64,000 nucleotides of DNA from sequence record NC_047776.2; one strand, written 5' to 3'. The stretch comes from Escherichia phage ESCO5. The notes beneath the pieces were generated by a model. That model made no database searches and was not told the origin of the DNA. It saw nothing but the letters and a program-made list of their open reading frames with translations. A program made the position numbers and the translations under genes. Numbering within the stretch: the first letter of the stretch is position 1; each line of letters starts with the position of its first letter. Positions 1 through 64,000 of this stretch are shown here, piece after piece.

Positions 1-95
1 AATGATAATTATTCTCATTCGCATGATATTTGGGAATTGTCGCTGCGTGGACCTGACGGCCCGAAAATTCGCGTTAAGCACTTCTTACGTATACG

Positions 96-338
96 CCATG
101 ATTTTTGCCATATGATACTGATTCTATTAGATATTCTTGCCATGATTGCCATGAAACATGGTGTCCCGAAATAATCTCTCCCCGTGGATATTTTGGGTTA
201 CTTTTTATACAAGAGTGGGGTGTCAAAAATAATCGGTATATATGGGATAATTGATAGGAATCCCCTATGATAAATCGATTGTAATTGCCAAAGATTGATC
301 GTATGATGTTGGTGATTGATGATTGCCATGAAAGATGG
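96..338. repeat. Cluster of CCATGATT..GCCATG-type repeats in the leader upstream of the first ORF (copies near 96-117, 150-171, 318-338)
   Basis: Near-identical 18-nt copies GATTGCCATGAAA[C/G]ATGG at 154-171 and 321-338 plus a related copy at 96-117; non-coding AT-rich leader. Confidence 0.4.
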
Positions 339-360
339 CTAACGATGAGAGGAGATTGTC

Positions 361-735
361 ATGCAAAAGAGTAAAAATGTTCCGTTGAGTAGTGCAACAT
401 TGCTTCGCTTCTATAAAGCATGGATTGCCAACTATCCTGCAATGAATCGCACAACGAGTGGCTTATGTGGTTGTCTGGTAGATTATGTAGATGATTTTGT
501 TGGTGAGACAACTAGAGAAGAAGATAGAAGATGGCGTGATCATTTGTTAGACCGTTTGAAATATGAAATGAGGAAACAATTTACATGTGCAGGGCTGGAC
601 TACAATCTTCCGTTCAATGCAGATTGCATGGATTACCTTTCAGAGTGTATAAACTTGGCGTGTCATACCAACACGTTACGTCTTCAGTGGGTGAAAGATA
701 GGATTGAAGATGCAAATAATGCTTGCATTGAATAA
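361..735 (+). CDS. Hypothetical protein; member 1 of a five-copy small-protein family
   Basis: ORF with SD GAGAGGAG upstream; shares FY..W, GLCxCL, QF..GL..PF and R..WVKDR motifs with ORFs at 4578, 7798, 11097 and 12402. Confidence 0.6.
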   Translation: MQKSKNVPLSSATLLRFYKAWIANYPAMNRTTSGLCGCLVDYVDDFVGETTREEDRRWRDHLLDRLKYEMRKQFTCAGLDYNLPFNADCMDYLSECINLACHTNTLRLQWVKDRIEDANNACIE

Positions 736-784
736 AGATGTTTGTATAATGGATGACATAACAGATAGCCAATGAGGAGATGAA

Positions 785-994
785 ATGAAGAATTTGAAAA
801 CTGTCACAATGTTCTTGACTAATCCTACACGTGTGCAAGCACTGGCTAAAGCCAGCCGTGTAGCTGTAGAATTCCAAAACTTTAAGCCGTCCGTTGTGAC
901 AGGCAGTGAAACGTGTGTTATCGATTTCATTAACGAATACTTCCGAGGGAATCCGGTTGGTCGTTACTTTATTAAGGGTCTGAAGGATGCATAA
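785..994 (+). CDS. Hypothetical protein
   Basis: ORF with SD-like GGAG upstream. Confidence 0.45.
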   Translation: MKNLKTVTMFLTNPTRVQALAKASRVAVEFQNFKPSVVTGSETCVIDFINEYFRGNPVGRYFIKGLKDA

Positions 995-995
995 C

Positions 996-1217
996 ATGAA
1001 ACGCATGAAAATTCGTATTGAGAATGATGGTGGTTATAAAGGATTGGCACATGCAAAATTTCCACTTGTGTTGGAAGCTACTGTGGAATACAGTGGGCTT
1101 GCTCATGTGCGATTCTCGAAGATGATGGAAGTGCAGGAATGGTTTTGGGACGAGATAGATGCACGAGAAGGGGAAGATTATGTTTTCTTTCCTCACGAAT
1201 ATGAAATTGTCTATTAA
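996..1217 (+). CDS. Hypothetical protein
   Basis: ORF; ATG at 996 follows upstream stop with GAAGGA SD; track start 987 is an alternative. Confidence 0.4.
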   Translation: MKRMKIRIENDGGYKGLAHAKFPLVLEATVEYSGLAHVRFSKMMEVQEWFWDEIDAREGEDYVFFPHEYEIVY

Positions 1218-1229
1218 GGGTTGTGTGCA

Positions 1230-1469
1230 ATGATCACACCACAACAGAATGAAGCAGCAATGGATCTTCTTGATAGTTTGTATTTCGATAATTGGTACTC
1301 TGAATGTGAATGGATGAATGTGCAAACTCTGAAAGAGAAGACAGAAGCGTTGATTACCGTAGATCAATTTCTTGCAGAGACGGAAAGAATGAATTATGAT
1401 ATGGCATCTCGCGCACGACGCGTTTCCATTTTCAATAAAATGTTAGCATTATGGGGAGGTAGAAAATGA
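1230..1469 (+). CDS. Hypothetical protein
   Basis: ORF; first ATG at 1230 (track start 1221 is TTG). Confidence 0.4.
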   Translation: MITPQQNEAAMDLLDSLYFDNWYSECEWMNVQTLKEKTEALITVDQFLAETERMNYDMASRARRVSIFNKMLALWGGRK

Positions 1470-1927
1470 GACAATTCACTATACTGGCAGCTTATGTGCA
1501 ATGTGTTCACGATTATGTTAGTGCTCATACAGGTGTGCTGGAAGTTACCAGTAAAATTGAAGGTAATATGGGTACTGTCTGTGTGCAACATACTTTATCC
1601 AATGTGCCGTTTAAAGTGTTCACTGTTGTAGCTGCCGATTACAATCGTGTAGATGTGCGTTTCTTGGATCATAATTTTCGTAACGCACTAGATAATATTG
1701 AAGATTATCTTCCCGTGAAACCTTTGTCATTTCCACCGAGTCGTGCAAATAATGTAGTGACAAACCTTAATGAAAGGAATGTGGCTATGCACAAAAAAGT
1801 TCGTCAATTGAAAATGCTGATGGAAATGCAAGAAGAGATTGAAAAAGAACTGAAAGAAGATTTTGGTATGCTTCCAAAAGACGCTTTGAAATGGTTTAAT
1901 GGGCTTGAAGGAGAGAGCAATGTTTAA
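1466..1927 (+). CDS. Hypothetical protein
   Basis: ORF with SD GGGGAGG upstream; overlaps upstream stop (ATGA). Confidence 0.5.
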   Translation: MRQFTILAAYVQCVHDYVSAHTGVLEVTSKIEGNMGTVCVQHTLSNVPFKVFTVVAADYNRVDVRFLDHNFRNALDNIEDYLPVKPLSFPPSRANNVVTNLNERNVAMHKKVRQLKMLMEMQEEIEKELKEDFGMLPKDALKWFNGLEGESNV

Positions 1928-2378
1928 AGAAGGTCATGTCTACCGTTTCCAGGATGAGGATTATATGCGACTATATTCTACCTTTGATAACAGTATTGCA
2001 GCTATCATTGGAGAGAATTTTTTCGAGGTGTTGAGCACTGATACAAATGGTAATGTCTTGTCAATGGTTGTAATAGGTATGAGAGACGGTATTATCACTG
2101 CTGGCGATGGGGATCGTTACATAATCAATTCTGCTCATATAGATTATTTTGTTGACGGCGGTGTTCGTGGTGGTCGTGGAAAACCCCAAGAAGAACCTGT
2201 TGATACAACAAAAGAAGAGTGGTATGTTGTAATGACTGGTGACACCTGTATTTCTGGATCTCAAAATTATGAAGAAGCTTTGAAAGAAGCAGCGGAGCAT
2301 AAAATGGCTAATCCTACAGAAGAGGTTGAAGTTTATAAACGTTTGGTTGTTGCTACCATCGGCGTATCTTTTGTTTAA
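1920..2378 (+). CDS. Hypothetical protein
   Basis: ORF; ATG at 1920 preceded by GGAGAGAG. Confidence 0.5.
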   Translation: MFKEGHVYRFQDEDYMRLYSTFDNSIAAIIGENFFEVLSTDTNGNVLSMVVIGMRDGIITAGDGDRYIINSAHIDYFVDGGVRGGRGKPQEEPVDTTKEEWYVVMTGDTCISGSQNYEEALKEAAEHKMANPTEEVEVYKRLVVATIGVSFV

Positions 2379-2390
2379 AAGGAGAATGTT

Positions 2391-2828
2391 ATGTTTAAAA
2401 TTAATGCTGTTTACTGTTTCAAAAGCAAAGCTGCATGTGAAGCTTTCTCTATGATCTCTGATGAAAATTTCAAAATGGCAGCTTTGATTGAAGGGTCTTG
2501 TTTCCGCGTCGAAGATGTTAGTGAATCAGGGTCTGTTTGCTCATTGACTTTATTGGACAGCGGGGATATTATTGAAGCTGGACAGTATCCGTTCAGGAGT
2601 TGGGAGATATTGTTAGCTCGCGGAGAGCGTAACTTTTTTATGTGTGTGTCTGCGGGGGAAGTTGTGAAAGAAACTAAGGATGTTTCTGTTTACAATTCTG
2701 AATTTATAAGTTATAGTGAGTATCAACATCTGGAAGGCATTGTTGGTCACTTGTTATCTCTGATTGACATTGAATGTGACTTGCCTGAATCATTGAAAGA
2801 AGAGTTGAAAGCATTAGATCTGCTGTAA
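2391..2828 (+). CDS. Hypothetical protein
   Basis: ORF with SD AAGGAGA upstream. Confidence 0.5.
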   Translation: MFKINAVYCFKSKAACEAFSMISDENFKMAALIEGSCFRVEDVSESGSVCSLTLLDSGDIIEAGQYPFRSWEILLARGERNFFMCVSAGEVVKETKDVSVYNSEFISYSEYQHLEGIVGHLLSLIDIECDLPESLKEELKALDLL

Positions 2829-2855
2829 TGTTCCGCACAACGAAAGGAGAATAAA

Positions 2856-3155
2856 ATGAATCTGACCGAACAGTTACGCCGTATTGCAAAAGAAGCTTCC
2901 TTCAACTTCCCTGTTGAAGAAGTGATCGAGACATGTTTTGCTGAAGCACGAGCGGGAAACTCTTCAAGAAATTTCACGCCATCTGATTTTGGTCTGGATA
3001 ATTCCCCTACCCACCCAGGGGAGATCTACAATCAGGTGAAGTGGATGGATGAAGCAGTAGCAATTCTTCGTGAGCGTGGGCTTATTGTTTATAAAGAAAT
3101 GGATCTGAACGGGGCATACGAGTGGATCACTATTGATTGGTCGGAGGTGAAATAA
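2856..3155 (+). CDS. Hypothetical protein
   Basis: ORF with SD AAGGAGA upstream. Confidence 0.5.
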   Translation: MNLTEQLRRIAKEASFNFPVEEVIETCFAEARAGNSSRNFTPSDFGLDNSPTHPGEIYNQVKWMDEAVAILRERGLIVYKEMDLNGAYEWITIDWSEVK

Positions 3156-3364
3156 TGGTTACTATCACATTGACAGTTACACAAGAGCAAGCAGAAGAAT
3201 TACGTGATGCAGTGGCATACATGGGACGCTCTTATTATATGCCTTATAAATCACAAGATGTTTTTGCTACAGCCATTGAGAAAGCTTTAAACAAATATCG
3301 AGAAACTCATGCCGTTCCTAAAGTATCAGCAGAAGAGTTTGGCACTTGGCACGAAGTTCACTAA
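3155..3364 (+). CDS. Hypothetical protein
   Basis: ORF; ATG at 3155 preceded by GGAGGTGA. Confidence 0.45.
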   Translation: MVTITLTVTQEQAEELRDAVAYMGRSYYMPYKSQDVFATAIEKALNKYRETHAVPKVSAEEFGTWHEVH

Positions 3365-3374
3365 GGAGGTATCG

Positions 3375-3608
3375 ATGAAAGGTAACAAGATGAAAGTTAA
3401 TCAGGTACCGAGCGCATACACTTTGTGGCTTGCGCGAGCGTTAAACCAGACGATCAAAAATCCTAAGAAGCCAATGAAGAGTGGGAAGAAGTTTATGTCT
3501 AAGGGCAAAGCAACCTTTGGCTTCACTCGTATGTCTGTTAAGATGAAAAGGCTGGGGTATAAGCCAAACTACGCTCGTTACCCTTCCGAATACAACTGGT
3601 TTGACTAA
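3375..3608 (+). CDS. Hypothetical small basic protein
   Basis: ORF; ATG at 3375 preceded by AAGGAGG; Lys/Arg-rich. Confidence 0.45.
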   Translation: MKGNKMKVNQVPSAYTLWLARALNQTIKNPKKPMKSGKKFMSKGKATFGFTRMSVKMKRLGYKPNYARYPSEYNWFD

Positions 3609-3623
3609 AGAGGAGAACAAAAC

Positions 3624-3842
3624 ATGAAAACATCTATTCGCGTGAAACATGATCCGAACAGCAGTTACCCATACGTGTATGTTGAACGTCATGAAGGTGA
3701 CTATTACACCATAAAACGTAAAGTCCCAACTGATACAGGGTTTAACTTTGATGTTATTGCACTGGATGATCAAGGTGTTGATAATCTGGTGAATGCATTA
3801 CTCGCATTGAAGGAAGTACGATATGAAAATCAGACTAATTGA
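3624..3842 (+). CDS. Hypothetical protein
   Basis: ORF with SD AGAGGAGA upstream. Confidence 0.5.
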   Translation: MKTSIRVKHDPNSSYPYVYVERHEGDYYTIKRKVPTDTGFNFDVIALDDQGVDNLVNALLALKEVRYENQTN

Positions 3843-4014
3843 AAAGGGTGATACCATCTTCGAAACCCGTAAAGGGGAGATCACAGAGATTCCAGAAGAA
3901 CGATCAACAATCCTTGTAAATGGTGTTTTGAAATATTGCTGTAGTGTCTACAAATCTTACGAGAAGGATCAGTATGGCGATCCAGAAATCTGGTTTGTAG
4001 GCGATGTGTATTAA
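3823..4014 (+). CDS. Hypothetical protein
   Basis: ORF overlapping the end of the upstream gene. Confidence 0.4.
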   Translation: MKIRLIEKGDTIFETRKGEITEIPEERSTILVNGVLKYCCSVYKSYEKDQYGDPEIWFVGDVY

Positions 4015-4025
4015 GGAGGGGTAAA

Positions 4026-4385
4026 ATGAGCGGAGAGTTTCGTAAAGTAAAAAATATCCCTTTGTTTGAAGGAGATGTTGTTAGAATCAATGGAAGGTTG
4101 TTGAAATTTCACCAATTGATGTATCCAAGCACAACACGCAATGTGATGGTGATCTTCCAGGACGCTTTTGCTGCCAGCGATTACACTCCGTATTCAGCAG
4201 AAACCGAAGTATATTTTGAAGGATATGTTGATCGACCACTTGCAAAAGAGATGTGGGACAAGTATCATATAAACATTACAGATTCACGGGGTGTCTTCTG
4301 GAACTACCCTGGCGAAGGTAAGGTGGCTTTCGATTCTTGTGATCGTTTAGCCGAAGAGATTGCCGAATGGCGTGATACTCACTAA
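4026..4385 (+). CDS. Hypothetical protein
   Basis: ORF with SD AAGGAGGGG upstream. Confidence 0.5.
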   Translation: MSGEFRKVKNIPLFEGDVVRINGRLLKFHQLMYPSTTRNVMVIFQDAFAASDYTPYSAETEVYFEGYVDRPLAKEMWDKYHINITDSRGVFWNYPGEGKVAFDSCDRLAEEIAEWRDTH

Positions 4386-4400
4386 AACAGGAGAAAGATT

Positions 4401-4577
4401 ATGGCTACTTTTCGACAACTGAAAGATGTTTCACGTTTAGTAAGAAAAATCCGAGAAGCAGACGCTGCTGTGCGAAATGCGCTAACGCCAGCAGAGCGTG
4501 AAGATCTTGAAGAGGAGGTGAAAACAGCCGAGAATGCTTTTGCTGCGTATCTTTCAACACTGCACACAGGAGGTTAA
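4401..4577 (+). CDS. Hypothetical small protein (58 aa)
   Basis: ORF below the track cutoff; SD CAGGAGA upstream; fills the gap between neighbouring genes. Confidence 0.4.
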   Translation: MATFRQLKDVSRLVRKIREADAAVRNALTPAEREDLEEEVKTAENAFAAYLSTLHTGG

Positions 4578-4892
4578 ATGTCAGAGGAACTTAAAGAATT
4601 TTATCAGGCATATCATAACTGGCTGTTAGCTGGTGCTCCAGATAATAATCCTTTCTGGCATGATAAAGGGTTATGTAGTTGCCTCTATCTTTGGTCTGGT
4701 GGTTATGATGACCTAAATTATGAAATGCAAATGCAATTCCGCGAAGCAGGTTTGTCTGAAGAATACCCGTTTGATGATGGGGATTGGTTTAAATATGATT
4801 TTGCACAAAGAAACGGGCTGCTACATTTGAATGCTGCTCGTATAAAATGGGTAAAAGATCATGCCACACAGGAGGGTGTGCAATGCCTATAG
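4578..4892 (+). CDS. Hypothetical protein; member 2 of the five-copy family
   Basis: ORF with SD CAGGAGG; shares GLCSCL, YPF and IKWVKDH motifs with the family. Confidence 0.6.
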   Translation: MSEELKEFYQAYHNWLLAGAPDNNPFWHDKGLCSCLYLWSGGYDDLNYEMQMQFREAGLSEEYPFDDGDWFKYDFAQRNGLLHLNAARIKWVKDHATQEGVQCL

Positions 4893-5083
4893 TGTTAGTT
4901 TTCTTGGCGATTGTTATGGTAGTTCTTTTCGCTGCATGGCTTTGGGATTTTGACCCAGGAGCCGCGCAGCAAAGAGCTACAGACTTGAAAGAACAATGTA
5001 TTGTGCTCAAACATGAACGAAATGCGGAGAAATTTCTTGACCTGGAGTGTGATCGCCTTGTAAGATACAAGCAAGATAAATAA
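4883..5083 (+). CDS. Small membrane protein
   Basis: ORF; ATG at 4883 after AGGAGGG; hydrophobic N-terminal segment. Confidence 0.45.
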   Translation: MPIVLVFLAIVMVVLFAAWLWDFDPGAAQQRATDLKEQCIVLKHERNAEKFLDLECDRLVRYKQDK

Positions 5084-5097
5084 CCTTGAGGTGCAAA

Positions 5098-5286
5098 ATG
5101 GTAATTGAGATTAAACTTGAATATGCTTGGGCTGTTGCCTTGATCGCACAAATGCTTGGAGCAAAGATTGAAGAAGTGTATATCAACGCCTGGAGCGTAG
5201 AGATTGATGTTCCTATGGACAACATTGCTAATCGCTTGCTGGTGGCAGAGTGTGAACGCACCAACATAATCTACAAAGGAGCATAA
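5098..5286 (+). CDS. Hypothetical protein
   Basis: ORF; ATG at 5098. Confidence 0.4.
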   Translation: MVIEIKLEYAWAVALIAQMLGAKIEEVYINAWSVEIDVPMDNIANRLLVAECERTNIIYKGA

Positions 5287-5287
5287 T

Positions 5288-5509
5288 ATGAAAATTAGAG
5301 TTTGTGATGTATTGGGTTATGTTGGTTTTGAGAATGTTCAGATTCCTTTTGTTGTTGAAGCACATCTTGTTAGTGAGGATATGACAACATTCTTTGTTAC
5401 GATAGAAGAAATGTCCAAAGTTGAGGGATGGGAGTGGTTTGAAGAAGATGTTTGGGAAGGTTGTGATTACGTATTTTTCTCTGACGAAGTGAATGTTCTT
5501 GCGGAGTAG
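5288..5509 (+). CDS. Hypothetical protein
   Basis: ORF with SD AAAGGAG upstream. Confidence 0.5.
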   Translation: MKIRVCDVLGYVGFENVQIPFVVEAHLVSEDMTTFFVTIEEMSKVEGWEWFEEDVWEGCDYVFFSDEVNVLAE

Positions 5510-5511
5510 GT

Positions 5512-5718
5512 ATGTCTTGTTTTACAAAAGCAGTATCCATATGTAAGAAACAGTATGAAAGTGATTATGGAATATTTAATATTCCAGTAGACCATACAGT
5601 GTATTGTTCATGTGGTGGCAGAATGAAGAAAACAGTGATTTATGCGGATAATGGAGATGAACTTGTTCCAGTTATGGTTTGCAAAGCTTGTCATTCTGTT
5701 AAAACATTAAAAGCGTAA
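5512..5718 (+). CDS. Cys-rich small protein (zinc-ribbon-like)
   Basis: ORF; two Cys pairs (CSCGG...CKAC). Confidence 0.45.
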   Translation: MSCFTKAVSICKKQYESDYGIFNIPVDHTVYCSCGGRMKKTVIYADNGDELVPVMVCKACHSVKTLKA

Positions 5719-5813
5719 GGAGTCGGGACACCCGACGATTGGAGCTAAAAATTTTGCGTACAACCCTTTCCGCCCAACAGGGGCGCGTCGGGTAAATAAA
5801 GAGGAGAGTTTAT

Positions 5814-6212
5814 ATGAAAAAGATCATCGTAGGTTTCTTGTTACTCATTGCATCACTTGGAACAGCAAGTGCGTCTCAAGTTTATGAGTGTGTGTCAGAT
5901 GTGGTTGTTAAAAATCTGAAAGGTGAAGTGATTTCTGGTCCTAAGAAAATGGCTTCTGTTATCATTAATAAAGATAACTCCTTTATCCTTAAAAATTCGG
6001 GTGGTGCTTTGATGAGTGGCATTCTGCAATACACAGGAGAAAAAAGTAAAGATGGTAGTGCTATGTACGGTTCACAACAGTTTATTGGCACTACTGAAGT
6101 TGTGATGATGCGCACAGAGTATCGAGACACTTTGGCTTGGTTTGCATTTCTAAAAAATGATAAAACAATAACGAATGTTCTTACTCTAGAAGCTGATTGC
6201 ACGCAACGATAA
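5814..6212 (+). CDS. Secreted or periplasmic protein
   Basis: ORF with SD AGAGGAGAG; N-terminal signal peptide MKKIIVGFLLLIASLGTASA. Confidence 0.55.
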   Translation: MKKIIVGFLLLIASLGTASASQVYECVSDVVVKNLKGEVISGPKKMASVIINKDNSFILKNSGGALMSGILQYTGEKSKDGSAMYGSQQFIGTTEVVMMRTEYRDTLAWFAFLKNDKTITNVLTLEADCTQR

Positions 6213-6221
6213 GGGGTATTT

Positions 6222-6668
6222 ATGACTAAAATGAGACATTATGCTGTAAACTGCAACGATGTTTGGCGTTTGTGTCCTGATGATCCGACAGAAGGCACAT
6301 TTGTAAGATATGAGGATTATAAAGAGTTATCAGATGCTGTGATCGCATTGTTAACTGATATCCGTTCACGTTATCCAGGACAAGATTTCACTTGCCCTCA
6401 CATCAAACTTCTTGCTTGTCTGGTAGAAGGTGAGAAAGAAGTGGAAGATGGCTTCAAGCGTGTAGAGTATCAAGGTGAAACTTTAGAGGTTCCTGAATTT
6501 GTTAATTATATTGCAACAGATTCGAGTGGCGAGCGTTATGGCTACAGCCATAAGCCAGAGATTCCTGATTGGATTCCCGCTTGGAGATATTCCGTTAGTA
6601 CCGGAGACTATATCTTCCTTGGTGTAGGTAGTAGTAAGGATTGGCGTTTCTCTTTGACAGAGGTTTAA
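6222..6668 (+). CDS. Hypothetical protein
   Basis: ORF with SD AAGGGG upstream. Confidence 0.5.
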   Translation: MTKMRHYAVNCNDVWRLCPDDPTEGTFVRYEDYKELSDAVIALLTDIRSRYPGQDFTCPHIKLLACLVEGEKEVEDGFKRVEYQGETLEVPEFVNYIATDSSGERYGYSHKPEIPDWIPAWRYSVSTGDYIFLGVGSSKDWRFSLTEV

Positions 6669-6672
6669 TAAT

Positions 6673-6936
6673 ATGAAAGAGACATTGCCAGCAGCATACC
6701 GTTTGAATGATGAACGTATTTGGGAGTGGACCGACGTTTCTTGTTTTTACCCTGAAATAGTTCAATATTGGCGAGCGAAAGGGTGTGTTGTAGTTATCAA
6801 CCCTTGTGGACCAGTAGATGAAGATTGCTTGTATCTCGATGGAAAGTGGCACAGTTATTGTCGCTGGCCTTTTGAGTGGATGTGTAAAGAAGATCTCCCA
6901 GAGGGTTGGGAGTATCCAAAAGCAAATAGGAGATAA
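6673..6936 (+). CDS. Hypothetical protein
   Basis: ORF closely following the upstream gene. Confidence 0.45.
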   Translation: MKETLPAAYRLNDERIWEWTDVSCFYPEIVQYWRAKGCVVVINPCGPVDEDCLYLDGKWHSYCRWPFEWMCKEDLPEGWEYPKANRR

Positions 6937-6937
6937 T

Positions 6938-7300
6938 ATGTCTAAAGATTTTGTTGAAGTGTTTGTCAAAGACGAAGAAACTGGTTTAGGCACAGGTTTC
7001 ATTTGTGAAGAAACCTTTAAGCGTGAACAAGAAAAAGCTATTCTTATGCGAAACTATGATCACGCATTAGAACAATGGAAAAATGCAGAACAAAAATGCA
7101 AAAACCTTTATGCAGAAAATAGAAAACTACAAGATCAAATGGAGTTGTTAGCTATCAGTTTACGATCTCTCATTTTGGCTGTAGAAGATGGTTTTAAAAA
7201 TCCAGATGGTTTTCCTGTGAGCGATATTGAACATGATTTGTATCTTGCTCGTGGTGCTTACTTTTATGTTAAACAGAAGTCTGTAGAAGGAGAGAAGTGA
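6938..7300 (+). CDS. Hypothetical protein
   Basis: ORF; ATG at 6938 preceded by AGGAGA. Confidence 0.45.
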   Translation: MSKDFVEVFVKDEETGLGTGFICEETFKREQEKAILMRNYDHALEQWKNAEQKCKNLYAENRKLQDQMELLAISLRSLILAVEDGFKNPDGFPVSDIEHDLYLARGAYFYVKQKSVEGEK

Positions 7301-7497
7301 TGGAAGAAAAACTGGAACGTATTATCGAGTTAGCCATGTCTATTGGCTACGACGATTGTTTTATCCAAACTATTGGAGAAACACAGAACGATTACGACTC
7401 TTGGGTGAAAGAGTTGGAAGAACTCAAAACTTCCTTGATTGCTGACTTTGCTTACGCAGAGAATAAAGCAGATCGTTACAACTATCTGTGTCGATAA
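7297..7497 (+). CDS. Hypothetical protein
   Basis: ORF overlapping the upstream stop (ATGA). Confidence 0.4.
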   Translation: MMEEKLERIIELAMSIGYDDCFIQTIGETQNDYDSWVKELEELKTSLIADFAYAENKADRYNYLCR

Positions 7498-7500
7498 ACC

Positions 7501-7528
7501 TTGACATTTATTTTATGTATGGTATACA
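7501..7528 (+). promoter_or_regulatory. Sigma70-like promoter (TTGACA, 16-17 nt spacer, TATACA)
   Basis: Consensus -35 hexamer with a plausible -10, about 30 nt upstream of the ORF at 7560. Confidence 0.45.
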
Positions 7529-7559
7529 TACATTATCAACGTGAGCAAGGTGGTGTAAT

Positions 7560-7832
7560 ATGAATAAAGATCGGTTTCTTTCTTTAGTCGCGGAAGCGCC
7601 TTTTGATGTTCTTGGGGTGAGATTATGGAAAGACAGAAACTATGGGTTAGATGTTCAAACATATTCTCTTTGGTTGGTTGGGGAGCACAGCTTAGATGAA
7701 AGCTTGTGCATGGGTAGGGATTCTCGTTCCCTTTGTTTAAAGTTCAGAAGCTTAGAACGCGCAAACAAAGAGCAAGAAAAACTAACGAGGTGGCTAAATG
7801 AAAACAAGCACAGGGTTGATGGAGTTTTATAA
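7560..7832 (+). CDS. Hypothetical protein
   Basis: ORF with SD AAGGTGG upstream. Confidence 0.45.
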   Translation: MNKDRFLSLVAEAPFDVLGVRLWKDRNYGLDVQTYSLWLVGEHSLDESLCMGRDSRSLCLKFRSLERANKEQEKLTRWLNENKHRVDGVL

Positions 7833-8124
7833 AATTTATCTAGCATGGATTGATGTTGGTGCTCCTGATGGTAAACCTTTTCGGCGGGATTGTGGTTTGT
7901 GTGCCAACTTGTTCGATTATGTGCACAGAGGTAATTACAACCCCATTATAACAACCTTGTCAGATGAAATGCACGCACAGTTTTACCATAAAGGGTTGAA
8001 TCAAGGACTCCCTTTCAATGAGAACTACGATGCATATGTCTTAGAGTCAGATGCAGATGCCTGTCACCTGAACGTGGACAGAATTAATTGGGTAAGAGAT
8101 CGTATTGCAGAGGAGGATGAATAA
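7798..8124 (+). CDS. Hypothetical protein; member 3 of the five-copy family
   Basis: ORF with SD GAGGTGG; shares GLCANL, LPF and INWVRDR motifs. Confidence 0.6.
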   Translation: MKTSTGLMEFYKIYLAWIDVGAPDGKPFRRDCGLCANLFDYVHRGNYNPIITTLSDEMHAQFYHKGLNQGLPFNENYDAYVLESDADACHLNVDRINWVRDRIAEEDE

Positions 8125-8351
8125 TGTCGGATTATAACTGGTATGAACTTGAAGCTGTTTGTCAGTTTTATGATTCAATAGTTCTACGTGATCCAATCTG
8201 TCAAGAATTGAGTCGCCGTGCAAGTGCATTGGCAATCCGTGTTAAAATAAATGGTTGGAACCCAGACTTGGAAAAAGAGTTGGAATTTCTCTTAGAAACA
8301 ACACGTGTCTTCCACAAAGTGTTCCCTGAATGGTTCGAGATGGAAGAATGA
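8124..8351 (+). CDS. Hypothetical protein
   Basis: ORF; ATGTCG start overlaps the upstream stop. Confidence 0.45.
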   Translation: MSDYNWYELEAVCQFYDSIVLRDPICQELSRRASALAIRVKINGWNPDLEKELEFLLETTRVFHKVFPEWFEMEE

Positions 8352-8569
8352 TCATGTGGATTGTACGTCTTAAATATGATGGCCCTGATCCTTGGGTGCA
8401 TAACGTTTGCGGTTGTGATTCCGAAGAAGCAGCACATAAAGCAGGAAGAGCAGCAAGTGCCTTCTATAATGACAAACCTTTTTGTTTAGAAATGGCAGGT
8501 GTGGTTTGTATGAGCATGTTCGAATACTACTCTTATGAAATCAAAGAACACCAAGGGGAATGGAAATAA
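8348..8569 (+). CDS. Hypothetical protein
   Basis: ORF; ATG at 8348 overlaps the upstream stop (ATGA). Confidence 0.4.
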   Translation: MIMWIVRLKYDGPDPWVHNVCGCDSEEAAHKAGRAASAFYNDKPFCLEMAGVVCMSMFEYYSYEIKEHQGEWK

Positions 8570-8573
8570 ATCG

Positions 8574-8602
8574 TTGACAGAAGGATCTGTCTTTGTCATA
8601 AT
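8574..8602 (+). promoter_or_regulatory. Sigma70-like promoter (TTGACA, 17 nt spacer, CATAAT)
   Basis: Consensus -35 and near-consensus -10 upstream of the ORF at 8632. Confidence 0.5.
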
Positions 8603-8631
8603 CATCTCATCGAAACAAAGAGGAGAAAATC

Positions 8632-9045
8632 ATGAAAAAGTTTATTTGCACCCGTTCCACTAACAGTGATATCCTTGTAGGTAAGGTTATCAAAGGAGAA
8701 CTCTTCCATGCAAATGGTAAGAAATATATTCTGCTGAAAGATTCTTTCAACGGGGAATATCCGCGCTGCACTTTCTTCAATTACAACACTCCATTTGCTT
8801 TAGAAGGAGATGCTTGGGAATGGGCTGAACTCAATCCTTGTTATGAGGAAGAAGAATCTATGTTCTTAGGTTTAAACGTTTACCGTGTAGATTACACCAT
8901 GTGCGGAGCGGAACATTCTGTTCGCGTAGAAGCCGAATCCAAACTACAAGCACCTTTCAAGGCAGGATTGACTTTGGGTCATTGTTTGGCAAACATTGAA
9001 GATGTTGTGATCCAAAGAGTTGTTTTAGAGAAAGAGGCTATTTGA
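8632..9045 (+). CDS. Hypothetical protein
   Basis: ORF with SD AGAGGAGA upstream. Confidence 0.5.
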   Translation: MKKFICTRSTNSDILVGKVIKGELFHANGKKYILLKDSFNGEYPRCTFFNYNTPFALEGDAWEWAELNPCYEEEESMFLGLNVYRVDYTMCGAEHSVRVEAESKLQAPFKAGLTLGHCLANIEDVVIQRVVLEKEAI

Positions 9046-9099
9046 CAGAAGACGGTACAATATTTAAAATATAAAGATTAACCACAAAAGGAGAGAAAC

Positions 9100-9399
9100 A
9101 TGCAAGTTGAAGACCTGACCAAGATTCTGAATAAAGCCAAAGAGAAGGGTGCTATCAAAGACTGGAAACGTGAAACAAGTGAAGATTTATCTCATTGTTG
9201 TCGAGAATTTTACATTGAAGGTATTGCTAACGATCATTATACTATTGAATGGTATATTAACTTAATGACTCTTAAACACGGTTCATTTGAGGTTTGGTTT
9301 GATGACATTGATGTAAATGGTTTTCATCCTGGCTATAAAATCGCTATGCAGTTATCTTATCGTAGAGAAGTTGTAGCACATTTGGGTTTACATAACTAA
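9100..9399 (+). CDS. Hypothetical protein
   Basis: ORF with SD AAAGGAGAG upstream. Confidence 0.5.
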   Translation: MQVEDLTKILNKAKEKGAIKDWKRETSEDLSHCCREFYIEGIANDHYTIEWYINLMTLKHGSFEVWFDDIDVNGFHPGYKIAMQLSYRREVVAHLGLHN

Positions 9400-9409
9400 G
9401 GAGAAAAGA

Positions 9410-9733
9410 ATGCAAGCAGTTGTTAACGAAGCTATTATGAACTTATCCTTCTTGTTAGCTGGTTTAGGAGGTGTTCTCATAGGTTTGGCTCTTATCTGGT
9501 GTATTCGTCGATTAATCGGGTACCGACAAAAAGGTGTTTCATGTTTTGTATCTTACAATTTTACAACTGCTTACAGCAATGAGGTTGGATCTGGTAATGC
9601 TCAAGCATTTTTACCAACATATCCTCCTACGGTGGAAGATATTCGAAACTTGGAAGTAGAACTTATGGGACTAAGTGATAACTATACATCTCTCGTTATT
9701 CAAAATATTTTTCGACTAAAACAGGAGGCGTGA
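9410..9733 (+). CDS. Membrane protein
   Basis: ORF with SD AAGGAGA; hydrophobic N-terminal helix. Confidence 0.45.
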   Translation: MQAVVNEAIMNLSFLLAGLGGVLIGLALIWCIRRLIGYRQKGVSCFVSYNFTTAYSNEVGSGNAQAFLPTYPPTVEDIRNLEVELMGLSDNYTSLVIQNIFRLKQEA

Positions 9734-9946
9734 ATGAAGGCACATTACCCTCATCCCTTTGATCCTAAAAACAAAGCCGTAATTCTTCGTCAGTGGCAAC
9801 GGGTTTGTCGTACTAAATGTCCAATTAATAGCCAACACAATGTGGACAAGGATTATCTTGGGACATTTGTTGAATACACTTACATAGACAAAAACAAGCG
9901 TAAACAACATGTCGAGGAATACTGCTTAAAAGTAGAATGGCTGTAA
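9734..9946 (+). CDS. Hypothetical protein
   Basis: ORF with SD CAGGAGG upstream. Confidence 0.4.
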   Translation: MKAHYPHPFDPKNKAVILRQWQRVCRTKCPINSQHNVDKDYLGTFVEYTYIDKNKRKQHVEEYCLKVEWL

Positions 9947-9958
9947 ATAATAAATACC

Positions 9959-9987
9959 TTGACAAGTGTTTATTCGTTTTGTAAAGT
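9959..9987 (+). promoter_or_regulatory. Sigma70-like promoter (TTGACA, 17 nt spacer, TAAAGT)
   Basis: Consensus -35 hexamer upstream of the recombinase gene. Confidence 0.5.
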
Positions 9988-10016
9988 GAGAATACAGCAA
10001 TGGTTTAGGAGTGGTT

Positions 10017-10688
10017 ATGAAAAAGTTTGTTGTTTACAGTCGTCTTTCTAAACAGAAAAAAGGTGAGGCACAATATGGTATGGAGAGCCAAGAGAACGAT
10101 ATCCGTTACTTCTTAGACTCTGTGCCTGATGCTGAAGTTATTGGTCAATTTTCTGAATACTATTCGGGTAAGGGCGATTGGAAGCAACGTAAGGAACTGG
10201 TTAAAGCGGTTGAAATGTGTAAAGCTACCGGAGCAACTTTATTGGTAGCTAAAGTTGACCGCTTGGGTCGTAACAACGCCTCCGTAGCAACTCTTCTAGA
10301 GATGATCGATGTTAAGATAGCCATCATGCCAGACGCAGATAAAATGGTTATACAACTTCTATCTGTTCTGGCTGAACAAGAAGTTAGAGGTATTGCTGAT
10401 CGCATTAAAAAGGGTCTTGCTGTAGCAAAAAGTAAAGGTGTTTTATTAGGCAGTGCTAATCCTAAAACTGCTGCTGCACGTAGAAAAGGAAAAATGGAAT
10501 ACAATTCTGTTAAAGCAGACGCTTTTGCAGAGACATTCCGTGAACGCTTAGAAATCCTTAGAGATTTAAATACACCTTACAAAACTATTGCTGAAAAATT
10601 CAATAGTAAGAAAATCGCAACAGCACGTGGTGGTAAGTGGGATGCTAAAACTGTTTCTCGCTTGTGTGCTAGATTGAACATTAAATAG
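10017..10688 (+). CDS. Small serine recombinase (resolvase/invertase type)
   Basis: N-terminal YSRLS catalytic-serine motif and VDRLGRN motif; C-terminal helix-turn-helix; SD AGGAG before ATG 10017. Confidence 0.7.
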   Translation: MKKFVVYSRLSKQKKGEAQYGMESQENDIRYFLDSVPDAEVIGQFSEYYSGKGDWKQRKELVKAVEMCKATGATLLVAKVDRLGRNNASVATLLEMIDVKIAIMPDADKMVIQLLSVLAEQEVRGIADRIKKGLAVAKSKGVLLGSANPKTAAARRKGKMEYNSVKADAFAETFRERLEILRDLNTPYKTIAEKFNSKKIATARGGKWDAKTVSRLCARLNIK

Positions 10689-10696
10689 GAGAGGAT

Positions 10697-11107
10697 ATGA
10701 AACAAGAAAATGAATCTGTAGATCACTTAATCATGCTGTCAGCCCTTTTTGCCGGATGGGAGGTATTTTTTGAAAATTTGTTCAATTCTGCTACAGATGG
10801 TTCTGATTTTATGCGCCAATTTAAACGACGAACTGTTGAGGACTATACTTTCTATTCAGGTCGGATTGAAAAAGGTTACGAAGATATAGATACAGTACTT
10901 ACAATTAAAGTTTTAGATGTGATGTTTAGTGTTATAGATGCTATCGATGAAAGTCTTCCGATTTTAGAAGATTGTAATACGAAAGCTTATGTTTACAAAA
11001 TAGCCCGTGCTTATGTGTCTGCAAACAGTTGTCTTCTTTCCACCCAGATTGCGGTGAACAATCTTGCCAACTTGTTCGATGAAGGAGAAACTTTTTATGA
11101 CAATTGA
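10697..11107 (+). CDS. Hypothetical protein
   Basis: ORF with SD GGAGAGGA upstream. Confidence 0.45.
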   Translation: MKQENESVDHLIMLSALFAGWEVFFENLFNSATDGSDFMRQFKRRTVEDYTFYSGRIEKGYEDIDTVLTIKVLDVMFSVIDAIDESLPILEDCNTKAYVYKIARAYVSANSCLLSTQIAVNNLANLFDEGETFYDN

Positions 11108-11462
11108 TTTGAAGTGTAAGAGGATTCTTTTAGATTTCTATAATAATTGGTTAGAACACCTCCGTCTCTTTCCACGAGAAAGTGGTTACGCTAATGTTGG
11201 CTTATGCCGAGGTCTACGTATGTATATAAGTGATGAATTTCGAGCCGATCATTCTTTAGCATATTCTGTTTATGGTATGCAATTAGCCAGTTTTGAAAAT
11301 GCTGGTTTAGATACAACTTTCCCGTTTAACACAGCAAAATCTTTTGAGCAAGAGTGTAAGGAAAAACGTTGCATGTTTAATGAAAAACGTGTACAGTGGG
11401 TTAAGGATCGAGTTAAACAACTGGAACAAGAGTTGGATTTCTTTTATGACGAGGCAGAATAA
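11097..11462 (+). CDS. Hypothetical protein; member 4 of the five-copy family
   Basis: ORF; shares GLCRGL, FPF and VQWVKDR motifs; start taken at ATG 11097. Confidence 0.55.
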   Translation: MTIDLKCKRILLDFYNNWLEHLRLFPRESGYANVGLCRGLRMYISDEFRADHSLAYSVYGMQLASFENAGLDTTFPFNTAKSFEQECKEKRCMFNEKRVQWVKDRVKQLEQELDFFYDEAE

Positions 11463-11734
11463 TGGATAGACAAACCTTAAAAACAATGGCAGATGCTACT
11501 AATTCCCCGTACTTTGAAAAAGTAAGTAAATTGGTAGTTCAAGCCGCAGAGGAAGGATATTATAACATAAACATCCACAACCCAAATCTTATACTAGAAA
11601 TGCCAAGTGATAAGAAGATACAAGAGAGTATCTGTGAAGGTATTGTTAGTTACTGGCGCGAGCGTGGGTGTGGTGCAAACATGGCTTTAGACAGTGCAAA
11701 CATTGTAAGATATATAAATATTTCTTGGGGGTGA
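11462..11734 (+). CDS. Hypothetical protein
   Basis: ORF abutting the upstream stop. Confidence 0.45.
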   Translation: MDRQTLKTMADATNSPYFEKVSKLVVQAAEEGYYNINIHNPNLILEMPSDKKIQESICEGIVSYWRERGCGANMALDSANIVRYINISWG

Positions 11735-11738
11735 TTTT

Positions 11739-12350
11739 ATGATTCAATGCACTCATATCCAAATTACTTGGAGAGATGAACTTTACCATTTGGGACAATT
11801 TACTGTAGGGGAAACATACCCTGTCATTAAACATAATCCTAACATCGCAAACTTTGACAGGATGGTTCTTGTTGAGGACGATCTAGGTCAAACTTATTCT
11901 TTAGATCTAAAATATCCGTTTTCTTACGGCTACGATTGGATCGTTACTTTTGAAGACGTGGAGGAAAATAAAACAATGAACGAAAAAAATTCTTGGTATT
12001 ATCGTTGTGAACTGCCGCCAGTAGGTGAAAAGGTTATCTTTGTTCCTGATTTGGAAAGATATTCTTGGGACAGTTCTTATTCTGTTCCTAAAGAAGGCAC
12101 CGAAGTTGAAGTTATTGCACATCGCACAACTTCGCATGGTAACGATGTAGCAGTTGTTTTCTGGGATGATGAAGGCGCTGCTTGTGCAGGTGGCTTTGTT
12201 GCAGGTAATTTTGAACCCCTGCCAGATCCTTTGAAGGAGGCAATTTTAGGCGTAGCTTCTTTTGGACTCTCTTACACATCTGCACAGGAGATCGTAGAAG
12301 GTATTTTAAACGGTACCGTTCCAAACGAAATTTTCAAACAGATTAAATAA
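11739..12350 (+). CDS. Hypothetical protein
   Basis: 203-aa ORF. Confidence 0.5.
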   Translation: MIQCTHIQITWRDELYHLGQFTVGETYPVIKHNPNIANFDRMVLVEDDLGQTYSLDLKYPFSYGYDWIVTFEDVEENKTMNEKNSWYYRCELPPVGEKVIFVPDLERYSWDSSYSVPKEGTEVEVIAHRTTSHGNDVAVVFWDDEGAACAGGFVAGNFEPLPDPLKEAILGVASFGLSYTSAQEIVEGILNGTVPNEIFKQIK

Positions 12351-12401
12351 CAGTTGCACCCCGTTCTTCGGGGTGTTATTGTATACGTAAAGGAGGAGAT
12401 A

Positions 12402-12740
12402 ATGTATTACACTGAAGACTACATACTGTATAACTTTTTTAAAGGCTGGTTGAAATGGGCTGAACAAGCTCCTGTCGGAGATTGTGTTTTTCCTTGGGAT
12501 TCTCGTCAAGGTTTGTGTCGTTGTTTGGAAGATTGGCTTATAACCACAAACTACAACTCAGAAACTAAGAAATCTACATCACAGAGACTAAAAATGTTAT
12601 TTGAAGAAGATGGTTTAGATCCTATTTATCCTTTCGGTGAGGAAAGTTTCCACAATGGTCTTTTCCTTGGCACTCAACATTATGATAAAGATCGTGTAGA
12701 TTGGGTAAAAGAAAAGGTAGCACAGTATGAATGGGGTTAA
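12402..12740 (+). CDS. Hypothetical protein; member 5 of the five-copy family
   Basis: ORF; ATG at 12402 after AAGGAGGAG; shares GLCRCL, YPF and VDWVKEK motifs. Confidence 0.55.
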   Translation: MYYTEDYILYNFFKGWLKWAEQAPVGDCVFPWDSRQGLCRCLEDWLITTNYNSETKKSTSQRLKMLFEEDGLDPIYPFGEESFHNGLFLGTQHYDKDRVDWVKEKVAQYEWG

Positions 12741-12930
12741 GAATTATCACCGCTGGTTAGAAAGCTATCTTAAGAAATGTGAACTTGGTGTTCCAGGTTA
12801 TACTTACGACACAGACGAGATTCTTGATGAAATGGAAGTTTGGTTTAAAGAGCCTCGTGAACTATTGGCAAATATTCTAATGGCTTGGGATGGTACGGCA
12901 CAAAGCATCGGAGGAGGTAGAAATGAGTAA
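12727..12930 (+). CDS. Hypothetical protein
   Basis: ORF overlapping the upstream gene end. Confidence 0.4.
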   Translation: MNGVKNYHRWLESYLKKCELGVPGYTYDTDEILDEMEVWFKEPRELLANILMAWDGTAQSIGGGRNE

Positions 12931-13074
12931 GAAATTGTTTAATATTCGTGAGAACCGTGATGGATCGTTCTCTGTAGTCAATGAGTTTAACGTTTCGGTT
13001 GGGACTTTTATTACTAAACGTCAAGCAGAACAAGTAAGAGATACTTTAAACAAGTAAGTTTTTAAGGGGGACTT

Positions 13075-13494
13075 ATGTTAGGTAAGATCAAAGCTTTTTT
13101 CAAACGTATTGTTGAAGGAAGTCCAACAGAAGGTGCATTAGGAAGATCTCTAACAGGAGAACCACTTTCCATAATTTCTATCAGTCGGCATGGTGGATAT
13201 TCCATTCGACAAACACCTTTAGGTATAGAAGGTAGTATGCTTTCTTGGACAATATCTCAAGTTGGTGATAACAGACTTGCAGCTATAGCGTTACTTCGTG
13301 GGGAGTATGACTATTGTTTATCAGCATCTTGTAAAAAGCACCTCATAGAGCACATTAGAGACAGAGTAGAAAGAGAAGGCGGATACTTCTTCGAAACTAA
13401 GAGAAACGAACAAGGAACTCTTGACTTCACTAAGGTTTACTGGGACAATCATACTCGTCAAACTGTTGAACAACTTCTGGAGGAAAGATGTTAA
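13075..13494 (+). CDS. Hypothetical protein
   Basis: ORF with SD AAGGGGGA upstream. Confidence 0.5.
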   Translation: MLGKIKAFFKRIVEGSPTEGALGRSLTGEPLSIISISRHGGYSIRQTPLGIEGSMLSWTISQVGDNRLAAIALLRGEYDYCLSASCKKHLIEHIRDRVEREGGYFFETKRNEQGTLDFTKVYWDNHTRQTVEQLLEERC

Positions 13495-13697
13495 AAGCTT
13501 TTGCTGTATACTCTACTGTAGGATTCTTTTATTGGATTATAGTTATTGTCGGATGTTGGTTAGGTTCTTGTGTTGTGATGGGAGAATGGTTAACATACAA
13601 TGTATTCGAATGGGATGTAGTTTGTAGATCATTACTTGTTATATGGACTGCTATTGTTTGTTGGATAACTGTTAGTCTAACATTAGATCTATATTGA
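13488..13697 (+). CDS. Small membrane protein
   Basis: ORF; two hydrophobic segments. Confidence 0.4.
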   Translation: MLKAFAVYSTVGFFYWIIVIVGCWLGSCVVMGEWLTYNVFEWDVVCRSLLVIWTAIVCWITVSLTLDLY

Positions 13698-13706
13698 TTA
13701 ATAGAT

Positions 13707-13778
13707 GGTAGATAGATGATCATAGTTTATCTACCTTCACTTACGTTTCATACCTCACTATCGTGAGTAACATGAAAC
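13707..13778. repeat. Two inverted repeats in a 360-bp intergenic region (GGTAGATA...TATCTACC at 13707-13735; nested GTTTCAT..CTCAC/GTGAG..ATGAAAC at 13745-13778)
   Basis: Perfect 8-bp and 7-bp inverted repeats read directly from the sequence; no ORF in 13698-14057. Confidence 0.5.
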
Positions 13779-13990
13779 ATTATTATATAGAAATCTACTA
13801 CTCGCTATCGCTCGTAAACATATGTTTAGGGTACCATACTTTTTTGAAAAAGTCAATGGTGACTCACCTATCAATTATCTGTTTAAGATAAGTCTTACCT
13901 ATCAATCTAACTCTTAACTAGTATTGCACCTATAGTAAGACTATTCCTATAGTTATTAACCCTCTTCTTCTGTAGAATGTAATTAGATCC

Positions 13991-14019
13991 TTGACAAACT
14001 CACAAAGCTTGTGTTACAT
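13991..14019 (+). promoter_or_regulatory. Sigma70-like promoter (TTGACA, 17 nt spacer, TTACAT)
   Basis: Consensus -35 hexamer about 40 nt upstream of the ORF at 14058. Confidence 0.4.
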
Positions 14020-14057
14020 TGTGTCTCACAGGTGAATAATACCGAACAGGAGGAAGA

Positions 14058-14273
14058 ATGAGTTCCAATTTTCTATACAAAGCAAAAGATTCACGAGATG
14101 GAGAGAACCATTGGTGGTTGATCACAGGAGATGGTGTTATCATCCTACCGTGGGACGGAGAGACAAAAGTTCAAATACTAGAGAAAGTAAAAGGTGTTAG
14201 TTTTAATGTTAGTCATGACATAACAACTTTCAAAGCTTTTGCTATGAATCCTAGTCTTGTTGCTGAATGGTAA
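14058..14273 (+). CDS. Hypothetical protein
   Basis: ORF with SD CAGGAGGAAG upstream. Confidence 0.45.
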   Translation: MSSNFLYKAKDSRDGENHWWLITGDGVIILPWDGETKVQILEKVKGVSFNVSHDITTFKAFAMNPSLVAEW

Positions 14274-14286
14274 TCCAGGAGAAAAT

Positions 14287-14505
14287 ATGACTAAAATGTA
14301 TGCAGCCGTTGATAAGCTGGATGGGTCTGATTCTGTTTTTATTTTGAATAAAATGGGTGTCTTAGTTTATGCCCGAACTTCTCAAAACATAGAACACCAA
14401 GTGGAAGCAGCACAAATTTTAGAGCAAATAACCCCTCCATACCTATACTCAAATGTTGAGCGTTTTAACGATGCACTTGGTTTGACGTTAATAGCGGAAT
14501 GGTAG
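14287..14505 (+). CDS. Hypothetical protein
   Basis: ORF; ATG at 14287 after CAGGAGA. Confidence 0.4.
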   Translation: MTKMYAAVDKLDGSDSVFILNKMGVLVYARTSQNIEHQVEAAQILEQITPPYLYSNVERFNDALGLTLIAEW

Positions 14506-14507
14506 TA

Positions 14508-14705
14508 ATGGCGAAAATGTTGGAAATTGATAATGTCGTAACAATCACTACGTCCATACCTTGTCCTCCTATGCCTTGCCCCTATTGTGGTGGTGCAGGA
14601 TATGTTATGGCGGACGTAGGTCAAATTTACGAGTGCAACCCGTGCAAAACCACAGGTTATATCCAAATAGAATCAGAGGAGAAACACTATGAGCCAAAAC
14701 GCTAA
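14508..14705 (+). CDS. Cys-rich small protein (zinc-ribbon-like)
   Basis: ORF; CPYCGG...CNPCK motif. Confidence 0.4.
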   Translation: MAKMLEIDNVVTITTSIPCPPMPCPYCGGAGYVMADVGQIYECNPCKTTGYIQIESEEKHYEPKR

Positions 14706-15138
14706 AGAAAAAGAAGTAATCACGGTAATCCGTCAGATGGAAGGTGCCGAAAACAATGCTTTTGTTACTAAGATTCTTCTTAATATCTTTGAAGATGTTA
14801 TTTTAAACAACCCTGGTCATAAAGATTATCAGTATGATGTTATGATGGGTGCTTTGCTTGAGATTAACAAAAACACTTTTGCTGAATATGAGCAACACAT
14901 GCTTTTACCAGAGGAAGATCAGGATTATTTGTTATCTGGTGCTTTAAGTGCACAAGAAAATTTCTACCACGTTCTTAATATGGCTTATGCAGATGAACTT
15001 GCTGTTTCCCTTGAAGAGCGTATTCAAATGGTTCGTGATGTGATGAATGAACAAATCCAAGAAGTTGAAGACTTGGTAGCAGAACCTTTAGCAGAAATTC
15101 GTGCAGCTATTGAAAAACAAAAAGGAACTCAATCATGA
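14689..15138 (+). CDS. Hypothetical protein
   Basis: 149-aa ORF. Confidence 0.5.
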   Translation: MSQNAKEKEVITVIRQMEGAENNAFVTKILLNIFEDVILNNPGHKDYQYDVMMGALLEINKNTFAEYEQHMLLPEEDQDYLLSGALSAQENFYHVLNMAYADELAVSLEERIQMVRDVMNEQIQEVEDLVAEPLAEIRAAIEKQKGTQS

Positions 15139-15302
15139 TGCAAGTAGGTGATGTGGTTTGCCTTAAAGGTGCAAACAAACAAATGACAGTAATAGAAAGT
15201 TATGGTGAATCTTGTAAAGTAACTTGGTTCGATGAAAACGGGGAATTGCAACACGCCATATTCGATCAAAAAGCTTTGAGGAAGGTTGAAGAAAAAGAAT
15301 GA
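15135..15302 (+). CDS. Hypothetical small protein (55 aa)
   Basis: ORF below the track cutoff; ATGA overlaps at both ends; SD AAAGGA. Confidence 0.4.
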   Translation: MMQVGDVVCLKGANKQMTVIESYGESCKVTWFDENGELQHAIFDQKALRKVEEKE

Positions 15303-15562
15303 GCCATCCGTCAATATTTTTCTGTTTTGTAGATCTTGAAAACGAGTCTTTAATCGTTGATAGTGAGGGTTACTTCACTTATTGGGAATCCGAGCACGAA
15401 ACTATAAGTGTAGTGAAAGAAATTATGCAAACCAATCCAAGCCTACCAGCGCATAAGTACGGTATTGCAAAAGTGTTTGTTACTAAAACAGAGTACACAA
15501 AAGAGCGAAGCACTTTGTACCATAATATTGAAGTGATTCACTATTTCAAAGATGTTATTTAG
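15299..15562 (+). CDS. Hypothetical protein
   Basis: ORF overlapping the upstream stop. Confidence 0.45.
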   Translation: MSHPSIFFCFVDLENESLIVDSEGYFTYWESEHETISVVKEIMQTNPSLPAHKYGIAKVFVTKTEYTKERSTLYHNIEVIHYFKDVI

Positions 15563-15570
15563 GAGGTTAT

Positions 15571-16179
15571 ATGGAAGAGAAGATTTGGGATGGTAAAGAT
15601 CCTTTAGAAGTTGGACACGTAGCGCGTGTCAAAAAATCTACTACAGGTCCTGGTTTTTCTGGTTTGTATCATATACCAGAAGAAGGTCAGCACGTTACAA
15701 TTTTGGCTCGTGACAAACAAAACGGAGCAACGCCTGTGTGGATTGTTCGTTGGTATGACAAAGATCTTAACATTTGCTTGTCACCTATTATGGCTCATTT
15801 GCTGGAAGCCCCTTGCTCTGAAGAAGCTCTAATTTTTGTTTCGGCTTTTCAGAAAGCCACAGGTTTAACATTAGATGCAAAAGATGTGCAAAAAGCATTT
15901 GACATTATTCAGGAAGACAACGATACTACATCTAACGACGAACTGGTTGAAGTTACAATCTTATCTTCAGCAGATATCCGAGAGATTGATAATTGTGATT
16001 TTCCAATCACATTTAAAATGTCGCAGAAAGACATGCAGTCATCTGGAAGTTGTTTTGGTATACCTCGTTGGTTTTTTGATTCTATCAAAAATTCTACTAC
16101 AGAGGGATCAGACTATGATCAAGATGACGTGCTTTGGTTCTTAAAAAACCGAGAGATTGTTCTCTCACCACTTAAATAA
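15571..16179 (+). CDS. Hypothetical protein
   Basis: ORF with SD TAGGAGG upstream. Confidence 0.5.
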   Translation: MEEKIWDGKDPLEVGHVARVKKSTTGPGFSGLYHIPEEGQHVTILARDKQNGATPVWIVRWYDKDLNICLSPIMAHLLEAPCSEEALIFVSAFQKATGLTLDAKDVQKAFDIIQEDNDTTSNDELVEVTILSSADIREIDNCDFPITFKMSQKDMQSSGSCFGIPRWFFDSIKNSTTEGSDYDQDDVLWFLKNREIVLSPLK

Positions 16180-16188
16180 GGAGAAATA

Positions 16189-16290
16189 ATGGTTTCATTT
16201 ATCGTAGGTGTAGTTGTAGGCTATCTTATTAACAAATATCAAGACGTTATCACGGCAAAAGTAAAAGACATTTTAGACTCATCTAAATAA
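16189..16290 (+). CDS. Hydrophobic peptide (33 aa)
   Basis: Short ORF with SD AAGGAGA; single hydrophobic helix. Confidence 0.3.
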   Translation: MVSFIVGVVVGYLINKYQDVITAKVKDILDSSK

Positions 16291-16342
16291 TCTATCAAAG
16301 CTGCATCTTCAATAGGTGCAGCCTTTTAAAAGGAGATATGGC

Positions 16343-16516
16343 ATGACTAAACGCACTGATTTTAAATGTATGCATTGTGGGAAATCTTTTGGGGATCATC
16401 AAGCTCGCACATTCAACTGTCCACGTAAAGGTCGCGGAAATTTTAAAGGTTTTAATCCCGCACATGTTTATTCTCCAGATTACGATAAGCCAGAAGAAGA
16501 AAAATTTGTTATTTAA
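16343..16516 (+). CDS. Small Cys-containing protein
   Basis: ORF; ATG at 16343 after AAAGGAGA; CMHCGK...CPRKG. Confidence 0.4.
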   Translation: MTKRTDFKCMHCGKSFGDHQARTFNCPRKGRGNFKGFNPAHVYSPDYDKPEEEKFVI

Positions 16517-16528
16517 TAAGGAGGTCAT

Positions 16529-16810
16529 ATGGAACTCGTTCAAGAATTGTATAATGCTTTAGGAGCAAAAGGAAAAGATTGGCCCGAACATGCGCTTATT
16601 GCTATAAGAGACTCCGATGGTGAGATTAAGTTTTCAAGCGTAAGTAAAGAGCACATCGTAGAAACAAAACTGGGTATTTACATGCGTGGAACTTATTGCT
16701 TATTCAACACCAGAATGGTAGAAGCCCCTGTTATCGAGGATGGAACAAAAGATTGCCCCACAATCGTAACAAAATCTGAATATGAGAAGTTTTTCTACGC
16801 TAAGGCTTGA
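16529..16810 (+). CDS. Hypothetical protein
   Basis: ORF with SD AAGGAGG upstream. Confidence 0.5.
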   Translation: MELVQELYNALGAKGKDWPEHALIAIRDSDGEIKFSSVSKEHIVETKLGIYMRGTYCLFNTRMVEAPVIEDGTKDCPTIVTKSEYEKFFYAKA

Positions 16811-16854
16811 CACAGAAACAATACTATAGGATAGTGATCCTATCGTAGCAATAG

Positions 16855-16876
16855 AACCCGCTTCGGCGGGTTTTTT
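16855..16876 (+). terminator. Rho-independent terminator (CCCGC-TTCG-GCGGG followed by a T6 run)
   Basis: GC stem with UUCG tetraloop and T-run read from the sequence. Confidence 0.7.
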
Positions 16877-16901
16877 CATATCTGTAGCAATAGGAGGTCG
16901 T

Positions 16902-17132
16902 GTGTTAAATAAAATCGAAGAAGGTTGTATGGCATTTTTGGTAGATAACCCGTTTCCCTTTATGGTTAAGGTCCATGTAGGAGAGTATTTAGGTTATGAC
17001 GAATGGGATTGTAGTATCAATAGTGAAATGCACCACTACCAACCAACAATACTTAAGACGGATCAAATGGCGCGTATTACAGTAGAGGATGAATTGATCA
17101 TTGAGTTATACGAGAGAGCACTACACAAGTAA
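16902..17132 (+). CDS. Hypothetical protein
   Basis: ORF; GTG start at 16902 after TAGGAGG, alternative ATG at 16929. Confidence 0.4.
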   Translation: MLNKIEEGCMAFLVDNPFPFMVKVHVGEYLGYDEWDCSINSEMHHYQPTILKTDQMARITVEDELIIELYERALHK

Positions 17133-17173
17133 GCTAGAACCCACCTAAATCGAACAGAGACGCTCTAAAATAG

Positions 17174-17205
17174 AAAAGGCACCCACTTGGGTGCCTTTGT
17201 TTTAT
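17174..17205. terminator. Bidirectional terminator at the convergence point of the plus and minus blocks
   Basis: GGCACCC-ACTT-GGGTGCC hairpin flanked by an A-run upstream and a T-run downstream. Confidence 0.65.
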
Positions 17206-17474
17206 TCTTCGTTAGATTGCGTTTCAGACGCGTTAAATTCGGTTTCAGTGCAACTTGCTAGGTAACTTATGTTTCGCATCACTACAACTACAGGTGTTTG
17301 AAGTTTATCTTCTAGCCCAGCAGCCACTTGAGCCAAGGCATTATCAATATTTGATTTCCTAACACCTGTTCCATGCCCTGTTGCCAAGTAAAGATTACCT
17401 TCCCCTTTTTGTGTAGCATTAGCAAAGTAGTAAACGTAATGTGCAAGGTAGTAATCACGGATTTCTTCAGTCAT
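17202..17474 (-). CDS. Hypothetical protein
   Basis: ORF with SD AGGAG upstream. Confidence 0.45.
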   Translation of the reverse strand: MTEEIRDYYLAHYVYYFANATQKGEGNLYLATGHGTGVRKSNIDNALAQVAAGLEDKLQTPVVVVMRNISYLASCTETEFNASETQSNEE

Positions 17475-17485
17475 TTTGTTCTCCT

Positions 17486-17508
17486 AATAAGAAAGGGGCC
17501 GAAGCCCC
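17486..17508 (-). terminator. GGGGC-UUCG-GCCCC hairpin (terminator or processing site)
   Basis: Identical hairpin recurs at 29551-29564 and 36043-36056. Confidence 0.5.
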
Positions 17509-17517
17509 TTGAGTGGT

Positions 17518-18318
17518 TTATTTGTTTAAATGGTCTTCAACCATTTTGATAAAGCCTTCATCACTGAAGACTGTCCCTGCTTTCTCTCGGTAGACAAGCA
17601 CTCCACGTTCTTCGTAGAGAGTTTGTTCTACAAAATTCAAACCTGGGTTAACTACAACCATCTTAACCCCAATATTCAGGGCAGGGAAAAGTTCCCAATT
17701 GAAGTTGATAACTTGATTAGAGCAGCCCACAACGATAACCATGTCTTGAGCAGTTAGCGTGTCGAGGATTTGGTACATGTCGGTGTAGAACGGAGCATTT
17801 TCACCAAAAAACACCACGTTAGGTTTCACGTACTTGTAATCATCTACATCAATAGCAGCATAACCTACATCTTTGATGATTCGATTGTCTACAATCACTT
17901 CAGGCAGGAAGCCGTGAACATGCAGAACATCTTCATGAACAACACCTGCTTGTTCCAGAAGATCATCTACGTTTGTTGTGATGTTGATAACACGTTCACA
18001 ACCGTACTCTTGGAACCATTCCGCGATCTGGTAATGCGCAGCGTTAGGAGACACGCTATCCATCTCTACGCGACGTTTATTGTAGAAGTCGTGAGTTTTA
18101 CGGTAGAGGTTGTATCCCTCTGCATCTAATCCGCCAACAGCCCCAGGAACACACTGTTCTTGTTGGTATCCAGCACGGAAGTTGAAAATGTCGCATACTT
18201 CAGAGAGGTCATATTCGTCCCACAAAGCTTTACCGCTTGTGGTATCGGTGCGGAAAGTACGTACACCACTATCGGCGCTTAGACCAGCGCCGCTGATCAC
18301 TATTAATCGTCTTGGCAT
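17518..18318 (-). CDS. Sir2-family NAD-dependent deacetylase / ADP-ribosyltransferase-like protein
   Basis: GAGLSADSGVRTFR, TTNVDDL, HG and FFGE motifs typical of sirtuins. Confidence 0.6.
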   Translation of the reverse strand: MPRRLIVISGAGLSADSGVRTFRTDTTSGKALWDEYDLSEVCDIFNFRAGYQQEQCVPGAVGGLDAEGYNLYRKTHDFYNKRRVEMDSVSPNAAHYQIAEWFQEYGCERVINITTNVDDLLEQAGVVHEDVLHVHGFLPEVIVDNRIIKDVGYAAIDVDDYKYVKPNVVFFGENAPFYTDMYQILDTLTAQDMVIVVGCSNQVINFNWELFPALNIGVKMVVVNPGLNFVEQTLYEERGVLVYREKAGTVFSDEGFIKMVEDHLNK

Positions 18319-18803
18319 TCTTCCTCCTCATAATCATCATAATCTTCGTCATCCAAATCGTACACCTCGTCTTGAGAATAACTCACTTCAAAGTAAATAT
18401 CAAACTCTGCAAACAAACGTAGAATGTTGGACATGCTGTAATAGTTATCATAAGCTTCCTCTGCTTCATAGTAGAGGCGTAGCAAACGTTCAGCTTCTTC
18501 ATCTTCTACCCATTTATGATCGACATAGACAGAAGCAGCGTAGGTATTGTAGGCTTGTTCCCGACTATCGACAAGATTTCGGCTCAACAGTTCAGGGAAG
18601 TCCTTATAATTTACATTCAGTCTTCCGCATAACCACAAAGCAATATCATGCCAATCTGCATCCATACCACTAAAGCAACTTGCTTCTTCTCCAAAAGAAG
18701 CTTCTCCTAAATCGCCACTAATACGAACAACATTAGATGAATTATAGCCACACGTTTCACAATCAGAGTAACTATTATGCACATTGATATTTACTTGAAA
18801 CAT
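18303..18803 (-). CDS. Hypothetical protein with strongly acidic C-terminus
   Basis: ORF overlapping the Sir2-like gene by 16 nt; C-terminal D/E-rich tail. Confidence 0.45.
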   Translation of the reverse strand: MFQVNINVHNSYSDCETCGYNSSNVVRISGDLGEASFGEEASCFSGMDADWHDIALWLCGRLNVNYKDFPELLSRNLVDSREQAYNTYAASVYVDHKWVEDEEAERLLRLYYEAEEAYDNYYSMSNILRLFAEFDIYFEVSYSQDEVYDLDDEDYDDYEEEECQDD

Positions 18804-18861
18804 ATTCCCTCCTATAAAAGAAAAGCCCCCTGAAACAGGAGGCTTTGTTCAGATGTTGGCA

Positions 18862-19479
18862 CTATACCAGACTTTGTAGGTATTTGTCAAGGGCTTCTTG
18901 ATCACCTTGACAAACATAGCAACGGAAGTCTTGAGCAGAAGGTTCTTTGTCCTCGTCCCAATCCCAATAAACAGTACCTTTATAACGTGAGCCTGGGAAC
19001 TCGAAATATGCTGTATGAGTAATATGATGTGGGCCACCCCAAAACTGTGTAAAAGTAAATTGAGGATACGCTGCTTTAACTGTATTCTCAAACCAAGTTT
19101 TACGATCTAATGCTTCGTTTATAAAATAAGCATGGCGTTCCATTTCATCCCAGTCTTTCCAAACGCATTTTTCATCCAGAGAAAAAACAAAATCTTCACT
19201 GTTGAATTCATCTGTATCTTCCAAAATATCATAATCATGTGCACTAGGTATCCACCATCCAGCTTCTAATAGTGCTTTCACGGGTACAAAACCTTTTTCA
19301 GCATATTGATCAAATTCTTTTACTCTACGTACAGTGCAGTATTCATCTTCACCACCAATGTCCAGTAGACAAGCACCTTTGCGTCTTGCTGCAAGACCAT
19401 GTGTATCAAAAACTACAACACTACCTTCACCATCATTACGATCTACTTGATAAGCAACTACTGGTTTTGAATTTGACAT
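18862..19479 (-). CDS. Hypothetical protein
   Basis: 205-aa ORF. Confidence 0.5.
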   Translation of the reverse strand: MSNSKPVVAYQVDRNDGEGSVVVFDTHGLAARRKGACLLDIGGEDEYCTVRRVKEFDQYAEKGFVPVKALLEAGWWIPSAHDYDILEDTDEFNSEDFVFSLDEKCVWKDWDEMERHAYFINEALDRKTWFENTVKAAYPQFTFTQFWGGPHHITHTAYFEFPGSRYKGTVYWDWDEDKEPSAQDFRCYVCQGDQEALDKYLQSLV

Positions 19480-20162
19480 TATTTCTCCTTATCTAGAAGA
19501 TTGTTAGACAAAAACACTGCACGAGCAAAACCACGTGCGGTTAGTGATCTAAGTTGTTTTGTTTTTGCACTAGCTCCGCCTAAGCTTTTCCAACCCCAGA
19601 AGCAGCCTATATGATCTACTGGTTTCTTCACTGGTTGAACAAAGCCATTCCCGTGCCAAATACAAGTTTTCTTTGTATACCCATCACGGGTAGGCATTTT
19701 AGGATGAAAGCTTCCTTCTTCTTCAAACAAATACCCACCATACTCATAAGGATCAAAGTAAAAATCGGGTTTACGCCATAAGGTTGAAAGTTTACCTACT
19801 GGGTTCTCAATCATCCAAGGAACATTGTATTTGTTACCCAAAGCTTCCACTACACGAATATTAGCTAAAGCCTCATCTAATTCCTCTGTGCTGCGTTCGT
19901 GTTTGCTACCACTACCTGCTAACATAGTGCAAGGTGGAAATCCAAAAATAATATCGGGTTTAGGTATTCCATGATCTTCAGGGTTGAATGTAGAATCTAT
20001 CCAAGCATTCACATAGGTTATGTTTGGGTGCTCCATCCTAACCTCGTATTTACCGTGGTCCCCTTCATCAGCGTTTACACAAAAACACTTGTGACCTGCT
20101 TCGGCATAACGTAACACCATGATCCCAGATCCGTCAAACATAGACAAAACTGTTTTACTCAT
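19479..20162 (-). CDS. Cytosine-C5 methyltransferase-like protein (short)
   Basis: FDGSG (motif I-like), FPPCT (PC motif IV-like) and ENPVG (ENV-like); start taken at ATG 20162 after GGAGG. Confidence 0.45.
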   Translation of the reverse strand: MSKTVLSMFDGSGIMVLRYAEAGHKCFCVNADEGDHGKYEVRMEHPNITYVNAWIDSTFNPEDHGIPKPDIIFGFPPCTMLAGSGSKHERSTEELDEALANIRVVEALGNKYNVPWMIENPVGKLSTLWRKPDFYFDPYEYGGYLFEEEGSFHPKMPTRDGYTKKTCIWHGNGFVQPVKKPVDHIGCFWGWKSLGGASAKTKQLRSLTARGFARAVFLSNNLLDKEK

Positions 20163-20568
20163 TACCCCTCCATTCAAGACAAGCCATAACTTTACGCCAA
20201 TCACTTTCTGTAAGAAAAATCTCGTTTGCTTTCTTCCACAAATCTAGATCGTGAAGGGTTGGAATACGATATGTTAGTTCACAGAATCTATGTTCTTCTT
20301 CTGTAATATAACCAAAATGCAAAGCCACATCGTGAAACCAACACCAACCATGCATCTCTCGAACAACATGATCATGTTGAGACATTATTTTATGCCGTAA
20401 ACCTAACCAACAAGGAACAGATACTTTAGTAGTCTTTAATCTGTGATCAACAGTATTAGAGTATTCAATAATAGCTGTCAATTTCAATCGTGCTTTTTCT
20501 AAATCCTCATGCGTCACTTTGAAATAACTTTCTGAAAGATATCCACACATATTAATAACCTCCTTCAA
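20155..20568 (-). CDS. Hypothetical protein
   Basis: 137-aa ORF. Confidence 0.45.
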   Translation of the reverse strand: MKEVINMCGYLSESYFKVTHEDLEKARLKLTAIIEYSNTVDHRLKTTKVSVPCWLGLRHKIMSQHDHVVREMHGWCWFHDVALHFGYITEEEHRFCELTYRIPTLHDLDLWKKANEIFLTESDWRKVMACLEWRGNE

Positions 20569-21493
20569 AAGGCTTAACTACATGTTGATTAGCTTTAAAA
20601 CGTTCAACATAGTCGTTTTCACCCATGTTTTCATATAGCTTAATAACAACATAAAAGTTTTCCCAAGCATATTCCCTAAACCAACCACTAGTGATGGATG
20701 TGCAGACTTTAGATAAAGCCATTATAAAACTTTGCTTAGGGGTTGGACCTCCGATCTCTCCACCGAAAGGAATTTGTGAACGTTCCAAAGCCAAAACACA
20801 CGCTTCTTCATAAACACCTAACAGGCGCACATGTTTTGGTTGAGCAAAAAACTTTTCTTTGCTGGTCATAACTTCACTTCCATCTTTCATATAAGATTTA
20901 TATGCTGGAGCATCCATTACTGCGATTGCTTCATGAATAGAGTCATGATCATAAACATACGGAACCTCATCACCTTTAAAGAAATCTTTACTTCTCACGT
21001 TTAAGTTTGGATGAGAGTAAGTGTATGTTTCTTTCTCACGCAACTCATAAACACTCTTAAAATTTTCTGGGATCTTTGCGCCTAGTGATCGCATGAAATG
21101 AATATCTTTCATAGTTTTAAAGAAGTGAGGACTATCCTTTTTAAAACGATGACTCATTTTAAGAAGGTAGAGCACATCTAAAGGAGCAACAACGTGTCCA
21201 GCGTAAGTTCGACGAATATCATCAGAGTCTTCACAATAACTAATCAAAGCTTCTGTGCTATCTCCTTGAGAAGCAATATCGTATTCCAAATGTGCACCAG
21301 CTATCATTTTGACATGGCCCTTGTTCCCTTTACGCTCTACAAGTTCAACAAACTCATCTTGAGAGAACATTTTTGATAATTTTTCCCATTCTTGTTCTGT
21401 ACAGAGGTAATCTAAATCTACACAAGGGCGATACAAGTCTTTTCCCATATCCATAGCATGAATTTGTAATGCACGGCTACCGATTAACACCAT
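20552..21493 (-). CDS. Hypothetical protein (313 aa)
   Basis: ORF; weak GS...DLD pattern only, no confident family assignment. Confidence 0.5.
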   Translation of the reverse strand: MVLIGSRALQIHAMDMGKDLYRPCVDLDYLCTEQEWEKLSKMFSQDEFVELVERKGNKGHVKMIAGAHLEYDIASQGDSTEALISYCEDSDDIRRTYAGHVVAPLDVLYLLKMSHRFKKDSPHFFKTMKDIHFMRSLGAKIPENFKSVYELREKETYTYSHPNLNVRSKDFFKGDEVPYVYDHDSIHEAIAVMDAPAYKSYMKDGSEVMTSKEKFFAQPKHVRLLGVYEEACVLALERSQIPFGGEIGGPTPKQSFIMALSKVCTSITSGWFREYAWENFYVVIKLYENMGENDYVERFKANQHVVKPFEGGY

Positions 21494-21551
21494 AATATTT
21501 CTCCTCTATTGGTTGATAGGTTAAGTTTATCAAGCTTCCAGATTTCTGTCA

Positions 21552-21578
21552 ATAAAAAACCCGCCGAAGCGGGTTATT
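21552..21578 (-). terminator. Rho-independent terminator (CCCGC-UUCG-GCGGG followed by U-run on the minus strand)
   Basis: Hairpin and T-run read from the sequence. Confidence 0.6.
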
Positions 21579-21583
21579 ATTTA

Positions 21584-21856
21584 CTAACACATTGAGGAAG
21601 AAGAGATCCAAACACCTCTTGTGGTTAAACCATTTTCATCCAACTCTACACCATAATCTTCACAAATAAAATCAATATAGTGATCTGCGGCTGGCGTTCC
21701 TGTAGGGTAATAAGTTTCTCCGTTACCGTAGTCACCTATCCAAGCTTGTTCCTGAAACTGTTCACAAAGTTCTTCAATTTCCTTACGAAACTTTCTTTGT
21801 GCTTGTTCCATCTCTTTAACTTTCTTTTTTATCAGTAGTTCGCCTTCAGACTCCAC
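21584..21856 (-). CDS. Small acidic protein; paralog A of a three-copy family
   Basis: Shares a C-terminal GVW(I/H)SS..C end and FICEDY/AICFEDW motif with the ORFs at 21866 and 22365. Confidence 0.5.
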   Translation of the reverse strand: MESEGELLIKKKVKEMEQAQRKFRKEIEELCEQFQEQAWIGDYGNGETYYPTGTPAADHYIDFICEDYGVELDENGLTTRGVWISSSSMC

Positions 21857-21865
21857 AATCTCTCC

Positions 21866-22084
21866 TTAACAGCCACTACTGTGCCAAACGCCTTGAGAAT
21901 TAACGACGAAACCCTCATCACCTTCACCATAACAAGAAGAGGATTGCCAATCTTCAAAACAGATTGCGTCATCTTCTAAACTAAGACCAAAACCAGCATC
22001 TTCAGCTTCTTTTGTAAGTTCGTCCACTAAAGCCATAATAGCTTGGGCTTTTTCAGTTAATTCTTCAACATTACGATAACTCAT
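21866..22084 (-). CDS. Small acidic protein; paralog B
   Basis: Start at ATG 22084 (TAATG overlap with upstream stop, SD GGAG); ends ...QGVWHSSGC. Confidence 0.5.
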   Translation of the reverse strand: MSYRNVEELTEKAQAIMALVDELTKEAEDAGFGLSLEDDAICFEDWQSSSCYGEGDEGFVVNSQGVWHSSGC

Positions 22085-22392
22085 TAGTATTTCTCCTCTG
22101 GTTGGAAAACGGAACGACAGGCCCACATAGAAGATTCTTTCAACTTAGTCTTTGCTATTGAAATTTGGTCAAGGCGGGTGGATATATTGGTAGACTCTTC
22201 CAAATCTTCACAATCATCCAGTTCAGTCCACAATTCAGACATTAGAGCATCAAAGATTAAGCCTAATCGAACTTCAGCATCTTTAATAGCATTCACTTTA
22301 CCAATTTTGTCATCGGTATGCGCCTTATAACCTTTGATATCTTCGATTCCCACTTTACCTCCTATTAACAACTTAAAGAAGATGGATGCCAA
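22084..22392 (-). CDS. Hypothetical protein (start uncertain)
   Basis: ORF between paralogs B and C; track start is TTG. Confidence 0.35.
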   Translation of the reverse strand: MASIFFKLLIGGKVGIEDIKGYKAHTDDKIGKVNAIKDAEVRLGLIFDALMSELWTELDDCEDLEESTNISTRLDQISIAKTKLKESSMWACRSVFQPEEKY

Positions 22393-22562
22393 TTTGTCCC
22401 AGTGTTTTCATTTTCATCTTCTGGATCATAATAACCACCCATCCCATATTCAGGGGAGAAACGGAAACCTTCTCCAGTCTCGTCTGCTAACTGCTCTGCT
22501 TCCGCTAAAGCATCATAAGCTGCTTTTACGGCTTCTTCTACTGTTTTAAACTTGGTCGTCAT
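22365..22562 (-). CDS. Small acidic protein; paralog C
   Basis: Strong SD AGGAGAGGAG; ends ...TNWHPSSLSC. Confidence 0.5.
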   Translation of the reverse strand: MTTKFKTVEEAVKAAYDALAEAEQLADETGEGFRFSPEYGMGGYYDPEDENENTGTNWHPSSLSC

Positions 22563-22836
22563 AAAATTTCTCCTCTCCTAAAGACATGGTGACATGAAAT
22601 GCACGATATGTAAATTCGTTGTCCGTTGTGTTTGAATAAAACTCAAATTGAACAACACCGTCTTGAGAAGACAAATACATGCCAATTTGAACTGTACCTT
22701 CTGGTACCAAGTAAGCATACTCTGGGCGTAGTGTTACATTGTAAAAATAAAGTTCCCCAACACCCATTTCATCCCAAGCTTCCCAAGCGGTAACGAAGTT
22801 ACTTTCAAAACTTGTTACTGATCCGAACTCTGCCAT
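22546..22836 (-). CDS. Hypothetical protein
   Basis: ORF with SD GAGGAGG upstream. Confidence 0.5.
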   Translation of the reverse strand: MAEFGSVTSFESNFVTAWEAWDEMGVGELYFYNVTLRPEYAYLVPEGTVQIGMYLSSQDGVVQFEFYSNTTDNEFTYRAFHVTMSLGEEKFYDDQV

Positions 22837-23327
22837 AAAACCTCCTCAATCTTGTAGTTTGACTCCATCTCCAACACATTTCCACGAACGTCTCTCCGAA
22901 GAAAGGCATAAGCTTTATTAGGTATTGTAGACTCATATTTAACCATATCTGGCACAGCAAAAGATACTACTACTCCTGCTGGGCTTCTGTCAAGAGCCTT
23001 ATTAATATTTCTAAGGATATCGTTAGCCAAGATTTCTGCCAATTCTCCAAGAACGGTTTCGGTTATATCTTTATATCCCATTAAGTATTTGTTGATATCT
23101 TTCATCTCTGTATTGTTCAGAGTATAATCCAAAGGATAGAAATTCAAAGCGGAGTCACTTTTATGTGTCCACATGAAATGCACCCGATCCGAGCAGAATC
23201 GTAACCCTCTTTGAAGAATATCTTCTACAACAGGCAGAATTTCTTTTGTCACATCATTAACCATGTTGTAATCTAAGATTTCTGCCAAGTTTGTTCTTTG
23301 TTCACCACGTTTACGTTTAGGAATCAC
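22815..23327 (-). CDS. Hypothetical protein
   Basis: 170-aa ORF. Confidence 0.5.
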   Translation of the reverse strand: MIPKRKRGEQRTNLAEILDYNMVNDVTKEILPVVEDILQRGLRFCSDRVHFMWTHKSDSALNFYPLDYTLNNTEMKDINKYLMGYKDITETVLGELAEILANDILRNINKALDRSPAGVVVSFAVPDMVKYESTIPNKAYAFLRRDVRGNVLEMESNYKIEEVLWQSSDQ

Positions 23328-23898
23328 TTGTTATTGCCCTCATTACCAAAGGTCGTAGAAAATCGTAAATCTCTTGTTTTGTTTTCCCACGAATGTTTAA
23401 ACAAGGAACATTATTGGCTTTAGCTATCTTCCAAGCCGTAGCTGTTCCACCTTTTGCATCTCCATGTTTATCAGTATTAGCACAAGCCAACAAGAAACAT
23501 GATGGAGCAGGATTCTCCAAATCTCTACCTAACACTTGATGCACATTACGTTGGTGCAATTTTCTAGCACCCTGCTTAAGCTTTTCATAGGCTGGGTGAA
23601 CATCTTTGATCCATTGCACAGAGATAGCATAGTTCATTGTATCTGGTTTTGCAAGAACAATAACATCCCCTGGAATCTGATTACCTTTGAAATTTTCCCA
23701 AGGAACATAAATCTCCTTGTTAGTAGGATTTTCAGACTCTTGGACACCTGTTTCAAAAGCAGAATCACTACCCTCTGCCTTCCCAGACCTTAATTTAAAC
23801 CCAAGGTTTGAAAGCCATTTCCCTATGGCTACCATCAAAGCCCACTCTTCTTCGGATATGTCTCTACTTCCAACTCCCGTATAGAACAGTTCTGCCAT
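23317..23898 (-). CDS. DprA/SLOG-like Rossmann-fold protein
   Basis: TGVGSR ... RSGKAEGSDSAFETG pattern resembling the DprA/Smf nucleotide-binding core; start at ATG 23898 after GAGGTGA. Confidence 0.4.
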   Translation of the reverse strand: MAELFYTGVGSRDISEEEWALMVAIGKWLSNLGFKLRSGKAEGSDSAFETGVQESENPTNKEIYVPWENFKGNQIPGDVIVLAKPDTMNYAISVQWIKDVHPAYEKLKQGARKLHQRNVHQVLGRDLENPAPSCFLLACANTDKHGDAKGGTATAWKIAKANNVPCLNIRGKTKQEIYDFLRPLVMRAITSDS

Positions 23899-23905
23899 AA
23901 TCACC

Positions 23906-24214
23906 TCAACAAGTAATTTCAAAAGGTGTATACGGTTCCGTATTTCTCATGATCCAAGGACTGCTAGGATTGCTCGGATCATAAGGACCAAAAGGTTTTA
24001 TGGTCGGTTGTGTTTCTTTCTTCTGAATCTCTTCAAAAATACGACGAAGTTCAGAATATTCTTGATCCACCATAAGATTCGGTGCATCTGATTCTACAGC
24101 TTGCAGGTTATCTTCCTTAAGAACAATCTCACGAACAAGATTAACATCTTCTGTTTCTAAGATAACTTCTTTACGGATATTACCTACACTTTGAATAATT
24201 GTAATCTTATACAT
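23906..24214 (-). CDS. Hypothetical protein
   Basis: 102-aa ORF. Confidence 0.45.
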   Translation of the reverse strand: MYKITIIQSVGNIRKEVILETEDVNLVREIVLKEDNLQAVESDAPNLMVDQEYSELRRIFEEIQKKETQPTIKPFGPYDPSNPSSPWIMRNTEPYTPFEITC

Positions 24215-24957
24215 TAATCCTCCTCAAGAGTTGAATAAAATTGAAGACCACCGTCCATATCGAAATAAGCAAATGTTAAGTTATTATTGAACACAGATCC
24301 AGTATCCATATAAACACGATTCGCATTGATAATAGGTGTTTTTACATAAGAGTGTCCATGAAACACATAATCCACACCCATCACAACAGGAAGTTTCATT
24401 CCCTCTTTAGCACAGTCTACCATATCTCTGTCCCACATAAGTGCTTCAGCAAAACGGTTTTCCTGTGTTTTTGTCATCTTCGAAATGTATTCTGGAATAT
24501 CTGTTACAGGGAGATATTCCAAAGAAGATGGATACCCACCATGAATAAACGCAAGTTTCATGCCTCTGTAGTTAACAATGAGAACAACAGGTAAATCTTC
24601 TGTCATCATTGCTAAGGCTGTAGCTCCTTCTTCACCACATTCTTCAAAGACCGTATATCCTCCATTTTGATACCAACACTCGTAGTAGCTACGATCTCCT
24701 TCCAGCATACCTTTAATCATCATGTCTTCATGATTGCCACGAATAGCGTAGCGATTGTGTTTACGAGTAAATTCTAAAACACAACGAAAGTTTTGCTTTC
24801 CACGGTCAGTAAGATCTCCTAGAGATACAACCACATCTGTATCTCGGATACCTAACTTTGCCTTTCCTTTTTCATACAAATTATAACAACCGTGTAGATC
24901 TCCAATTATAAAAAGATCTTGATCGCTTTTAACAGTAATTTCTCTGTGTATGATCAC
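24214..24957 (-). CDS. Metallophosphoesterase (Ser/Thr protein phosphatase family)
   Basis: GDLHGCY and GNHE motifs of calcineurin-like phosphoesterases. Confidence 0.7.
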   Translation of the reverse strand: MIIHREITVKSDQDLFIIGDLHGCYNLYEKGKAKLGIRDTDVVVSLGDLTDRGKQNFRCVLEFTRKHNRYAIRGNHEDMMIKGMLEGDRSYYECWYQNGGYTVFEECGEEGATALAMMTEDLPVVLIVNYRGMKLAFIHGGYPSSLEYLPVTDIPEYISKMTKTQENRFAEALMWDRDMVDCAKEGMKLPVVMGVDYVFHGHSYVKTPIINANRVYMDTGSVFNNNLTFAYFDMDGGLQFYSTLEED

Positions 24958-25283
24958 TTATCCTCCTCAAAATCTAAGAAAATAAAAATATTCACCTTTC
25001 CTTCAATCTCTTGTTCTAAAACAAGATCGGCAAATTCTGCATAAGCTTTCTCTTCAACTTTTTCAATATGTTCTGCGGCATCTTTAAAAGGTGTATCCCC
25101 ATCCACCTTTACTAATAAGAAAAGAGATCGCATTTCGACGCTTTTACTGTTACGAGGAAGGAAATCTACAGCTTCAACAATTCTCCAACCCAAATAGCCA
25201 GGGGTTTTATGAATCTCCCCTAAATACTTTTCTAAGATTTTACGACCCTCGTCGATAAGGGCTTGTTCTGTAGTAATTTCCAT
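24954..25283 (-). CDS. Hypothetical protein
   Basis: 109-aa ORF. Confidence 0.45.
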   Translation of the reverse strand: MEITTEQALIDEGRKILEKYLGEIHKTPGYLGWRIVEAVDFLPRNSKSVEMRSLFLLVKVDGDTPFKDAAEHIEKVEEKAYAEFADLVLEQEIEGKVNIFIFLDFEEDK

Positions 25284-25293
25284 TCCTTCCTCC

Positions 25294-25884
25294 TCAAATT
25301 ATTAACGAAACCGCATGACTAAATCTTGGTTCAGATATAACCTCTGCTACAGTCACATATGTATCGTGCAGCCAAAAAGATTCTACTCTACAAACACAAA
25401 TACCGTTGATAATGAAATCTACACAGGATTTATTATTTTCGCACACCTGTTGACTATAAACAACCCCTAAAGAGTCATAAAGTGATCTCACTGTTGCTAC
25501 CATTTCATCTGTTTCGTCTTCCTGTGAAACAAAGAAAACGAATACAGACAAGTTATTAGCGAAAGTATTGCTATTCTCTACTTCAACCGACTTACAAGGT
25601 AAAAAGGAGTAATATTTACCATTAGGTATCAATTTCGCCTCAACCTGGTTAAGTATGCTTTGAGATGGTTTTGTTACATAAAAAAGATTTTCTGTTGGGT
25701 TTTCAACATTACTCCTTACTATGCAACGAGTGGGGTTCGAAGGATCAAAAACATGATCGAAATCGACACACACAGGTAAGTTAACAACTTTAAACTTTTT
25801 GCTAAGAATGCTTACTGCTGTAAAAATCAAACCAGCATTTATTTTGCCAGTGAAAGTTGAACGCATAACTACTCCTCGGATCAT
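25294..25884 (-). CDS. Hypothetical protein
   Basis: 196-aa ORF. Confidence 0.45.
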   Translation of the reverse strand: MIRGVVMRSTFTGKINAGLIFTAVSILSKKFKVVNLPVCVDFDHVFDPSNPTRCIVRSNVENPTENLFYVTKPSQSILNQVEAKLIPNGKYYSFLPCKSVEVENSNTFANNLSVFVFFVSQEDETDEMVATVRSLYDSLGVVYSQQVCENNKSCVDFIINGICVCRVESFWLHDTYVTVAEVISEPRFSHAVSLII

Positions 25885-26075
25885 TCTACCAAAGAGAATT
25901 CCGCCTCTTCCAGGTAGATTACAGACCTTGTTGCATGATATTTAACGCTCCAGAAATTACCTTCGCGCCGTAAAAGTATCTCATTCACATCAAGATTGCT
26001 TAGAAAAACCATATAACTTAAAGCTTGTTGACGCGTTGAGAATTGTTTCTCTAAAAGTTCTTCTCCGCTCTGCAT
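25881..26075 (-). CDS. Hypothetical protein
   Basis: 64-aa ORF. Confidence 0.35.
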   Translation of the reverse strand: MQSGEELLEKQFSTRQQALSYMVFLSNLDVNEILLRREGNFWSVKYHATRSVIYLEEAEFSLVE

Positions 26076-26120
26076 AATCCCTCCTTAAAATACTCCCTCC
26101 GAAAAGGGAGTATAAGTATA

Positions 26121-26324
26121 TCACGTAGTTGTTATGTTGTCTTCTTGGATACTAGAATCCACTTCTGCAAACATATCTTCTGCACTGTAATTATTTCCAG
26201 TCCAGCGTGATAAAAGGATAGCACCAATCTCTTTTGCATGAGATTCGGACTCTGCATAAACGTTAGTCCCAGTGTCACCTTTTTTCTTTTCATGTGCATA
26301 AATGCAGTAATAATTGTAAGCCAT
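26121..26324 (-). CDS. Hypothetical protein
   Basis: 67-aa ORF. Confidence 0.4.
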   Translation of the reverse strand: MAYNYYCIYAHEKKKGDTGTNVYAESESHAKEIGAILLSRWTGNNYSAEDMFAEVDSSIQEDNITTT

Positions 26325-26560
26325 TAATCTTCCCAGTCATTGCCCTCGGTAGAGTGAACTAAAGCTCGCACGATACCACCGTAATCTACTGCCTGATTTG
26401 CAGCATGTTCGGCATAAACTTCAATGGCTTTTTTGAAGAAAAGAGCAGTAGCTGCTTCAATATTATCCATTTCGCCATCTACATCAGTAGAAAGTGAAAG
26501 GTTGAGGCTTTCATCTACTTCATCAAAATCAATAGCCACTGTCATAATTAGTTTACCCAT
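26324..26560 (-). CDS. Hypothetical acidic protein
   Basis: 78-aa ORF. Confidence 0.4.
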   Translation of the reverse strand: MGKLIMTVAIDFDEVDESLNLSLSTDVDGEMDNIEAATALFFKKAIEVYAEHAANQAVDYGGIVRALVHSTEGNDWED

Positions 26561-26572
26561 AGTTCACACTCC

Positions 26573-27082
26573 TTAAACAAAATAAAATGGTTGAGAGAGG
26601 CCCAAACGATTCTTTGGGTCGTATACATACCAAGCGTATGCTGTCTTATCTGTTCCACCTGCAACAAACGAAGGCCGTTCTGAAAGGACTATAAGGTTTG
26701 TTGGTGGATTCTTTTGATGGAACTCTCGTCGTTTCTTTGACTCCAAGAAGCCCAACCGAAGAAGATAAATACAAACATCCGCCTCTTTTAAGCTCTTTTC
26801 CAAGAACTCCATTGCTAACTTAAATGGAGGATTTGTGATTATAATGTCGGGACGATTTTCCCATTCATGACTAAAATAATCTTTACCTTCTTCAAGTTCG
26901 CAATATTCTGAACCTTCAGGAAAATGGCGATAAATCGCTTCAGCTTCACCTCTGCAAGGTTCTGCAAAAACCCAACCTTCTTCCTTTAGATTTTTGAAAT
27001 CTATAACACTAAACAAACTATTGATTGCTTTTTGCGGTGTCGGATAATAATCGCTCGTTGGGCGATCATAATCTAATGCCAT
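26573..27082 (-). CDS. Small N6-adenine DNA methyltransferase-like protein (phage Dam type)
   Basis: IITNPPF catalytic motif (D/N-PP-F/Y) and size typical of small phage adenine methyltransferases. Confidence 0.55.
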   Translation of the reverse strand: MALDYDRPTSDYYPTPQKAINSLFSVIDFKNLKEEGWVFAEPCRGEAEAIYRHFPEGSEYCELEEGKDYFSHEWENRPDIIITNPPFKLAMEFLEKSLKEADVCIYLLRLGFLESKKRREFHQKNPPTNLIVLSERPSFVAGGTDKTAYAWYVYDPKNRLGLSQPFYFV

Positions 27083-27500
27083 CTAAAATCTCCTCTTTTG
27101 TAATATTATCCAACTCTTTAAAGGATGAAATCTCGTTTAATAATCCTATTTGATCAGCCTCTAGAGGATAAGTGTTTTTATCTGTTTTTCTAGACAGAAT
27201 ATCTTCAACAAACTTATCAATAGCCAAAGAAGAATCATAAAATTTTAAAAGTTGGTAATCCATAGGAGATATTTTGTCATCTCTTAGAAATATTTCTAAC
27301 ATGTTTTCAGGAGTATCGTGGTTTAGTTTATGTTCACCAAAAATATTAACTTCGTAAACATCTTTGCCAAACCAACGTTTCTTCTTTTCAACAGTATAGG
27401 TTTTTGCCACCAGACCATCTAAACAGTTTCTTGCCCTCTTACATGTTTGACGGTAAGAGTGGATAGCGCCTTCAACAAACTTAGCAGGAACTTGTAACAT
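27066..27500 (-). CDS. Hypothetical protein
   Basis: 144-aa ORF. Confidence 0.45.
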   Translation of the reverse strand: MLQVPAKFVEGAIHSYRQTCKRARNCLDGLVAKTYTVEKKKRWFGKDVYEVNIFGEHKLNHDTPENMLEIFLRDDKISPMDYQLLKFYDSSLAIDKFVEDILSRKTDKNTYPLEADQIGLLNEISSFKELDNITKEEILDGIRL

Positions 27501-27524
27501 TATTAATCTCCTATGTTTAAGAAA

Positions 27525-27541
27525 TGCCCCCGAAGGGGCAG
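27525..27541 (-). terminator. GCCCC-UUCG-GGGGC hairpin followed by U-rich tract on the minus strand
   Basis: Hairpin read from the sequence between two minus-strand genes. Confidence 0.5.
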
Positions 27542-27545
27542 TTTG

Positions 27546-28238
27546 TTAAATAGCGGTTCCTTCGAAATCCGCCACATTTACGAGATTAATATTTTCAGAT
27601 TTAGAAGTCAAGTTGTTTTCTGCAACAGATTTTTCTTCAGTATCCGCCTCGTTACCTGCCACGTTACGAGGTTCTTCTTCACCGTAGGGATTACCGAATT
27701 TCAAAAGATTGATCAATTCTTCTTTGGAGAAGTTTTCTAAATCATCATCTGTTAATTCAATAATCTCGTCTTGTTCTTCAATAAATGTTTCACCACCAGA
27801 AAAAGCATCTCGCTTTTTAGCTACTTCCATAGCCTGTTCTGGTGTTGCCCCTGCATCAAGAGCAGCTAAAGCAAAGTCTGACCCGCTTCCTACCGCATAA
27901 TATTCTTCATCAATCGGATATGCACGTGTTGGGTTATTACCTTCGTGCAGGAAAATACGTCCGTCTGGATGAACAACAAGTGCAATAAACTCTTCATCTT
28001 CTTTATCTGGATCAGAGTGAATCATCAAACCAGGGACAGCATCACGTGCTGCTTCGCACTGTAGATTTTGTTCAAACCATTGAAAGAAAGAAAGCACGGA
28101 GGTCAGACGACCAGCACCACCTACAAGGTAATCTCCAATTTTTCGGACCTTTTTGAAATTAATAGAATCTACACGTCCACCAAAAGTTACCTTACCGTCA
28201 CTCAAAATCTTATTTTTGGTTGCAATAATTGTCGTCAC
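27546..28238 (-). CDS. HslV-like N-terminal-threonine peptidase with acidic C-terminal extension
   Basis: MTTIIATKN start, KKVRK, GGAG and GSG motifs aligning with bacterial HslV. Confidence 0.55.
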   Translation of the reverse strand: MTTIIATKNKILSDGKVTFGGRVDSINFKKVRKIGDYLVGGAGRLTSVLSFFQWFEQNLQCEAARDAVPGLMIHSDPDKEDEEFIALVVHPDGRIFLHEGNNPTRAYPIDEEYYAVGSGSDFALAALDAGATPEQAMEVAKKRDAFSGGETFIEEQDEIIELTDDDLENFSKEELINLLKFGNPYGEEEPRNVAGNEADTEEKSVAENNLTSKSENINLVNVADFEGTAI

Positions 28239-28741
28239 TATTCTTCCTCCTCTGTTAATGTTTTAAGAACCGCTTTCCCGCCATTCACATATTTGCAGAT
28301 GTATTCTATCGCACGTAGTGTCTCTTTGTCAACAAAAATTTGATCAGACGTTGCGAGCGGGTTATTAAGAAGATCACTACAATCACGAACAAGCAGTGCT
28401 TTCTTATTAAACAAATTACTTAAGAACAGTAACTTCGCCTCTTCTTCTGTTATGTGCAGAAGGCTAGGATCGGAGCCAGCTATTCCTATTATACAATCAA
28501 ACAAGCTTTCTTTACTATCAGAAAGTTCTTGAAAATGGTTTAAAAGCCAATCTTCTCCTAGACACCAACATTTAAACATTTCCAGTTTATCTCGGAGGGT
28601 CATATTCTCTAAAGTAAGAGCAATCTCTTTTTCAATATGGTTTACACAAATTTGACGAAATTCGTTAGGTTTTACGAGTCCCGTTTGATAGCACTCATCT
28701 ATACCGCTTCTTCCGATAGCTATTGTTGCTACACCCATCAA
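28238..28741 (-). CDS. Hypothetical protein
   Basis: 167-aa ORF. Confidence 0.45.
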   Translation of the reverse strand: MMGVATIAIGRSGIDECYQTGLVKPNEFRQICVNHIEKEIALTLENMTLRDKLEMFKCWCLGEDWLLNHFQELSDSKESLFDCIIGIAGSDPSLLHITEEEAKLLFLSNLFNKKALLVRDCSDLLNNPLATSDQIFVDKETLRAIEYICKYVNGGKAVLKTLTEEEE

Positions 28742-28773
28742 TCCTCCTTATAAATGGCTTCCCTGCCACATTA

Positions 28774-29532
28774 TTAAATAAACACTTCAGTAATCAGTTT
28801 AGACAAACGTCCACGTTTATTATCGTCCGTTGTCAGTTCAACGTATCCAATAAAATCTACAATTGGCTCACGAACACCTTCTTCATTTTCTGGATATAAA
28901 AGTTCCAAAATTTGATGCAGACCATTGCTACGTTTTTTAATTGCATATGTCTGGCGAACATCGCCTAATACAATAACATGCGTATTAATACCTGCACGTT
29001 CAATAAGAAGTTTAAGTGTTTCTGTTGACATAAGTTGTGCTTCGTCAATAATGACGATTGTATTATCCAGGGTAGCCCCCAACAAATAGTTAGGAATATT
29101 CAATTCGATCTTACCTGATCCAATATCGTTTTCCAATTTGTTGGCTGTCATGAATTGCTGGAAAATACGTTTTGTAGATTCATAGTGTGCTGCTAGTTTA
29201 TCTGTTTTATCCCCAGACAAGAAACCAATCTGGTCATCTCCGACTTCAGTAGGGTTCTTGATAAAAAGTAGTTTACGGAAGTCTCCTGAACGAAGCATCT
29301 GCAAAGCTTTCCATAAAGCAACAGAGGTTTTACCAGTCCCTGCCGGAGCATTTACAACAGTCAAATCATTCCAGATCATGCTTTGAACAATCTTATTTTG
29401 GTCCCCTTCAGGCATAAATTCATCTAAACGGTAATCGTCATTACCTACCGCTTTTGCTGCATAACGGCTTTCAATCTTTGCTGAATTAGCCAGTTTCTGC
29501 CGTTGTGTTTTAGCTGCGGTTTTATTTCCCAT
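28774..29532 (-). CDS. phoH: PhoH-like ATPase
   Basis: P-loop GTGKTS and DEAQ box; start taken at internal ATG 29532 after SD GGAGTG (track start 29583 would cover the intergenic hairpin). Confidence 0.8.
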   Translation of the reverse strand: MGNKTAAKTQRQKLANSAKIESRYAAKAVGNDDYRLDEFMPEGDQNKIVQSMIWNDLTVVNAPAGTGKTSVALWKALQMLRSGDFRKLLFIKNPTEVGDDQIGFLSGDKTDKLAAHYESTKRIFQQFMTANKLENDIGSGKIELNIPNYLLGATLDNTIVIIDEAQLMSTETLKLLIERAGINTHVIVLGDVRQTYAIKKRSNGLHQILELLYPENEEGVREPIVDFIGYVELTTDDNKRGRLSKLITEVFI

Positions 29533-29550
29533 AGTAGCACTCCTTTTAGA

Positions 29551-29564
29551 AGGGGCCGAAGCCC
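29551..29564 (-). terminator. GGGGC-UUCG-GCCCC hairpin between lysozyme and phoH
   Basis: Same hairpin as at 17495 and 36043. Confidence 0.45.
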
Positions 29565-29569
29565 CTTTA

Positions 29570-30070
29570 TTAGTTGTAAGCATCTAAAGTTCCAGAAGTC
29601 AGAACTTTAATTACTCGTTCAGCACGGTTTGGCGTCTGGCTATACCATCGGCTTTTACGCATGTTTTTACCTGCTTGAGTATAATATGCATTGCTGATTA
29701 AAGTCAAGCTATTTTGAAACCCTTCAGCACCTTTTAACCCCAACTGGAAAACCATGTTGATTATTCCCAATTTACGAGTATCACTTACCTTATCATAGAT
29801 TGGTGATAAGATAGCACTGTTTTTTATGTCTCTCTTCACTTTTGCAACATCGTCAGCAAAGATTTGACGGGCTTCTTTTTCTGTGATAACTCCATTAGTC
29901 TTACGACCAAGAAGATTATCTAAGATTTGAATAGCCTTTGCTTTATCTTTTATTTTAGTCAGAAGGTGTCCTATGCCGACTGTCCAATAACCAAGATGGT
30001 CTTGATAAACAGTAAGCTTCAGTCCTTCATCGACTCGTAGCATATCAAACTCATCTACTACTTTAGCCAT
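29570..30070 (-). CDS. T4-type lysozyme (muramidase, likely endolysin)
   Basis: MLRVDEGLKL..Y.D..GYWTVGIGHLLT and NMVFQLG, SRWY.QTPNRA motifs matching T4 lysozyme. Confidence 0.85.
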   Translation of the reverse strand: MAKVVDEFDMLRVDEGLKLTVYQDHLGYWTVGIGHLLTKIKDKAKAIQILDNLLGRKTNGVITEKEARQIFADDVAKVKRDIKNSAILSPIYDKVSDTRKLGIINMVFQLGLKGAEGFQNSLTLISNAYYTQAGKNMRKSRWYSQTPNRAERVIKVLTSGTLDAYN

Positions 30071-30077
30071 TTACTTC

Positions 30078-30227
30078 CTATTCGTCGTCTCCTACTCCGT
30101 GATCCAACTCGTTAAACAACAGATGTTCTGGAGAAGTTTCACGTTTTGGTTTCGTTTTCTTTATGTTGGACTTCAGCTCATTTGCCAAAGCACGAGAAAA
30201 GATCTTACGTTTCTGTTTACTTTTCAT
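30078..30227 (-). CDS. Small basic protein (49 aa)
   Basis: ORF below the track cutoff; SD GGAG; Lys/Arg-rich. Confidence 0.35.
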   Translation of the reverse strand: MKSKQKRKIFSRALANELKSNIKKTKPKRETSPEHLLFNELDHGVGDDE

Positions 30228-30232
30228 AATTG

Positions 30233-30493
30233 TTACTCCGCAATTTGAGCCATGAGATCACGCAGTTCGGTAAAACCGCCTACGTATGTTACCTCCCCGT
30301 TCACTTCAGACAGAATTTGTGGAAATGTGCGTGGAGGAACTCCGGTAAGATCAACAACTGTTTTAGTCATTGATTCTAAATCATAGTCTTGGCCAAGACT
30401 TAAATATTCAAACTGTTTATTGCGCATAGTCAATAGTTGTTTTGACATTTCACAAAATTGACAGTTAGGTTTACCAAAAATTACAAATTCCAT
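30233..30493 (-). CDS. Glutaredoxin (T4 NrdC-like)
   Basis: CQFC active site and C-terminal TFPQI...GGFTELRDL resembling T4 glutaredoxin. Confidence 0.75.
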   Translation of the reverse strand: MEFVIFGKPNCQFCEMSKQLLTMRNKQFEYLSLGQDYDLESMTKTVVDLTGVPPRTFPQILSEVNGEVTYVGGFTELRDLMAQIAE

Positions 30494-31335
30494 TACCTCT
30501 CCTTATTAAGTAATACTGCTAAAGACTGTTCAATACCTTTATTTAAATCTGATTTTGTAAGATAGTGACTGGTTACTAGTTGTGACTTCACCGGACGTGC
30601 TGCTGGAGCATTATAGGTTGAAGCTGATACCGCCGATATCTTAACAGGTTCTGGCATCTGTGTCAAGATCTTTTCCGCAAACTCCGCCCAAGAAATAAGA
30701 TGGCTTCCTGCAAAATGGTAAGTCTTAACAGACCTTGACCAACCTGTTTTTAATACTTCAAAAATAGCTTCTGCTAAATCTGGAGCATATGTTGGACAAG
30801 AGAACTGATCAGCAACAATAATAAAATCACGTTGTCCATCATTATAGCGAGACAACATAGTTTTTAGAAAGTTATTTCCAAATTCGCTATATACCGAGGC
30901 TGTTCGAATAATATATGCATTTGGGTTAACTCCTCGCACCATTTTTTCACCAAGTTTTTTCGTATACCCATAATTGTTTATTGGGTTAGGTGCAGTATCT
31001 TCAAAAATAGGATGAGAATAATTAAAAATATAGTCTGTAGAAATATGCACAAAATCAATTTTAAGTTTGCTGCACACTGCCGCAATATTTGCAGGTCCAT
31101 ATGCATTAACAGCCAAAGCAGTAGCAAAATCATGTTCTGCTTTATCTACAGCCGTATAAGCGGCGCAATTAATAACACCATCTACATAATCTTCAACAAT
31201 AGCGTTTCGCACAGCTTCAAAATTTGTAATATCTACACGTTCTTTAGGATAAATTAAAGATACATTTGAAGGAACCACTTTACGTAAAGCTTGTCCCAGT
31301 TGTCCATTACCACCCAATACCAGATATGTTAGCAT
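30493..31335 (-). CDS. rmlD: dTDP-4-dehydrorhamnose reductase
   Basis: NCAAYTAVDKAE, STDYIF, YGYTK and DQF.CPTYA motifs characteristic of RmlD. Confidence 0.85.
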   Translation of the reverse strand: MLTYLVLGGNGQLGQALRKVVPSNVSLIYPKERVDITNFEAVRNAIVEDYVDGVINCAAYTAVDKAEHDFATALAVNAYGPANIAAVCSKLKIDFVHISTDYIFNYSHPIFEDTAPNPINNYGYTKKLGEKMVRGVNPNAYIIRTASVYSEFGNNFLKTMLSRYNDGQRDFIIVADQFSCPTYAPDLAEAIFEVLKTGWSRSVKTYHFAGSHLISWAEFAEKILTQMPEPVKISAVSASTYNAPAARPVKSQLVTSHYLTKSDLNKGIEQSLAVLLNKER

Positions 31336-31895
31336 ACACCCTCGCTACGTAACTGTTGAAAAGATTTAGCCATTGCATCTTTTGTTGATAAAATAGGTTT
31401 AAAACCTTCGTCAAAAATCATATCGAAGCCCCAATCGATACCTATGTCAGGATCATCCCAACGTAAACTTTGTTCACTAGAAGGGTCGTATGGAGTTGTG
31501 CATTTGTATTCAAAGATCGCATCCATACTCAAAACTATAAAACCATGTGCCAAACCAGGAGGAAGCCAAAACTGCGTATGGTGTCGTGCACGAAGAACAA
31601 CACCGTCCCAAGCACCGTAAGTTGGACTATCTTTACGTAAATCTACAGCGAAATCCAATACTTCTCCACTTACACAACGAACAAGCTTACCTTGCGGATT
31701 ATTTGTTTGAAAGTGCATTCCTCGCAAAACACCGAAGTTTGATTTAGACATATTATCTTGAACGAAAGTTTGCTTACCAATGATATCTTCGTATTTTTGT
31801 TCATTGTATGTTTCTAAAAAGAAACCACGGTCGTCTTTATAAACGTCTGGTTTGATAATTACCGCACCTTCAATTTTTGTTTTTTCTACTTTCAT
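31329..31895 (-). CDS. rmlC: dTDP-4-dehydrorhamnose 3,5-epimerase
   Basis: DDRGFF, FVQDN.S and GVLRGMHFQ motifs of RmlC; start at ATG 31895 (4-nt overlap with rmlA stop) rather than the longer track ORF. Confidence 0.85.
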
Positions 31896-32770
31896 TTTCC
31901 CTCCGCTAATTTGAGTAGGTATTGCCCGTACTCTGTTTTCTTCAGTGAGTTTCCATGGTAGACCAAAGTCTCTAAAGAAATCCACCCTTTTTTGAAAGCA
32001 ATTTCTTCCAGGCACGCAATCTTCAATCCTTGACAGTTCTCAATAGTCTGCACGAATTGACCAGCTTCCATCAGACTGGCGTGTGTTCCTGTGTCAAGCC
32101 AAGTAAATCCTCGTCCGAGAACTTCCACTTGTAACTTCCTGTCTTCGAGGTAGCTGCGATTGATATCAGTGATCTCCAGTTCTCCACGCGCGGAAGGGGT
32201 TACTTCTAATGCACGTTGAATAACAGAGTTATCATAGAAATACAAACCTGTGACAGCATAATCTGATTTAGGATTTTCAGGTTTCTCTTCAATAGAAATA
32301 ACTTGACGATTACTCCCAAATTCAACCACACCGAATCGTTCAGGATCTTTCACCAAACACCCGAAGATACAAGCTCCGCCCCAAACATCTACCATCTCAC
32401 TAGCGTCAATCAGTAGTTTACCAAAGCTTTGTCCGAAGAATAGGTTGTCACCTAAAATAAGAGCAACAGAGTCTTCTCCGATAAAATCTTTACCGATGAT
32501 GAAAGCGTCCGCAAGACCTCGTGGCTTGGATTGGATTGCGTAAGTGAGTTTTATCCCAAACATAGACCCATCTCCAAGAAGATACTCAAAGTCTTCCTGA
32601 TCGCCTGGTGTGGTGATGATTAAGATATCCTTAATGTCAGCCAACATCAATACCGATAAAGGGTAGTAGATCATGGGTTTGTCATACACAGGGAGCAATT
32701 GCTTGCTCACACTGCGTGTTACCGGATGAAGGCGGGTTCCACTTCCTCCCGCCAAAATAATACCTTTCAT
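31892..32770 (-). CDS. rmlA: Glucose-1-phosphate thymidylyltransferase
   Basis: [19 protein letters not shown]-terminus and overall RmlA pattern. Confidence 0.9.
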
Positions 32771-32778
32771 AACCCTCC

Positions 32779-33771
32779 TTAAATCTTCTCACTCCACCAT
32801 TGAGGGTTGTTTAAGTACCATTCAATCGTTGAGTAGAGATCTTGTTCAAATGTAGAGTTTGCACTCCAACCCAGTTCAGACTCTATTTTAGAAGGATTGA
32901 TTTCATAACGCAAGTCATGTCCTTTACGATCTTCAACAAAAGTTATCAAGTTGGAAGAAGGGTAGGTTCCTGCTTCTGGATGTACAGCATCTATGTAGTC
33001 ACAAACCATATAGATGATCTCCATATTGGTTTTGGGATTACGTGTTCCAACATTATACGTTTGACCTGGTTCTCCACCTGTTGCCACTTGAAGAATAGCT
33101 CGCGCATGATCCTCAACAAAAAGCCAGTCTCGCACCTGATCGCCTTTACCATACACCGGAATCTCTTTATTCGTCAAGATACTTGTGATGATTTTTGGGA
33201 TCAGCTTTTCTGGATGTTGATAAGGTCCAAAGTTATTGGAGCAGTTGGTTATCACAACAGGTAAACCGTAGGTACGGTACCAAGCTTTCACAAGATGGTC
33301 AGATGCTGCCTTAGACGCACTGTACGGGCTTGAAGGGGCATAAGCTGTCTCTTCGGTAAAGGGAACGCCAGAGTCTGCCATATCGCCGTACACTTCGTCT
33401 GTGGAGACATGTACGAACATCTTAAGTTTATTTTTTGGGAGGAGCCTTGCAGCTTCCAATAAATTGTATGTACCAATAATATTGGAGTCGATGAAAACTC
33501 GTGGATTCTTGATAGAATTATCCACATGACTCTCTGCCGCTAAGTGAATGATGAAATCGGGATTGCACTCTACTACTAAACTTTTGACCTGGGTTTCGTT
33601 TGCCAAATCTGTTATGCTCAGTTTAACGTGAGTGATATCGCCTACATTCTCAATATCTGCTGCATAGCCCATCTTATCAACGACAAAAACTTCGTTATTG
33701 GGATCTTGACAAAGAGAGCGCACCACGGCACTCCCAATAAAACCAAGACCACCTGTTACCAGATAGCGCAT
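32779..33771 (-). CDS. rmlB: dTDP-glucose 4,6-dehydratase
   Basis: [11 protein letters not shown]-binding motif, YSASKA catalytic motif, size 330 aa. Confidence 0.9.
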
Positions 33772-33780
33772 CAGTTCTCC

Positions 33781-34107
33781 TTACCAGACATGTTGAGAAA
33801 TAATAGTTTCCGTTTTAATGTTATATTTTTCAAGTAGCTTTGCATAGGCTTCTTTTGCATTCTCATTCAATTGCTCAAGATCTACAGCTATGCTTCCTTC
33901 TCCTCCTTCTAAATCAAGGCCATATATGCAATAAGACTCATCCGCATCGTAGAAAGGAGAGATGCGGCTTAAGTCAAGACCTTCTTGTAAGAACCAGTTA
34001 AAATCTCCGTCAAATTCTTCTTCAATTCTAGGATCTTCTCCTACAGCCTCTTCCCACTTATTTAAAGGTGCACCCTGTAACATACGCCATTCGATATCAA
34101 TACCCAT
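33781..34107 (-). CDS. Hypothetical acidic protein
   Basis: 108-aa ORF. Confidence 0.45.
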   Translation of the reverse strand: MGIDIEWRMLQGAPLNKWEEAVGEDPRIEEEFDGDFNWFLQEGLDLSRISPFYDADESYCIYGLDLEGGEGSIAVDLEQLNENAKEAYAKLLEKYNIKTETIISQHVW

Positions 34108-34261
34108 TTTTCATCTCCTCCTCTTCTTGAGCAGCTTTAATAATTGCTTCATAAATATCGTAAGCAATGCCTCCACAACATCTAGCTTCGAAAGCTATTG
34201 CTTCTGCAATGTGATCTGTTAATTCTCGTGGAATGCGGACATACTCTTTTTCACTCGCCAT
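34097..34261 (-). CDS. Small protein (54 aa)
   Basis: ORF below the track cutoff; SD GGAGG. Confidence 0.35.
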   Translation of the reverse strand: MASEKEYVRIPRELTDHIAEAIAFEARCCGGIAYDIYEAIIKAAQEEEEMKNGY

Positions 34262-34403
34262 CTTCTACCTCCAACCCTTCTTTTTCAAAGACTACTACTC
34301 GTCCCTCACCATGACAATTCAGGCAAGGAAATGTTACCATAATTTCCACTTCCATCTGTCCAGTCCCACCGCACACAGGACAAAAAATAAGTTTTTCAGC
34401 CAT
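34251..34403 (-). CDS. Small zinc-ribbon protein (50 aa)
   Basis: ORF below the track cutoff; CPVCGG...CLNCHG. Confidence 0.35.
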   Translation of the reverse strand: MAEKLIFCPVCGGTGQMEVEIMVTFPCLNCHGEGRVVVFEKEGLEVEDGE

Positions 34404-34612
34404 TATTCCTCCTTAATTATTTCAAACTTGGCAACACCATTTACAATAATATGACCACAAGACATAACTCCTAGCCAAGGATCGCCGTTTTTCTTCAGGC
34501 GTTTACCGAATACATCACAAAAACCATTCTTCATTTCAGAGGCTTCATAAGAAGCCCCTTTATCAAAAACGTCTTTGAATGTGTCGATTATACCAACACA
34601 TTTCAAAATCAT
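34403..34612 (-). CDS. Hypothetical protein
   Basis: 69-aa ORF. Confidence 0.4.
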   Translation of the reverse strand: MILKCVGIIDTFKDVFDKGASYEASEMKNGFCDVFGKRLKKNGDPWLGVMSCGHIIVNGVAKFEIIKEE

Positions 34613-35697
34613 TCGAAGTCAAGCTCCTCATCATCAGAGAGATCTTTGTTAGCTGAATTCAATTTGTAGTTAGTTAACTGAATCTCTTGGGCTGCTGACT
34701 GAATCAAATCAGGATTCAACCATTTTTCCATCCAAGCTAAAGGGCTATGTTTAGGTGCTTTAAACTTGGCTTTCATTTTCAATCGACGATAAATAGGAGC
34801 AGCATTGAAATAAACCCACTGTTTAGACAATTCGGCGTTAAGACCTACAATAAAACGACCTTCACTAAACAGGTAGTCACACCACTGTTCCTCTTGTTCA
34901 ACAACAGTGTCGAGGATCAAAGTCAACTCTTCAATATTGTCTTCGTAAATTTTACGCCAAATTGGGTCATGCATCAATGCATCAATTACAGCATAATCCA
35001 TCTTAACATGCAAGATTTCATCTAGCATAATTTTCTGGATCAGTTTACAAGCTCCAACAAACAGTTGTTGTTCTGCCATAGCAAAAGTAGCAGAGAAGGA
35101 AGATATAAACTGAATACCTTCTAACCCAATCAGGGCTACCATCCCTTTAAGAATCAGCAGTCGAAGTTCATCGTTAGCTTCAATCAATCCTAGAGCATAC
35201 TTATGACCAGCTTCTTCCAACTGACCCATGATATCAGCAATGATACCCATACGATTGAAAATTTTATCATTAATCATAATCTGATTGATGACTTCAATTG
35301 GATCTGGAGTACATTGACGGATTATTTCAGAATACGTTAACGCATGGAGAACTTCCATTTCACTCTGCTTCATCATCATAGCACAGGCTTCATTGTTACT
35401 CAAGAATGGAGAGAACAAAGTGATGATTGATTTTGCAAGAGAATCATTTTCCCATTGGAACGATAAGTTTTTAATCATAACATCATAGTTGTTTTTAGAA
35501 CAAGCTACGAAATCTTTACGTGTCTGATCCAAGTTAACTTCGTTTTCATCCCAATCTTGTGCTTTTTGAAGTTTGTAGAGTTTGTGCATTTCTGGATAAG
35601 TCACGTTAACAGAATCAAAGATCCCTAATTGCTCCCCCAAAAATACTGGATATTTCCCTGTCTTGTAAACTTCGTTGTGTAAATTAATTGCTGCCAT
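34609..35697 (-). CDS. nrdB: Ribonucleotide reductase class Ia beta subunit
   Basis: Di-iron ligand pattern (E..H in EMEVLHALTYSE) and typical size 362 aa. Confidence 0.9.
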   Translation of the reverse strand: MAAINLHNEVYKTGKYPVFLGEQLGIFDSVNVTYPEMHKLYKLQKAQDWDENEVNLDQTRKDFVACSKNNYDVMIKNLSFQWENDSLAKSIITLFSPFLSNNEACAMMMKQSEMEVLHALTYSEIIRQCTPDPIEVINQIMINDKIFNRMGIIADIMGQLEEAGHKYALGLIEANDELRLLILKGMVALIGLEGIQFISSFSATFAMAEQQLFVGACKLIQKIMLDEILHVKMDYAVIDALMHDPIWRKIYEDNIEELTLILDTVVEQEEQWCDYLFSEGRFIVGLNAELSKQWVYFNAAPIYRRLKMKAKFKAPKHSPLAWMEKWLNPDLIQSAAQEIQLTNYKLNSANKDLSDDEELDFE

Positions 35698-36022
35698 TTA
35701 AATCCTCCACTATTTCACAAAAACCTTTTAAGTTTAAAATATCTTGTTCCTCAACACCATTAATCCGGTAGAAACCTTCTAAGGCTTGCCATACGCTTCT
35801 ACCAAGTATAACAGTCACTGTTTCTTCACTTCTTGCTCTTGTTATTGCGTAAGCCGTAGCTTCTGGATAAAAAGATTCCCAAATCTGGATATTAGCTATT
35901 TGAAGTCCGCCAAGATAATGGTGACACCAAACAGGGGTAAAATCTTCAGGGGGAATCAACAAAGGCTTAAACCCAGGACGGTAGATTGGGGTTACTCCAG
36001 GTAAAACTATAAGTGTGCTCAT
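35684..36022 (-). CDS. Hypothetical protein
   Basis: 112-aa ORF. Confidence 0.45.
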   Translation of the reverse strand: MSTLIVLPGVTPIYRPGFKPLLIPPEDFTPVWCHHYLGGLQIANIQIWESFYPEATAYAITRARSEETVTVILGRSVWQALEGFYRINGVEEQDILNLKGFCEIVEDLNGSN

Positions 36023-36030
36023 AATCTCTC

Positions 36031-36056
36031 CTCAATAAAAAAGGGGCCGAAGCCCC
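36031..36056 (-). terminator. Rho-independent terminator (GGGGC-UUCG-GCCCC followed by U6 on the minus strand)
   Basis: Hairpin at 36043-36056 with the A6 run on the plus strand immediately upstream. Confidence 0.65.
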
Positions 36057-36063
36057 TGTATTG

Positions 36064-36723
36064 TTAGCCTCGGAATACTGTTTTTGTTTCTGCCAGATTG
36101 TAATAGAAATCCGACTTGTTTACAAGTGTTTTGTAAACATCCTTACAAAAATGATCTTCCTGTTTGTAACGTTCCGCTGTCTCTTTGATGGACTTGGCTT
36201 TATCCTTAAGCCAAGCAAAATGTGCTTCTTCTTCTGTTGCAAAGTATCCTAAATGTTTGCTCTTGCTACCAGAAGCTTTGGCATAAATTTTACCATCTCC
36301 TTTCCTGACGTGCGCTCCCAGTAAATACTTCCTTTCTGTTCTCTTTGAGAAACTCAAAAGGGTATTCACATACGGAGGAACAAATCTACAATATTCAGGG
36401 CAGTATACAGTATTACCTTCCAGAACAAGGTCTTTGTCTAAAACAAAACCTTCGACATTATGTTCTTGATACCAGGTATCAAAATTTGAGAAAGTAAACC
36501 AAGAATCACACACAGTAGTAAACTCATAACCAGGACGTGTGTCCTTCATTTTATAAGCCCTATCAAACATGTTCCTCCACGCTGCATAAGAAGGATCTAT
36601 GAAAGTGTTTACTCTCTTCCCATTAATGGTTCCCCCTTCCCACAGTCTACGATCTACGTCCACAATCAAGGGGATTTCTCCCCTCTCTGTGAGAACGGTA
36701 ACTTTACGTTTACCCTTCTTCAT
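36064..36723 (-). CDS. Homing-endonuclease-like protein with AP2-type DNA-binding domain (paralog of 53002-53607)
   Basis: C-terminal HLGYFATEEEAHFAW AP2-like motif; W..M..R, CD.W..FSNF and LDKD motifs shared with the ORF at 53002. Confidence 0.55.
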   Translation of the reverse strand: MKKGKRKVTVLTERGEIPLIVDVDRRLWEGGTINGKRVNTFIDPSYAAWRNMFDRAYKMKDTRPGYEFTTVCDSWFTFSNFDTWYQEHNVEGFVLDKDLVLEGNTVYCPEYCRFVPPYVNTLLSFSKRTERKYLLGAHVRKGDGKIYAKASGSKSKHLGYFATEEEAHFAWLKDKAKSIKETAERYKQEDHFCKDVYKTLVNKSDFYYNLAETKTVFRG

Positions 36724-36734
36724 CTGTTCTCCTA

Positions 36735-38978
36735 CTACATTTTACAGGCACTACACCCTTCGTCTTCAGAATCTTCTTGTGCTAAAGAATCTGCTGATTT
36801 TGTTCTACTATTAAGGTAATACAATGATTTGCCACCCAGTCTAGCAAAATTCAGAATAAACTGCATCTCAGCTTTCACGGATAAACGTCCACCTACTAAT
36901 TTAGAATAATCTAGCCAAGAATCACAAGAAATTCCTTGGTCAGTAAATTTGGTAAAGATACCATACATTTCTGCAAGGTCTTTAGCCGGAGTATCCCAGG
37001 CAGATTGGTAGAACATTTTCAGTTTTTCGTAGTCTGGAACAATAAATAATACACTACCTTTCTGACTTTGTTTATACATAATGGTATCACGGACAGGATA
37101 CAGAGAGTTAGTAGTATTGCTTACCAAACTGCTGGACTCATTAGGTGCAATAGCAGCCAATACACTGTTACGGATACCACCTTGTTCAATGATTTCAGCA
37201 CGTAAGCCTTCCCAGTCCATTTTAAGATCAAAATTACCGATACTATCTACTGTTTTAGCATAGGTGTCAATTGGTAGCCAACCTTGAGGCCATTTGGTCT
37301 TATCGATCCATTCCGCATTACCTTTTTCCTTAGCCAGACGCAGAGAGGCTTTTGCCAACCAAAAGTAATGACGTTCTGCAAGTTCATGCATTAATTTTTT
37401 AGCATAAGCATCTGAATAATTTACAAAATTACTTGCCAAGTAATGCGCTAAGTTTGTAATACCTACACCAATAGATCTACGTGCTTTAGCAGTTATTTCG
37501 TTATGTTTAAATGGATAATCCATTGTTTCAATAACGTTGTCAATTGTCAATACAGTGTAGTATGCAACATCCTCATATTCTTCAGGTAATACACGACCAG
37601 CAACAATAGAAGATAAGAAGCATAAAGCCAATTCTTGATCTTCTGTATTCTCACCAGTAAAGAGATCCGGCATACTGTGGAAAGCTTTAGTTGGCAAGAA
37701 GATCTCTTGACACAGGTTTGATTGATACACCGTATCCAGGAAAGGTGTATGGTTGTTAACGTTGTCAGCAAAGAACATGTAAATACGTCCTGTTTCTGCA
37801 CGTTGAACAATAATCTCTGTCAGAAGATCACGAGCCTTAACAAATTTTTTCTTAATGCGACGACGACTTACTTTGTCATAAACTGCATCAAACTCTTCTT
37901 CACTTTTATATAAAGCTTCATAAAGTTCAGGAGCATCATCACAACTAACTAACATCCAGTCTTCGTTTTTTGCTGCTCGACGCAAGAACGAACGGTTAAC
38001 AACAATAGAATAATCTAGTTTATCCACTCGTTTATCTATAGGTGTTGTTGGATTCTTCAGTCGAATCAGATCGTCGAAGTCTGGTTCAAGTATGGTAAAG
38101 GTAACTGTAGCACTACCTCCACGGCTTGCTTGCTTTGAAGCTCCAACACTATCTTCCATCCATTTCAGATACGGAAGAAGACCACCGTGAATAATACGAT
38201 TATTCTTAACACCTTGACCTGTGGCACGAGTTTGAAGATTAACACCAATACCTGCGTTATTCAACGTATACTCATGAGCTAAGTAATTAGCAATGGCTAA
38301 AGACTCTGCCGTATCGTCTGCACGGAATAAACAACAAGACGCACTTCCTTTGATTGGAGTTCGTAGAGTTGTCAGATATGGCGATGGCAGATTAATCTTA
38401 AGATCGCTGACATAAGTATAAAGTTTTTTAATATCTTCTATACGGCGTTCTTTTGGTTGGATCTCCATAACCTTCATTGCGATACCAATGAAAAGGAACT
38501 GTGGAGACTCATGCACCACATCGTTTACTGCATCTCGAATAAGATATTTATCCACCATTTGACGTAAAACAGAATAACCATAAGTTAGATTTTTATTATG
38601 CTTTACAATCTTACCGATTTCTTTGATCTCTTCATCAGTATAATCCATTTTAGCCCAATGACCACGTTCTACCATATCATGATAAAAGGTATTCAGTGAA
38701 GGGATACTGTGGTATCCCCCATGAGCCTGTTTGTAAATCATACCCAGAAGAAGTCTTCCTGCCATATCACTGTAAGCTTGTGTTTTCTTGTCAATACACG
38801 CTGCAATCATTGCTTTATGCAGATCACGTGTAGACACACCGTCATAACACCGCTTCACAGCTTCTAATTCAATTTCAGACCAGTTTAGTTTACCTGCTGC
38901 AAATTCAGACCACTTGCGAAGTTTTTCTGGGTTAAACTCCTCTGTCTTACCATTAGATTTAGTTACAAAACGAATCAA
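36735..38978 (-). CDS. nrdA: Ribonucleotide reductase class Ia alpha subunit
   Basis: 747 aa; N-terminal ATP-cone-like region, catalytic-core motifs and C-terminal CSAC tail. Confidence 0.9.
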   Translation of the reverse strand: MIRFVTKSNGKTEEFNPEKLRKWSEFAAGKLNWSEIELEAVKRCYDGVSTRDLHKAMIAACIDKKTQAYSDMAGRLLLGMIYKQAHGGYHSIPSLNTFYHDMVERGHWAKMDYTDEEIKEIGKIVKHNKNLTYGYSVLRQMVDKYLIRDAVNDVVHESPQFLFIGIAMKVMEIQPKERRIEDIKKLYTYVSDLKINLPSPYLTTLRTPIKGSASCCLFRADDTAESLAIANYLAHEYTLNNAGIGVNLQTRATGQGVKNNRIIHGGLLPYLKWMEDSVGASKQASRGGSATVTFTILEPDFDDLIRLKNPTTPIDKRVDKLDYSIVVNRSFLRRAAKNEDWMLVSCDDAPELYEALYKSEEEFDAVYDKVSRRRIKKKFVKARDLLTEIIVQRAETGRIYMFFADNVNNHTPFLDTVYQSNLCQEIFLPTKAFHSMPDLFTGENTEDQELALCFLSSIVAGRVLPEEYEDVAYYTVLTIDNVIETMDYPFKHNEITAKARRSIGVGITNLAHYLASNFVNYSDAYAKKLMHELAERHYFWLAKASLRLAKEKGNAEWIDKTKWPQGWLPIDTYAKTVDSIGNFDLKMDWEGLRAEIIEQGGIRNSVLAAIAPNESSSLVSNTTNSLYPVRDTIMYKQSQKGSVLFIVPDYEKLKMFYQSAWDTPAKDLAEMYGIFTKFTDQGISCDSWLDYSKLVGGRLSVKAEMQFILNFARLGGKSLYYLNSRTKSADSLAQEDSEDEGCSACKM

Positions 38979-38994
38979 CTTCTCCTCCCTATTA

Positions 38995-39249
38995 TTAATG
39001 CATATTCAAAACATCTACATCATAACCGAACTTCATTTCATTAAAAAGTCCATTAGCATATAGAAAACCTTCAAAATGAGTTATGTCATCAAACCCTTTT
39101 GCTTTTGCTCGACGATCTGCTTCTTGTCTTTTAGGAGATAAACGTTTTGAAGTGTCTAGAATTACAGTTACATTACAACCAATAGTTTCATCAAAATAGA
39201 CTTCGATTTCACAGCCTTCATATTTATTATCAGTCATTGTCCCTCTCAT
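38995..39249 (-). CDS. Hypothetical protein
   Basis: 84-aa ORF. Confidence 0.45.
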   Translation of the reverse strand: MRGTMTDNKYEGCEIEVYFDETIGCNVTVILDTSKRLSPKRQEADRRAKAKGFDDITHFEGFLYANGLFNEMKFGYDVDVLNMH

Positions 39250-39689
39250 TGATTAGTATCATCTGCTTTCGCAGGATCATAAGAGTTACCGAAATCATCC
39301 ATCTTAATATGTGACGCACCCCAACCTGTAAATTCTTCATCACCAAAATGAAAAATATCATTTTCTTGATAGATTCGTTTAAAACCACAATTAGGTGAAA
39401 CAGGGAAAGTGAAAAGCGTTGTATTTGCAAACACTACTCGCTTATCGTTATTGCTTCGGATATTCACATTACGCTCAACAGAATAGTGTGAATCTTCAGC
39501 CATACCCAGCATTACAAGCGACGCTCTAATAACAGCATTTTGTTTCTCGTGTGGAATATTGCCATTGTGTTTATTTGATTCTAGTTTCCAGATAGGGGTA
39601 GACATTACAGTAGACATGCTTACGGTAGCCCAAGTTGTAGTATTTACTAATGACATATTTTCTCCTTCGTTTTGAATGGGAGGACTCAC
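39246..39689 (-). CDS. Hypothetical protein
   Basis: 147-aa ORF with SD AAGGAGA. Confidence 0.45.
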   Translation of the reverse strand: MSPPIQNEGENMSLVNTTTWATVSMSTVMSTPIWKLESNKHNGNIPHEKQNAVIRASLVMLGMAEDSHYSVERNVNIRSNNDKRVVFANTTLFTFPVSPNCGFKRIYQENDIFHFGDEEFTGWGASHIKMDDFGNSYDPAKADDTNQ

Positions 39690-39710
39690 CTCCTCCCAGT
39701 ATTGTGCTAT

Positions 39711-39738
39711 ATTATACTAAAACTAATACTAAAGTCAA
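39711..39738 (-). promoter_or_regulatory. Sigma70-like promoter on the minus strand (TTGACT, 16 nt spacer, TATAAT)
   Basis: Reverse complement of 39711-39738 gives consensus -35 and -10 hexamers; a GGGAGGA/TCCTCCC hairpin lies in the leader at 39678-39697. Confidence 0.55.
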
Positions 39739-39754
39739 TAACTATTTAAACAGA

Positions 39755-40753
39755 TCACCATTTAGTATGATTTGTTAAAAGTTGACGATGTTGAATCCAA
39801 CCTTTGAAATTGCCAGACCAAAACTTACCATTACGATCTACATGGGTAATACCTGGTTCCCAAGAGTTAAAATCCCAGGGAGCATTGATAAACAAATCTT
39901 CAAAACAGTTCTCTCCGTATTGTTCGCATGTTTCTTGCATTGGGGTGGCTTGATGTTCAAACGGAGAAGCATGAACCTTACGCCCAGTCAGCAAACGACC
40001 ATAGATATCTAAAGCTTTATCTTTAGTTGCATTCAAACGACGATAGCTAACCTGTGCACAACACGAAGCTGAAATAGCTTTGGCTTCTTCCAAAGTAAGC
40101 ACAACAACTTCTCCAGATTCATCTTGAACATAGTATCCACCAAAAACAAAATGATCGTCACCTTCTGTGCCAATATTATCATAGAAATGGTCTACATAAG
40201 GTGTGTGCCATTGCCCTGGTTTCAGCACTTCTGGTGTAGATTCTTCATACTCTTTGTGCATCTCTTTAGCCAAAGCTTCGATAGTAGGATCGGCTTCTTT
40301 GTCATCACGTAGCCACCAGAAATTTTCATATTCTGTTGCTGTCAGAACTGTTTTAATTCGTTGGAAAGGTTCCAGAAGACGGTTTGCAACTTGTTTGTGG
40401 TACCCTGCCAAAGAGAATTCTTCTGCAAAACGTGCTGCACTAAGCGCGGCAAGATCCCACCACTCTTGAGCAGTATAACCTGCATCAATAAGAGCATCAT
40501 GGTCAACACCTTTGTCCTGCATACCAGGTTGGTTAGCCCCAAAACGATAAGGACGAGCAGGCTGATTTCGCACCATTTCGATCAGTGTTTTAACAGGTAT
40601 AGCACGGCTAGAAGCAGCGTTACGACTGAACAGGCGGTGAGTCATCAGTTCTGAATGAATAATACGTGGATATTCAAGTTCGAAAGTTACAATCTCTTTT
40701 CCGTCTTCAGTGATGGAATGTGCAATAATACTAGCCGAAATCTGTTTTGTCAT
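39755..40753 (-). CDS. ThyX-like (flavin-dependent thymidylate synthase family) protein, divergent and C-terminally extended
   Basis: THRLFSRNAASSR aligns with the ThyX RHR..S.N..S.R signature; 332 aa is longer than typical ThyX. Confidence 0.55.
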   Translation of the reverse strand: MTKQISASIIAHSITEDGKEIVTFELEYPRIIHSELMTHRLFSRNAASSRAIPVKTLIEMVRNQPARPYRFGANQPGMQDKGVDHDALIDAGYTAQEWWDLAALSAARFAEEFSLAGYHKQVANRLLEPFQRIKTVLTATEYENFWWLRDDKEADPTIEALAKEMHKEYEESTPEVLKPGQWHTPYVDHFYDNIGTEGDDHFVFGGYYVQDESGEVVVLTLEEAKAISASCCAQVSYRRLNATKDKALDIYGRLLTGRKVHASPFEHQATPMQETCEQYGENCFEDLFINAPWDFNSWEPGITHVDRNGKFWSGNFKGWIQHRQLLTNHTKW

Positions 40754-40762
40754 TTTTTCTCC

Positions 40763-41371
40763 TTAGTTTTTAAAATTGTTCAAAGTGTTAAAAACATCCA
40801 AACATGTTAGCCACTGATCTTCTAAACCTGTGATCACAACGTTTGGTTTTTTCTTTAGTTCTTCTAGATGGTTATCTTTATAAGGTGTATTAAAATATAT
40901 TTTAACTACTTCATCCGGAAAATATAATAGGTTATCAGCCCTGTCATCTATTGCTATATCACAAGGTAATAAGTATTTTTCTTTCGTAGCAAAAAAGCCG
41001 TTACCAGATCCTTTGCTAAAATCAATCGTATCTAATGTTCTTAAAACATGTTTATGTTTAGAACTTAAGTGACCACCTTTTGTCACACTCGCGATCAAAA
41101 GATTGCTACCTTTCCTTGAAACATACTTTAAGAAATCTGGCATACCTGGAACAAAACCCATTGTATCGTAGAGATGAGGATTATCCAGAAATCCGTAAGG
41201 ATCTATGTTGAACTCTTCCCTGAAACCAGGAAAATAGTTGGTAAGATCATAATCTGCATTTTTTGTGAATGTGTCGATTTTAACACCAAGGCCACTAATC
41301 TTATTCAACCATTCTAACCAAGCAACATCTAACGGAGCCACAACTAAATCCCAATCACATACTATCTGCAT
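40763..41371 (-). CDS. HAD-superfamily phosphatase, putative 5'-deoxynucleotidase
   Basis: N-terminal CDWDLV (DxD-type nucleophile motif) and IDDRADN C-terminal motif. Confidence 0.45.
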   Translation of the reverse strand: MQIVCDWDLVVAPLDVAWLEWLNKISGLGVKIDTFTKNADYDLTNYFPGFREEFNIDPYGFLDNPHLYDTMGFVPGMPDFLKYVSRKGSNLLIASVTKGGHLSSKHKHVLRTLDTIDFSKGSGNGFFATKEKYLLPCDIAIDDRADNLLYFPDEVVKIYFNTPYKDNHLEELKKKPNVVITGLEDQWLTCLDVFNTLNNFKN

Positions 41372-41407
41372 AAAACCTCCTCTCTCTTTTAGTATAGTTA
41401 TCTTATA

Positions 41408-41983
41408 CTAACTTTCAATTTCCTGCAATAGGATTTTGACTATTTGTTTACGGCGTTTTGCTACTGTGCTTTCAGGTTCTATTTTACGCTTCTTCAGCCA
41501 TGCTTTATCTTTCTTAGCTCTACACAAAGCTATCGCTTCTTTTTCAGCTTTTGCTTCTTCAAAAGATATGCCTTGCTTGTCTGCATAAGCAAGAATAGAG
41601 TTGCACAATTTACAAACCATTCGCAAATCTTCTTCTTTCACATAAATCAAACGGAAAACAAAAAGAGGAATATCATCAAAACATTGAAGTTGTTTTGCTG
41701 CGTGAATATGATCCACTTGGAAGTCTTTCATTCCTCCTCTATGTCCACATATTTCGCACTCACAATTCCAAACTTGTTTTGGTTTTCCAGTTTTCTTATC
41801 TAGCATTACATTGCCGTCTTTATCTACGCGATCAACTTTAAAACGCCTTGCATTGATAACCTTAATTTTATTAGGGTGTCTCATCCATGCTTTTCTAAAA
41901 CATCCCCTAAGATAAGTATAAAATTCCGCTTGTGTTTTCCAGGGTGTTCCTTCACCCCACATTATTTTTGGTTCACCTGCCAA
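41408..41983 (-). CDS. HNH endonuclease
   Basis: CECEICGH...DHIH...CKLCN zinc-bound HNH motif. Confidence 0.65.
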   Translation of the reverse strand: MAGEPKIMWGEGTPWKTQAEFYTYLRGCFRKAWMRHPNKIKVINARRFKVDRVDKDGNVMLDKKTGKPKQVWNCECEICGHRGGMKDFQVDHIHAAKQLQCFDDIPLFVFRLIYVKEEDLRMVCKLCNSILAYADKQGISFEEAKAEKEAIALCRAKKDKAWLKKRKIEPESTVAKRRKQIVKILLQEIES

Positions 41984-42206
41984 TATTGCTCACCTTTTTA
42001 GCTGTATATTCCCCTGGTGGGATATTGTGTTTAAAAAACAAAAGGCGGTCTAACCCCGCCTTGCACATTGTTTCTGGAATAGTCAAAGTTAGTAAAAGTT
42101 TATCACCTTTTCGGTTGAATATTTTATAAACTTCTCCTGCTCCATATTGTTTAGTATTGCTCGCCACTAATACGTTCCTTAAGTTGTTTAATAGCTTCGA
42201 TTGCAT
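41973..42206 (-). CDS. Hypothetical protein
   Basis: 77-aa ORF, start uncertain. Confidence 0.3.
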   Translation of the reverse strand: MQSKLLNNLRNVLVASNTKQYGAGEVYKIFNRKGDKLLLTLTIPETMCKAGLDRLLFFKHNIPPGEYTAKKVSNIGR

Positions 42207-42552
42207 CTACATAAGAAGAGTTATACATGTGTTTCAGTGCTACTCGTATTAAAGGATCTTTTGTGAAGAAATCAATAAGAAGCATAGCTTGATCATGTTT
42301 AGCTGCATTTGTCATAGATGGATAATTTTCACGAACCATATACGTGTTATTTTGCATAAGGGTTCTTTCTAGTTCAATACAATGAATAGCTTTATCTAGG
42401 TTAATCTGACGTTCACCTTTAATACGTGTTGCGTATTTTGCCAATTTGCAAAAACAAGGTGTGCCACCAACCAAATAAGCTAGTTCAATAGGTTGCATTG
42501 CCATTTTTGTGTAGTGATCACCGTCAACCTGATTATCAAAAGCATTAGACAT
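42151..42552 (-). CDS. Hypothetical protein (DUF3310-like pattern)
   Basis: GDHYT...QPIE pattern seen in a common phage protein family. Confidence 0.4.
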   Translation of the reverse strand: MSNAFDNQVDGDHYTKMAMQPIELAYLVGGTPCFCKLAKYATRIKGERQINLDKAIHCIELERTLMQNNTYMVRENYPSMTNAAKHDQAMLLIDFFTKDPLIRVALKHMYNSSYVDAIEAIKQLKERISGEQY

Positions 42553-42817
42553 AATTTTCCTCCTGAATTCCTACTGCACCTTCTTCTGGGTAGTCTGCAT
42601 AATAAGCTACCCTACCTTGATAGATAATATCACCATCGTCATTATAAATTGCTGTATCTTCTTGGATTGTTATTTCAACGTCAAGAAGATCTGGATCTTT
42701 ATTGATGGTATAGTTCAAACCTAACATTTCAAACAGTTCGAAAATTTCGTTACCTGTTAATGTAATGCTCATATTTCCTCCTTTTATTGTGGTTAGCAGA
42801 GTATACACTAATATCAA
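42545..42817 (-). CDS. Hypothetical protein
   Basis: 90-aa ORF. Confidence 0.4.
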   Translation of the reverse strand: MILVYTLLTTIKGGNMSITLTGNEIFELFEMLGLNYTINKDPDLLDVEITIQEDTAIYNDDGDIIYQGRVAYYADYPEEGAVGIQEENYV

Positions 42818-42858
42818 ATTTTTGTCAATAAAAAAGGGAGCAATAAGCTCCCTGATTA

Positions 42859-43818
42859 TTAGATTCCAATGATAGTTGCTGCTCGTTTATCCTTGGATCT
42901 GGTGTTTGCTCTACTACGTGACAAACCTCCGCAAGATTCACAACGAATGATATCGAAAGAACTTACCGCAGTGTGGTATTGTTTACCAGTAACAACGTGA
43001 ACGTGATCACTGCCACAACGAGAACAACGGACCTTCTCATCTGGGTAATAAGCGGATAAGTTAGGATGCTGTGGAATCCACGGAAGGATTTTCATATACA
43101 AATCACGGAGTGAAACAACATCACCGTCATTGTAAATCTGCATACGTTCAAAAGCATCACGATCACCTTCACAACATGCTTTCCATAAAGGGAACCCCTC
43201 GTTATCCAGTTTTTCACTTTCTGTTTCGAAATATGCTCCCATTTCTTTAAGGGAGTTGGAAGGAAGTGCAAATTGTTTCTTAGCTGCCTTCAATGTATCA
43301 ACAACTACATAATTAGAAGGAGGAGCCATATCGTGATATGCAAATCGTTGGTTAATGTATGCACGGTCAAACTTATACCCGTTGTGTGCCACAACTACAT
43401 CTGCCTCATTCAGAAGGTTCCAAAGATCTTGGCAAAGCTCCCAATCATCTGTATGATCAATATCAAAAAGAGGATAAGAAGACAAATTCTTACCTTCCAC
43501 TTCACCAGTATACAGATCAGCAGAAGAATAAGATAACAAATAACCTCTGCGAATTACCTGGTCTGGAGAAATGAAGGCTTTGAATCGACGGAAAGTATAT
43601 GCAATCTCTGGTGCAGTTTCAACATCAATAATTTTAATAACTGGTTGTTTCTTTTTAACTGGTTCTTGTTTACTTCCACTGAAACGTGCAAGGAAATCAT
43701 TCACTGTGCTTTTTCTTGTTGGGCTACCTAAAACAATTGCTGCAATATTGCGAGAAGACATACCCTCTGCACTCATACTAAGGATATCTGCTTTCTGCTC
43801 TTCTGTTAATCTGCTCAC
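42859..43818 (-). CDS. DEDD-family 3'-5' exonuclease with N-terminal HTH and C-terminal zinc ribbon
   Basis: IDVETA (Exo I-like), VVVAHNGYKFD (Exo II-like), N-terminal resolvase-type HTH, C-terminal CSRCG...CESCG. Confidence 0.55.
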   Translation of the reverse strand: MSRLTEEQKADILSMSAEGMSSRNIAAIVLGSPTRKSTVNDFLARFSGSKQEPVKKKQPVIKIIDVETAPEIAYTFRRFKAFISPDQVIRRGYLLSYSSADLYTGEVEGKNLSSYPLFDIDHTDDWELCQDLWNLLNEADVVVAHNGYKFDRAYINQRFAYHDMAPPSNYVVVDTLKAAKKQFALPSNSLKEMGAYFETESEKLDNEGFPLWKACCEGDRDAFERMQIYNDGDVVSLRDLYMKILPWIPQHPNLSAYYPDEKVRCSRCGSDHVHVVTGKQYHTAVSSFDIIRCESCGGLSRSRANTRSKDKRAATIIGI

Positions 43819-44933
43819 TCTGCCTCCTGTTGTGAGATGTATGACTGAAGCATACTCTCAAATGTTGTATCGTCATTATCCCAGCGTTTCATGTATACCA
43901 ACTGGAAAATTGTTTCTATCCATTCATCTGTTGTCATATGGACTTCTTCTCCATCCCAAGAAGTAAAATTAACACCATCTGGGAACCACGAGTAGTAAGT
44001 ATCTTTAACTGTTTGGAAAAGCTCTGCTTGAGTTTTACAAGCTGAAAGAAGATTAAAACAAGTAATATCTCCAAACTTAATATCAAAATCTTGATAGGGT
44101 CGGATACTATCTGTTTTATCTCCCATTAGCATCTGATATGCTAACCAGTAACTGCCCCAACCTTTAACTTCTTTCTTTTTACCTTTATCTACGATCCATA
44201 TATCGCCAATAGATTCATCAATAAGAATTATATCTGGATTTTTAAAGACTCCATCTTCTTTGTAGAAATTAAAAAGAATACTAGGAGTATGTAAACTATC
44301 TTTATCTATAGATACCACGATATAAGAAAATTTACCCGTCCTTTTATAATCTTTATAACCTTGGAAACCATATTTCTCTAACTCATCGTCAGCCTCTATT
44401 ACAGTAACAACATCACCATTGTGGAACTCCACAAGATAATCTTTGGTTTCTGAAAGCTGAAGTGGTTTGATATCTAATCGTTCAGACTTATATTCTACAG
44501 GCATTTTGAAGGCGTGTCTGAAAGTTTTTCCTACGCCAATAACTCCGCAATATTTTTCTAAACGCAGATGTTTTAGAATACCTAAGACTTTTGTTTTAGC
44601 TGCTTGGAAGGTGTGTCCGATATCTTCTGGCGGGTATTGCTTATCAATAATTTCGAACTCTTCCTTTGTGAAGGGACGTTTGTTTTTGGAGGCTCTTTCT
44701 GCATTTGTATCTCCTAGCCAACCTCCAATTTTAGTCTTACTTTTACCCCAAAACTCTGTCTTATTTTTAAATTCCTTTTGAGCACCTGAAGGGATGTGCT
44801 TCGCAATGATTGTTCTTTTCTCTAATGCAGACGCTGCTTGGAAAGCAATCTGATCATAATCAATTGCAGCTATTGTCTCTTCGTTGACATATAAATGAAG
44901 ATCTTCAGGTTTAATTAAAATATAACCGCTAAT
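43815..44933 (-). CDS. T4 RNase H-like 5'-3' exonuclease / flap endonuclease; start codon non-canonical or unresolved
   Basis: AAIDYDQIA, YKSER, EADD, LIDESIGD and LMGDKTDSI motifs align with T4 RNase H; the conserved N-terminal part lies in a 147-codon open stretch with no in-frame ATG/GTG/TTG upstream of the track start at 44504. Confidence 0.5.
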   Translation of the reverse strand: MSGYILIKPEDLHLYVNEETIAAIDYDQIAFQAASALEKRTIIAKHIPSGAQKEFKNKTEFWGKSKTKIGGWLGDTNAERASKNKRPFTKEEFEIIDKQYPPEDIGHTFQAAKTKVLGILKHLRLEKYCGVIGVGKTFRHAFKMPVEYKSERLDIKPLQLSETKDYLVEFHNGDVVTVIEADDELEKYGFQGYKDYKRTGKFSYIVVSIDKDSLHTPSILFNFYKEDGVFKNPDIILIDESIGDIWIVDKGKKKEVKGWGSYWLAYQMLMGDKTDSIRPYQDFDIKFGDITCFNLLSACKTQAELFQTVKDTYYSWFPDGVNFTSWDGEEVHMTTDEWIETIFQLVYMKRWDNDDTTFESMLQSYISQQEAE

Positions 44934-44945
44934 ATTTCCCCCTAA

Positions 44946-45155
44946 TTATTCATCGTCATCCTCTGTTGAGAATGTTTTAGTATACGGACATTGACGACTT
45001 TTCGGGATTGCTATAACTTCATCTTGGTTAGCGTTAGAATAGTAGCAATATTTTGTGTTGCCATTAACTTCAGAATTAGACAAGATTAAAGTAATTTGAC
45101 CTGCTGCTACTGTGAAACTAAAAGCTAAAAGAACAACTGTCAGAATCTTTTTCAT
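44946..45155 (-). CDS. Small secreted protein
   Basis: Strong SD AGGAGG; N-terminal signal peptide; stop TAA is in frame with the downstream flap-endonuclease reading frame. Confidence 0.5.
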   Translation of the reverse strand: MKKILTVVLLAFSFTVAAGQITLILSNSEVNGNTKYCYYSNANQDEVIAIPKSRQCPYTKTFSTEDDDE

Positions 45156-45164
45156 AACGCCTCC

Positions 45165-45192
45165 TAAAAAGCCTACCTCATTAAGTAGGTAG
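45165..45192 (-). terminator. Rho-independent terminator (GCCTACCT/AGGTAGGC stem followed by U5 on the minus strand)
   Basis: Perfect 8-bp inverted repeat and T-run read from the sequence. Confidence 0.6.
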
Positions 45193-45227
45193 GCATAATA
45201 TCATAACTAATCCCGCAAGTCAAGAAC

Positions 45228-46106
45228 TTATTTAAGGATTGTTGCTTTGGTTAAATCTTCCATCAGACCTCGAATCTCATTGAAGCACAGAAGGACTGAA
45301 GCTTCAATACTACCTTCTTCGTCTGCAAAATATTTCGGAAAACGTAGTTTAGAAAGTTTAAACTCTTTATCAACTACAAAATCTACAACACCGTCATATT
45401 CAAGACCGATTGCAACAACATCTTTACCATCTTCTTTTAGTTCGACAGCTTTAGACTCGTATAGGGATTCTTTACTCCAAACAACAACGCCCTCGCTATC
45501 CTCCATTTTGATATAATTTCCGAGAGTAATACGATCTGCTTCGTGATTCTCCAGCAATTCACCAAAACCTTTTACAATAGCTTCTTCGTGCACACTAAAA
45601 CCTACCGAAGGGAAAGTCCCCAGGACGGAACGGAGGAAAGAAGTAATCTCTTCTGCAACCTTTTTACTTCCATTAAGAACATAAAGAAGATTCGTAGTTT
45701 TATCCAAGACAACATAGTTAGAGAAATCTTCAGGTTCTGTTTCAGGCAATAGTGCAAATTCAATATCTTCTTTCATTGCTTTGACTACTTCTTTATCGAC
45801 ATAAAACTCTTTACCTTCGCTCTCCATGTCCTGACGCATTTCTTCTAGACGTTCATTCAGAATACGTTTAACTTTCTTTTTATCTACTTTCTTCACAGAT
45901 TGACCTACATTAAGCAGTTCAAGATCTGAAAACTCTTTTACAAATTTAGAGTCATCTTCGAAACGAACAAGACCGATAGTGTGTGACTGGGAGCCTTCTG
46001 CTGTTACAAATTCCAGAGGAATATCTGTAATGCTGTTAAGGGATGCTACAGAAGCATTGTCACCAACAACCATAGGCAGAGCGGATTTAAAAGATTTTAC
46101 AAACAT
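45228..46106 (-). CDS. RdgC-like recombination-associated protein
   Basis: Lys-rich central segment and LRSVLGTFPSV, GKDVVAIGLEYDGVVDFV segments resembling E. coli RdgC. Confidence 0.45.
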   Translation of the reverse strand: MFVKSFKSALPMVVGDNASVASLNSITDIPLEFVTAEGSQSHTIGLVRFEDDSKFVKEFSDLELLNVGQSVKKVDKKKVKRILNERLEEMRQDMESEGKEFYVDKEVVKAMKEDIEFALLPETEPEDFSNYVVLDKTTNLLYVLNGSKKVAEEITSFLRSVLGTFPSVGFSVHEEAIVKGFGELLENHEADRITLGNYIKMEDSEGVVVWSKESLYESKAVELKEDGKDVVAIGLEYDGVVDFVVDKEFKLSKLRFPKYFADEEGSIEASVLLCFNEIRGLMEDLTKATILK

Positions 46107-46162
46107 GTTTCCTCCTATTTAATACATCTCACATTACCGCCCGTAAAGGGCGGCTTACAACA

Positions 46163-46888
46163 TTACTTGTTAATAATGGCTGCAATGTTAGGTTCAATGA
46201 AACCTGACCACTTCATGATCTTACCTTTATCATCAAAGAACACATACACTTTCTGTTTTTCATTATAAACAGCATGAACACCAGTGTATGCCCCTTCTGG
46301 ACGATTGGCATTTCGTTCTTCAATTGCAGCGCATTCTTGTGCAATGGCTGAATCGATATCCGAAGTTTTCCAAGTTTTCAGCAACTGTTGTTTAGTTGGA
46401 TACTTGGAATCATTACTTTTCAATACCTCTTTAATAACTTTCTTTTCTGGATATTTTGAACGGATTAGAGTGTCACGAGACATACGCATAATACCAGCAG
46501 CCATTAGTGCCATTTGAACTGGCTCTGTAAATGTTTGTTCCAAAGCATCAAAATCAGTATACACAGTTGGAGTAAAAACATCGCCTACAGCATAGTCCAA
46601 GAAATTCATCGTATGTTCTTCACCAAAGAACATGTAGGTCAGATAACTGGATACTACAAAAATATCCGCTGCTGCATCCAATAGTTCTACATGATCGTTT
46701 ACTTTCGCGGCTGTTTCATACTCTTTAAGCTCTTCACGAACGAATCCGATTTGGGACATAAATAGCTCTTGAGTGAATTCAGGTTGTTCACCACCCCGTG
46801 CTTTAGCATTCCAATCAATCACGTGCTTCGCTGCATTTTTGAAAAATTCAGTATCGAACTTAATATCTTTAAAAAAATTCTCGATCAT
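46163..46888 (-). CDS. MazG-like all-alpha nucleoside triphosphate pyrophosphohydrolase
   Basis: EELKEYETAAKVNDHVELLDAAADIF (E..E...E..D metal-binding pattern). Confidence 0.5.
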   Translation of the reverse strand: MIENFFKDIKFDTEFFKNAAKHVIDWNAKARGGEQPEFTQELFMSQIGFVREELKEYETAAKVNDHVELLDAAADIFVVSSYLTYMFFGEEHTMNFLDYAVGDVFTPTVYTDFDALEQTFTEPVQMALMAAGIMRMSRDTLIRSKYPEKKVIKEVLKSNDSKYPTKQQLLKTWKTSDIDSAIAQECAAIEERNANRPEGAYTGVHAVYNEKQKVYVFFDDKGKIMKWSGFIEPNIAAIINK

Positions 46889-46897
46889 TATAACTCC

Positions 46898-47158
46898 TTA
46901 TTTAAAATAGCTTTCTAGAAAGTTGCTAATATTTACTACAGTCTCACCCATGTAAATTCCTGCGAAACCGAAAACAAGCATACGTGGAATATTGAAATAC
47001 CATTTATCCGCTGGAAAAGATGCCAGAATTACAATAGCAATTGCTATCAGCATCATAAGAATTGTTGCTAAAATTATCATAAAAATGCCTCCAGGTATTT
47101 TGAACAATGATAAGCTAAGAAACAAGAAACTACCGCATACCCAACTCCAGACATACAT
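46898..47158 (-). CDS. Small membrane protein
   Basis: Two hydrophobic helices. Confidence 0.4.
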   Translation of the reverse strand: MYVWSWVCGSFLFLSLSLFKIPGGIFMIILATILMMLIAIAIVILASFPADKWYFNIPRMLVFGFAGIYMGETVVNISNFLESYFK

Positions 47159-47271
47159 GAATCAATCACAACACATACGGTTCTTTTCTTTGAATTCTTA
47201 GGAAAGTTTTCTGAAGCATTCATACAATAAAAAGAAAGCACACTGAAAATGATTAAAATGGCTAAGAACAT
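47077..47271 (-). CDS. Small membrane protein
   Basis: 64-aa hydrophobic ORF. Confidence 0.35.
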   Translation of the reverse strand: MFLAILIIFSVLSFYCMNASENFPKNSKKRTVCVVIDSCMSGVGYAVVSCFLAYHCSKYLEAFL

Positions 47272-47280
47272 TTTTCCTCC

Positions 47281-48408
47281 TTACTCTGCTGGTTCCCAAG
47301 TGCCTGGGATCATTTCTCGAATACGAACACCAACAGGTTTTGTTGGAATACCTTCATCTGAAAATTCTTCATACTCTATTTCAACGAACTGATTAATCAA
47401 GGTAGAAGCATTCTCTGCTTTACGATAATTGATAGTCTCATGAGCATCTTTACGCATTAAGAATTCGACTACTTTACCATTTTCCATCTCACCTGTCAAC
47501 ACTCCATCGCCATTTTTATCGCTTTTTGAATTTGTTACTTTAACTTCAAGGGTGTGGCGAGGCTTACGTTTAATAACGTCATAAGAACGTTTATCAAATT
47601 CGTAAACTCCGTGAGCATTACGATATACTACACCTTCAGCTTTCTCAAGTAAAGCTTTTTCATAGAAAGCGTCAAACTGCTCTTGGTTTTCAATATACTC
47701 TGTATGAACTACACAAATAAGCTCGTCAAGACCATAATCTTCAACTACTGCCTTAAGAGCAGCAAGAGCATCAACACGTTTTTCAAACGGTAGACCTGGA
47801 ACTGGAATATCGTATACGTAATAATTCAGCAAAGGTGTATTTGCATTATGCTTCTTCCAAGCACTGTTAATTTGTTGCAGACTAAGGACACCTAACCCAG
47901 CAAACACTTCACCATCAAGAGGATGACCAACAACTTCACTAATAAAGTTTGGAATACCTTTCCAATGAGGTGGCAGGTTATACACTTCCCCAGCTTTTGA
48001 TAAACACTCCCCTTTCATGTTAATCATAGAACGTAACCCGTTCAGTTTGTATTGTGCATAACCAGGGAACACAACCCTTTCAGGATAATCTTTATAATCC
48101 TGGCATTTCATTGGTGTGGAAGGAACATGGTTTTCAGCTTCTTCTTTTGTTTTATAATAGCCATTCTTTAACTGTTTTGTCCATTTGGCAAAAGCTTCAA
48201 GTTCAGCTTGTTCTTCCGGTGTTGTTTCATTGGAACGACCAATGTTTTTTGCTTCTGCTGTATAAGATTTTTCTGTGATCTTTCCACCTACTCTTCCATG
48301 AGCTACAGTAACAACTGCACCATCTGTATATACTGTCCACTGTTTAAGTTTTCCTTTTGAATCTTTACCATACAGCGTTTGATTTGTTTGTTGCATTAGT
48401 CCTCCCAT
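47281..48408 (-). CDS. ATP-dependent polynucleotide ligase (nucleotidyltransferase superfamily; DNA or RNA ligase)
   Basis: Motif I variant KLNGLR, motif III LDGEVF, motif IV EGVVYRN, motif V VIKRKP. Confidence 0.6.
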   Translation of the reverse strand: MGGLMQQTNQTLYGKDSKGKLKQWTVYTDGAVVTVAHGRVGGKITEKSYTAEAKNIGRSNETTPEEQAELEAFAKWTKQLKNGYYKTKEEAENHVPSTPMKCQDYKDYPERVVFPGYAQYKLNGLRSMINMKGECLSKAGEVYNLPPHWKGIPNFISEVVGHPLDGEVFAGLGVLSLQQINSAWKKHNANTPLLNYYVYDIPVPGLPFEKRVDALAALKAVVEDYGLDELICVVHTEYIENQEQFDAFYEKALLEKAEGVVYRNAHGVYEFDKRSYDVIKRKPRHTLEVKVTNSKSDKNGDGVLTGEMENGKVVEFLMRKDAHETINYRKAENASTLINQFVEIEYEEFSDEGIPTKPVGVRIREMIPGTWEPAE

Positions 48409-48617
48409 TTAAAAACTGAAATTTTCAATCTGTTACACACTTCATCCAAATCTGCGTCGAGTAACGTTGTAGATGTTGCCAACATATAATCAATGCTTGT
48501 GAAACCTTGCCCTTTGGCATAGTCAAGCATATCTTCATACATATCTTCAAGATCACCGTCATCAAAAGTAGCTAGAAAATCCTCGTCTCCGCTACGAACA
48601 TAAAATGCAGTACTCAT
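48396..48617 (-). CDS. Hypothetical acidic protein
   Basis: 73-aa ORF. Confidence 0.4.
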   Translation of the reverse strand: MSTAFYVRSGDEDFLATFDDGDLEDMYEDMLDYAKGQGFTSIDYMLATSTTLLDADLDEVCNRLKISVFKWED

Positions 48618-48805
48618 TCTTCTTCATCCCAAGATTCAAAAGCACAACAATCATCGGTTTCTATAATACCAACACGTCCGCAGGTATTGCAAGTGATTTT
48701 ATCCCCGTAGAATAAATAATTTTTATCACCCTCTGTGTTTACAGTTATGTCATTACTACCACAAGGGCAAGTCAGCCAACCAACAACAACGATATCTTTT
48801 TTCAT
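48614..48805 (-). CDS. Zinc-ribbon protein
   Basis: CPCGS...CNTCG. Confidence 0.4.
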   Translation of the reverse strand: MKKDIVVVGWLTCPCGSNDITVNTEGDKNYLFYGDKITCNTCGRVGIIETDDCCAFESWDEEE

Positions 48806-48814
48806 AATCCCTCC

Positions 48815-49141
48815 TTAAGCGTTCAGTTCGTTGTTGAGTTCGTAAATCTCTTCTTGAAGAGCATCAATCTCTTCCTCCAAACGGGAGATCTCTTCTTTTA
48901 GATATACCATTTCGGACTCTTTCTCTTCTAATTCATTTTCAAATTTTACTTTATTCGCCTCATTTTCATAATGCAGTTCAGCGTAATCATCACGCATTTG
49001 TTCAATAAGATGAATCAGAGACAAGATATAATTGTCTCCCGTTTCATCACGCCACTCTTCACCGTGACGGAGAACGGTAATTCGTCCAGTATCTTCATCT
49101 AAAATTGTCTCATATTTACGATCATCTGTATAAATCTGCAT
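48815..49141 (-). CDS. Coiled-coil protein
   Basis: Glu/Leu-rich heptad-like C-terminus. Confidence 0.45.
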   Translation of the reverse strand: MQIYTDDRKYETILDEDTGRITVLRHGEEWRDETGDNYILSLIHLIEQMRDDYAELHYENEANKVKFENELEEKESEMVYLKEEISRLEEEIDALQEEIYELNNELNA

Positions 49142-49150
49142 TATTTCTCC

Positions 49151-49555
49151 TTATTGAAGTTTAAGTGAACCACGAAGACGTTTCTCTTGCTGATCACGGA
49201 TATATTGTGGAACCTCGTGAATTGAATCATTACCGTGCCTATTTTCAACAATTAAAGAGATAACTTGATAACCAAACTCTTCAGCAAGAGCTAGATAAGG
49301 TTTAAGTTCTTTCTCTGTGGTTGAAGTATTAGAAACAATAATCTTGTTAAGATTAGATGCCATAGCATCACGAACAATACCCTGACACCATGCGTGTGCT
49401 TTACCTACATTTTCTGGCTTCCAATCGTAAACACCACTCTCTGTGTAATGATATTGATCTGCCTCACAGATAGGCCAATAACCTTCAGAAATAATTTCTG
49501 CTACTGTAGATTTACCAGCACCTGAAACGCCACGTAAAATGATAAGTTGTTTCAT
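49151..49555 (-). CDS. Polynucleotide 5'-kinase-like P-loop kinase (T4 Pnk kinase-domain type, kinase only)
   Basis: LRGVSGAGKSTVA Walker A and overall resemblance to the T4 Pnkp N-terminal kinase domain; 134 aa, no phosphatase domain. Confidence 0.6.
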   Translation of the reverse strand: MKQLIILRGVSGAGKSTVAEIISEGYWPICEADQYHYTESGVYDWKPENVGKAHAWCQGIVRDAMASNLNKIIVSNTSTTEKELKPYLALAEEFGYQVISLIVENRHGNDSIHEVPQYIRDQQEKRLRGSLKLQ

Positions 49556-50488
49556 TTATCCTCCAAAAAAGTTTTCGATTTTTTCACGTCGCTCTTGCTG
49601 ATTTAAAGCAGCCCATTGAGTCTTCGTAAAATTATTTCGAATCCATTCTAACAAAGCGTAATATTCTTCGTCAACAATTTGTTTGGCATTTTTCGGATTA
49701 TCCCAAATCAGATCCCACTTTTTATCTCCACCGCGCATAAGAAACTTCTTAGTAAGATAGTGTGGTGATTTAATTTTTAAAAGTAAGTTGAACGGATAGT
49801 TTGTTTCACGAACTACAAACCCTTCGTGTTTACAATGTTTAGACATTTCAACAACATCTGAAAACTTAACCATTGGATAAACTTCAGGACGCTTAAATTT
49901 GGTGACAGAAGCAATTCCATCAAGAGCACCTTCAGGTAACATAAAACTTGTCCCATCAGGATTTTGAATTCTGGCACCAATTAAGTATGCACCTGGTTCT
50001 TCTTCGACAATATGCGGATCAGAAGGATCACAGATTTCAAAAAGGAAAGTTGCTTTTGCACTCTCTGTCCATTTGATGAAATGTTCTATGTCATCACACT
50101 CTGAAACAATACGATTCTTTGCAATACTTGCAAAATCTGATTCAAGGCTTCCTGTTGTCGATACAATAAGTTGACCTTTATATACACCTACAGAGGCCAT
50201 AAAACCATTTACTTTACGAACCACATCTACAAGTTCATCCAATGGTAGATCTGTGCCATTCTCAAAACGATTAAAAATCTTAGTGAAAGGCCAAATAACA
50301 ACATTGTCATCAGCATCAACAACGATTCCGCGACATTCTAGAAGACGAGAATCAATGCTCCATAAGTTATCCCAGAAAACTTTGTTCTTATACTTAAGAA
50401 CAGATAGACCAGAATACTCTCCTTCTTTATATGTTTTCTTATGAACTAAACCTTTTTCAACCAAATCGTCGCAATTAAATTTAGTCAC
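49556..50488 (-). CDS. RNA ligase, T4 Rnl1-like
   Basis: LLECRGIVV matches T4 Rnl1 LECRGIMF; motif I variant RKVNG; SLESDFAS region. Confidence 0.6.
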   Translation of the reverse strand: MTKFNCDDLVEKGLVHKKTYKEGEYSGLSVLKYKNKVFWDNLWSIDSRLLECRGIVVDADDNVVIWPFTKIFNRFENGTDLPLDELVDVVRKVNGFMASVGVYKGQLIVSTTGSLESDFASIAKNRIVSECDDIEHFIKWTESAKATFLFEICDPSDPHIVEEEPGAYLIGARIQNPDGTSFMLPEGALDGIASVTKFKRPEVYPMVKFSDVVEMSKHCKHEGFVVRETNYPFNLLLKIKSPHYLTKKFLMRGGDKKWDLIWDNPKNAKQIVDEEYYALLEWIRNNFTKTQWAALNQQERREKIENFFGG

Positions 50489-50489
50489 A

Positions 50490-51041
50490 TTACTCTCCTT
50501 TGATTATTTTGTGATGGTCTACAGTCACGATATCTCGTTTACTCATCATAGAAATTATCTCATCAAAATGCAAGATTTTTCCGTGTGCATCCCAACCCAC
50601 ATCTAACATTTTACCATAAGCTTCATCAGGGAAAGATCCGTGGGAATGCCCGTGTAGCATGATTGATCCACGACCTTGTTTATTCCAGGAGGCCATAGGG
50701 TAATGACTTAAGACGAAGAACAGCTTCTGATATTTCACTTCGTCATAATACACCACTTCACCATACTCTGCAAGCACTTCTCGGTGTTTGCTGTAGTCAT
50801 GGTTCCCAACACAGTAGGTGATATCTCCTTGGAGACGAGAAGCAATTTTACGGGTATCTTCTTCAGTTCCGAAACAGAAGTCGCCCAAATGCCACATCTT
50901 AACACCAGGAGTAGTAGCACATTTGTTCCATGCTTCGATCAAGGCTTCTGTCATGTGGTCCATATCTTCCCACGGACGATATTCAGGAGCAAACTCTCGA
51001 ATACGTTTATGCATAAAATGCAAATCGCTTGTAATAAACAT
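50490..51041 (-). CDS. Metallophosphoesterase (calcineurin-like)
   Basis: SDLHF, GDF and GNHD metal-binding motifs. Confidence 0.65.
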   Translation of the reverse strand: MFITSDLHFMHKRIREFAPEYRPWEDMDHMTEALIEAWNKCATTPGVKMWHLGDFCFGTEEDTRKIASRLQGDITYCVGNHDYSKHREVLAEYGEVVYYDEVKYQKLFFVLSHYPMASWNKQGRGSIMLHGHSHGSFPDEAYGKMLDVGWDAHGKILHFDEIISMMSKRDIVTVDHHKIIKGE

Positions 51042-51397
51042 TAGTATAATCCCTCGCTAAATAATTCATGGTCGTGACCATTACGCTCATGGTCGATCTG
51101 GTCAGCATTTTCCGCGATGATGTAAGCATCCGCACGACTCCACCAATTGTAATACTGATCGATAAAGCCTTGATTATCTGGTGTGCACAAAGTTTTGTTG
51201 ATTACACCTGCTTCTTTCAACACGTTTAACTGTGCATATAGTACAGGATTTGCATGTCGAACACAAGGAATAATTAACTCTTCACCATTATTCAAAATAT
51301 ACTTATTTGCAGCACAGACGATAACACGTTGCGCATAATGACCCTCACCCATCCAGGTAAGAGGTTGGTAACAAATATTGTTTTCAATACCACTCAT
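51041..51397 (-). CDS. Hypothetical protein
   Basis: 118-aa ORF with SD GAGGA. Confidence 0.45.
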   Translation of the reverse strand: MSGIENNICYQPLTWMGEGHYAQRVIVCAANKYILNNGEELIIPCVRHANPVLYAQLNVLKEAGVINKTLCTPDNQGFIDQYYNWWSRADAYIIAENADQIDHERNGHDHELFSEGLY

Positions 51398-51403
51398 TGT
51401 TTC

Positions 51404-51547
51404 CTAATCCTCCTCTCTTAAGTTATCCTCGAAAAAACTAGTGTCTGGAAGTAAAAGATCATTACTTGTGTCGGGCCAATCCTCTTCTTCTCGGTAGATA
51501 AAGTAACCTTCGTCCTCTTCTTGTTCCGACCAAACCGAATGATGCAT
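51404..51547 (-). CDS. Small acidic protein (47 aa)
   Basis: ORF below the track cutoff with SD GGAGAG. Confidence 0.35.
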   Translation of the reverse strand: MHHSVWSEQEEDEGYFIYREEEDWPDTSNDLLLPDTSFFEDNLREED

Positions 51548-51556
51548 GTTCTCTCC

Positions 51557-51901
51557 TTAGTAGTGCACACGAATCATTTTAATACCATAACGCAGCATAG
51601 ATTCTTTTGCAAGCATGAATTTATCCCCAGCGGCGGGATTAGAAGTATGCACGAAAATGGTGGGTGAACCAAAGCAAGGTTTACCAAACGCCAGAAGTTC
51701 TTCCAGGTACAGGAAAACATCATACCCATCTTGGTCTGACTCCATACCTAAATCATTGTCAAAAGACCACTCGGTTACTCTTCGATACAGTTTAGCAGGA
51801 TCGTTGAGAAAGGCCATAGCTTCTTGTGACGTTTTAAACCAAATTGCATCCTCCTGTCCATAGTCGGCTGGGTTCCGCATATCATCTATCCAAACTTTCA
51901 T
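51557..51901 (-). CDS. Hypothetical protein
   Basis: 114-aa ORF. Confidence 0.45.
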   Translation of the reverse strand: MKVWIDDMRNPADYGQEDAIWFKTSQEAMAFLNDPAKLYRRVTEWSFDNDLGMESDQDGYDVFLYLEELLAFGKPCFGSPTIFVHTSNPAAGDKFMLAKESMLRYGIKMIRVHY

Positions 51902-51911
51902 ATAACCTCCT

Positions 51912-52382
51912 TTAAGCTGGCATGATTAAAAAAGAACTTTCCACTTCAAAATGCCAATCATCAACAAGCCCTGATTCCCAATCCTTCTCTTCATGGAAAG
52001 AGCAAATCCAACGGTACATACCTGGCGGTGTATTCTCAACATCTTCTGGCAACCCATAATCCAAAGCTGTCTTACCGTTCTCTGTAAAACTAGGATGGAG
52101 ATTAGGAGCCTTCAGTACAGAAACCATACCTCCAACATCCACAGCTACGATCCACTCTGTCATGTATGGGCTGTCATATTGAGGCTCATCAGAACCTACC
52201 TCAACAGCCTCTGTGCGTAAGATGATAATAGCCTGCTCTGTGATTGGGGCTTTGACAATATAACCGTGGTCCTCAAAAAGATCGATAACCTCGAACTCAT
52301 CGCCGTTTTCGACACCATAACTCTTATTCAAAGAGATAAACTTCGGGTTATCATCGTAAGCTTTAGTTACTTTAATTCTCAT
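51912..52382 (-). CDS. Hypothetical protein
   Basis: 156-aa ORF. Confidence 0.45.
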   Translation of the reverse strand: MRIKVTKAYDDNPKFISLNKSYGVENGDEFEVIDLFEDHGYIVKAPITEQAIIILRTEAVEVGSDEPQYDSPYMTEWIVAVDVGGMVSVLKAPNLHPSFTENGKTALDYGLPEDVENTPPGMYRWICSFHEEKDWESGLVDDWHFEVESSFLIMPA

Positions 52383-52603
52383 TTTTCCTCCTTCACTTTA
52401 ACCTCAAATTCTACAGGATTACCCTCAATGTAAAAACACTGATACTCTGCCTTATCATCATCATCACGAGGCCAAGTTACCAAGGAGTTATAGCAATCTT
52501 CTGGTGCTTTGAAGATGGTTTTAGTCTCCACAGTAACATTCCCATTAAGTGTTGCCAATACCACCCACCCAGCTACAGGGATCATAGTGCCTCCACTTTC
52601 CAC
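52379..52603 (-). CDS. Hypothetical protein
   Basis: 74-aa ORF. Confidence 0.4.
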   Translation of the reverse strand: MESGGTMIPVAGWVVLATLNGNVTVETKTIFKAPEDCYNSLVTWPRDDDDKAEYQCFYIEGNPVEFEVKVKEEK

Positions 52604-52764
52604 GTTTTACCCTTATCAACCAAGGTCTTTGCTACAGCATACTCCTTCCCATTAACAATGAAATAATAAACTATAAAAGATTTTCCGATTGTTACTGTCT
52701 TAGTAACCTCTACGCGTTTAACACCTTGCATGTATTTTGCCTTACCGGAATAGAGTAAAATCAT
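52582..52764 (-). CDS. Hypothetical protein
   Basis: 60-aa ORF. Confidence 0.35.
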   Translation of the reverse strand: MILLYSGKAKYMQGVKRVEVTKTVTIGKSFIVYYFIVNGKEYAVAKTLVDKGKTWKVEAL

Positions 52765-53042
52765 TTTGCATTCCTCTTGTTGTTGATAACATCCATAGCA
52801 GTATATGGTTTATTAGTGCCATGATACTCCAGAATCATTGGAGATCCTTCTTGCACTACTTCAAAGATACCATAAACAGAACTTTCAGCAAATACCATTT
52901 GCTTCGTACCTTCATCGTTTACAACGAGAGAAAACTTCTTGCCTGTCCCGTTGAGGATCTCGTATTTCTTGCCAGCCGTGAATAATCCAGAGTACCACTC
53001 ATTATCTGTTGCTTTTACACACTTCAGGAAAGTCTTGATCAT
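52761..53042 (-). CDS. Hypothetical protein
   Basis: 93-aa ORF. Confidence 0.4.
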   Translation of the reverse strand: MIKTFLKCVKATDNEWYSGLFTAGKKYEILNGTGKKFSLVVNDEGTKQMVFAESSVYGIFEVVQEGSPMILEYHGTNKPYTAMDVINNKRNAK

Positions 53043-53607
53043 TTCTTTTTATCTCCTCTTTTAATCTATCTACTATACGAACATCATAGACGCCCTCTGT
53101 ATACATGTCAATAACTTCTTCAAGATAAACTTTTTTAGCTTTTCTGTAAGCTTCTTTTGCTGCCTCTTCTGTAGAAAAACTTCCAAGATAGAAGCCCTTA
53201 CCGAACTTACGGATGCTCGCTTGGTAGACCTTATCTCTCTTGTGATATGTAACACCCCTATAAGATGTCGAACCCATAAGTGCAAAATTCACATACTCTG
53301 GTATAAAGACACACGTGCTTGGTGAATAAACTTTAGAATCGGAAAGAAAATCCTTATCTAAAACTTTACCTTCCCAAGATTGACTCTCCATCCAGTTTTT
53401 GAAGTTAGAGAAGACCAACCATTCATCACAAACTTGAGAATTTTTGTATGCTGGCATCCTTGCCAACTGCTTCTCACAGTAACACCTACGCAACATATCC
53501 GTCCATCTCTCGTAATAAGGGCATGTCTTCCTTTTACCATCTTCTCCCCAAAAAGTAACTGGAACTTTTGAATCATTTATTCCTTTTCCGAACACTAGTT
53601 TTTTCAT
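53002..53607 (-). CDS. Homing-endonuclease-like protein with AP2-type DNA-binding domain (paralog of 36064-36723)
   Basis: FYLGSFSTEEAAKEAY AP2-like motif; W..M..RC, CDEW..FSNF and LDKDFL motifs shared with the ORF at 36064. Confidence 0.55.
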   Translation of the reverse strand: MKKLVFGKGINDSKVPVTFWGEDGKRKTCPYYERWTDMLRRCYCEKQLARMPAYKNSQVCDEWLVFSNFKNWMESQSWEGKVLDKDFLSDSKVYSPSTCVFIPEYVNFALMGSTSYRGVTYHKRDKVYQASIRKFGKGFYLGSFSTEEAAKEAYRKAKKVYLEEVIDMYTEGVYDVRIVDRLKEEIKRNDQDFPEVCKSNR

Positions 53608-53926
53608 AAATTTTTAATACTCCGTTTTCTTTTGCACAGGTTGGTACTGTCTTAAGTCCTCTTCGTTTTGCATCTGGAAGATTGAGTGTCCACCATCCGA
53701 ACCAATAAATTTGGTCTGCCGTGAGTGGTTCAGCCATTGGATCTGCCTCCTGCTCCTCAAGACGTTGCAACGCTTCTTCAATCTTCTCGATTGGTGTGTC
53801 AAAGACGAATGCCTCCGTATCAAATTTATCTTTCTTAGGAACTGATTTGGCTACTTTGAGAACCTCGTTTTTCGGTTTCTTAGTAACGTTCTTTGGCTTT
53901 GATAACTTCTTCGGTGTTTTCGCCAC
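53573..53926 (-). CDS. Hypothetical protein with Lys-rich N-terminus
   Basis: 117-aa ORF. Confidence 0.4.
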   Translation of the reverse strand: MAKTPKKLSKPKNVTKKPKNEVLKVAKSVPKKDKFDTEAFVFDTPIEKIEEALQRLEEQEADPMAEPLTADQIYWFGWWTLNLPDAKRRGLKTVPTCAKENGVLKIYEKTSVRKRNK

Positions 53927-54119
53927 TTACTACCTCCATACGATCTAAAAAGTCATTCACAAATCTCCAGTAACGTTGACCTGTTCTAAGATCTTCATAG
54001 ATAACCACAGGATCAAACACTTTAGATATTCCGGCGGGTTTTGGAAATTCCACTACTGTATATAAACCACCTTTTGCTACACAAGAATAGGTTACGCCTG
54101 TAATTGGATAGTTGCTCAT
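53880..54119 (-). CDS. Hypothetical protein
   Basis: 79-aa ORF. Confidence 0.4.
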   Translation of the reverse strand: MSNYPITGVTYSCVAKGGLYTVVEFPKPAGISKVFDPVVIYEDLRTGQRYWRFVNDFLDRMEVVSGENTEEVIKAKERY

Positions 54120-54310
54120 TTCTTTACGTACTCCATGATTGGGGTATGGTCGCCAGTAAGCGTAACACGGCTGTAGGACACATCTTGTGTCTTCAATGTA
54201 TCAATCCACTCTAAGAAGTGTTCTTTCGCTTCTGTGTAGTTCTGTGTGCCTTTAACAACGTGTATACCATCTAGAGTTACACGGAATACCATTTGAATAA
54301 CGTCTTTCAT
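54116..54310 (-). CDS. Hypothetical protein
   Basis: 64-aa ORF. Confidence 0.4.
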   Translation of the reverse strand: MKDVIQMVFRVTLDGIHVVKGTQNYTEAKEHFLEWIDTLKTQDVSYSRVTLTGDHTPIMEYVKK

Positions 54311-54423
54311 TTCTTACCTCCCTTGTTTTCAAAATAACTTACTAGAACATCGTGAACCACACACATGGCAAAAATCAGAACAATTGTTGTCAGGACTGGA
54401 TTCTCACTAATTAGTGCTATCAT
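54307..54423 (-). CDS. Small membrane peptide
   Basis: Internal ATG with SD GGAGGTGG; hydrophobic. Confidence 0.3.
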   Translation of the reverse strand: MIALISENPVLTTIVLIFAMCVVHDVLVSYFENKGGKK

Positions 54424-54730
54424 CTTTAACCACCTCCAATTGCCTTTCGAGTTTGACTTTGTTTGAGAACTGATAATGACACAACTTACATTGCATGTCA
54501 ACAATCTGATCGTGATTTAACCCTACAATTTTAACTTCCTTTGCACCATCCCACTCCAAATACTCAAAGCCATCCAAATGATTACTCTTGTCCAACAGGA
54601 ATGCTATCTGCTGCCATTCAATCTGAATGTCATTTAAATGATATGCTGCACAGAATATATCTTCATAGTAAAAAACGATCATTGTCATTGCTTCGTCCAG
54701 CACAACTACCTCTTGTCTTGTAAATCTCAT
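54407..54730 (-). CDS. Hypothetical protein; first gene of the minus-strand block
   Basis: ORF with SD TAGGAGG upstream. Confidence 0.5.
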   Translation of the reverse strand: MRFTRQEVVVLDEAMTMIVFYYEDIFCAAYHLNDIQIEWQQIAFLLDKSNHLDGFEYLEWDGAKEVKIVGLNHDQIVDMQCKLCHYQFSNKVKLERQLEVVKDDSTN

Positions 54731-54980
54731 TCTAGCCTCCTAAACGCGTCTCTGACGCACTTTTTATATATAAGATGATAAATCACCTTACCTAGTAAGT
54801 GAACTTGCTCTACGAGCCTCTTATGAAGCTTATGTTATAGGCTATACTATTGCTACCTGTTTAAGCAAGGTTTTTGCACAAAGAAAATAATTTTTAATAA
54901 AACTCTTGACTTTTGTGTTCGAAGTATGCTACCCTAGAAATCTATTAACGAGCGCAGCGAGTTAAGGTTTTAGGTTGTTG

Positions 54981-55190
54981 ATGTAGTACTCTGTACTCAA
55001 GTACTGTACTCCGTACTAGATTAATAATTATTAAATATTAATAATAAATAATTATTAGATCTAACAAACAGGTACAGTGTATCAGAACTGGTACGTACAG
55101 ATCAACTTCTATCAATTAAAAAATAAAATAATAAATTATTATAAATAATACTTGATCTATAGATCAGTATGAAGTACAGTACAGAACATC
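54981..55190. repeat. Repeat-rich AT-rich non-coding region: five tandem GTACT motifs (54984-55017), AT palindrome TAATAATTATTA (55021 onward), GTAC-containing segment, palindrome GATCTATAGATC (55154-55165), inverted AGTACAGTACAG (55171-55187)
   Basis: Read directly from the sequence; lies between the divergent minus-strand and plus-strand blocks. Confidence 0.6.
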
Positions 55191-55212
55191 TTAACAAGAA
55201 TGGAGGTGTGCA

Positions 55213-55383
55213 ATGATTAGCGAGAATCCGTGCAAATGGCATCATGTACCTATTAAAGATTGTATGTCTTGTAATCCACGTTCTATTTATAACATTGCAT
55301 CTTATGACGATGACAATGTGTTAGACGATGATGAAGGCTGGGAGGATTTAGATTGGACTGGTTATGAAACCAAAAAAGGATAA
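55213..55383 (+). CDS. Small Cys-containing protein (56 aa)
   Basis: ORF below the track cutoff; SD GGAGGTG. Confidence 0.4.
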   Translation: MISENPCKWHHVPIKDCMSCNPRSIYNIASYDDDNVLDDDEGWEDLDWTGYETKKG

Positions 55384-55436
55384 AATTATTCCTAGTTGAC
55401 TTAAGATATCCTTCGTGCTAAACTAGAAGTGAGGAG

Positions 55437-55688
55437 ATGCCGATCACTCCCCATTTGGGGTTCGAAGGATATATGCAAAATAGTTTTTATTTTAGGCGCC
55501 GTGCTTGTAATAGGCATTTGACAAACCACTCCAGACGTGATAAAAATGGAGTCATCAAGGAATCAGACCTCTGTTCTATTTGCACAGGTTTGGCTTTTGA
55601 TGATAGTCCCGAAAGGGTTTATCAGCATCAATGTATAACAGACGTTCTCGTGTCAAACTTGGTAGAGGACGAACAACTAACAGATTAG
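55437..55688 (+). CDS. Hypothetical protein
   Basis: 83-aa ORF. Confidence 0.4.
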   Translation: MPITPHLGFEGYMQNSFYFRRRACNRHLTNHSRRDKNGVIKESDLCSICTGLAFDDSPERVYQHQCITDVLVSNLVEDEQLTD

Positions 55689-55696
55689 GAGGAACA

Positions 55697-55945
55697 ATGT
55701 CTCTATTAGAAAAACACGTGTTTGAAGATGGTAACGGCAATGCAGTTTTTCTTTTCCATCCAGAAAAATACACATCTGAAAACAATGGTACAACTTCTAT
55801 TGTAATCACTAAAGATGTTAAAGTTATTGATTTCTTGGCTCTGATGCGAGAGATGGATCTTGAAATTAATACTTTTAACGCAGAAGCTTTGGTTGTTGCT
55901 CTTCTGGAAAAGAAAGATAGTGAAGAAGTAGCAGAATATGCTTAA
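55697..55945 (+). CDS. Hypothetical protein
   Basis: ORF; ATG at 55697 after TTAGGAGG. Confidence 0.45.
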   Translation: MSLLEKHVFEDGNGNAVFLFHPEKYTSENNGTTSIVITKDVKVIDFLALMREMDLEINTFNAEALVVALLEKKDSEEVAEYA

Positions 55946-55952
55946 ATAACTA

Positions 55953-55982
55953 TTGACAAACGTATCCTTCATATGTTAGGAT
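55953..55982 (+). promoter_or_regulatory. Sigma70-like promoter with extended -10 (TTGACA, 18 nt spacer, TGnTAGGAT)
   Basis: Shares the AACTATTGACAA -35 context with the promoters at 56541 and 57509. Confidence 0.4.
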
Positions 55983-56192
55983 ACGTTCATCAAGTGTGGT
56001 AACAGGGTCGTTGACTTTTGTTAAGAGAGGCTTGCACTGCGGATAGTGTTAGAGACTACTTCTTCAGAGGTTAGCTACCAAAGAGGAAAAGGAATAGTCT
56101 CGGCTCAAGAACTTTTACGCTGAAAGTTGGGCTTGGTCTTAGAGAATGTAGCGGTTCCCTACAATCGTCAGCGTCTCTGTTACCACATTTAT

Positions 56193-56267
56193 GGCCCTGT
56201 AGCTCAATGGGAGAGCTGTCGGCTCATAACCGATAGGTAGCTGGATCGAAACCAGCCAGGGCCACCA
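56193..56267 (+). tRNA. tRNA with CAU anticodon (Met or lysidine-modified Ile2 type)
   Basis: Hand-folded cloverleaf: acceptor GGCCCTG/CAGGGCC, anticodon loop CTCATAA, encoded CCA; resembles E. coli tRNA-Ile2. Confidence 0.7.
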
Positions 56268-56269
56268 AC

Positions 56270-56344
56270 GTCTTTATGGTGTAATGGATAGCACAGGAGT
56301 CTTCTAAACTCTTAGTCAAGGTTCGATTCCTTGTAAAGACACCA
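56270..56344 (+). tRNA. tRNA-Arg (anticodon TCT)
   Basis: Acceptor GTCTTTA/TAAAGAC, anticodon loop CTTCTAA, T-loop TTCGATT, encoded CCA. Confidence 0.7.
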
Positions 56345-56540
56345 GAACATTTTAACATGAATTAGCTCAAGTGATTTGAACCCACTACTGATCATGGTGG
56401 CAGAGAATGAGGCAAGTATGTCAGACATTATAAACAAAGGCCACGGTTATATTAGAAGACATAAATGCTCGAAGAGCACCGTTCGTGGAGAACGGGGGTT
56501 GGTGGAGTCACCATTCATGGTAAAATGTTTTAAAAAACTA

Positions 56541-56570
56541 TTGACAACAAACATTATTTTATGTTAGATT
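56541..56570 (+). promoter_or_regulatory. Sigma70-like promoter with extended -10 (TTGACA, 18 nt spacer, TGnTAGATT)
   Basis: Immediately upstream of tRNA-Ser at 56579. Confidence 0.45.
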
Positions 56571-56578
56571 ATAAGTAT

Positions 56579-56669
56579 GGAAGGGCAAATCGACGTGGCG
56601 ACGAAAACGGTCTTGAAAACCGCCGAGCTTGAAAGAGCCTTGGGAGTTCGACTCTCCCTCCTTCCGCCA
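56579..56669 (+). tRNA. tRNA-Ser (anticodon TGA), type II
   Basis: Anticodon arm CGGTCTTGAAAACCG matches E. coli tRNA-Ser(UGA); long variable arm; discriminator G; encoded CCA. Confidence 0.7.
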
Positions 56670-56674
56670 GATTA

Positions 56675-56760
56675 GGTAGATTGGTGAAATGGTAGCCACG
56701 ACAGTTTGCTAAACTGTAGTCGGAAACGGCGTGTAGGTTCGAGTCCTACATCTACCGCCA
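56675..56760 (+). tRNA. tRNA-Ser (anticodon GCT), type II
   Basis: Acceptor GGTAGAT/ATCTACC, anticodon stem-loop ACAGT-TTGCTAA-ACTGT, long variable arm, discriminator G. Confidence 0.7.
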
Positions 56761-56890
56761 AGTTCTTTTTAATGTAGCTTACTTTAGCAGAGTAAATCTT
56801 CGGCAAGTGGCGGTAACCACTTTACCGATACCTCATAGTTAGTGGTGCGAACACTGGCTATTTTAAAAAGAATTTAAATATTAGTATTTA

Positions 56891-56978
56891 GGTGAGTTAA
56901 TTCCGTAGGGGTAGCGGGGCAGACTGTAAATCTGTTATCATTGCGATTCGGGTGGTTCGACTCCATCACTCACCACCA
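56891..56978 (+). tRNA. tRNA-Tyr (anticodon GTA), type II
   Basis: Anticodon arm GCAGACTGTAAATCTG matches E. coli tRNA-Tyr; long variable arm; discriminator A. Confidence 0.7.
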
Positions 56979-56984
56979 AATTAA

Positions 56985-57070
56985 GATGAGTTGGCTGAAT
57001 GGTTTAAGCGGCGGACTGTTAATCCGTGTTCGAAAGAACAATATAGGTTCGAATCCTATACTCATCGCCA
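56985..57070 (+). tRNA. Type-II-shaped tRNA with GTT (Asn) anticodon and discriminator G
   Basis: Acceptor GATGAGT/ACTCATC, 3-bp D-stem, anticodon arm GCGGACTGTTAATCCGT as in E. coli tRNA-Asn, extra GTTC-GAAA-GAAC hairpin in the variable region, T-arm ATAGG-TTCGAAT-CCTAT. Confidence 0.55.
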
Positions 57071-57077
57071 GAATTAT

Positions 57078-57152
57078 GGACTTGTAGAGTTAAGGTAAAC
57101 CCCCAGTCGCCAATAGGCTTCTGGAATTGCAGGTATCGAATCCTGCCGAGTC
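57078..57152 (+). pseudogene. tRNA-like remnant with aberrant anticodon domain
   Basis: Acceptor-like GGACTTG/CGAGTCC and T-arm-like GCAGG-TATCGAAT-CCTGC (8-nt loop); no 7-nt anticodon loop could be folded. Confidence 0.3.
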
Positions 57153-57160
57153 CCAGCATT

Positions 57161-57235
57161 GCTCCTATAGTATAATGGCTATTACAACGGTTTTGTAATC
57201 CGTGGATCTCTGTTCGATTCAGTGTGGGAGCACCA
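57161..57235 (+). tRNA. tRNA-Thr (anticodon TGT)
   Basis: Acceptor GCTCCTA/TGGGAGC, anticodon loop TTTGTAA, T-loop TTCGATT, encoded CCA. Confidence 0.6.
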
Positions 57236-57508
57236 ACACAACATTAAGAGCACTGTGATTGATCGTCGTATCCTGTGCACAAGGTCTGCTCGAAAGACAG
57301 TGTTCTTAGTATTGTGTTGATCACAAAAAGAGTCACCCGAAACTTGACCGGAGTAGGGTTGGATGGGGCAAAATGAGAAGCGGCTCTCCCATCGACAGCA
57401 ACGAAGAATAATATTTGACTTTTGTTTTGTATTATTTTAAGTTAGCTTACCGAACGTAGGGCTAGTCACCCAACGGGATACTCGTCACTGTCCCACTCAA
57501 TAAAACTA

Positions 57509-57538
57509 TTGACAACCAATAGTAAAATGTAGTATAGT
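57509..57538 (+). promoter_or_regulatory. Sigma70-like promoter (TTGACA, 18 nt spacer, TATAGT)
   Basis: Consensus -35 and near-consensus -10 about 12 nt upstream of tRNA-Gly. Confidence 0.55.
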
Positions 57539-57549
57539 AAAGATGTAGG

Positions 57550-57623
57550 GCGTTCTTGGTGTAGCGGTAGCATTCCGTCCTTCCAAGTCGGCGGCACGAG
57601 TTCGATCCTCGTAGAACGCTCCA
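57550..57623 (+). tRNA. tRNA-Gly (anticodon TCC)
   Basis: Acceptor GCGTTCT/AGAACGC, anticodon loop CTTCCAA, T-arm ACGAG-TTCGATC-CTCGT, discriminator T, encoded CCA. Confidence 0.7.
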
Positions 57624-57721
57624 AATTATTTAATAAAGGGTTGCCAGAAAACTTTCTCTTTTACTCATGGTTTTCTCCTTCTCTCACACTTCTTCTGGTT
57701 GCCCTTCATTAAATGATTTAT

Positions 57722-57797
57722 TGGTTTGTAGTGTAGTCCGGTAGCACACGACACTTTGACTGTCGTAGGTTTGGTTCAAATCCAGACAGACCAGCCA
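57722..57797 (+). tRNA. tRNA-Gln (anticodon TTG)
   Basis: U1-A72 start and discriminator G as in E. coli tRNA-Gln; anticodon stem-loop CGACA-CTTTGAC-TGTCG; encoded CCA. Confidence 0.7.
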
Positions 57798-57890
57798 TAT
57801 AACAAAGGTGAGTCACTACCTTAAGTGTGAAGTTAAAAACGAGGAGCCGCCGAACACTTTCTTTTGCGGTGTACCTTTAGAATGTTATCA

Positions 57891-57975
57891 CGGGACGTAG
57901 CACAGCTTGGTAGTGCGCTCGCTTTGGGAGCGAGAGGTCGAGTGTTCGAATCACTCCGTCCCGACCAATTAAATG
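57891..57975 (+). tRNA. tRNA-Pro (anticodon TGG)
   Basis: Acceptor CGGGACG/CGTCCCG, D-stem GCAC/GTGC, anticodon stem-loop CTCGC-TTTGGGA-GCGAG, T-loop TTCGAAT, encoded CCA. Confidence 0.7.
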
Positions 57976-57981
57976 TTTCGT

Positions 57982-58057
57982 AGTTCAATGGTAGAACCCA
58001 CGACTGATAATCGTGAGACACAAGTTCGATTCTTGTCGAAACAACCAGTTTCCCGTT
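57982..58057 (+). tRNA. tRNA-Ile (anticodon GAT)
   Basis: Acceptor TGTTTCG/CGAAACA, D-stem GTTC/GAAC, anticodon stem-loop CACGA-CTGATAA-TCGTG, encoded CCA. Confidence 0.65.
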
Positions 58058-58059
58058 AG

Positions 58060-58129
58060 ACTTACAGGATAAGAGATCCACAATTTATTGTGACGCTGGT
58101 TCGAATCCAGCACGGGATACATAATAGCG
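58060..58129 (+). pseudogene. tRNA-like remnant with perfect T-arm but no foldable anticodon loop
   Basis: T-arm GCTGG-TTCGAAT-CCAGC and acceptor-like TTCCCGT/ACGGGAT; central hairpin CACAA-TTTA-TTGTG has a 4-nt loop; no CCA. Confidence 0.3.
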
Positions 58130-58135
58130 GGATAG

Positions 58136-58214
58136 AGGAGTCTGGTCGTCCTCGCCAGTTTCATATGCTGGAGATCATTGGTTCAAATCCAATTCCCGCC
58201 TCCAAATATCGCTT
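58136..58214 (+). tRNA. tRNA with CAT anticodon (Met type) and mismatched 1:72 pair
   Basis: Anticodon stem-loop CCAGT-TTCATAT-GCTGG, T-arm ATTGG-TTCAAAT-CCAAT, encoded CCA; A1 opposite C72. Confidence 0.6.
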
Positions 58215-58320
58215 GCCAGCGGTATCTTTGAAGACCTTGCCTGGTTCCTTCTAAGATGGAGGGGTGCGACTCCTTAACGCACAATCATAATAAAGCATTT
58301 CAAATTAACAGTATTTATTG

Positions 58321-58342
58321 GCCTCCTTATTGGAGGCTTTTT
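58321..58342 (+). terminator. Rho-independent terminator (GCCTCC-TTATT-GGAGGC followed by T5) ending the tRNA cluster
   Basis: Perfect 6-bp stem and T-run read from the sequence. Confidence 0.7.
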
Positions 58343-58361
58343 GCTATCTATCGAATAAAAC

Positions 58362-58390
58362 TTGACTTATTATTTTTTATATGTTAAGAT
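58362..58390 (+). promoter_or_regulatory. Sigma70-like promoter with extended -10 (TTGACT, 17 nt spacer, TGnTAAGAT)
   Basis: Upstream of the ORF at 58412. Confidence 0.5.
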
Positions 58391-58411
58391 AAAGTTTAGG
58401 AGGATTTTATT

Positions 58412-58708
58412 ATGCCTAAACTAAAACGTGGTCGTGGAAGACCAACAGCCGAAATGCAACAGATTTACGCAATGGATGCGGCGCAAGCAAGTGTAAAAGA
58501 ATTATTTGCAGAGCATTATTTAGAAGCTATGCGGTATATTGTTGAACTTGTTAATGATAAGGATGCAGCAAAACCTCTCCGCTTCCAAGCAGCTAAAGCT
58601 ATTAAAGAGCAAGTAGAAGAATGGTTAGAAGAACATTATGAAGCTATGGAAGAAGAAACCCCTGCCGTGCAGAATACAGATGACGTTCCTAAAAAGATCG
58701 TAATCTAA
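58412..58708 (+). CDS. AT-hook-like DNA-binding protein (possible regulator or small terminase subunit)
   Basis: N-terminal KRGRGRPT motif; own promoter and terminators on both sides. Confidence 0.4.
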   Translation: MPKLKRGRGRPTAEMQQIYAMDAAQASVKELFAEHYLEAMRYIVELVNDKDAAKPLRFQAAKAIKEQVEEWLEEHYEAMEEETPAVQNTDDVPKKIVI

Positions 58709-58756
58709 TCCCTCTCCTCTCTTGGGGCTTTGCCCCTCCTCCTTGTTATTTTTAAC

Positions 58757-58786
58757 ACCCCTCTCCGAAAGGTTAGGGGCTTTTTT
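58757..58786 (+). terminator. Rho-independent terminator (CCCCT...AGGGG stem followed by T6)
   Basis: GC stem plus T-run after the ORF at 58412. Confidence 0.55.
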
Positions 58787-58797
58787 ATTTTTAATGC

Positions 58798-58827
58798 TTG
58801 CAATTGTATATCCTTTTGTGATAAGAT
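58798..58827 (+). promoter_or_regulatory. Sigma70-like promoter with extended -10 (TTGCAA, 18 nt spacer, TGnTAAGAT)
   Basis: Same extended -10 as the promoter at 58362. Confidence 0.4.
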
Positions 58828-58848
58828 CAGATATGAGGAGGATAAAAT

Positions 58849-59022
58849 ATGCGCAATTTTGTAGTTAAAAATGATTTTAACCGTTCTTCTTATCATAAAG
58901 ATAAAAAGAATGATTACACACGGGCTTGGAACTTGGAGGAAGAACTTTATGATGACAGAGAAGACGTGGGAAGAGATCCTAGCGGAGGCTCAACCAATGG
59001 AAGTGAAGAAGATAGTTAATAA
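58849..59022 (+). CDS. Small hydrophilic protein (57 aa)
   Basis: ORF below the track cutoff with strong SD GAGGAGG; overlaps the track ORF 58871-59086 in another frame. Confidence 0.4.
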
Positions 59023-59069
59023 TGCCCCTTCTCTTCCTAAAATAAAATTTTATGAGGAAGTAGAAGATA

Positions 59070-59462
59070 ATGAATCTAAAGACTAAAACTGTATTAGGTT
59101 TTGTTTTAATTGTTGTTCTTATTTTTGCCGGAATGTTTGCTTATAACAAGATACGTGAGTCTGGCTACAAAGATGGTGTTGCCTATCAAACGCAATTATA
59201 TCAAGCAGCCCAAGCAAAAGCAAAACAGGATTTTGATGTTCTTCAAAAAAGAGCCGATGAAGAAAGAGCATTATTAAATACTCAAATAAACAACTTGTCT
59301 AAAAACAATGCACAATTAAGAGCAGATTTAGAGAAGAAGAAACAAACGATCAATGAGGATACAACGAATTATGCAAAAACTAATTCTGGCAGTATGTCTT
59401 GCTTTGCCCCTAATGATGATGGGTTGTTCATCATCAATAAAAGTTTCCCCAGTTCTTATTGA
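59070..59462 (+). CDS. Inner-membrane spanin-like protein (i-spanin candidate)
   Basis: N-terminal transmembrane helix followed by a charged coiled-coil region; overlapped at its 3' end by a lipoprotein ORF. Confidence 0.5.
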   Translation: MNLKTKTVLGFVLIVVLIFAGMFAYNKIRESGYKDGVAYQTQLYQAAQAKAKQDFDVLQKRADEERALLNTQINNLSKNNAQLRADLEKKKQTINEDTTNYAKTNSGSMSCFAPNDDGLFIINKSFPSSY

Positions 59463-59697
59463 TGAGTGTAAGGCTGTAGCCATAGAAAAGGTTAAAGGTC
59501 CAGATTCGGATTTGATGGATAAAGTATCGACACCTGTACCATACACTAAAAATCAAATTGCAAAAGGGGTTAGTAGATCTGAAGTTGTTAACAACCAAAC
59601 TCAAAACAACGCTCTTTGGGAGCAAGATAGACGAAAGGTTTTAGGTTTACAAACATATATTAAAACACTGCAAGAAAAAGGTATTATTGCTGAATAA
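59353..59697 (+). CDS. Outer-membrane lipoprotein spanin-like protein (o-spanin candidate)
   Basis: Signal peptide with lipobox-like LMMMGC followed by SSS; overlaps the i-spanin candidate out of frame. Confidence 0.4.
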   Translation: MRIQRIMQKLILAVCLALPLMMMGCSSSIKVSPVLIDECKAVAIEKVKGPDSDLMDKVSTPVPYTKNQIAKGVSRSEVVNNQTQNNALWEQDRRKVLGLQTYIKTLQEKGIIAE

Positions 59698-59706
59698 GGA
59701 GGGAAT

Positions 59707-61782
59707 GTGGCAAAGAAAAAGGCAGCAGGTAGTTTAGCTGGAGTAGATATTGAAGTAAAGGCTCAACCAGGTAAACAGACTCTTGCAATGGATTTAATGC
59801 CAGAAGTTATGATTTATGGTGGTGCCGCTGGATGTGTTTCTGCTGAAACGGAATATCTTACAAAAGATGGTTGGAAACAGATTAGTGAATATTCGGGAGA
59901 GGATATTTACCAATACAACCCTAAGAATAAGCGTTTAGAATTGGTAACACCTTACTTTGTAGAATACGATTTAAATGGAGATAATCTATACAGAATAACA
60001 AATGGTGTAGGATTGTTCCAAGAACTTAGTATGGAACACCGTTTTGTATTCTATAAGAAAAAGAAATCAAAGAAACATTTCGAGATTCTTGTAGGAGATC
60101 TTATTGCATTACAGCAAATAGGAAAACCCCTGCAAGGTTATGTAGAAAATCCATTCGGTAAACGTGTTCCTTTTAACATACCTGGTAAAAAGAGCACTTA
60201 CTTAAAAATACACGAGGTTATTTCAACAGATGATAAGAAATATTGTTTTGAGACTCCAAGCAGCTATATTGTCTTTAGACGTGGCGATCACTGCTTCGTT
60301 ACTGGGAATAGCGGCAAGTCTCGTCTGCTATTGCTGAAAGCTTTAAAATACGCCTACAAAGACCCTTTGTTTGGGGGAATACTTTTCCGTAAGAACACCA
60401 CTGCTCACCGTAAACCAGGTGGTCTGTTTACAGAAGCAAAACGTTTGTATCTTCCTTTACAACCGCACGTAAAAGAAAGTACAATGGATATCATTTTTGA
60501 AGCCACTGGTGGCGGAACCCTCAAATTCGACCATTTGGAAAATGATAACGTAACAGCAGAAACAAACCATCAGGGTACACAGTATTCAATGGTAGGTTTT
60601 GACGAGTTAACCCACTTCACGCAATATGAAATGCTCTATCTTCTGGGACGTATGCGTTCAGAATCAGAAACAAGCTTCATGTTGTGCACATGTAACCCCG
60701 ATGCAGATAGTTGGGTTTTGAATTGGGTGTTACCTTATCTTGATGAGGGTGGTTATCCTAGAGAAGATATGTGTGGTAAACAAAAATATTTCATCATTGT
60801 TAACGATGAACCTGTTTTTGCTGACACACCTGAAGAACTGAAAGAAAAATATCCAGAAAACTGTTTCATGGAAAACCCTAATACAGGGGAGACAGTTGTT
60901 ATTGAACCACAAACTTTCGTATTTATTGGTGGGACAATATTTGATAACCCAGAACTGATTAGGCTTAACCCTAATTACTTAGCACAGCTTAAATCACAAA
61001 CAGCAATTAAAAGAGCACAGCTTCTGGATGGTTGTTGGTTTGCACGTATTCAGAAAGAATCTTTCTTTCAACGTGAATGGTTACATAAAATATCTTATAA
61101 AGATGTTCCTAACAATCTTAAACTAATGCGAGCCTGGGATAAAGCTGTTTCAGTTCCTACAGAAACTTATCGTTATCCAGACTATACAACGTCTGTCAAA
61201 ATGGGTAAAGATCAAGATGGTAATATCTACATCTTTGGTGACTATGACTATGACGCTGTGGATGAGAAAAGTAAAATTTTCGGAAGGTTTAGAAGACTAC
61301 CTGGGGAAAGGGATAATCTGATTCTTAATCAATGTAAGATTGATGGACCAGAAGTTACAGTAGTGCTTCCTAAAGACCCATCTGGTGCTGGGACAATAGA
61401 ATATACAGAGTCTGCAAAGAAACTTATTCTAGAAGGTTTTGTTGTTAAACCAGACGCTATGCCAGGCAACAAGAAAAAGCTTCAGCGTTTTATGCCTTTT
61501 AGTAGTGCGTGTCAAAATGGTTTTGTTTATATTGTTGAAGATTCTTTCCCTAATGTGGAAACTCTAACCCACTTTTATAAAGAATTGGAATCTTTCAATG
61601 GTGAAAGATCTACAGCCACTATTAAAGATGACATTCCCGATGCTGCTGCTTCTTGTTTCAATACTCTGTCAAAAGAGAATACTTTTAAGGCAGTAGCTAT
61701 CCCTACAACAACAAATGCTCCTACAGGATACAGTAGAATGAACAGCGGATTTCACCAACCGTATAGTGTCCGTAAAAGATAA
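59707..61782 (+). CDS. Terminase large subunit, interrupted by a mini-intein
   Basis: Split Walker A YGGAAG...SGKS, Walker B MVGFDELTHF, size and position upstream of the portal gene. Confidence 0.75.
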   Translation: MAKKKAAGSLAGVDIEVKAQPGKQTLAMDLMPEVMIYGGAAGCVSAETEYLTKDGWKQISEYSGEDIYQYNPKNKRLELVTPYFVEYDLNGDNLYRITNGVGLFQELSMEHRFVFYKKKKSKKHFEILVGDLIALQQIGKPLQGYVENPFGKRVPFNIPGKKSTYLKIHEVISTDDKKYCFETPSSYIVFRRGDHCFVTGNSGKSRLLLLKALKYAYKDPLFGGILFRKNTTAHRKPGGLFTEAKRLYLPLQPHVKESTMDIIFEATGGGTLKFDHLENDNVTAETNHQGTQYSMVGFDELTHFTQYEMLYLLGRMRSESETSFMLCTCNPDADSWVLNWVLPYLDEGGYPREDMCGKQKYFIIVNDEPVFADTPEELKEKYPENCFMENPNTGETVVIEPQTFVFIGGTIFDNPELIRLNPNYLAQLKSQTAIKRAQLLDGCWFARIQKESFFQREWLHKISYKDVPNNLKLMRAWDKAVSVPTETYRYPDYTTSVKMGKDQDGNIYIFGDYDYDAVDEKSKIFGRFRRLPGERDNLILNQCKIDGPEVTVVLPKDPSGAGTIEYTESAKKLILEGFVVKPDAMPGNKKKLQRFMPFSSACQNGFVYIVEDSFPNVETLTHFYKELESFNGERSTATIKDDIPDAAASCFNTLSKENTFKAVAIPTTTNAPTGYSRMNSGFHQPYSVRKR
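59833..60309 (+). mobile_element. Mini-intein (159 aa, HINT domain only) in the terminase P-loop
   Basis: Begins CVSAETEYLT (block A, Cys1), contains SMEHRF (block B TxxH-like), ends DHCFVTGN with +1 Ser; resembles the Ssp DnaE intein termini. Confidence 0.7.
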
Positions 61783-61785
61783 TTG

Positions 61786-61814
61786 TTGACAAAAGTCACT
61801 TTAAAGTGTATTAT
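61786..61814 (+). promoter_or_regulatory. Sigma70-like promoter (TTGACA, 17 nt spacer, TATTAT)
   Basis: Consensus hexamers upstream of the portal gene. Confidence 0.55.
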
Positions 61815-61883
61815 AACTAGATAGGTGAGGTTGTATATAATACAGCCTTGCCTTAACGATTTTATACCTGACTGGAGGAACAA

Positions 61884-63449
61884 GTGTCAACAGGAAAAAG
61901 AACGTACACTAAAAAGTCAGAATACTGGGACAAAGGTGCTGCAAATAAAGCTGCTCTCTCTCCAACAAAAGAAGCAGAGAAAGAGAAAACGTTACTCCTG
62001 TCACCTGAAATAGGAACGATCGGATTAAACTCAATCAAAGCATTTACGAATTTCATGCAGCCTTATGAGACTCGTTTCCCAGAATGTATTCGAACTTTTA
62101 AAGAGATGGGTGAAGACCCTGATGTAGCTACTGCTCTTGATGCTACGTATATCTTTGTAGATAGAGCATTCTTTGATTTTAAGATAAAATACAATGTAAG
62201 CTCGGCAAAGTCAAGAAAAGCTGCTAAGTTTATCGATTATATGTTACGTAATATGCAAGCCCCTCTACGTCAATATGTTAGATCACTTTTGACATATAAG
62301 CAATACGGGTTTGCATTCGCAGAAAAAGTTTATGAGTTGGATGAAGATCCTAAGAGTCCTTACTTTGGGTATTGGCGATTAACTAAGCTGGCTTTTAGAC
62401 CACAAGATACTCTTCACATGGCTCAACCTTTTACATATTCGGCAGACGGACGTTCTATCTTGTCTGTTAACCAGAATATCACCAATACAATGTTAGCCCC
62501 AGGTAATACAACTTTAGAAACTGGTATTAAAGAAATTCCTTTCAGTAAAGTTTTATTTGTTGGTAGCAACATTACAGAGAATAACCCACTAGGAGTTAGT
62601 CCGCTTTTAGCTGTATATCGTAGCTGGCGTGAAAAATCTCTTATTCAGGAATTTGAGGTTATTGGGGTATCTAAAGATTTAGGCGGTATGCCAGTTCTTA
62701 AGGTTCCAAGTGACATTCTAAACAGGGCATCTTTAGATCCTGCTGGGGATGAAGCACAATCTCTTCGAGTTCTCCAAGCCAACATCGCTAACCTGCACTC
62801 TGGTGAGCAAGCCTACATGGTATTGCCTTCAGACGTTTATGAAGGTACAGTGATGCGTCAATACGATCTTGTATTCCAAGGTGTTGATGGCACGGGTAAA
62901 CAGTTTGACACTCAAGCACTAATCAAACAACGCAAACTAGATATTTATAACCGCTTTGGTGCGGGTGTGTTGATTATGGGTGATGGTGATGCAGGAAGTT
63001 TTGCGCTTTCTGACAACAAACAAACACTATTGTCTCATTTTATTGAGCGAGATGTAGATATTGTTGTAGAAGCTATAAACTCTCAACTAATCCCTCAAAC
63101 ACTACGACTAAACAATATCTTCCTTTCTGATGAAGATATGCCTAAGTTTGTCAGTGGTGAAATGGGTGATCCTGATATTGAAGTAAATGCTAAAGCTATT
63201 CAACAGTTGGTAGCCTCTGGTGCAATACCTTTAACCCCAGAAGTTATTAACGAGTTCCTTGAAAAAATTGGTTTTGAATATCGCATCCCTGACGATATTG
63301 TTGCCAATAAAGAGAAATTCTTTGAATTCATGGATAACTATATGCCTGACAAAACTTCACGATCAGGAGATGGTTTAGCTACAGCAGGGACTGGAACATC
63401 TGATACTGTTTCTGCTTTAGATCCTTCAGCACAAAACCTGTCGAATTAA
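61884..63449 (+). CDS. Putative portal protein
   Basis: 521-aa ORF immediately downstream of the terminase; GTG start after GGAGG; call is positional. Confidence 0.5.
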   Translation: MSTGKRTYTKKSEYWDKGAANKAALSPTKEAEKEKTLLLSPEIGTIGLNSIKAFTNFMQPYETRFPECIRTFKEMGEDPDVATALDATYIFVDRAFFDFKIKYNVSSAKSRKAAKFIDYMLRNMQAPLRQYVRSLLTYKQYGFAFAEKVYELDEDPKSPYFGYWRLTKLAFRPQDTLHMAQPFTYSADGRSILSVNQNITNTMLAPGNTTLETGIKEIPFSKVLFVGSNITENNPLGVSPLLAVYRSWREKSLIQEFEVIGVSKDLGGMPVLKVPSDILNRASLDPAGDEAQSLRVLQANIANLHSGEQAYMVLPSDVYEGTVMRQYDLVFQGVDGTGKQFDTQALIKQRKLDIYNRFGAGVLIMGDGDAGSFALSDNKQTLLSHFIERDVDIVVEAINSQLIPQTLRLNNIFLSDEDMPKFVSGEMGDPDIEVNAKAIQQLVASGAIPLTPEVINEFLEKIGFEYRIPDDIVANKEKFFEFMDNYMPDKTSRSGDGLATAGTGTSDTVSALDPSAQNLSN

Positions 63450-63477
63450 AAATATTTAATATTTTTTAATTTTTCTA

Positions 63478-63506
63478 TTGACAAAACAACAAATATCCTG
63501 TAGACT
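63478..63506 (+). promoter_or_regulatory. Sigma70-like promoter (TTGACA, 17 nt spacer, TAGACT)
   Basis: Consensus -35 upstream of the ORF at 63543. Confidence 0.4.
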
Positions 63507-63542
63507 AAGATTTATGGGATATCTGTTTTTAAGAGGTTTCAA

Positions 63543-64000
63543 ATGGAACTCAATAAAGATACACTGTGGGAACTCTTCAAAACCTTCGCTGGTTTTAAAG
63601 AGAATTCTGAATCCCAACAAGATTCTATACCATCTCAAAAACCTGAAACTTTAGTCAAACAAAATAAATTTGATGAAGAAAAGATGCAGGTTATTGAGGT
63701 CTTGTATTGTCCACCTGAAGAAGACGATCTCCACGGAGAGCGCATGTCTGATTTGGAAATCAGGAAGATGGTTGACAACTTCAATGAGAATATTACCAAC
63801 ATTAGTGGTAATCTTGGTCACATGAAGAACACCGATAAGTTTTCTCCAATTAAAGCTTGGGTAAATGAAGTTGATTGTTACATTGGTGACGAACTCGTTG
63901 TGGAAGGAACTCCCCTCGTTAAAATCCAATTCAACGACCCTGAATTATATCAAGCTCGTAAAGACGGCGTTCTTAAAGGTTTGAGTATAGGCGCAATGGG
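63543..64000 (+). CDS. Head-morphogenesis protein (possibly prohead protease or scaffold), 3'-truncated by the window
   Basis: Open frame from ATG 63543 to the window end; call is positional. Confidence 0.35.
   Translation, partial: MELNKDTLWELFKTFAGFKENSESQQDSIPSQKPETLVKQNKFDEEKMQVIEVLYCPPEEDDLHGERMSDLEIRKMVDNFNENITNISGNLGHMKNTDKFSPIKAWVNEVDCYIGDELVVEGTPLVKIQFNDPELYQARKDGVLKGLSIGAM

Follow-up and report, generated by a model that had tools for sequence, protein, structure and literature searches.

The peptidase gene and its neighbours

The stretch of DNA analysed here (the window) comprises 64,000 nucleotides of Escherichia phage ESCO5 (NC_047776.2) and carries, within a long block of minus-strand genes, a gene that encodes a proteasome-like peptidase. 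The features of the locus are collected in Table 1. An earlier note, made from the sequence alone, had placed an HslV-like peptidase at this position, and this part of it stands: one intact open reading frame is present, with the correction that the gene is read from the minus strand. The start codon, preceded by a strong ribosome-binding site, is a GTG at 28238, followed by ACG ACA ATT, which gives the N-terminus (f)Met-Thr-Thr-Ile-Ile-Ala-Thr-Lys-Asn, and no longer in-frame ORF is found in the sequence at the locus. The choice of this GTG is supported by the MTTI N-terminus with which 111 of 150 family representatives open. The copy of phage P0023 is annotated in GenBank as a protein of 159 residues starting at Met72, a start call that is almost certainly wrong because it would remove the nucleophile. 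The GTG overlaps the TAG stop codon of the preceding ORF by one base (TAGTG); such a stop/start overlap is typical of translational coupling and suggests that the gene for the 166-residue protein and the peptidase gene may be coupled in this way.

Table 1. Features at the peptidase locus, with positions in the window (PPH, phage proteasome-homologue family)
Feature	Position	Strand	Details and basis
Proteasome-like Ntn peptidase CDS, probable PPH-type long form	27546..28238	-	230 aa plus stop, complete; ORF list, phrog_1040, PF00227, AlphaFold, Foldseek
Predicted catalytic core, aa 1-157	27768..28238	-	T2, D14, K30, G40/G43, G117-S118-G119, R143-D-A-F-S-G-G149
Conserved helical hairpin, aa 158-185	27684..27767	-	Predicted helices 164-169 and 172-181; pLDDT ~89-92; about 130 extension-bearing homologues
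Acidic tail, predicted disordered, aa 186-230	27549..27683	-	Net charge -8; pLDDT 41-55
Shine-Dalgarno sequence GAGGAGG	28246..28252	-	7 nt before the peptidase GTG; read from the sequence
166-aa helical protein gene	28238..28738	-	phrog_14834; apparently coupled to the peptidase gene; all-helical orphan
PhoH-like P-loop ATPase gene	28774..29583	-	PF02562, E=1.2e-36
Terminator-like hairpin TGCCCC-TTCG-GGGGCA, then TTTCTT	27518..27540	-	5 nt after the peptidase stop; pattern scan

The 3.1 kb around the gene are 100% identical to the corresponding DNA of Escherichia phage vB_EcoM_REC (genus Phapecoctavirus), and an identity of 99% or more is reached with a total of 58 records, which are phAPEC8-like by the names shown (Stephanstirmvirinae, Phapecoctavirus). 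In RefSeq, the product is named 'peptidase HslV family' in phages ESCO13 (HOR21_gp079), Schickermooser, anhysbys and phi92, and the phi92 homologue, gp058, carries the additional note 'putative 20S proteasome'. Because these records name it, the gene and its family assignment are already public knowledge. The peptidase is an ordinary, annotated member of its family, and its identification, which reads the existing annotation correctly, does not amount to a discovery and is unsurprising to a specialist. For the two-part architecture of its C-terminal extension, the conservation of that extension across about 60 clusters, the linkage to phoH and the natural deletion described below, we found no published description; we regard these as modest refinements.

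Locally, the genes are arranged on the minus strand in the order lysozyme, PhoH-like ATPase, 166-residue protein and peptidase, and the block also holds Sir2-like genes, DNA methyltransferases, a DprA-like gene, a Ser/Thr phosphatase, genes for dTDP-rhamnose synthesis, ribonucleotide reductase, a ligase and exonucleases. The 166-residue protein is strongly conserved within the Stephanstirmvirinae and is predicted with confidence to form a helical bundle, the model of which had no informative structural neighbours; outside the Stephanstirmvirinae, it was undetectable save for one doubtful analogue in a Vibrio phage. It is a possible partner of the peptidase. The nearest NCBIfam models of the PhoH-like protein are PhoH and the RNA 5'-3' helicase PhoH2, which marks it as a helicase-type P-loop NTPase and not an AAA+ unfoldase.

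The peptidase gene probably ends its transcription unit, because the terminator-like hairpin that follows it recurs: a GC-rich hairpin with a T-run, of unrelated sequence, was seen by eye at the same place in most of 10 other loci from E. coli, Vibrio and Aeromonas phages. A pattern scan also detected a sigma70-like sequence, TTGACA-18-TAGAAT, at 28332..28303 with 11 of 12 consensus matches. As an internal promoter, this sequence is probably a chance occurrence, since the conserved codons for VDKETLRAIEY in the upstream gene run through it and phi92 has only a degraded version of it.

Fold, active site and relation to HslV

The family phrog_1040 ('peptidase HslV family', PHROG) matches residues 1-229 of the peptidase with E=1.6e-63, and the Pfam model PF00227 (Proteasome) scores 25.6 bits, above its gathering cut-off of 22.4. 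The best sequence match in the PDB is HslV of Thermotoga maritima (1m4y, E=4.9e-9), and further HslVs follow at about 1e-5. Resemblance of this degree to HslV and the proteasome lies far beyond what chance would give. An AlphaFold2 model, for which 42 homologues were present in the alignment, has a mean pLDDT of 85.9; every ten-residue block of the core scores at least 88, and most score more than 93. When this model was compared with the PDB by Foldseek, the matches were BPH (5ovt; the top match, E=1.5e-10), HslV (6kui, 1m4y, 1g3i and 1e94) and archaeal and eukaryotic 20S beta subunits, with E-values around 1e-10, a probability of 1.00 and TM-scores of 0.65-0.68 normalised to the target. In BFVD, 45 predicted viral structures are similar to the model at E<=0.001. 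As modelled, the peptidase has the alpha-beta-beta-alpha Ntn fold of proteasome beta subunits and HslV. The HslV-like fold that the earlier note had claimed is, thus, borne out by phrog_1040, PF00227, 1m4y and the Foldseek matches, and structure prediction, which that note had named as a possible source of refutation, returned the proteasome/HslV fold.

The core helices of the model are H1 (residues 45-67), H3 (120-128) and H4 (133-143). The 42 homologues, the most distant of which has 27% identity, all share T2, T3, I4, D14, K30, G117-S118-G119, A123, G130, A136 and A140. In an alignment with E. coli HslV, the sequence of which was checked against the PDB, T1, D17, K33, G45 and S124 of HslV are equivalent to T2, D14, K30, G40 and S118 of the peptidase. 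The RDAFSGG sequence at residues 143-149 aligns with RDAYSGG of proteasome beta5 (Asp166, Ser169, Gly170), and proteasome Thr1, Asp17, Lys33, Ser129 and Asp166/Ser169 thereby correspond to peptidase T2, D14, K30, S118 and D144/S147. Because the active-site set of a threonine peptidase, with the Asp/Lys triad of the nucleophile and an oxyanion Gly, is complete and invariant, the catalytic machinery appears to be complete and under strong constraint. Threonine is a permitted second residue for methionine aminopeptidase, and E. coli HslV, which begins MTTIV, matures by removal of the methionine; by analogy, exposure of Thr2 is to be expected in the phage protein as well. The threonine nucleophile postulated in the earlier note would, therefore, be suitably placed once Met has been removed, with the invariant Asp/Lys/Ser/Gly set around it.

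The peptidase and HslV have the Ntn fold in common (TM about 0.68 normalised to the target), as well as the Met-Thr-Thr start that exposes Thr1, but the two proteins differ in several respects. The first hairpin of the peptidase is four residues shorter, RDAFSGG stands where HslV carries AGDICIY, and the C-terminal extension of the phage protein is absent from HslV, as the earlier note had said. The NCBIfam HslV equivalog models score more than 100 bits under their cut-offs, at about one fifth of the required values (NF003964, 32.2 bits versus 137; TIGR03692, 31.4 versus 157.75). In the model, H1 is followed by 16 residues of coil (68-83, VPGLMIHSDPDKEDEE; pLDDT ~88-93) and then by a strand (84-89), and the helix H2 of HslV is missing.

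The missing helix bears on the question of whether the peptidase could be served by HslU. HslV residues K28, R83, R86 and L88, which we take to be important for the interaction with HslU, align to S25, D76, K79 and D81 of the peptidase. The pocket of HslV that receives the C-terminus of HslU lies between subunits and is formed by F54 and F57 of H1, A79 and K80 of H2, and Q114 (PMC6429459). These five residues align to L49, F52, M72, I73 and P108 of the peptidase, so that only the position of F57 is kept. Judged from this alignment and from a model of the monomer, the peptidase is unlikely to dock onto host HslU. The assembly with host HslU that the earlier note had considered is, thus, not favoured by the missing H2, by the single pocket position kept or by the equivalog scores, and the peptidase is better not viewed as an HslV that borrows HslU from its host.

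A closer match is found among the phage homologues of the proteasome. Fuchs, Alva and Lupas (2021) described a phage family, PPH, which occurs in tailed phages or in prophage-like surroundings in their hosts and has a length of about 140 residues, and loss of helix H2 is a hallmark of PPH and of RPC, the latter having a C-terminal extension and being reported from proteobacterial genomes only (PMC8665760). Set against these published descriptions, the sequence of the peptidase fits PPH in its host range, N-terminus, triad and H2 loss, but not in its length: it is encoded by a tailed phage (Caudovirales-type), begins with MTT, has the Thr/Asp/Lys triad and a compact core without H2, and its nearest relatives outside the long-form subfamily are phage proteins of about 140-150 residues, whereas the peptidase itself has 230 residues, among them those of an acidic tail and of a helical hairpin that is conserved, and relatives of it add whole domains. 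With 230 residues and an extension of 73, it is, therefore, a long-form relative and not a typical PPH. It would be set apart from RPC in that the long form was seen in phage sequence only. BPH (5ovs/5ovt) and 20S beta subunits differ from the peptidase in that both helices, H1 and H2, are present and an acidic extension at the C-terminus is absent, and their sequence identity with it is only about 20%. The RDxxSGG motif is common to the peptidase and the beta subunits, and neither BPH nor the peptidase has a known ATPase partner.

A search of 1.84 billion cluster representatives with a profile recovered 11,212 relatives at E<=0.001 and 5,301 at E<=1e-10, which indicates that phage homologues of the proteasome are widespread. 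Most of the best-scoring relatives have about 140-150 residues. At E<=1e-30 there are 62 clusters, mostly long forms that bear the extension; nearly all have 180-350 residues and match beyond the core. With phage-type representatives (about 140-165 residues) the peptidase reaches a median score of 53 bits, and with E. coli HslV it reaches 26 bits. We conclude, with a probability of roughly 0.85, that the protein is a proteasome-like hydrolase of the PPH type and not an orthologue of HslV.

A two-part extension and the distribution of the long form

The extension beyond the core carries a net charge of -14 and has a pI of about 4.05. The earlier note had described it as an acidic extension of 60 residues. 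It is real and acidic; it comprises about 73 residues (158-230), because the core ends near residue 157, and it is not uniform, being composed of a predicted helical hairpin and a tail predicted to be disordered (Table 1). The hairpin has the motif hydrophobic-(T/S)-x-E-x-hydrophobic-x-x-hydrophobic-(S/T)-(K/R)-E-(E/Q)-L-(L/I)-x-L-L, preceded by an acidic run, and it can be recognised as conserved in about 60 clusters at 50% identity. When 30 hairpins were combined into a profile, no match was found among PDB sequences (best E=0.14).

The tail is conserved in character and not in sequence. Its identity to homologues is mostly 0-18% (33% with the closest), versus 32-90% for the core. In the first 30 residues of 132 tails, D and E together account for 30% on average and K and R for 7%, and 90% of these segments are net negative. 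The extreme C-terminal residues of the long forms vary (TAI, NLS, HNA, VDN and others), which argues against a self-activating HslU-like or HbYX-like tip, and we rejected this possibility. The most plausible reading of the extension is that a conserved element for docking or packing is followed by a flexible acidic linker that is able to carry variable modules; hairpin and tail together resemble an interaction module.

In more distant members, which come from metagenomes and from phages of Vibrio, Aeromonas and Klebsiella, a further domain of 80-190 residues follows the acidic linker, which is the same linker as the acidic tail of the ESCO5 protein. None of these added domains is matched by Pfam, and a SAP/HeH-like motif in the C-terminal regions of the Vibrio, Aeromonas and Klebsiella phage homologues was an impression only and is unsupported.

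Relatives of the peptidase are held by 232 phage records. When 185,579 species genomes of bacteria and archaea were scanned for the long form, in a way that required exact matches to two subfamily-specific motifs and that divergent relatives would, therefore, escape, there was a single match, on a contig of 425 bp that is 100% identical to phage sequence and is almost certainly contamination. By these sequence counts, the long form appears to be restricted to phages.

A proposed role and its alternatives

We propose that methionine aminopeptidase exposes Thr2 and that the protein would then be active as a threonine peptidase during infection. It would probably assemble into rings through the well-conserved H3/H4 face and may operate without host HslU, because the apical surface on which HslU docks in HslV has been rebuilt. 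C-termini in the proteasome-like superfamily face away from the ring and are possible interaction sites (PMC8665760). The hairpin and the acidic tail may likewise project from the apical or outer surface, where they could recruit a partner or a substrate, or gate access. The function would be accessory and not essential, with a benefit such as host takeover or counter-defence. Stated in full, namely as a phage-specific, proteasome-like Ntn threonine hydrolase that acts independently of HslU in an accessory role, this account has, in our judgement, a somewhat better than even chance of being right. A literature search found no published functional work (activity assay, oligomeric state or substrates) on phage PPH or HslV-like proteins, only mentions at the level of annotation.

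One could envision that the protein is an Ntn hydrolase without being a general protease, and that it serves as a specific processing enzyme, as a transpeptidase or ligase of the connectase kind, or as an amidase of non-protein substrates. The proteasome-like superfamily includes connectase, a protein ligase, and some of the new proteasome homologues may not build closed multi-ring chambers (PMC8665760). A protein that has lost H2 and gained C-terminal modules would fit such a non-canonical assembly. The peptidase, however, keeps the full proteasome-type active site, including RDxxSGG, and the H3/H4 block is its most conserved part. In proteasomes, H3/H4 makes the ring-ring contacts. We consider this alternative unlikely.

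Another scenario is that the peptidase belongs to a dedicated phage complex with the PhoH-like ATPase, the 166-residue helical protein or both, in which hairpin and tail would serve as the docking element. The gene order is in its favour. We inspected 87 related loci, 15 of which encode the long form; these 15 peptidases are 34-99% identical to the ESCO5 protein. All 15 have a gene for a PhoH homologue upstream, on the same strand and at a distance of 0.9-4.1 kb, but only 2 of about 65 loci that encode short or other forms have one within 5 kb. The linkage itself is real. The overlap of the helical-protein gene with the start of the peptidase gene and the terminator-like hairpin that closes the unit point in the same direction. 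The 15 loci, however, stem from about four to five related phage lineages, so that the linkage may reflect an inherited gene order and not selection, and the number of intervening genes varies from one to six. Furthermore, PhoH is a helicase-type NTPase and not an unfoldase, and the helical protein is nearly confined to the Stephanstirmvirinae. We regard a dedicated complex as quite unlikely.

A natural deletion bears on the same block. The genome of phage VEcB (MT932211 / NC_052663) contains, in the region 21498-22298 of MT932211, one continuous in-frame PhoH::peptidase fusion ORF, in which about 112 residues from the start of PhoH are followed by the last 155 residues of the peptidase. PhoH has thereby lost its C-terminal half and the peptidase its catalytic N-terminus, and the gene of the helical protein is gone entirely; this is exactly the block of the proposed complex, which counts in favour of that complex. 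The record OZ035773.1, also named VEcB, holds a full-length and differently diverged copy of the peptidase, and an error of assembly might have produced the deletion. Provided that the assembly is correct, the PhoH-to-peptidase module looks dispensable in culture because VEcB carries this deletion, which suggests that knockouts would be viable. The host phages of the phAPEC8/phi92 group are easily grown on E. coli and offer a convenient model for a first functional study of the family.

A stronger version of the complex can be formulated, in which the long-form peptidase, the helical protein and PhoH constitute a degradation module independent of HslU, and hairpin and tail form a built-in adaptor that docks the peptidase ring onto a ring of the PhoH ATPase or baits host or defence proteins that bind nucleic acids. 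We offer it as a speculation that is very probably wrong. If true, it would give phage PhoH its first concrete partner; PhoH is a long-standing marker gene of phages for which we know of no function. With respect to other ATPases, the closely related phage genomes of ESCO13 and Schickermooser, which were inspected save for about 10 kb, show no annotated gene of the HslU, ClpX or Lon type in the parts covered. The sole AAA-type ATPase in these parts (Schickermooser 132886-134025; PF00004, E=8.7e-7; weak similarity to Rix7/Afg2) was rejected as a dedicated unfoldase partner, since it lies about 100 kb away and its distribution does not track that of the peptidase: its homologues occur mainly in phages of Enterococcus, Bacillus, Staphylococcus and Lactococcus, and relatives of the peptidase occur in phages of Vibrio, Caulobacter, Aeromonas and Rhizobium.

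Alternatively, the peptidase might be a functional replacement of HslV, with a dodecamer that docks on host HslU and redirects ATP-dependent proteolysis of the HslUV type. The E. coli host possesses HslU, the N-terminus MTTII resembles that of E. coli HslV, and the best sequence relatives among solved structures are HslVs. The HslU-tail pocket, on the other hand, has lost H2 in the model and four of its five residues, the equivalog scores are far too low, and the closest relatives of the peptidase are phage PPH-like proteins of about 140 residues and not HslV. We, therefore, hold this reading to be very unlikely and keep to a PPH-type hydrolase.

It is also conceivable that the acidic tail acts as a mimic of nucleic acid, like Ocr or ArdA, and blocks DNA-binding host or defence proteins or feeds them to the peptidase. 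The retention of acidity in 90% of the family tails, although their sequence is unconserved, and the location of the gene within a block of DNA methyltransferase and nucleotide-metabolism genes would be consistent with this role. The tail, however, is short, is predicted to be disordered and does not have the ordered charge pattern of known DNA mimics, and acidic low-complexity linkers are common. The PADLOC models of defence systems, a library that does not include anti-defence proteins, gave no match to the peptidase. Mimicry is, in our view, highly improbable.

Finally, a role as the prohead (capsid maturation) protease, for which nothing speaks beyond the fact that the protein is a phage-encoded peptidase, is rejected with near certainty on gene context, given that the head module has a gene for a prohead-type protease (Peptidase_S78_2; 63543->64000, plus strand) immediately behind that of the portal protein, whereas the HslV-like gene is found at a distance of 35 kb, on the opposite strand and in the company of nucleotide-metabolism genes.

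Start codon and upstream sequence of the peptidase gene

In the record of Escherichia phage vB_EcoM-Ro121c4YLVW, the same peptidase gene is annotated from an internal methionine, Met72, giving a product of 159 aa (protein P0023) that lacks the Thr nucleophile, D14 and K30. The Met72 annotation is almost certainly a start-codon error, which arose because the peptidase gene begins with GTG.

A sequence resembling a sigma70 promoter (see the table below) lies within the upstream gene, 65 nt 5' of the peptidase start. The match falls on that gene's conserved VDKETLRAIEY codons and is not preserved in phi92; it has therefore probably arisen incidentally from the protein-coding sequence.

Coordinates of features in the ESCO5 window and in related phages
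Feature	Location	Strand	Remarks
Sir2-like genes (2, adjacent)	window ~17100-18300	-	ESCO13 gp056-gp057
sigma70-like promoter, TTGACA-18 nt-TAGAAT	window 28303-28332	-	11/12 consensus matches
dTDP-rhamnose pathway genes (4)	window ~30493-34000	-	ESCO13 gp085-gp088
tRNA cluster (10)	Schickermooser 55947-57871 = window ~56000-57900	+	Schickermooser record's annotation
prohead-type serine protease gene	window 63543-64000, cut by window end	+	Peptidase_S78_2, E=5.7e-11
PhoH::HslV-like in-frame fusion (protein P0066)	MT932211.1 21498-22298		Escherichia phage VEcB
divergent proteasome-like gene 4L372D_228	L006:2932-3483		Aeromonas phage 4L372D; weak PF00227 match

An apparent natural fusion and a paired gene

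In Escherichia phage VEcB, an apparently natural deletion of ~1.1 kb has removed the catalytic threonine together with the entire phrog_14834 gene, so that the PhoH N-terminus (~residues 1-112) runs in frame into the last 155 residues of the HslV-like protein. The RefSeq product name of the fusion is still 'peptidase HslV family'.

Aeromonas phage 4L372D carries two proteasome-like genes side by side, one of them very divergent. The divergent gene, 4L372D_228, adjoins the long-form peptidase gene (L006:3501-4385) on its upstream side and encodes 183 aa with the N-terminus (M)TCIIAL; its PF00227 match, at E=0.013, spans almost the whole profile. One possibility is that the paired paralogues could form a hetero-oligomeric particle.

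Other gene groups in the window

The dTDP-rhamnose set, located just upstream of the lysozyme-PhoH-peptidase block, is complete, comprising glucose-1-phosphate thymidylyltransferase, two nucleotide-sugar epimerase/dehydratase-type genes and dTDP-4-dehydrorhamnose 3,5-epimerase. Four glycosyltransferase genes reside elsewhere in the phage genome, away from this set, and together these genes could point to a glycosylation function, acting on phage DNA, on virion proteins or on the surface of the host. The Sir2-like pair (NAD-dependent deacetylase family) belongs to the same minus-strand block as the peptidase. Sir2 domains are better known from anti-phage defence systems, and the phage copies may thus have a counter-defence or NAD-related role. 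In Schickermooser, the annotated tRNAs (Met, Arg, Ser, Asn, Thr, Gly, Gln, Pro, Ile, Met) separate the minus-strand gene block from the lysis and head modules.

Suspect public records

Records named for Campylobacter phage B15 (MG065650.1), Pseudomonas phage PsgM04F (OR584014.1) and Klebsiella and Acinetobacter phages show 86-99.9% identity to the E. coli phage region, and a 425-bp Lysobacteraceae contig from a bacterial assembly (JAPMLR010000072.1, locus L088) is 100% identical to it. The hosts named are unrelated, and host mislabelling or contamination is the likely source of these matches. The prohead-type protease gene, immediately 3' of the portal gene, is labelled 'DNA methyltransferase' in the Schickermooser RefSeq record, which looks like a mis-annotation.

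Follow-up and report, generated by a model that had tools for sequence, protein, structure and literature searches.

The genome analyzed here (a window of 64,000 nucleotides of Escherichia phage ESCO5, NC_047776.2) carries four genes that are best explained as an intact set for a predicted working dTDP-L-rhamnose pathway, and the same phage group carries a module of four glycosyltransferase genes about 75 kb away. We propose, with a probability of about 0.4, that pathway and module together build a glycan on an acceptor other than DNA, most likely on virion proteins. The cassette itself has been annotated in GenBank since phAPEC8 (2012), and the observation of the gene set, being catalogued already, adds nothing new. 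It was termed "peculiar" by Olsen et al. 2020 (PMC7552041), where the idea of DNA glycosylation was proposed, and this idea was repeated in PMC10844046; on rhamnose or glycosyltransferase experiments in these phages, the searchable literature gives annotation-level remarks and the DNA hypothesis only. In searchable papers we found no link between the cassette and the four-glycosyltransferase module or the variants that lack rmlA and rmlB. The module, its contexts in temperate phages, and these variants are the additions of the present analysis.

All four enzymes of dTDP-L-rhamnose biosynthesis scored above the curated cut-offs of the NCBIfam equivalog models and aligned over essentially their full length (profile coverage of at least 91% for each of RmlB, RmlA, RmlC, and RmlD), and the Pfam assignments were consistent with these matches. 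On the minus strand, rmlB (32779..33771, dTDP-glucose 4,6-dehydratase, 330 aa) had 428 bits against TIGR01181 (cut-off 365.1, residues 2-327 aligned), rmlA (31892..32770, glucose-1-phosphate thymidylyltransferase, 292 aa) had 459.5 bits against TIGR01207 (cut-off 360.65, residues 2-289 aligned), rmlC (31329..31895, dTDP-4-dehydrorhamnose 3,5-epimerase, 188 aa) had 225.3 bits against TIGR01221 (cut-off 155.75), and rmlD (30493..31335, dTDP-4-dehydrorhamnose reductase, 280 aa) had 238.9 bits against TIGR01214 (cut-off 224.05). With a margin of only 15 bits, RmlD may make L-rhamnose or, as a Tll-type reductase, its C4 epimer 6-deoxy-L-talose. The residue roles in these enzymes were taken from the Salmonella enzymes. 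RmlB contains GxxGxxG, TDE, and YxxxK (YSASK), RmlA keeps the GGSGTRL motif, and RmlD has GxxGxxG, STDY, and YxxxK (YGYTK). Moreover, RmlC aligned to solved RmlC structures with E ~1e-55 and conserved RGMHFQ, GKLVR, YKCT, and WDDP segments, while among solved structures RmlD was closest to 3sc6 and 1vl0, the RmlD proteins of Bacillus anthracis and Clostridium, which share its STDY and YGYTK motifs. In these RmlC and RmlD alignments the segments with His, Lys, Tyr, and Asp are retained. The sequence-only reading had named the four enzymes from hallmark motifs, and equivalog scores, full-length alignment, and catalytic motifs bear this out.

The genes are closely packed. The rmlA stop and the rmlC start overlap as ATGA (minus strand GGAGGGAAAATGAAAG at 31892-31895), which agrees with the translational coupling noticed earlier, and GGAGGG precedes the rmlC start. 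The longest open reading frame would place the rmlC start at position 32015 (GTG), whereas a protein of family length results from the ATG at 31895. In addition, rmlC and rmlD overlap by 7 nt (ATGCTAA), the last base of rmlD (30493) doubles as the first of the glutaredoxin gene, and inside the cassette neither a consensus terminator nor an obviously strong promoter stands out. Comparison of the cassette with phage EF1-1 gave pN/pS = 0.12, a sequence signature of purifying selection.

The cassette lies among genes of nucleotide metabolism, as had been claimed from the letters alone and as profile matches and GenBank annotation confirm. Its downstream neighbor, outside the pathway, is an NrdC-like glutaredoxin gene (30233..30493, minus strand; PF00462, with matches to the GrxA and Grx3 families below cut-offs), a position likewise occupied by a glutaredoxin in phi92. 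The upstream boundary of the block is nrdB (34609..35697, minus strand), assigned from the identical GenBank record, where it is annotated, and from synteny with phi92. Other neighbors are an NT5C-like 5'-nucleotidase, which corresponds to the dNMP-phosphatase-like gene of the earlier reading, and a MazG/PRA-PH-like pyrophosphohydrolase; the thymidylate synthase of the window is ThyX-type (PF02511).

The window belongs to a lytic Phapecoctavirus (phAPEC8 group) and is 100% identical to vB_EcoM_REC from about 9.1 kb on, while the first ~9 kb differ from REC. The cassette was found in 125 phage records, with 98-100% identity within Phapecoctavirus and 63-72% protein identity with identical synteny in Justusliebigvirus; the phi92 order grx-rmlD-rmlC-rmlA-rmlB...nrdB is the same as that of the window. 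These genes and their locus are shared with phAPEC8, phi92, and other Stephanstirmvirinae, the group to which the window belongs, and the cassette is best explained as a long resident of this lineage. The idea that it represents host DNA within a prophage region, or was recently acquired from E. coli, has homology to bacterial rfb/rml genes as its sole support, and we regard its probability as negligible. Across 5,426 complete E. coli genomes, no match reached 80% of the cassette (best match, 63.5% identity over 45%), the phage order is B-A-C-D whereas that of E. coli is rfbB-D-A-C (from genome feature lists and established knowledge), and lytic phages of two genera have the cassette at this locus. 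The RmlD homologues with 51-99% identity group as a phage clade, several members of which lie on ~113-157 kb contigs, and named cellular RmlD proteins are at most 44% identical to the phage protein. With the host rfb genes at only ~63% DNA identity, the E. coli genome comparison, the identity to REC, the phi92 synteny, and the RmlD clade effectively refute a host origin, and the set is a genuine phage-borne one, as the sequence-only reading supposed.

Within the window, no glycosyltransferase was found with Pfam (most otherwise unassigned ORFs of at least 140 aa) or with PHROGs (the three proposed candidates and others), in agreement with the earlier remark that none was recognizable by eye. 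The three ORFs that had been put forward as candidates gave no glycosyltransferase signal: 25294-25884 matched phrog_4806, 28238-28741 matched phrog_14834 (function unknown), and 33781-34107, a 108-aa acidic protein, matched phrog_15453, all three without a Pfam match. The profile search, negative within the window, was positive in the REC record, where four tandem glycosyltransferase genes (REC_00265 to REC_00268) occupy 109875-113019, ~75 kb from the cassette, and match phrog_7162 (twice), phrog_2456, and phrog_14179. The module consists of two GT-B paralogues, one GT-A protein (DDD motif), and a small glycosyltransferase of no assigned class (DTD motif); structural models of GT1 and GT3 are predicted to be compact GT-B and GT-A domains, respectively. 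Searches of the GT1, GT3, and GT4 sequences against PDB chains returned nothing meaningful. The donor specificity of glycosyltransferases is not readable from sequence or fold. Among Escherichia phage records, RmlC was present in 104, GT1 in 105, and GT3 in 105, with 63 records each at identities of at least 95%; this co-occurrence is that of one subfamily and is confounded by shared ancestry, the two loci being ~75 kb apart. Outside the subfamily, the phage proteins nearest to GT3 are glycosyltransferases of cluster F mycobacteriophages (327 records, 25-28% identity, E ~1e-8), Che8 gp108 among them. With gp108 itself GT3 aligns only weakly (pairwise E 1e-3; 23% identity over 147 aa), and GT1, GT2, and GT4 had no detectable similarity to Che8 gp108-110.

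Homologous modules and natural variants indicate how supply and transfer of the sugar may be connected. In a distant phage contig of 135 kb, an NDP-hexose 4,6-dehydratase-like gene lies within the module (order GT4, dehydratase, GT3, GT2), and because a 4,6-dehydratase is embedded in a homologous module, 6-deoxyhexose supply appears to be tied to these glycosyltransferases. GT3+GT2 modules also occur in temperate phages, each within a late region: between lysis and terminase in a Serratia prophage, between terminase and portal in a P22/Sf6-like contig, and between the Q antiterminator and holin in a lambdoid contig. About one third of the Phapecoctavirus records have rmlC and rmlD without rmlA and rmlB, and at identities of at least 95% RmlC was present in 63 records and RmlA in 46. 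The substrate of RmlC is already available in E. coli from two enzymes of enterobacterial common antigen (ECA) synthesis, RffH and RffG. In ESCO37 and Mt1B1_P17, rmlA and rmlB were lost together and rmlC and rmlD retained, a loss that PMC10269720 also supports. Since such variants keep rmlC and rmlD, the end product, not the consumption of dTTP, would be under selection.

We suggest that RmlA, RmlB, RmlC, and RmlD would in turn convert glucose-1-phosphate and dTTP into dTDP-L-rhamnose, which would free the phage from dependence on rhamnose synthesis by its E. coli host. This nucleotide sugar is the most likely donor for the module ~75 kb off, which may assemble a short rhamnose-containing glycan in the cytoplasm of the infected cell. 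The acceptor is probably not DNA, because GT3+GT2 modules are found in late regions of temperate phages, the thymidylate synthase is only of the ThyX type, and relatives are restriction-sensitive; most likely it would be at least one virion protein, giving a glycan coat as in Che8 and the chloroviruses. A virion acceptor is favored because the relatives of GT3 belong to cluster F, whose capsids are glycosylated according to PMC11256854 (citing Freeman et al. 2023). In the chlorovirus PBCV-1, soluble, early-expressed, virus-encoded rhamnosyltransferases act on the capsid protein (PMC9614988). The ends of the capsid, decoration, sheath, and tube proteins showed no striking Ser/Thr-rich or otherwise unusual features. 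A universal acceptor, for instance DNA or a lipid-linked glycan of the host, would suit a module that moves among phages whose capsids are unrelated at least equally well. The fuller claim, that Stephanstirmvirinae coat their own virions with a rhamnose glycan by means of a mobile GT-A + GT-B module that temperate enterobacterial phages also carry, is possible, with the odds clearly against it; if true, phages of Gram-negative bacteria would here for the first time be seen to encode their own virion glycosylation, together with the sugar-nucleotide supply for it.

Alternatively, on the cytoplasmic side of the inner membrane, the four glycosyltransferases might use the rhamnose to modify a host glycan that is linked to lipid, whether LPS core, capsule, or an O-antigen or ECA unit on undecaprenyl-PP, with superinfection exclusion, progeny that do not stick to debris or, in temperate relatives, serotype conversion as the purpose. 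GT1 is GT4-like, and many of its top structural neighbors, which include PglH/WlaC, PglA, PimA, WaaG, and WbnH, use lipid-linked acceptors; the module sits at classic 'moron' sites of temperate phages (Q-lysis and lysis-terminase), is common to phages with unrelated virions, as a host-wide acceptor would allow, and LPS core serves these phages as a receptor (PMC8594841). Gtr-family models, however, gave 0 matches to the four glycosyltransferases, the GtrA/GtrB/Gtr-specific seroconversion set is absent from the scanned window and unannotated in the genome of the relative EF1-1, and the EF1-1 annotation lists neither a flippase or ligase nor a membrane glycosyltransferase, Gtr-type or otherwise. 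Further, a short lytic cycle presumably renews little surface LPS, which leaves it doubtful that a strictly lytic phage of 150 kb would profit, and the nearest phage relatives of GT3 are a group known for virion glycosylation, so that we consider modification of the host envelope rather unlikely. A slim chance remains for a host protein or small molecule as the acceptor, as when EarP rhamnosylates EF-P, or for a cassette that mainly tunes the dTTP/sugar-nucleotide pool without the module. Such a role is consistent with the unlinked positions of cassette and module, with the placement of the cassette between glutaredoxin and ribonucleotide reductase genes, and with fold searches that show no acceptor, but the variants that keep rmlC and rmlD point to the end product, and the 4,6-dehydratase within a homologous module couples 6-deoxyhexose supply to the glycosyltransferases.

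In T4, glucose is attached to hydroxymethylcytosine, and a comparable hypermodification, with rhamnose alone or in an oligosaccharide on a modified base of the phage DNA, is the explanation already in print (PMC7552041, PMC10844046). It draws on the position of the cassette amid nucleotide-metabolism genes and on the module adjoining a primase/helicase, an N6-adenine methyltransferase, and a DNA polymerase, with adjacency to primase and PolA kept in distant relatives. GT3 also faintly resembles TAGT and the T-even beta-glucosyl-HMC alpha-glucosyltransferase PHROG (phrog_842, E 7.6e-6 over 39 residues); its score against TAGT PF20691 was 19.5 bits, below the cut-off of 27.5. Against DNA, no ThyA-like dCMP/dUMP hydroxymethylase was found in the window or annotated in the full genome of EF1-1, the sole thymidylate synthase being ThyX-type, and TET/JBP was absent both from most window ORFs of at least 140 aa by Pfam and from the EF1-1 whole-genome annotation, searches of low sensitivity for short or divergent proteins. 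PMC8594841 describes the phi92-like phages, in which these genes are also present, as 'exceptionally susceptible' to restriction-modification systems (a set that does not include Phapecoctavirus itself), and the module also occurs in lambdoid and P22-like temperate phages, none of them known to have glycosylated DNA. GT1, GT3, and GT4 are acidic (pI 5.6, 4.9, and 6.3), a weak proxy against DNA binding. We therefore hold DNA modification to be improbable, and of the three acceptors named by the sequence-only reading (DNA, virion proteins, and host envelope) hypermodified DNA is the least likely.

Compared with bacterial RmlA-D (Salmonella/E. coli rfb, Pseudomonas rmlBDAC), the phage cassette has the same four enzymes, family motifs, and predicted chemistry, but it is ordered B-A-C-D and lies between glutaredoxin and ribonucleotide reductase genes, not in a polysaccharide locus. 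Mycobacteriophage Che8 resembles our phage in having soluble phage-encoded glycosyltransferases in a small operon, and GT3 is a distant homologue of its gp108-type GT-A; the similarity is weak, however, Che8 does not encode a sugar-nucleotide pathway, and the phage here has a Gram-negative host and virions whose glycosylation is a prediction. The best functional analogues are the chloroviruses and mimivirus (PMC9614988), in which the virus encodes its rhamnose supply as well as soluble glycosyltransferases whose expression precedes that of the structural proteins, although theirs is UDP-L-rhamnose made by unrelated enzymes in eukaryotic hosts and their glycosyltransferases have no detectable orthology to those found here. 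In contrast to the systems of T-even hydroxymethylcytosine glucosylation or TAGT, no hydroxymethylase or TET was found for this phage, and its relatives are restriction-sensitive. To our knowledge, a dTDP-sugar donor for DNA is unprecedented.

Stephanstirmvirinae are common broad-host-range therapeutic coliphages, and these widespread phage-therapy candidates (phAPEC8-like and phi92-like) spend ~6.5 kb on rhamnose supply and four glycosyltransferases. If the virion is the target, antibody recognition, clearance, and stability of therapeutic phages would be affected, as shown for mycobacteriophages; if the host envelope is the target, a new kind of surface remodeling among lytic phages would be indicated; and DNA as the target would mean the first base modification from a dTDP-sugar. 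The natural variants without rmlA and rmlB and the module copies of temperate phages offer ready-made controls and comparison systems. We also observed that the 108-aa acidic protein encoded beside rmlB (33781..34107, minus strand, pI 4.06) is conserved, without a Pfam or NCBIfam match, and that it directly adjoins rmlC in the phages without rmlA and rmlB; the phi92 copy is gp069.

Four contiguous open reading frames on the minus strand (window 30493-33771) make up the rhamnose cassette and are transcribed in the order RmlB (32779-33771, 330 aa), RmlA (31892-32770, 292 aa), RmlC (31329-31895, 188 aa) and RmlD (30493-31335, 280 aa). All four translations scored above the curated NCBIfam equivalog cut-offs over nearly their full length (TIGR01181, 428 vs 365, for RmlB; TIGR01207, 459.5 vs 361, for RmlA; TIGR01221, 225 vs 156, for RmlC; TIGR01214, 239 vs 224, for RmlD), with concordant Pfam assignments. 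GGSGTRL was present in RmlA, GxxGxxG, TDE and YxxxK in RmlB, and STDY and YxxxK in RmlD, while RmlC and RmlD aligned to solved enzymes (E ~1e-55 and ~1e-44, respectively) with their catalytic segments kept. rmlA and rmlC do overlap at the ATGA pointed out in an earlier sequence-only reading, with GGAGGG just before it, and rmlC overlaps rmlD at ATGCTAA; in consensus scans of the cassette no internal terminator was convincing and no promoter stood out as strong. Equivalog scores, motifs, alignments and overlaps thus confirm the RmlB-A-C-D set proposed in that reading, and at the level of sequence the gene assignment is secure. Since RmlD lies only 15 bits above its cut-off, its product may, less probably, be 6-deoxy-L-talose instead of L-rhamnose. 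GC content over rmlB and rmlA (window 32001-34000) was slightly raised, 0.425 vs ~0.38 in the flanking windows, as would be expected if the genes were of foreign origin long ago or if these conserved enzymes are under constraint.

The 4-kb cassette region was matched in 125 phage records, being 100% identical to the lytic phage vB_EcoM_REC (REC, OM386667.1; Stephanstirmvirinae, Phapecoctavirus) and 97-99% identical to phAPEC8, ESCO13 and dozens more isolates. Between ~9.1 kb and 64 kb the window does not differ from REC by a single base; upstream it does differ, and positions 1-9100 best matched ESCO25 (97.8%). REC is a recombinant whose junction to the ESCO5 parent was placed at record position 11,573 (PMC10269720), and the break in identity at ~9.1 kb coincides with it, which makes it probable that the window is the ESCO5 parent. 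The cassette was absent from all 5,426 complete E. coli genomes searched, where the best match was the host's own rfbBDAC (63.5% identity, 45% query coverage). The same arrangement, grx-rmlD-rmlC-rmlA-rmlB-...-nrdB, was found in phi92 (Justusliebigvirus), so the cassette is older than the divergence of these genera. Homologues of RmlD formed a clade at 51-99% identity, several of them on contigs of ~113-157 kb, with an abrupt drop to at most 44% for named cellular RmlD proteins. Compared with the annotated relative EF1-1, the cassette had 30 synonymous and 13 non-synonymous differences (pN/pS 0.12). The cassette has long belonged to these phages and is under selection: its assignment to the phage holds, given the identity to REC, the phi92 synteny and the lack of any E. 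coli carrier, and a prophage-borne host cassette was ruled out by the 0/5,426 genomes, the phi92 synteny and the RmlD phage clade.

The cassette itself is already known, as GenBank annotates these four genes in phAPEC8, phi92 and many others. To Olsen et al. its location among the DNA-metabolism genes was "peculiar", and they proposed that hydroxymethylated nucleotides are glycosylated (PMC7552041); the BASEL paper wrote of "a putative dTDP glycosylation machinery" and found the same phages "exceptionally susceptible" to restriction-modification systems (PMC8594841), both points being repeated in PMC10844046. No experimental study of what the rhamnose cassette does in these phages emerged from our literature searches.

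In ESCO37 and Mt1B1_P17, rmlA and rmlB have been cleanly deleted and rmlC and rmlD kept (see also PMC10269720). At 95% identity or more, RmlC was present in 63 records and RmlA in 46 (some of them phiWec mosaics), and only 39 records covered at least 80% of the 4-kb query; these counts place the genotype without rmlA and rmlB in about one third of Phapecoctavirus records. In all E. coli, RffH and RffG are known to supply dTDP-4-keto-6-deoxyglucose for the synthesis of enterobacterial common antigen, and RmlC and RmlD are present in only some serotypes. With this host supply, keeping the last two steps is sensible if the phage needs dTDP-rhamnose, and makes no sense if the cassette merely consumes dTTP. 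The cassette of the phiWec phages (phiWec181, LC739534.1, 1-3127) is a mosaic, RmlA being 97% identical to the window's protein and RmlC only ~65%. The phiWec mosaicism, the deletion of rmlA and rmlB and the REC junction at that boundary suggest that the rmlC/rmlA boundary is a recombination hot spot.

The sequence-only reading recognised no glycosyltransferase in the window, and our profile searches (Pfam on most otherwise unassigned ORFs of at least 140 aa, PHROGs on several) agree. Its three candidate ORFs did not bear up, none matching a glycosyltransferase in Pfam or PHROGs: 25294-25884 fell in phrog_4806, 28238-28741 in phrog_14834 (unknown function) and 33781-34107, a 108-aa acidic protein, in phrog_15453. 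In the profile- and structure-based annotation of EF1-1 (98.8% identical), four glycosyltransferases follow one another at a site well away from the window; they correspond to the "hypothetical" REC_00265-00268 (here GT1-GT4; record 109,875-113,019) between primase/helicase and endolysin, in a stretch of REC reported identical to ESCO5 (PMC10269720). GT1 and GT2 (314 and 315 aa, 41% mutual identity) both matched phrog_7162 and, weakly, Glyco_trans_1_2; GT3 (227 aa, phrog_2456) has an invariant FDDD motif and GT4 (187 aa, phrog_14179) a DTD motif. Among 50,697 phage records, RmlC, GT1 and GT3 had a near-identical spread (104, 105 and 105 Escherichia phage matches; 63 records each at 95% identity or more and ~62-67 at 60-90%), which is suggestive of a link but is confounded by shared ancestry. 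On a distant phage contig of 135 kb the order is GT4, NDP-hexose 4,6-dehydratase-like SDR, GT3, GT2, primase, the SDR having TIGR01181 as its best match (171 bits, under the cut-off); the dehydratase-like gene inside this module physically ties 6-deoxyhexose chemistry to it in a second lineage.

As to what is glycosylated, DNA, virion proteins and the host envelope had been proposed, and we tentatively favour virion proteins (probability about 0.4). The closest phage relatives of GT3 outside the subfamily were cluster F mycobacteriophage glycosyltransferases (327 records, E ~1e-8; pairwise with Che8 gp108 weak, 23% identity, E 1e-3), and glycosylated capsids are mentioned for this group in a passage of PMC11256854 citing Freeman et al. 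2023. The chloroviruses, counted here for a virion acceptor, provide a precedent for virus-encoded rhamnosylation of a capsid, as the PBCV-1 capsid protein is decorated by soluble, early-expressed, virus-encoded rhamnosyltransferases (PMC9614988). A lipid-linked glycan of the host envelope is a rather unlikely acceptor, with many lipid-acceptor enzymes of the GT4 family among the neighbours of GT1 on its side, and a module moving between phages with unrelated capsids fits such a universal acceptor.

DNA turned out to be the least likely of the three and is quite improbable; some other acceptor is a slimmer prospect still. The sole thymidylate-synthase-like gene encodes a ThyX-like protein (39755-40753, minus strand) that is unusually long at 332 aa and aligned to the Thy1 profile at positions 59-191 only (E 1.6e-8), and neither the Pfam-scanned ORFs of the window nor the EF1-1 annotation yielded a ThyA-like hydroxymethylase or a TET/JBP dioxygenase, which argues against modified DNA. 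GT3 scored below the TAGT threshold (19.5 vs 27.5 bits) and matched the T-even beta-glucosyl-HMC alpha-glucosyltransferase PHROG over only ~39 residues of the nucleotide-binding region, and relatives with the same genes are restriction-sensitive (PMC8594841). Also against DNA, a core of GT3 and GT2, in some cases joined by GT4, reappears among the late genes of temperate phages of enterobacteria: it is flanked by the lysis cassette and the small terminase gene in a prophage of Serratia sp. M24T3, by the terminase and portal genes in a P22/Sf6-like contig, and by the Q antiterminator and the holin in a lambdoid contig. We know of no glycosylated DNA in these temperate phages, and the contexts are evidence that the glycosyltransferases belong to a mobile module that occurs in temperate-phage late operons. 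This module, the concrete transferase candidates outside the window, the second lineage joining such a module to a 4,6-dehydratase and the naturally occurring variants without rmlA and rmlB are what the present analysis adds, and they make the acceptor question directly testable.

The glycosyltransferase module and endolysin are followed immediately downstream by a conserved 'Ter' cluster (REC record 114342-125029; positions 10343-21030 of the segment L006) of TerD-like, vWA-TerF-like, TelA and TerC genes, then a phosphatase, a phosphoribosyltransferase and two hydrolases. It adjoins the module in metagenomic relatives too (L011 453-8061, L015 471-6172), and resembles Ter-associated systems for which a nucleoside-like metabolite has been predicted as the product. 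Possible defence or anti-defence genes follow one another at 17518-21493 (minus): a Sir2-family gene (PF02146), two unknowns, an annotated DNA methylase without Pfam match and a 313-aa DUF7277-DUF7275 protein. An HslV/proteasome-like peptidase (27546-28238, minus; PF00227 over a short stretch) is also seen in relatives, where its annotation reads 'peptidase HslV family', and in phi92, where it is given as a putative 20S proteasome. The early region of this strictly lytic phage contains a serine recombinase/resolvase (10017-10688, plus; PF00239, E 5e-18). HNH or AP2-domain homing-endonuclease-like ORFs lie at 36064-36723 and 53002-53607 (both minus), the former wedged between nrdB and nrdA and missing there in ESCO37 and Mt1B1_P17. 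The 'Campylobacter phage' records MG065650, MG065656 and MG065639 (B15, C3 and A150) were 99% identical to E. coli Phapecoctavirus/Justusliebigvirus and are probably mislabelled or contaminating coliphages.

Follow-up and report, generated by a model that had tools for sequence, protein, structure and literature searches.

How is a gene translated when its conserved N-terminal coding sequence contains no ATG, GTG or TTG from which it could begin? This question is raised by a nuclease locus on the minus strand of Escherichia phage ESCO5, in a stretch of 64,000 nucleotides (record NC_047776.2) that was analysed at its full length and is called the window here; the stretch belongs to a Phapecoctavirus, that is, a phAPEC8-like coliphage. 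According to the ORF listing and a translation of positions 43815-45155, the frame is open from 44945 to a stop codon at 43815, and the earliest canonical start codon within it is codon 148, at 44504. The earlier note had described a frame that stays open for 147 codons above this ATG without any ATG, GTG or TTG, and translation of the ESCO5 window confirmed that all three are missing from these in-frame codons. On its 5' side the open frame is bounded by a TAA (44948-44946), which ends a 69-aa signal-peptide ORF lying in the same frame. With the codon usage of the window itself, in which ATG, GTG and TTG together account for 5.2% of codons, a run of 143 consecutive codons free of canonical starts has a probability of about 5e-4. 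Selection against competing internal starts in codons 2-147 is possible, and relatives do carry internal GTG and TTG codons; we make no claim on this point.

The features of the locus are collected in Table 1. The promoter-like site is the probable start of a transcription unit that would comprise the small ORF, the exonuclease gene and the DnaQ-like exonuclease gene, and a promoter is annotated at the equivalent place in the record of Klebsiella phage FBKp34. The hairpin that follows it would serve the upstream RdgC gene as a terminator, or else form a 5' stem-loop of the mRNA. The small ORF matches PHROG 4641 (function unknown; E 4e-26), and its homologue adjoins the exonuclease gene in nearly all relatives with a non-canonical start. 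The gene downstream (42859-43818), encoding a DnaQ-like 3'-5' exonuclease, matches the Pfam family RNase_H_2 (PF13482).

Table 1. Features of the exonuclease locus of ESCO5, in window positions
Feature	Position	Strand	Remarks
Promoter-like site, sigma-70 type, TTGACT-17-TATTAT with TG before the second hexamer	45195..45223	-	Predicted by consensus scan, 10/12 matches
GC-rich hairpin GCCTACCT-loop-AGGTAGGC, then TTTTT	45171..45194	-	Terminator scan and sequence; between promoter-like site and small ORF
Small ORF, 69 aa, signal-peptide-like N-terminus, two Cys	44946..45155	-	Shine-Dalgarno AGGAGG 45165-45160, 4-nt spacer, ATG 45155
Shine-Dalgarno AGGGGG of the exonuclease gene	44938..44943	-	Followed by 4-nt spacer AAAT 44937-44934
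ATT, putative initiation codon (AUU), presumably read by fMet-tRNA	44931..44933	-	Aligns with ATG/GTG/TTG starts of homologues
FEN-superfamily 5'-3' exonuclease / flap endonuclease CDS, full-length (predicted)	43815..44933	-	372 codons + TGA
Asp25-Tyr26-Asp27 codons of the IDYDQ motif, N-terminal acidic site, end of strand beta-1	44853..44861	-	120 codons upstream of the commonly annotated ATG
Internal ATG (Met148)	44502..44504	-	Start in most GenBank records; product 229 aa
GTGA overlap of the exonuclease gene's TGA with the GTG of the DnaQ-like 3'-5' exonuclease gene	43815..43818	-	Sequence and ORF listing

Judged by its modelled fold and its motifs, the product of 43815-44933 is a FEN-superfamily 5'-3' exonuclease of 372 residues, with its activity predicted. 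The model shows a PIN-like alpha/beta fold with a helical arch and an H3TH region, superimposable on solved FENs, in which a strand at residues 16-25 is followed by a helix at residues 26-36. The acidic residues of the two metal sites are in place, including the aspartate at the end of beta-1, and both motif and predicted secondary structure point to D25 as the first FEN aspartate. Among 36 homologues, D25, E180, D182, D183, D210, D212, D272 and D275 are invariant and D27 is nearly so. The EADD, DKD and GDxxD motifs align with their counterparts in 9l56 and presumably also with those of T4 RNase H; hhalign against an approximate T4 RNase H sequence gave a probability of 32% and left the N-terminus unaligned. 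Searches with the exonuclease of Pfam, NCBIfam and, as a single sequence, the PDB returned no match, and a profile search of the PDB reached E 0.04. The ESCO5 protein is not recognized by the curated Pfam models PF02739 and PF01367, and its distant homologues reach 24-28 bits on PF02739, below the cut-off of 34.3 bits. Because no sequence model gives a significant match, membership of the FEN superfamily rests on fold and motifs.

The upstream 147 codons are conserved as protein, down to 25-30% identity, in more than 1000 phage records. In addition, dN/dS of the clade is about 0.10-0.16, the N-terminal stretch included, which indicates purifying selection, with dS saturated in many pairs and the ratio computable for some pairs only. 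The earlier note had argued that this stretch must be translated, and that argument is supported by purifying selection and by two FEN-fold nuclease residues, Asp25, which is invariant, and Asp27, which is nearly so. It had also placed a candidate ATT near 44931; the codon exists, and its exact place is 44933-44931.

The surroundings of this codon resemble those of an ordinary phage gene. The sequence AGGGGG-AAAT-ATT fits the modal arrangement for genes of the window, AGGRGG plus 4 nt (18/30). The window holds 65 AGGRGG sites, 44 of them before a canonical start, and the sole other one before a long ORF that opens there is the site of the exonuclease gene. Its G-run is G5, G6 or G7 depending on the isolate, and AAAT-ATT is constant. 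Further genes with near-cognate starts were sought across the 64-kb window and none was credible, the other matches lying one codon 5' of a real ATG or GTG or being unsupported; an Rfam search of 43000-46500 for a riboswitch gave no match. By alignment and DNA contexts, the ATT coincides with the N-terminus of Vequintavirinae homologues that have canonical starts, as seen in rV5 (AGGAGG-GTCT-TTG AGT), ChuuTotoro (AGGGGG-ATTTTG-ATG GGT TAC) and PBES02 (ATG GGT TAT). The explanation that the earlier note listed first, AUU initiation behind a GGGGGA Shine-Dalgarno, gains support from this alignment of the ATT with the canonical starts of distant homologues at the same Shine-Dalgarno spacing.

We then compared the codon at the start position in 25 distinct relatives forming one clade (50-100% amino acid identity), many of them from metagenome assemblies, and found ATT in nine, ATC in nine, ATA in six and CTG in one, a single contig; none has a canonical start, and the eight outgroup sequences begin with ATG, GTG or TTG. 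ATT is also used by the Klebsiella phages FBKp34 and KP13-16. All 25 ingroup members have AGGAGG, AGGGGG or AGGAGA located 4-5 nt upstream of the codon; one partial locus (L053) has a weak Shine-Dalgarno. Most of them likewise have no canonical start upstream of essential coding sequence; four (L036 and L104-L106) have an ATG 6-9 codons downstream, a potential start that no Shine-Dalgarno precedes. In L015, L026, L027 and L029 the ATC immediately follows an in-frame TAA, which rules out an earlier opening of the ORF. Rescanning IMG/VR with the alignment yielded no additional ingroup lineage. Since ATT, ATC and ATA encode isoleucine and CTG encodes leucine, conservation of a hydrophobic residue is in principle another reading of this column, but it is opposed by the in-frame stops next to the codon, by the constant distance from the Shine-Dalgarno and by the use of solely near-cognate leucine codons.

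The best explanation, and one that we consider very probable, is that the full-length gene is translated from the near-cognate AUU and that this weak start is conserved in the lineage. From the ORF anatomy, homology, fold, Shine-Dalgarno spacing and comparative pattern, we infer that initiation actually occurs at this codon. The 30S subunit would be bound by the strong AGGGGG (44943-44938), the usual 4-nt phage spacing would place the AUU in the P site, and initiator fMet-tRNA would pair with the first two bases of the codon, giving a protein that begins with fMet. With AUU as a poor start and IF3 presumably discriminating against it, the level of the nuclease would be expected to be low, and ribosomes that end at the TAA of the upstream ORF, 12 nt away, may add re-initiation. 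In E. coli, the four near-cognates with initiation at 1-2% of the AUG level are AUA, AUC, AUU and CUG (Hecht et al., bioRxiv 10.1101/063800), and AUU gave 6-8-fold lower expression than AUG in one reporter context (PMC3592434).

The alternative that survives best, although we think it rather doubtful, is termination-reinitiation coupling, whereby the AUU would be served mainly or only by ribosomes finishing the small ORF, and the exonuclease would depend on translation of that ORF instead of independent 30S binding. In all ingroup loci the upstream stop lies 8-24 nt before the near-cognate start, often inside the Shine-Dalgarno itself (TAGGAGG), even in L104, where a methyltransferase gene stands upstream instead, and at an infC-type junction, UAA-GGU-AUU, about half of the initiation is re-initiation and the rest de novo (PMC3592434). 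However, a conserved full-strength Shine-Dalgarno at optimal distance is a mark of de novo initiation, and it is not sequestered by RNA structure around the start (MFE z-score 0.30). Short intergenic gaps are usual throughout this compact genome, so the closeness of the stop is not specific to the FEN gene, and IF3 inhibits re-initiation itself (PMC2268962). Coupling would complement initiation at the AUU, not replace it, and is a possible contributor.

A start at ATG 44504, which would yield a 229-aa protein and leave 147 upstream codons untranslated or as a decaying remnant, is very improbable. Although this ATG is the earliest canonical start codon and gene callers pick its equivalent in REC, EF1-1 and phAPEC8, such a product would lose D25 and D27 and the first third of the fold, from beta-1 to about alpha-4. 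The codons upstream of it show protein-level conservation (dN/dS about 0.1), Met148 is not conserved as a start position in relatives, and no AGGRGG occurs within 16 nt upstream of it.

We see next to no chance that the exonuclease is a C-terminal extension of the small secreted protein, produced through read-through of the TAA, a frameshift or a hop. In the ESCO5 window the two ORFs are indeed in frame across a single TAA, and a database protein of 444 aa (P0005) resembles such a fusion. Yet phi92 and phiWec179 have the upstream ORF in another frame, the G6 and G7 variants of the Shine-Dalgarno run shift the frame within the genus, and these differences of frame led us to reject the read-through that the earlier note had offered as an option. 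In several relatives a pair of in-frame stops, TAG...TAA, precedes the start, L104 has another upstream gene, none of the ten tRNAs in the window is a suppressor, and a cleavable signal peptide on a DNA nuclease would be biologically senseless. The in-frame placing of the small ORF is, on comparison of the sequences, a coincidence of the genus. As for P0005, the fusion is a gene-calling artefact, a TAG in its DNA having been translated as Gln by the caller. Also listed earlier, and favoured solely by the absent canonical start, were a sequencing or assembly error and a pseudogene in the ESCO5 isolate. Both can practically be discarded: 53 independently sequenced phage records show 100% identity over the 47 nt around the start (10 more differ by 1-2 positions or indels), viable phages of several genera have an intact, conserved ORF, and the clade is under purifying selection.

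Initiation at a near-cognate codon leads to the further question of whether the weakness of the start is itself selected. The start codon of Stephanstirmvirinae drifts among AUU, AUC, AUA and CUG and never becomes AUG, GUG or UUG, from which we infer that selection keeps the start weak; the adaptive value of the weak start is likewise suggested by its persistence. A rough count gives about seven codon switches and none to ATG, which is marginally significant alone. One pair of relatives, with ATA (L016) and CTG (L017), hints at a passage via ATG that was quickly reversed. The weak start is probably favoured because it would limit a potentially harmful nuclease. More tentatively, and with the odds in our opinion against it, the combination of a near-cognate codon, a maximal Shine-Dalgarno and a nearby upstream stop could be a lineage-wide regulatory device, maintained by selection, that ties nuclease synthesis to IF3 availability or the translational state of the infected cell, or strictly to upstream translation. 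If this regulatory reading is true, a dangerous enzyme would be timed or capped, and the locus would be without natural precedent in letting all four E. coli near-cognates, AUU, AUC, AUA and CUG, stand in for one another at the start of a single orthologous gene. The codons among which the lineage switches are exactly the four ranked weakest usable in reporter assays, and their lineage-long retention over deep divergence would be evidence from nature that selection can act on the weakness of a start codon as such.

A start call at the ATT is already public: in the ESCO13 record (KX552041.2 / NC_047770.1, HOR21_gp105), a 1119-nt CDS placed independently by the annotators begins at the same ATT, with the GGA just 5' of it marked as RBS. 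The ESCO13 genome announcement (PMC5374246) neither mentions the ATT start nor gives a comparative argument. Our literature search on an ATT start in phAPEC8-like phages and relatives retrieved no report, nor any of the clade-wide pattern, and a search for proteomic or ribosome-profiling data on the same phages retrieved none. The other records inspected carry truncated CDSs, of 229 aa in phAPEC8, REC and EF1-1, of 344 aa from a GTG in phi92 and Bas61, and of 345 aa from a TTG in FBKp34. A conserved replication/repair nuclease is mis-annotated as an N-terminally truncated and catalytically incomplete protein in almost every GenBank record inspected from phAPEC8-, phi92- and FBKp34-like phages, and several of these phages are therapy candidates. 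Start-codon sets of ATG, GTG and TTG alone cannot recover the FEN gene, and in one metagenome the missing start led the caller to read TAG as Gln and to fuse two ORFs. The question is tractable in E. coli K-12, for example with the BASEL phage Bas61 or the Danish MG1655 phages.

Among known FENs, T5 D15, T4 RNase H, E. coli ExoIX and M. smegmatis FenA share the FRxxYKxxR, (I/V)EADD, DKD and GDxxD motifs with the phage protein. In contrast to them, the phage protein has about 80-120 additional residues, with insertions following beta-1 and preceding the H3TH region; the known members have canonical start codons, and the sequences are too dissimilar for Pfam. For E. coli, the only confirmed non-canonical starts listed by Hecht et al. 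(bioRxiv 10.1101/063800) are those of infC and pcnB, both AUU. The infC gene, encoding IF3, has a similar AUU behind a Shine-Dalgarno, with weak initiation open to IF3 discrimination, and similarly a preceding stop a few nucleotides upstream (UAA GGU AUU in infC, TAA plus 12 nt in ESCO5, TAG plus 8 nt in phi92). However, the infC AUU closes an IF3 autoregulatory loop, whereas the phage product is a nuclease with no known link to IF3, and relatives of the phage have AUU, AUC, AUA or CUG at this position. In function, the nearest parallel to the proposed explanation is E. coli pcnB, encoding poly(A) polymerase, whose inefficient AUU is described as limiting an enzyme that does harm when overproduced (Binns and Masters 2002, cited in PMC3592434); pcnB is a host gene, whereas the phage clade keeps its start within the near-cognate set. 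Finally, Streptomyces sigR is reported (PMC5472188) to have a conserved non-canonical start (GTC, repressed by IF3) as a translational control point, and although codon, organism and gene class are different, it may serve by analogy as a precedent for a regulatory reading of the weak start of the phage exonuclease.

ORF calling, like the ORF track on which the earlier note drew, begins the FEN-superfamily 5'-3' exonuclease gene of ESCO5 at ATG 44504, and our translation of 43815-45155 bore out that note's description: 147 further codons lie open upstream without an in-frame ATG, GTG or TTG, as far as a TAA that closes a small ORF in the same frame. From the codon usage of the window, 143 codons without a canonical start have a probability of about 5e-4. 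The note's view that this stretch is translated agrees with homology, selection and predicted fold. Exonuclease homologues were found by tblastn in 1211 phage records, the alignments often starting at query residues 1-5; Pfam, NCBIfam and single-sequence PDB searches with the exonuclease gave no match, and PHROG 107 ('exonuclease') matched it with an E value of 1e-55. In alignments of 12 and 36 homologues D25, E180, D182, D183, D210-K-D212, D272 and D275 are invariant and D27 nearly so. An AlphaFold2 model built from the 36 homologues is confident (pLDDT 95.5) and places D25 at the end of strand beta-1 (residues 16-25), followed by a helix (26-36); in FENs the first catalytic aspartate lies at the end of beta-1, before a helix. 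For codons 2-147 dN is 0.18-0.36 with dS saturated, and dN/dS, computable only where dS is not saturated, is 0.10-0.16. A protein begun at Met148 would, according to the model, be without one third of the fold; judged from homology and modelled structure, these 147 codons encode an indispensable part of the protein.

Coordinates of the features at the exonuclease locus and of one tRNA gene
Feature	Position	Strand	Remarks
RdgC-like gene	45228-46106	-	
Promoter-like site and hairpin	45171-45223	-	TTGACT-17-TATTAT with extended -10 TG, then GC-rich hairpin and T5, then SD and ATG of small ORF
Small ORF	44946-45155	-	69 aa, signal peptide; between RdgC-like and exonuclease genes
Stop codon TAA of small ORF	44948-44946	-	
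Shine-Dalgarno (SD) sequence AGGGGG	44943-44938	-	
Exonuclease gene	43815-44933	-	probable start ATT 44933-44931; listed from ATG 44504 by ORF calling
DnaQ-like 3'-5' exonuclease gene	42859-43818	-	downstream of exonuclease gene
tRNA-Met(CAU)	58126-58204	+	one of two

Translation of the exonuclease very probably starts at an ATT. The earlier note had placed an AUU near 44931 behind an SD-like sequence; the codon is indeed present behind AGGGGG, but its exact position is 44933-44931, and the order on the minus strand is TAA, TT, AGGGGG, AAAT, ATT. Among 30 genes of the window that have an AGGRGG SD, a 4-nt spacer is the most frequent, occurring in 18. A canonical start stands behind 44 of the 65 AGGRGG sites, and among the remainder only the site at 44943 has, 4 nt on, a codon opening a long ORF near an upstream stop, namely ATT, 4 codons past the stop and followed by a frame of 372 codons; a broader scan of the 64 kb for an SD with a near-cognate codon yielded no other credible case. 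Distant homologues carry ordinary start codons at the place matching the ATT: the window reads AGGGGG-AAAT-ATT AGC GGT TAT, rV5 AGGAGG-GTCT-TTG AGT, Serratia phage ChuuTotoro AGGGGG-ATTTTG-ATG GGT TAC and Cronobacter phage PBES02 ATG GGT TAT. Codons 2-147 (44505-44933, minus strand) contain no ATG, GTG or TTG and the C-terminal 225 codons contain eight, which may reflect avoidance of internal starts competing with a weak AUU; this absence does not extend to phi92 or phiWec179, both of which carry internal GTG/TTG.

Relatives were gathered from IMG/VR, metagenomes, Logan/ENA assemblies and GenBank, and their starts were scored by an SD script that gave near-cognate codons the same weight as canonical ones. 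At all ingroup loci its choice fell on a near-cognate codon, with AGGAGG, AGGGGG or AGGAGA 4-5 nt upstream. In a neighbour-joining tree the 25 distinct ingroup sequences, whose identity to the window protein is 50-100%, fall into one clade; they start with ATT (nine), ATC (nine), ATA (six) or CTG (one, known from a single metagenomic contig). Starts in the outgroup (eight sequences from Vequintavirinae and relatives) are ATG (five), GTG (one) or TTG (two). Klebsiella phages FBKp34 and KP13-16 likewise read TAGGAGG-TGTT-ATT. In four loci (L015, L026, L027 and L029) a TAA immediately precedes the ATC in frame, so no earlier ORF start is possible. The residues right after the proposed start are kept as protein (I-S/T-x-x-F/Y-x-T/I-I-S), even in loci L104-L106, where an SD-less ATG sits 9 codons downstream. 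Two closely related IMG/VR contigs (L016 and L017, start at 701-703) have ATA and CTG, two bases apart; ATG is the one functional codon through which they could be linked in single steps, a hint that a canonical start arose briefly and was then reversed.

Re-initiation after the upstream stop may, by analogy, add to de novo initiation at the AUU, because the distance from this stop to the start is 8-24 nt throughout, and the stop often falls within the SD (TAGGAGG); such a contribution has been shown for an infC-type junction (PMC3592434). Read-through from the small ORF is rejected: the two frames differ in phi92 and phiWec179, locus L104 carries a methyltransferase gene in place of the small ORF, and among Phapecoctavirus isolates the G-run between TAA and ATT (44938-44943, minus strand; loci L112-L114) is G5, G6 (ETEC-TG, PNJ1809-36) or G7 (BI-EHEC), with the AAAT-ATT distance constant. 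This run falls outside the coding sequence as defined from ATT, and its length differences may be true SD-strength variation or homopolymer sequencing noise. The 444-aa database 'fusion' P0005 (801-2135 of L103, a contig from Logan SRR30397360) is a gene-caller artefact in which the small-ORF TAG was translated as Gln, as in an alternative genetic code; the DNA reads GAA TAG GAG, and the absence of a canonical exonuclease start likely caused the call. The window encodes no suppressor tRNA, and no RNA element is evident around the start. Sequencing error is excluded and the start sequence is genuine, since 47 nt around it are identical across 53 phage records, and conservation of the ORF across phages excludes a pseudogene.

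Over 43700-45300 the sequence matches Escherichia phage vB_EcoM_REC at 100% identity, and 62 further phAPEC8-like phages (genus Phapecoctavirus, subfamily Stephanstirmvirinae) share at least 95% identity with this region. The small ORF lies directly upstream of the exonuclease gene in almost all of the non-canonical-start lineage and is missing from the Vequintavirinae outgroup loci; its peptide, a member of PHROG 4641 (no assigned function), has two Cys and an acidic tail ending ...CPYTKTFSTEDDDE. The hairpin upstream could serve at once as terminator of the RdgC gene and as a stem-loop at the 5' end of the following transcript, and the FBKp34 record annotates a promoter at the equivalent position. 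Elsewhere, the tabulated tRNA-Met has an AGCGGGA/UCCCGCC acceptor stem with an A1-C72 mismatch, G2:C71 and C3:G70, and the T-arm GGUUCAAAUCC, features that we take to resemble the E. coli initiator tRNA; it is without the three anticodon-stem G:C pairs, and its D stem has 5 bp. The phage may here encode an initiator-like tRNA of its own.

In the ESCO13 record the CDS is already given this ATT as its start, a point on which the genome announcement is silent. AUU initiation as such is familiar too, so the start call alone is no novelty. Mis-annotated CDSs measure 229 aa (phAPEC8, REC, EF1-1), 344 aa when begun at an internal GTG (phi92, BASEL Bas61) and 345 aa when begun at a TTG (FBKp34). In the literature we found no report of the lineage-wide weak start, the interchange of four near-cognates or the systematic mis-annotation.

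With initiation at the ATT, a 30S subunit bound via the SD would position AUU in the P site, where fMet-tRNA would match it at two bases out of three; complexes of this kind are disfavoured by IF3 (PMC2268962), and by analogy nuclease output should therefore be low. AUU was 6-8-fold below AUG in one reporter context (PMC3592434), and AUU, AUC, AUA and CUG, exactly the ingroup set, support initiation in E. coli at 1-2% of the AUG level (Hecht et al., bioRxiv 10.1101/063800). Because the near-cognate state is kept through saturated synonymous divergence, and several switches among ATT, ATC, ATA and CTG never reached ATG, though one transition would turn ATA into ATG, we infer from these comparisons that selection holds the weak start, with modest statistics (about seven switches). 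Most simply, it would limit a potentially harmful nuclease. The only confirmed non-canonical E. coli starts, infC and pcnB, are both AUU (bioRxiv 10.1101/063800); a limiting role has likewise been proposed for pcnB, and the exonuclease junction resembles the infC-type junction, where re-initiation and de novo initiation combine at an AUU start.
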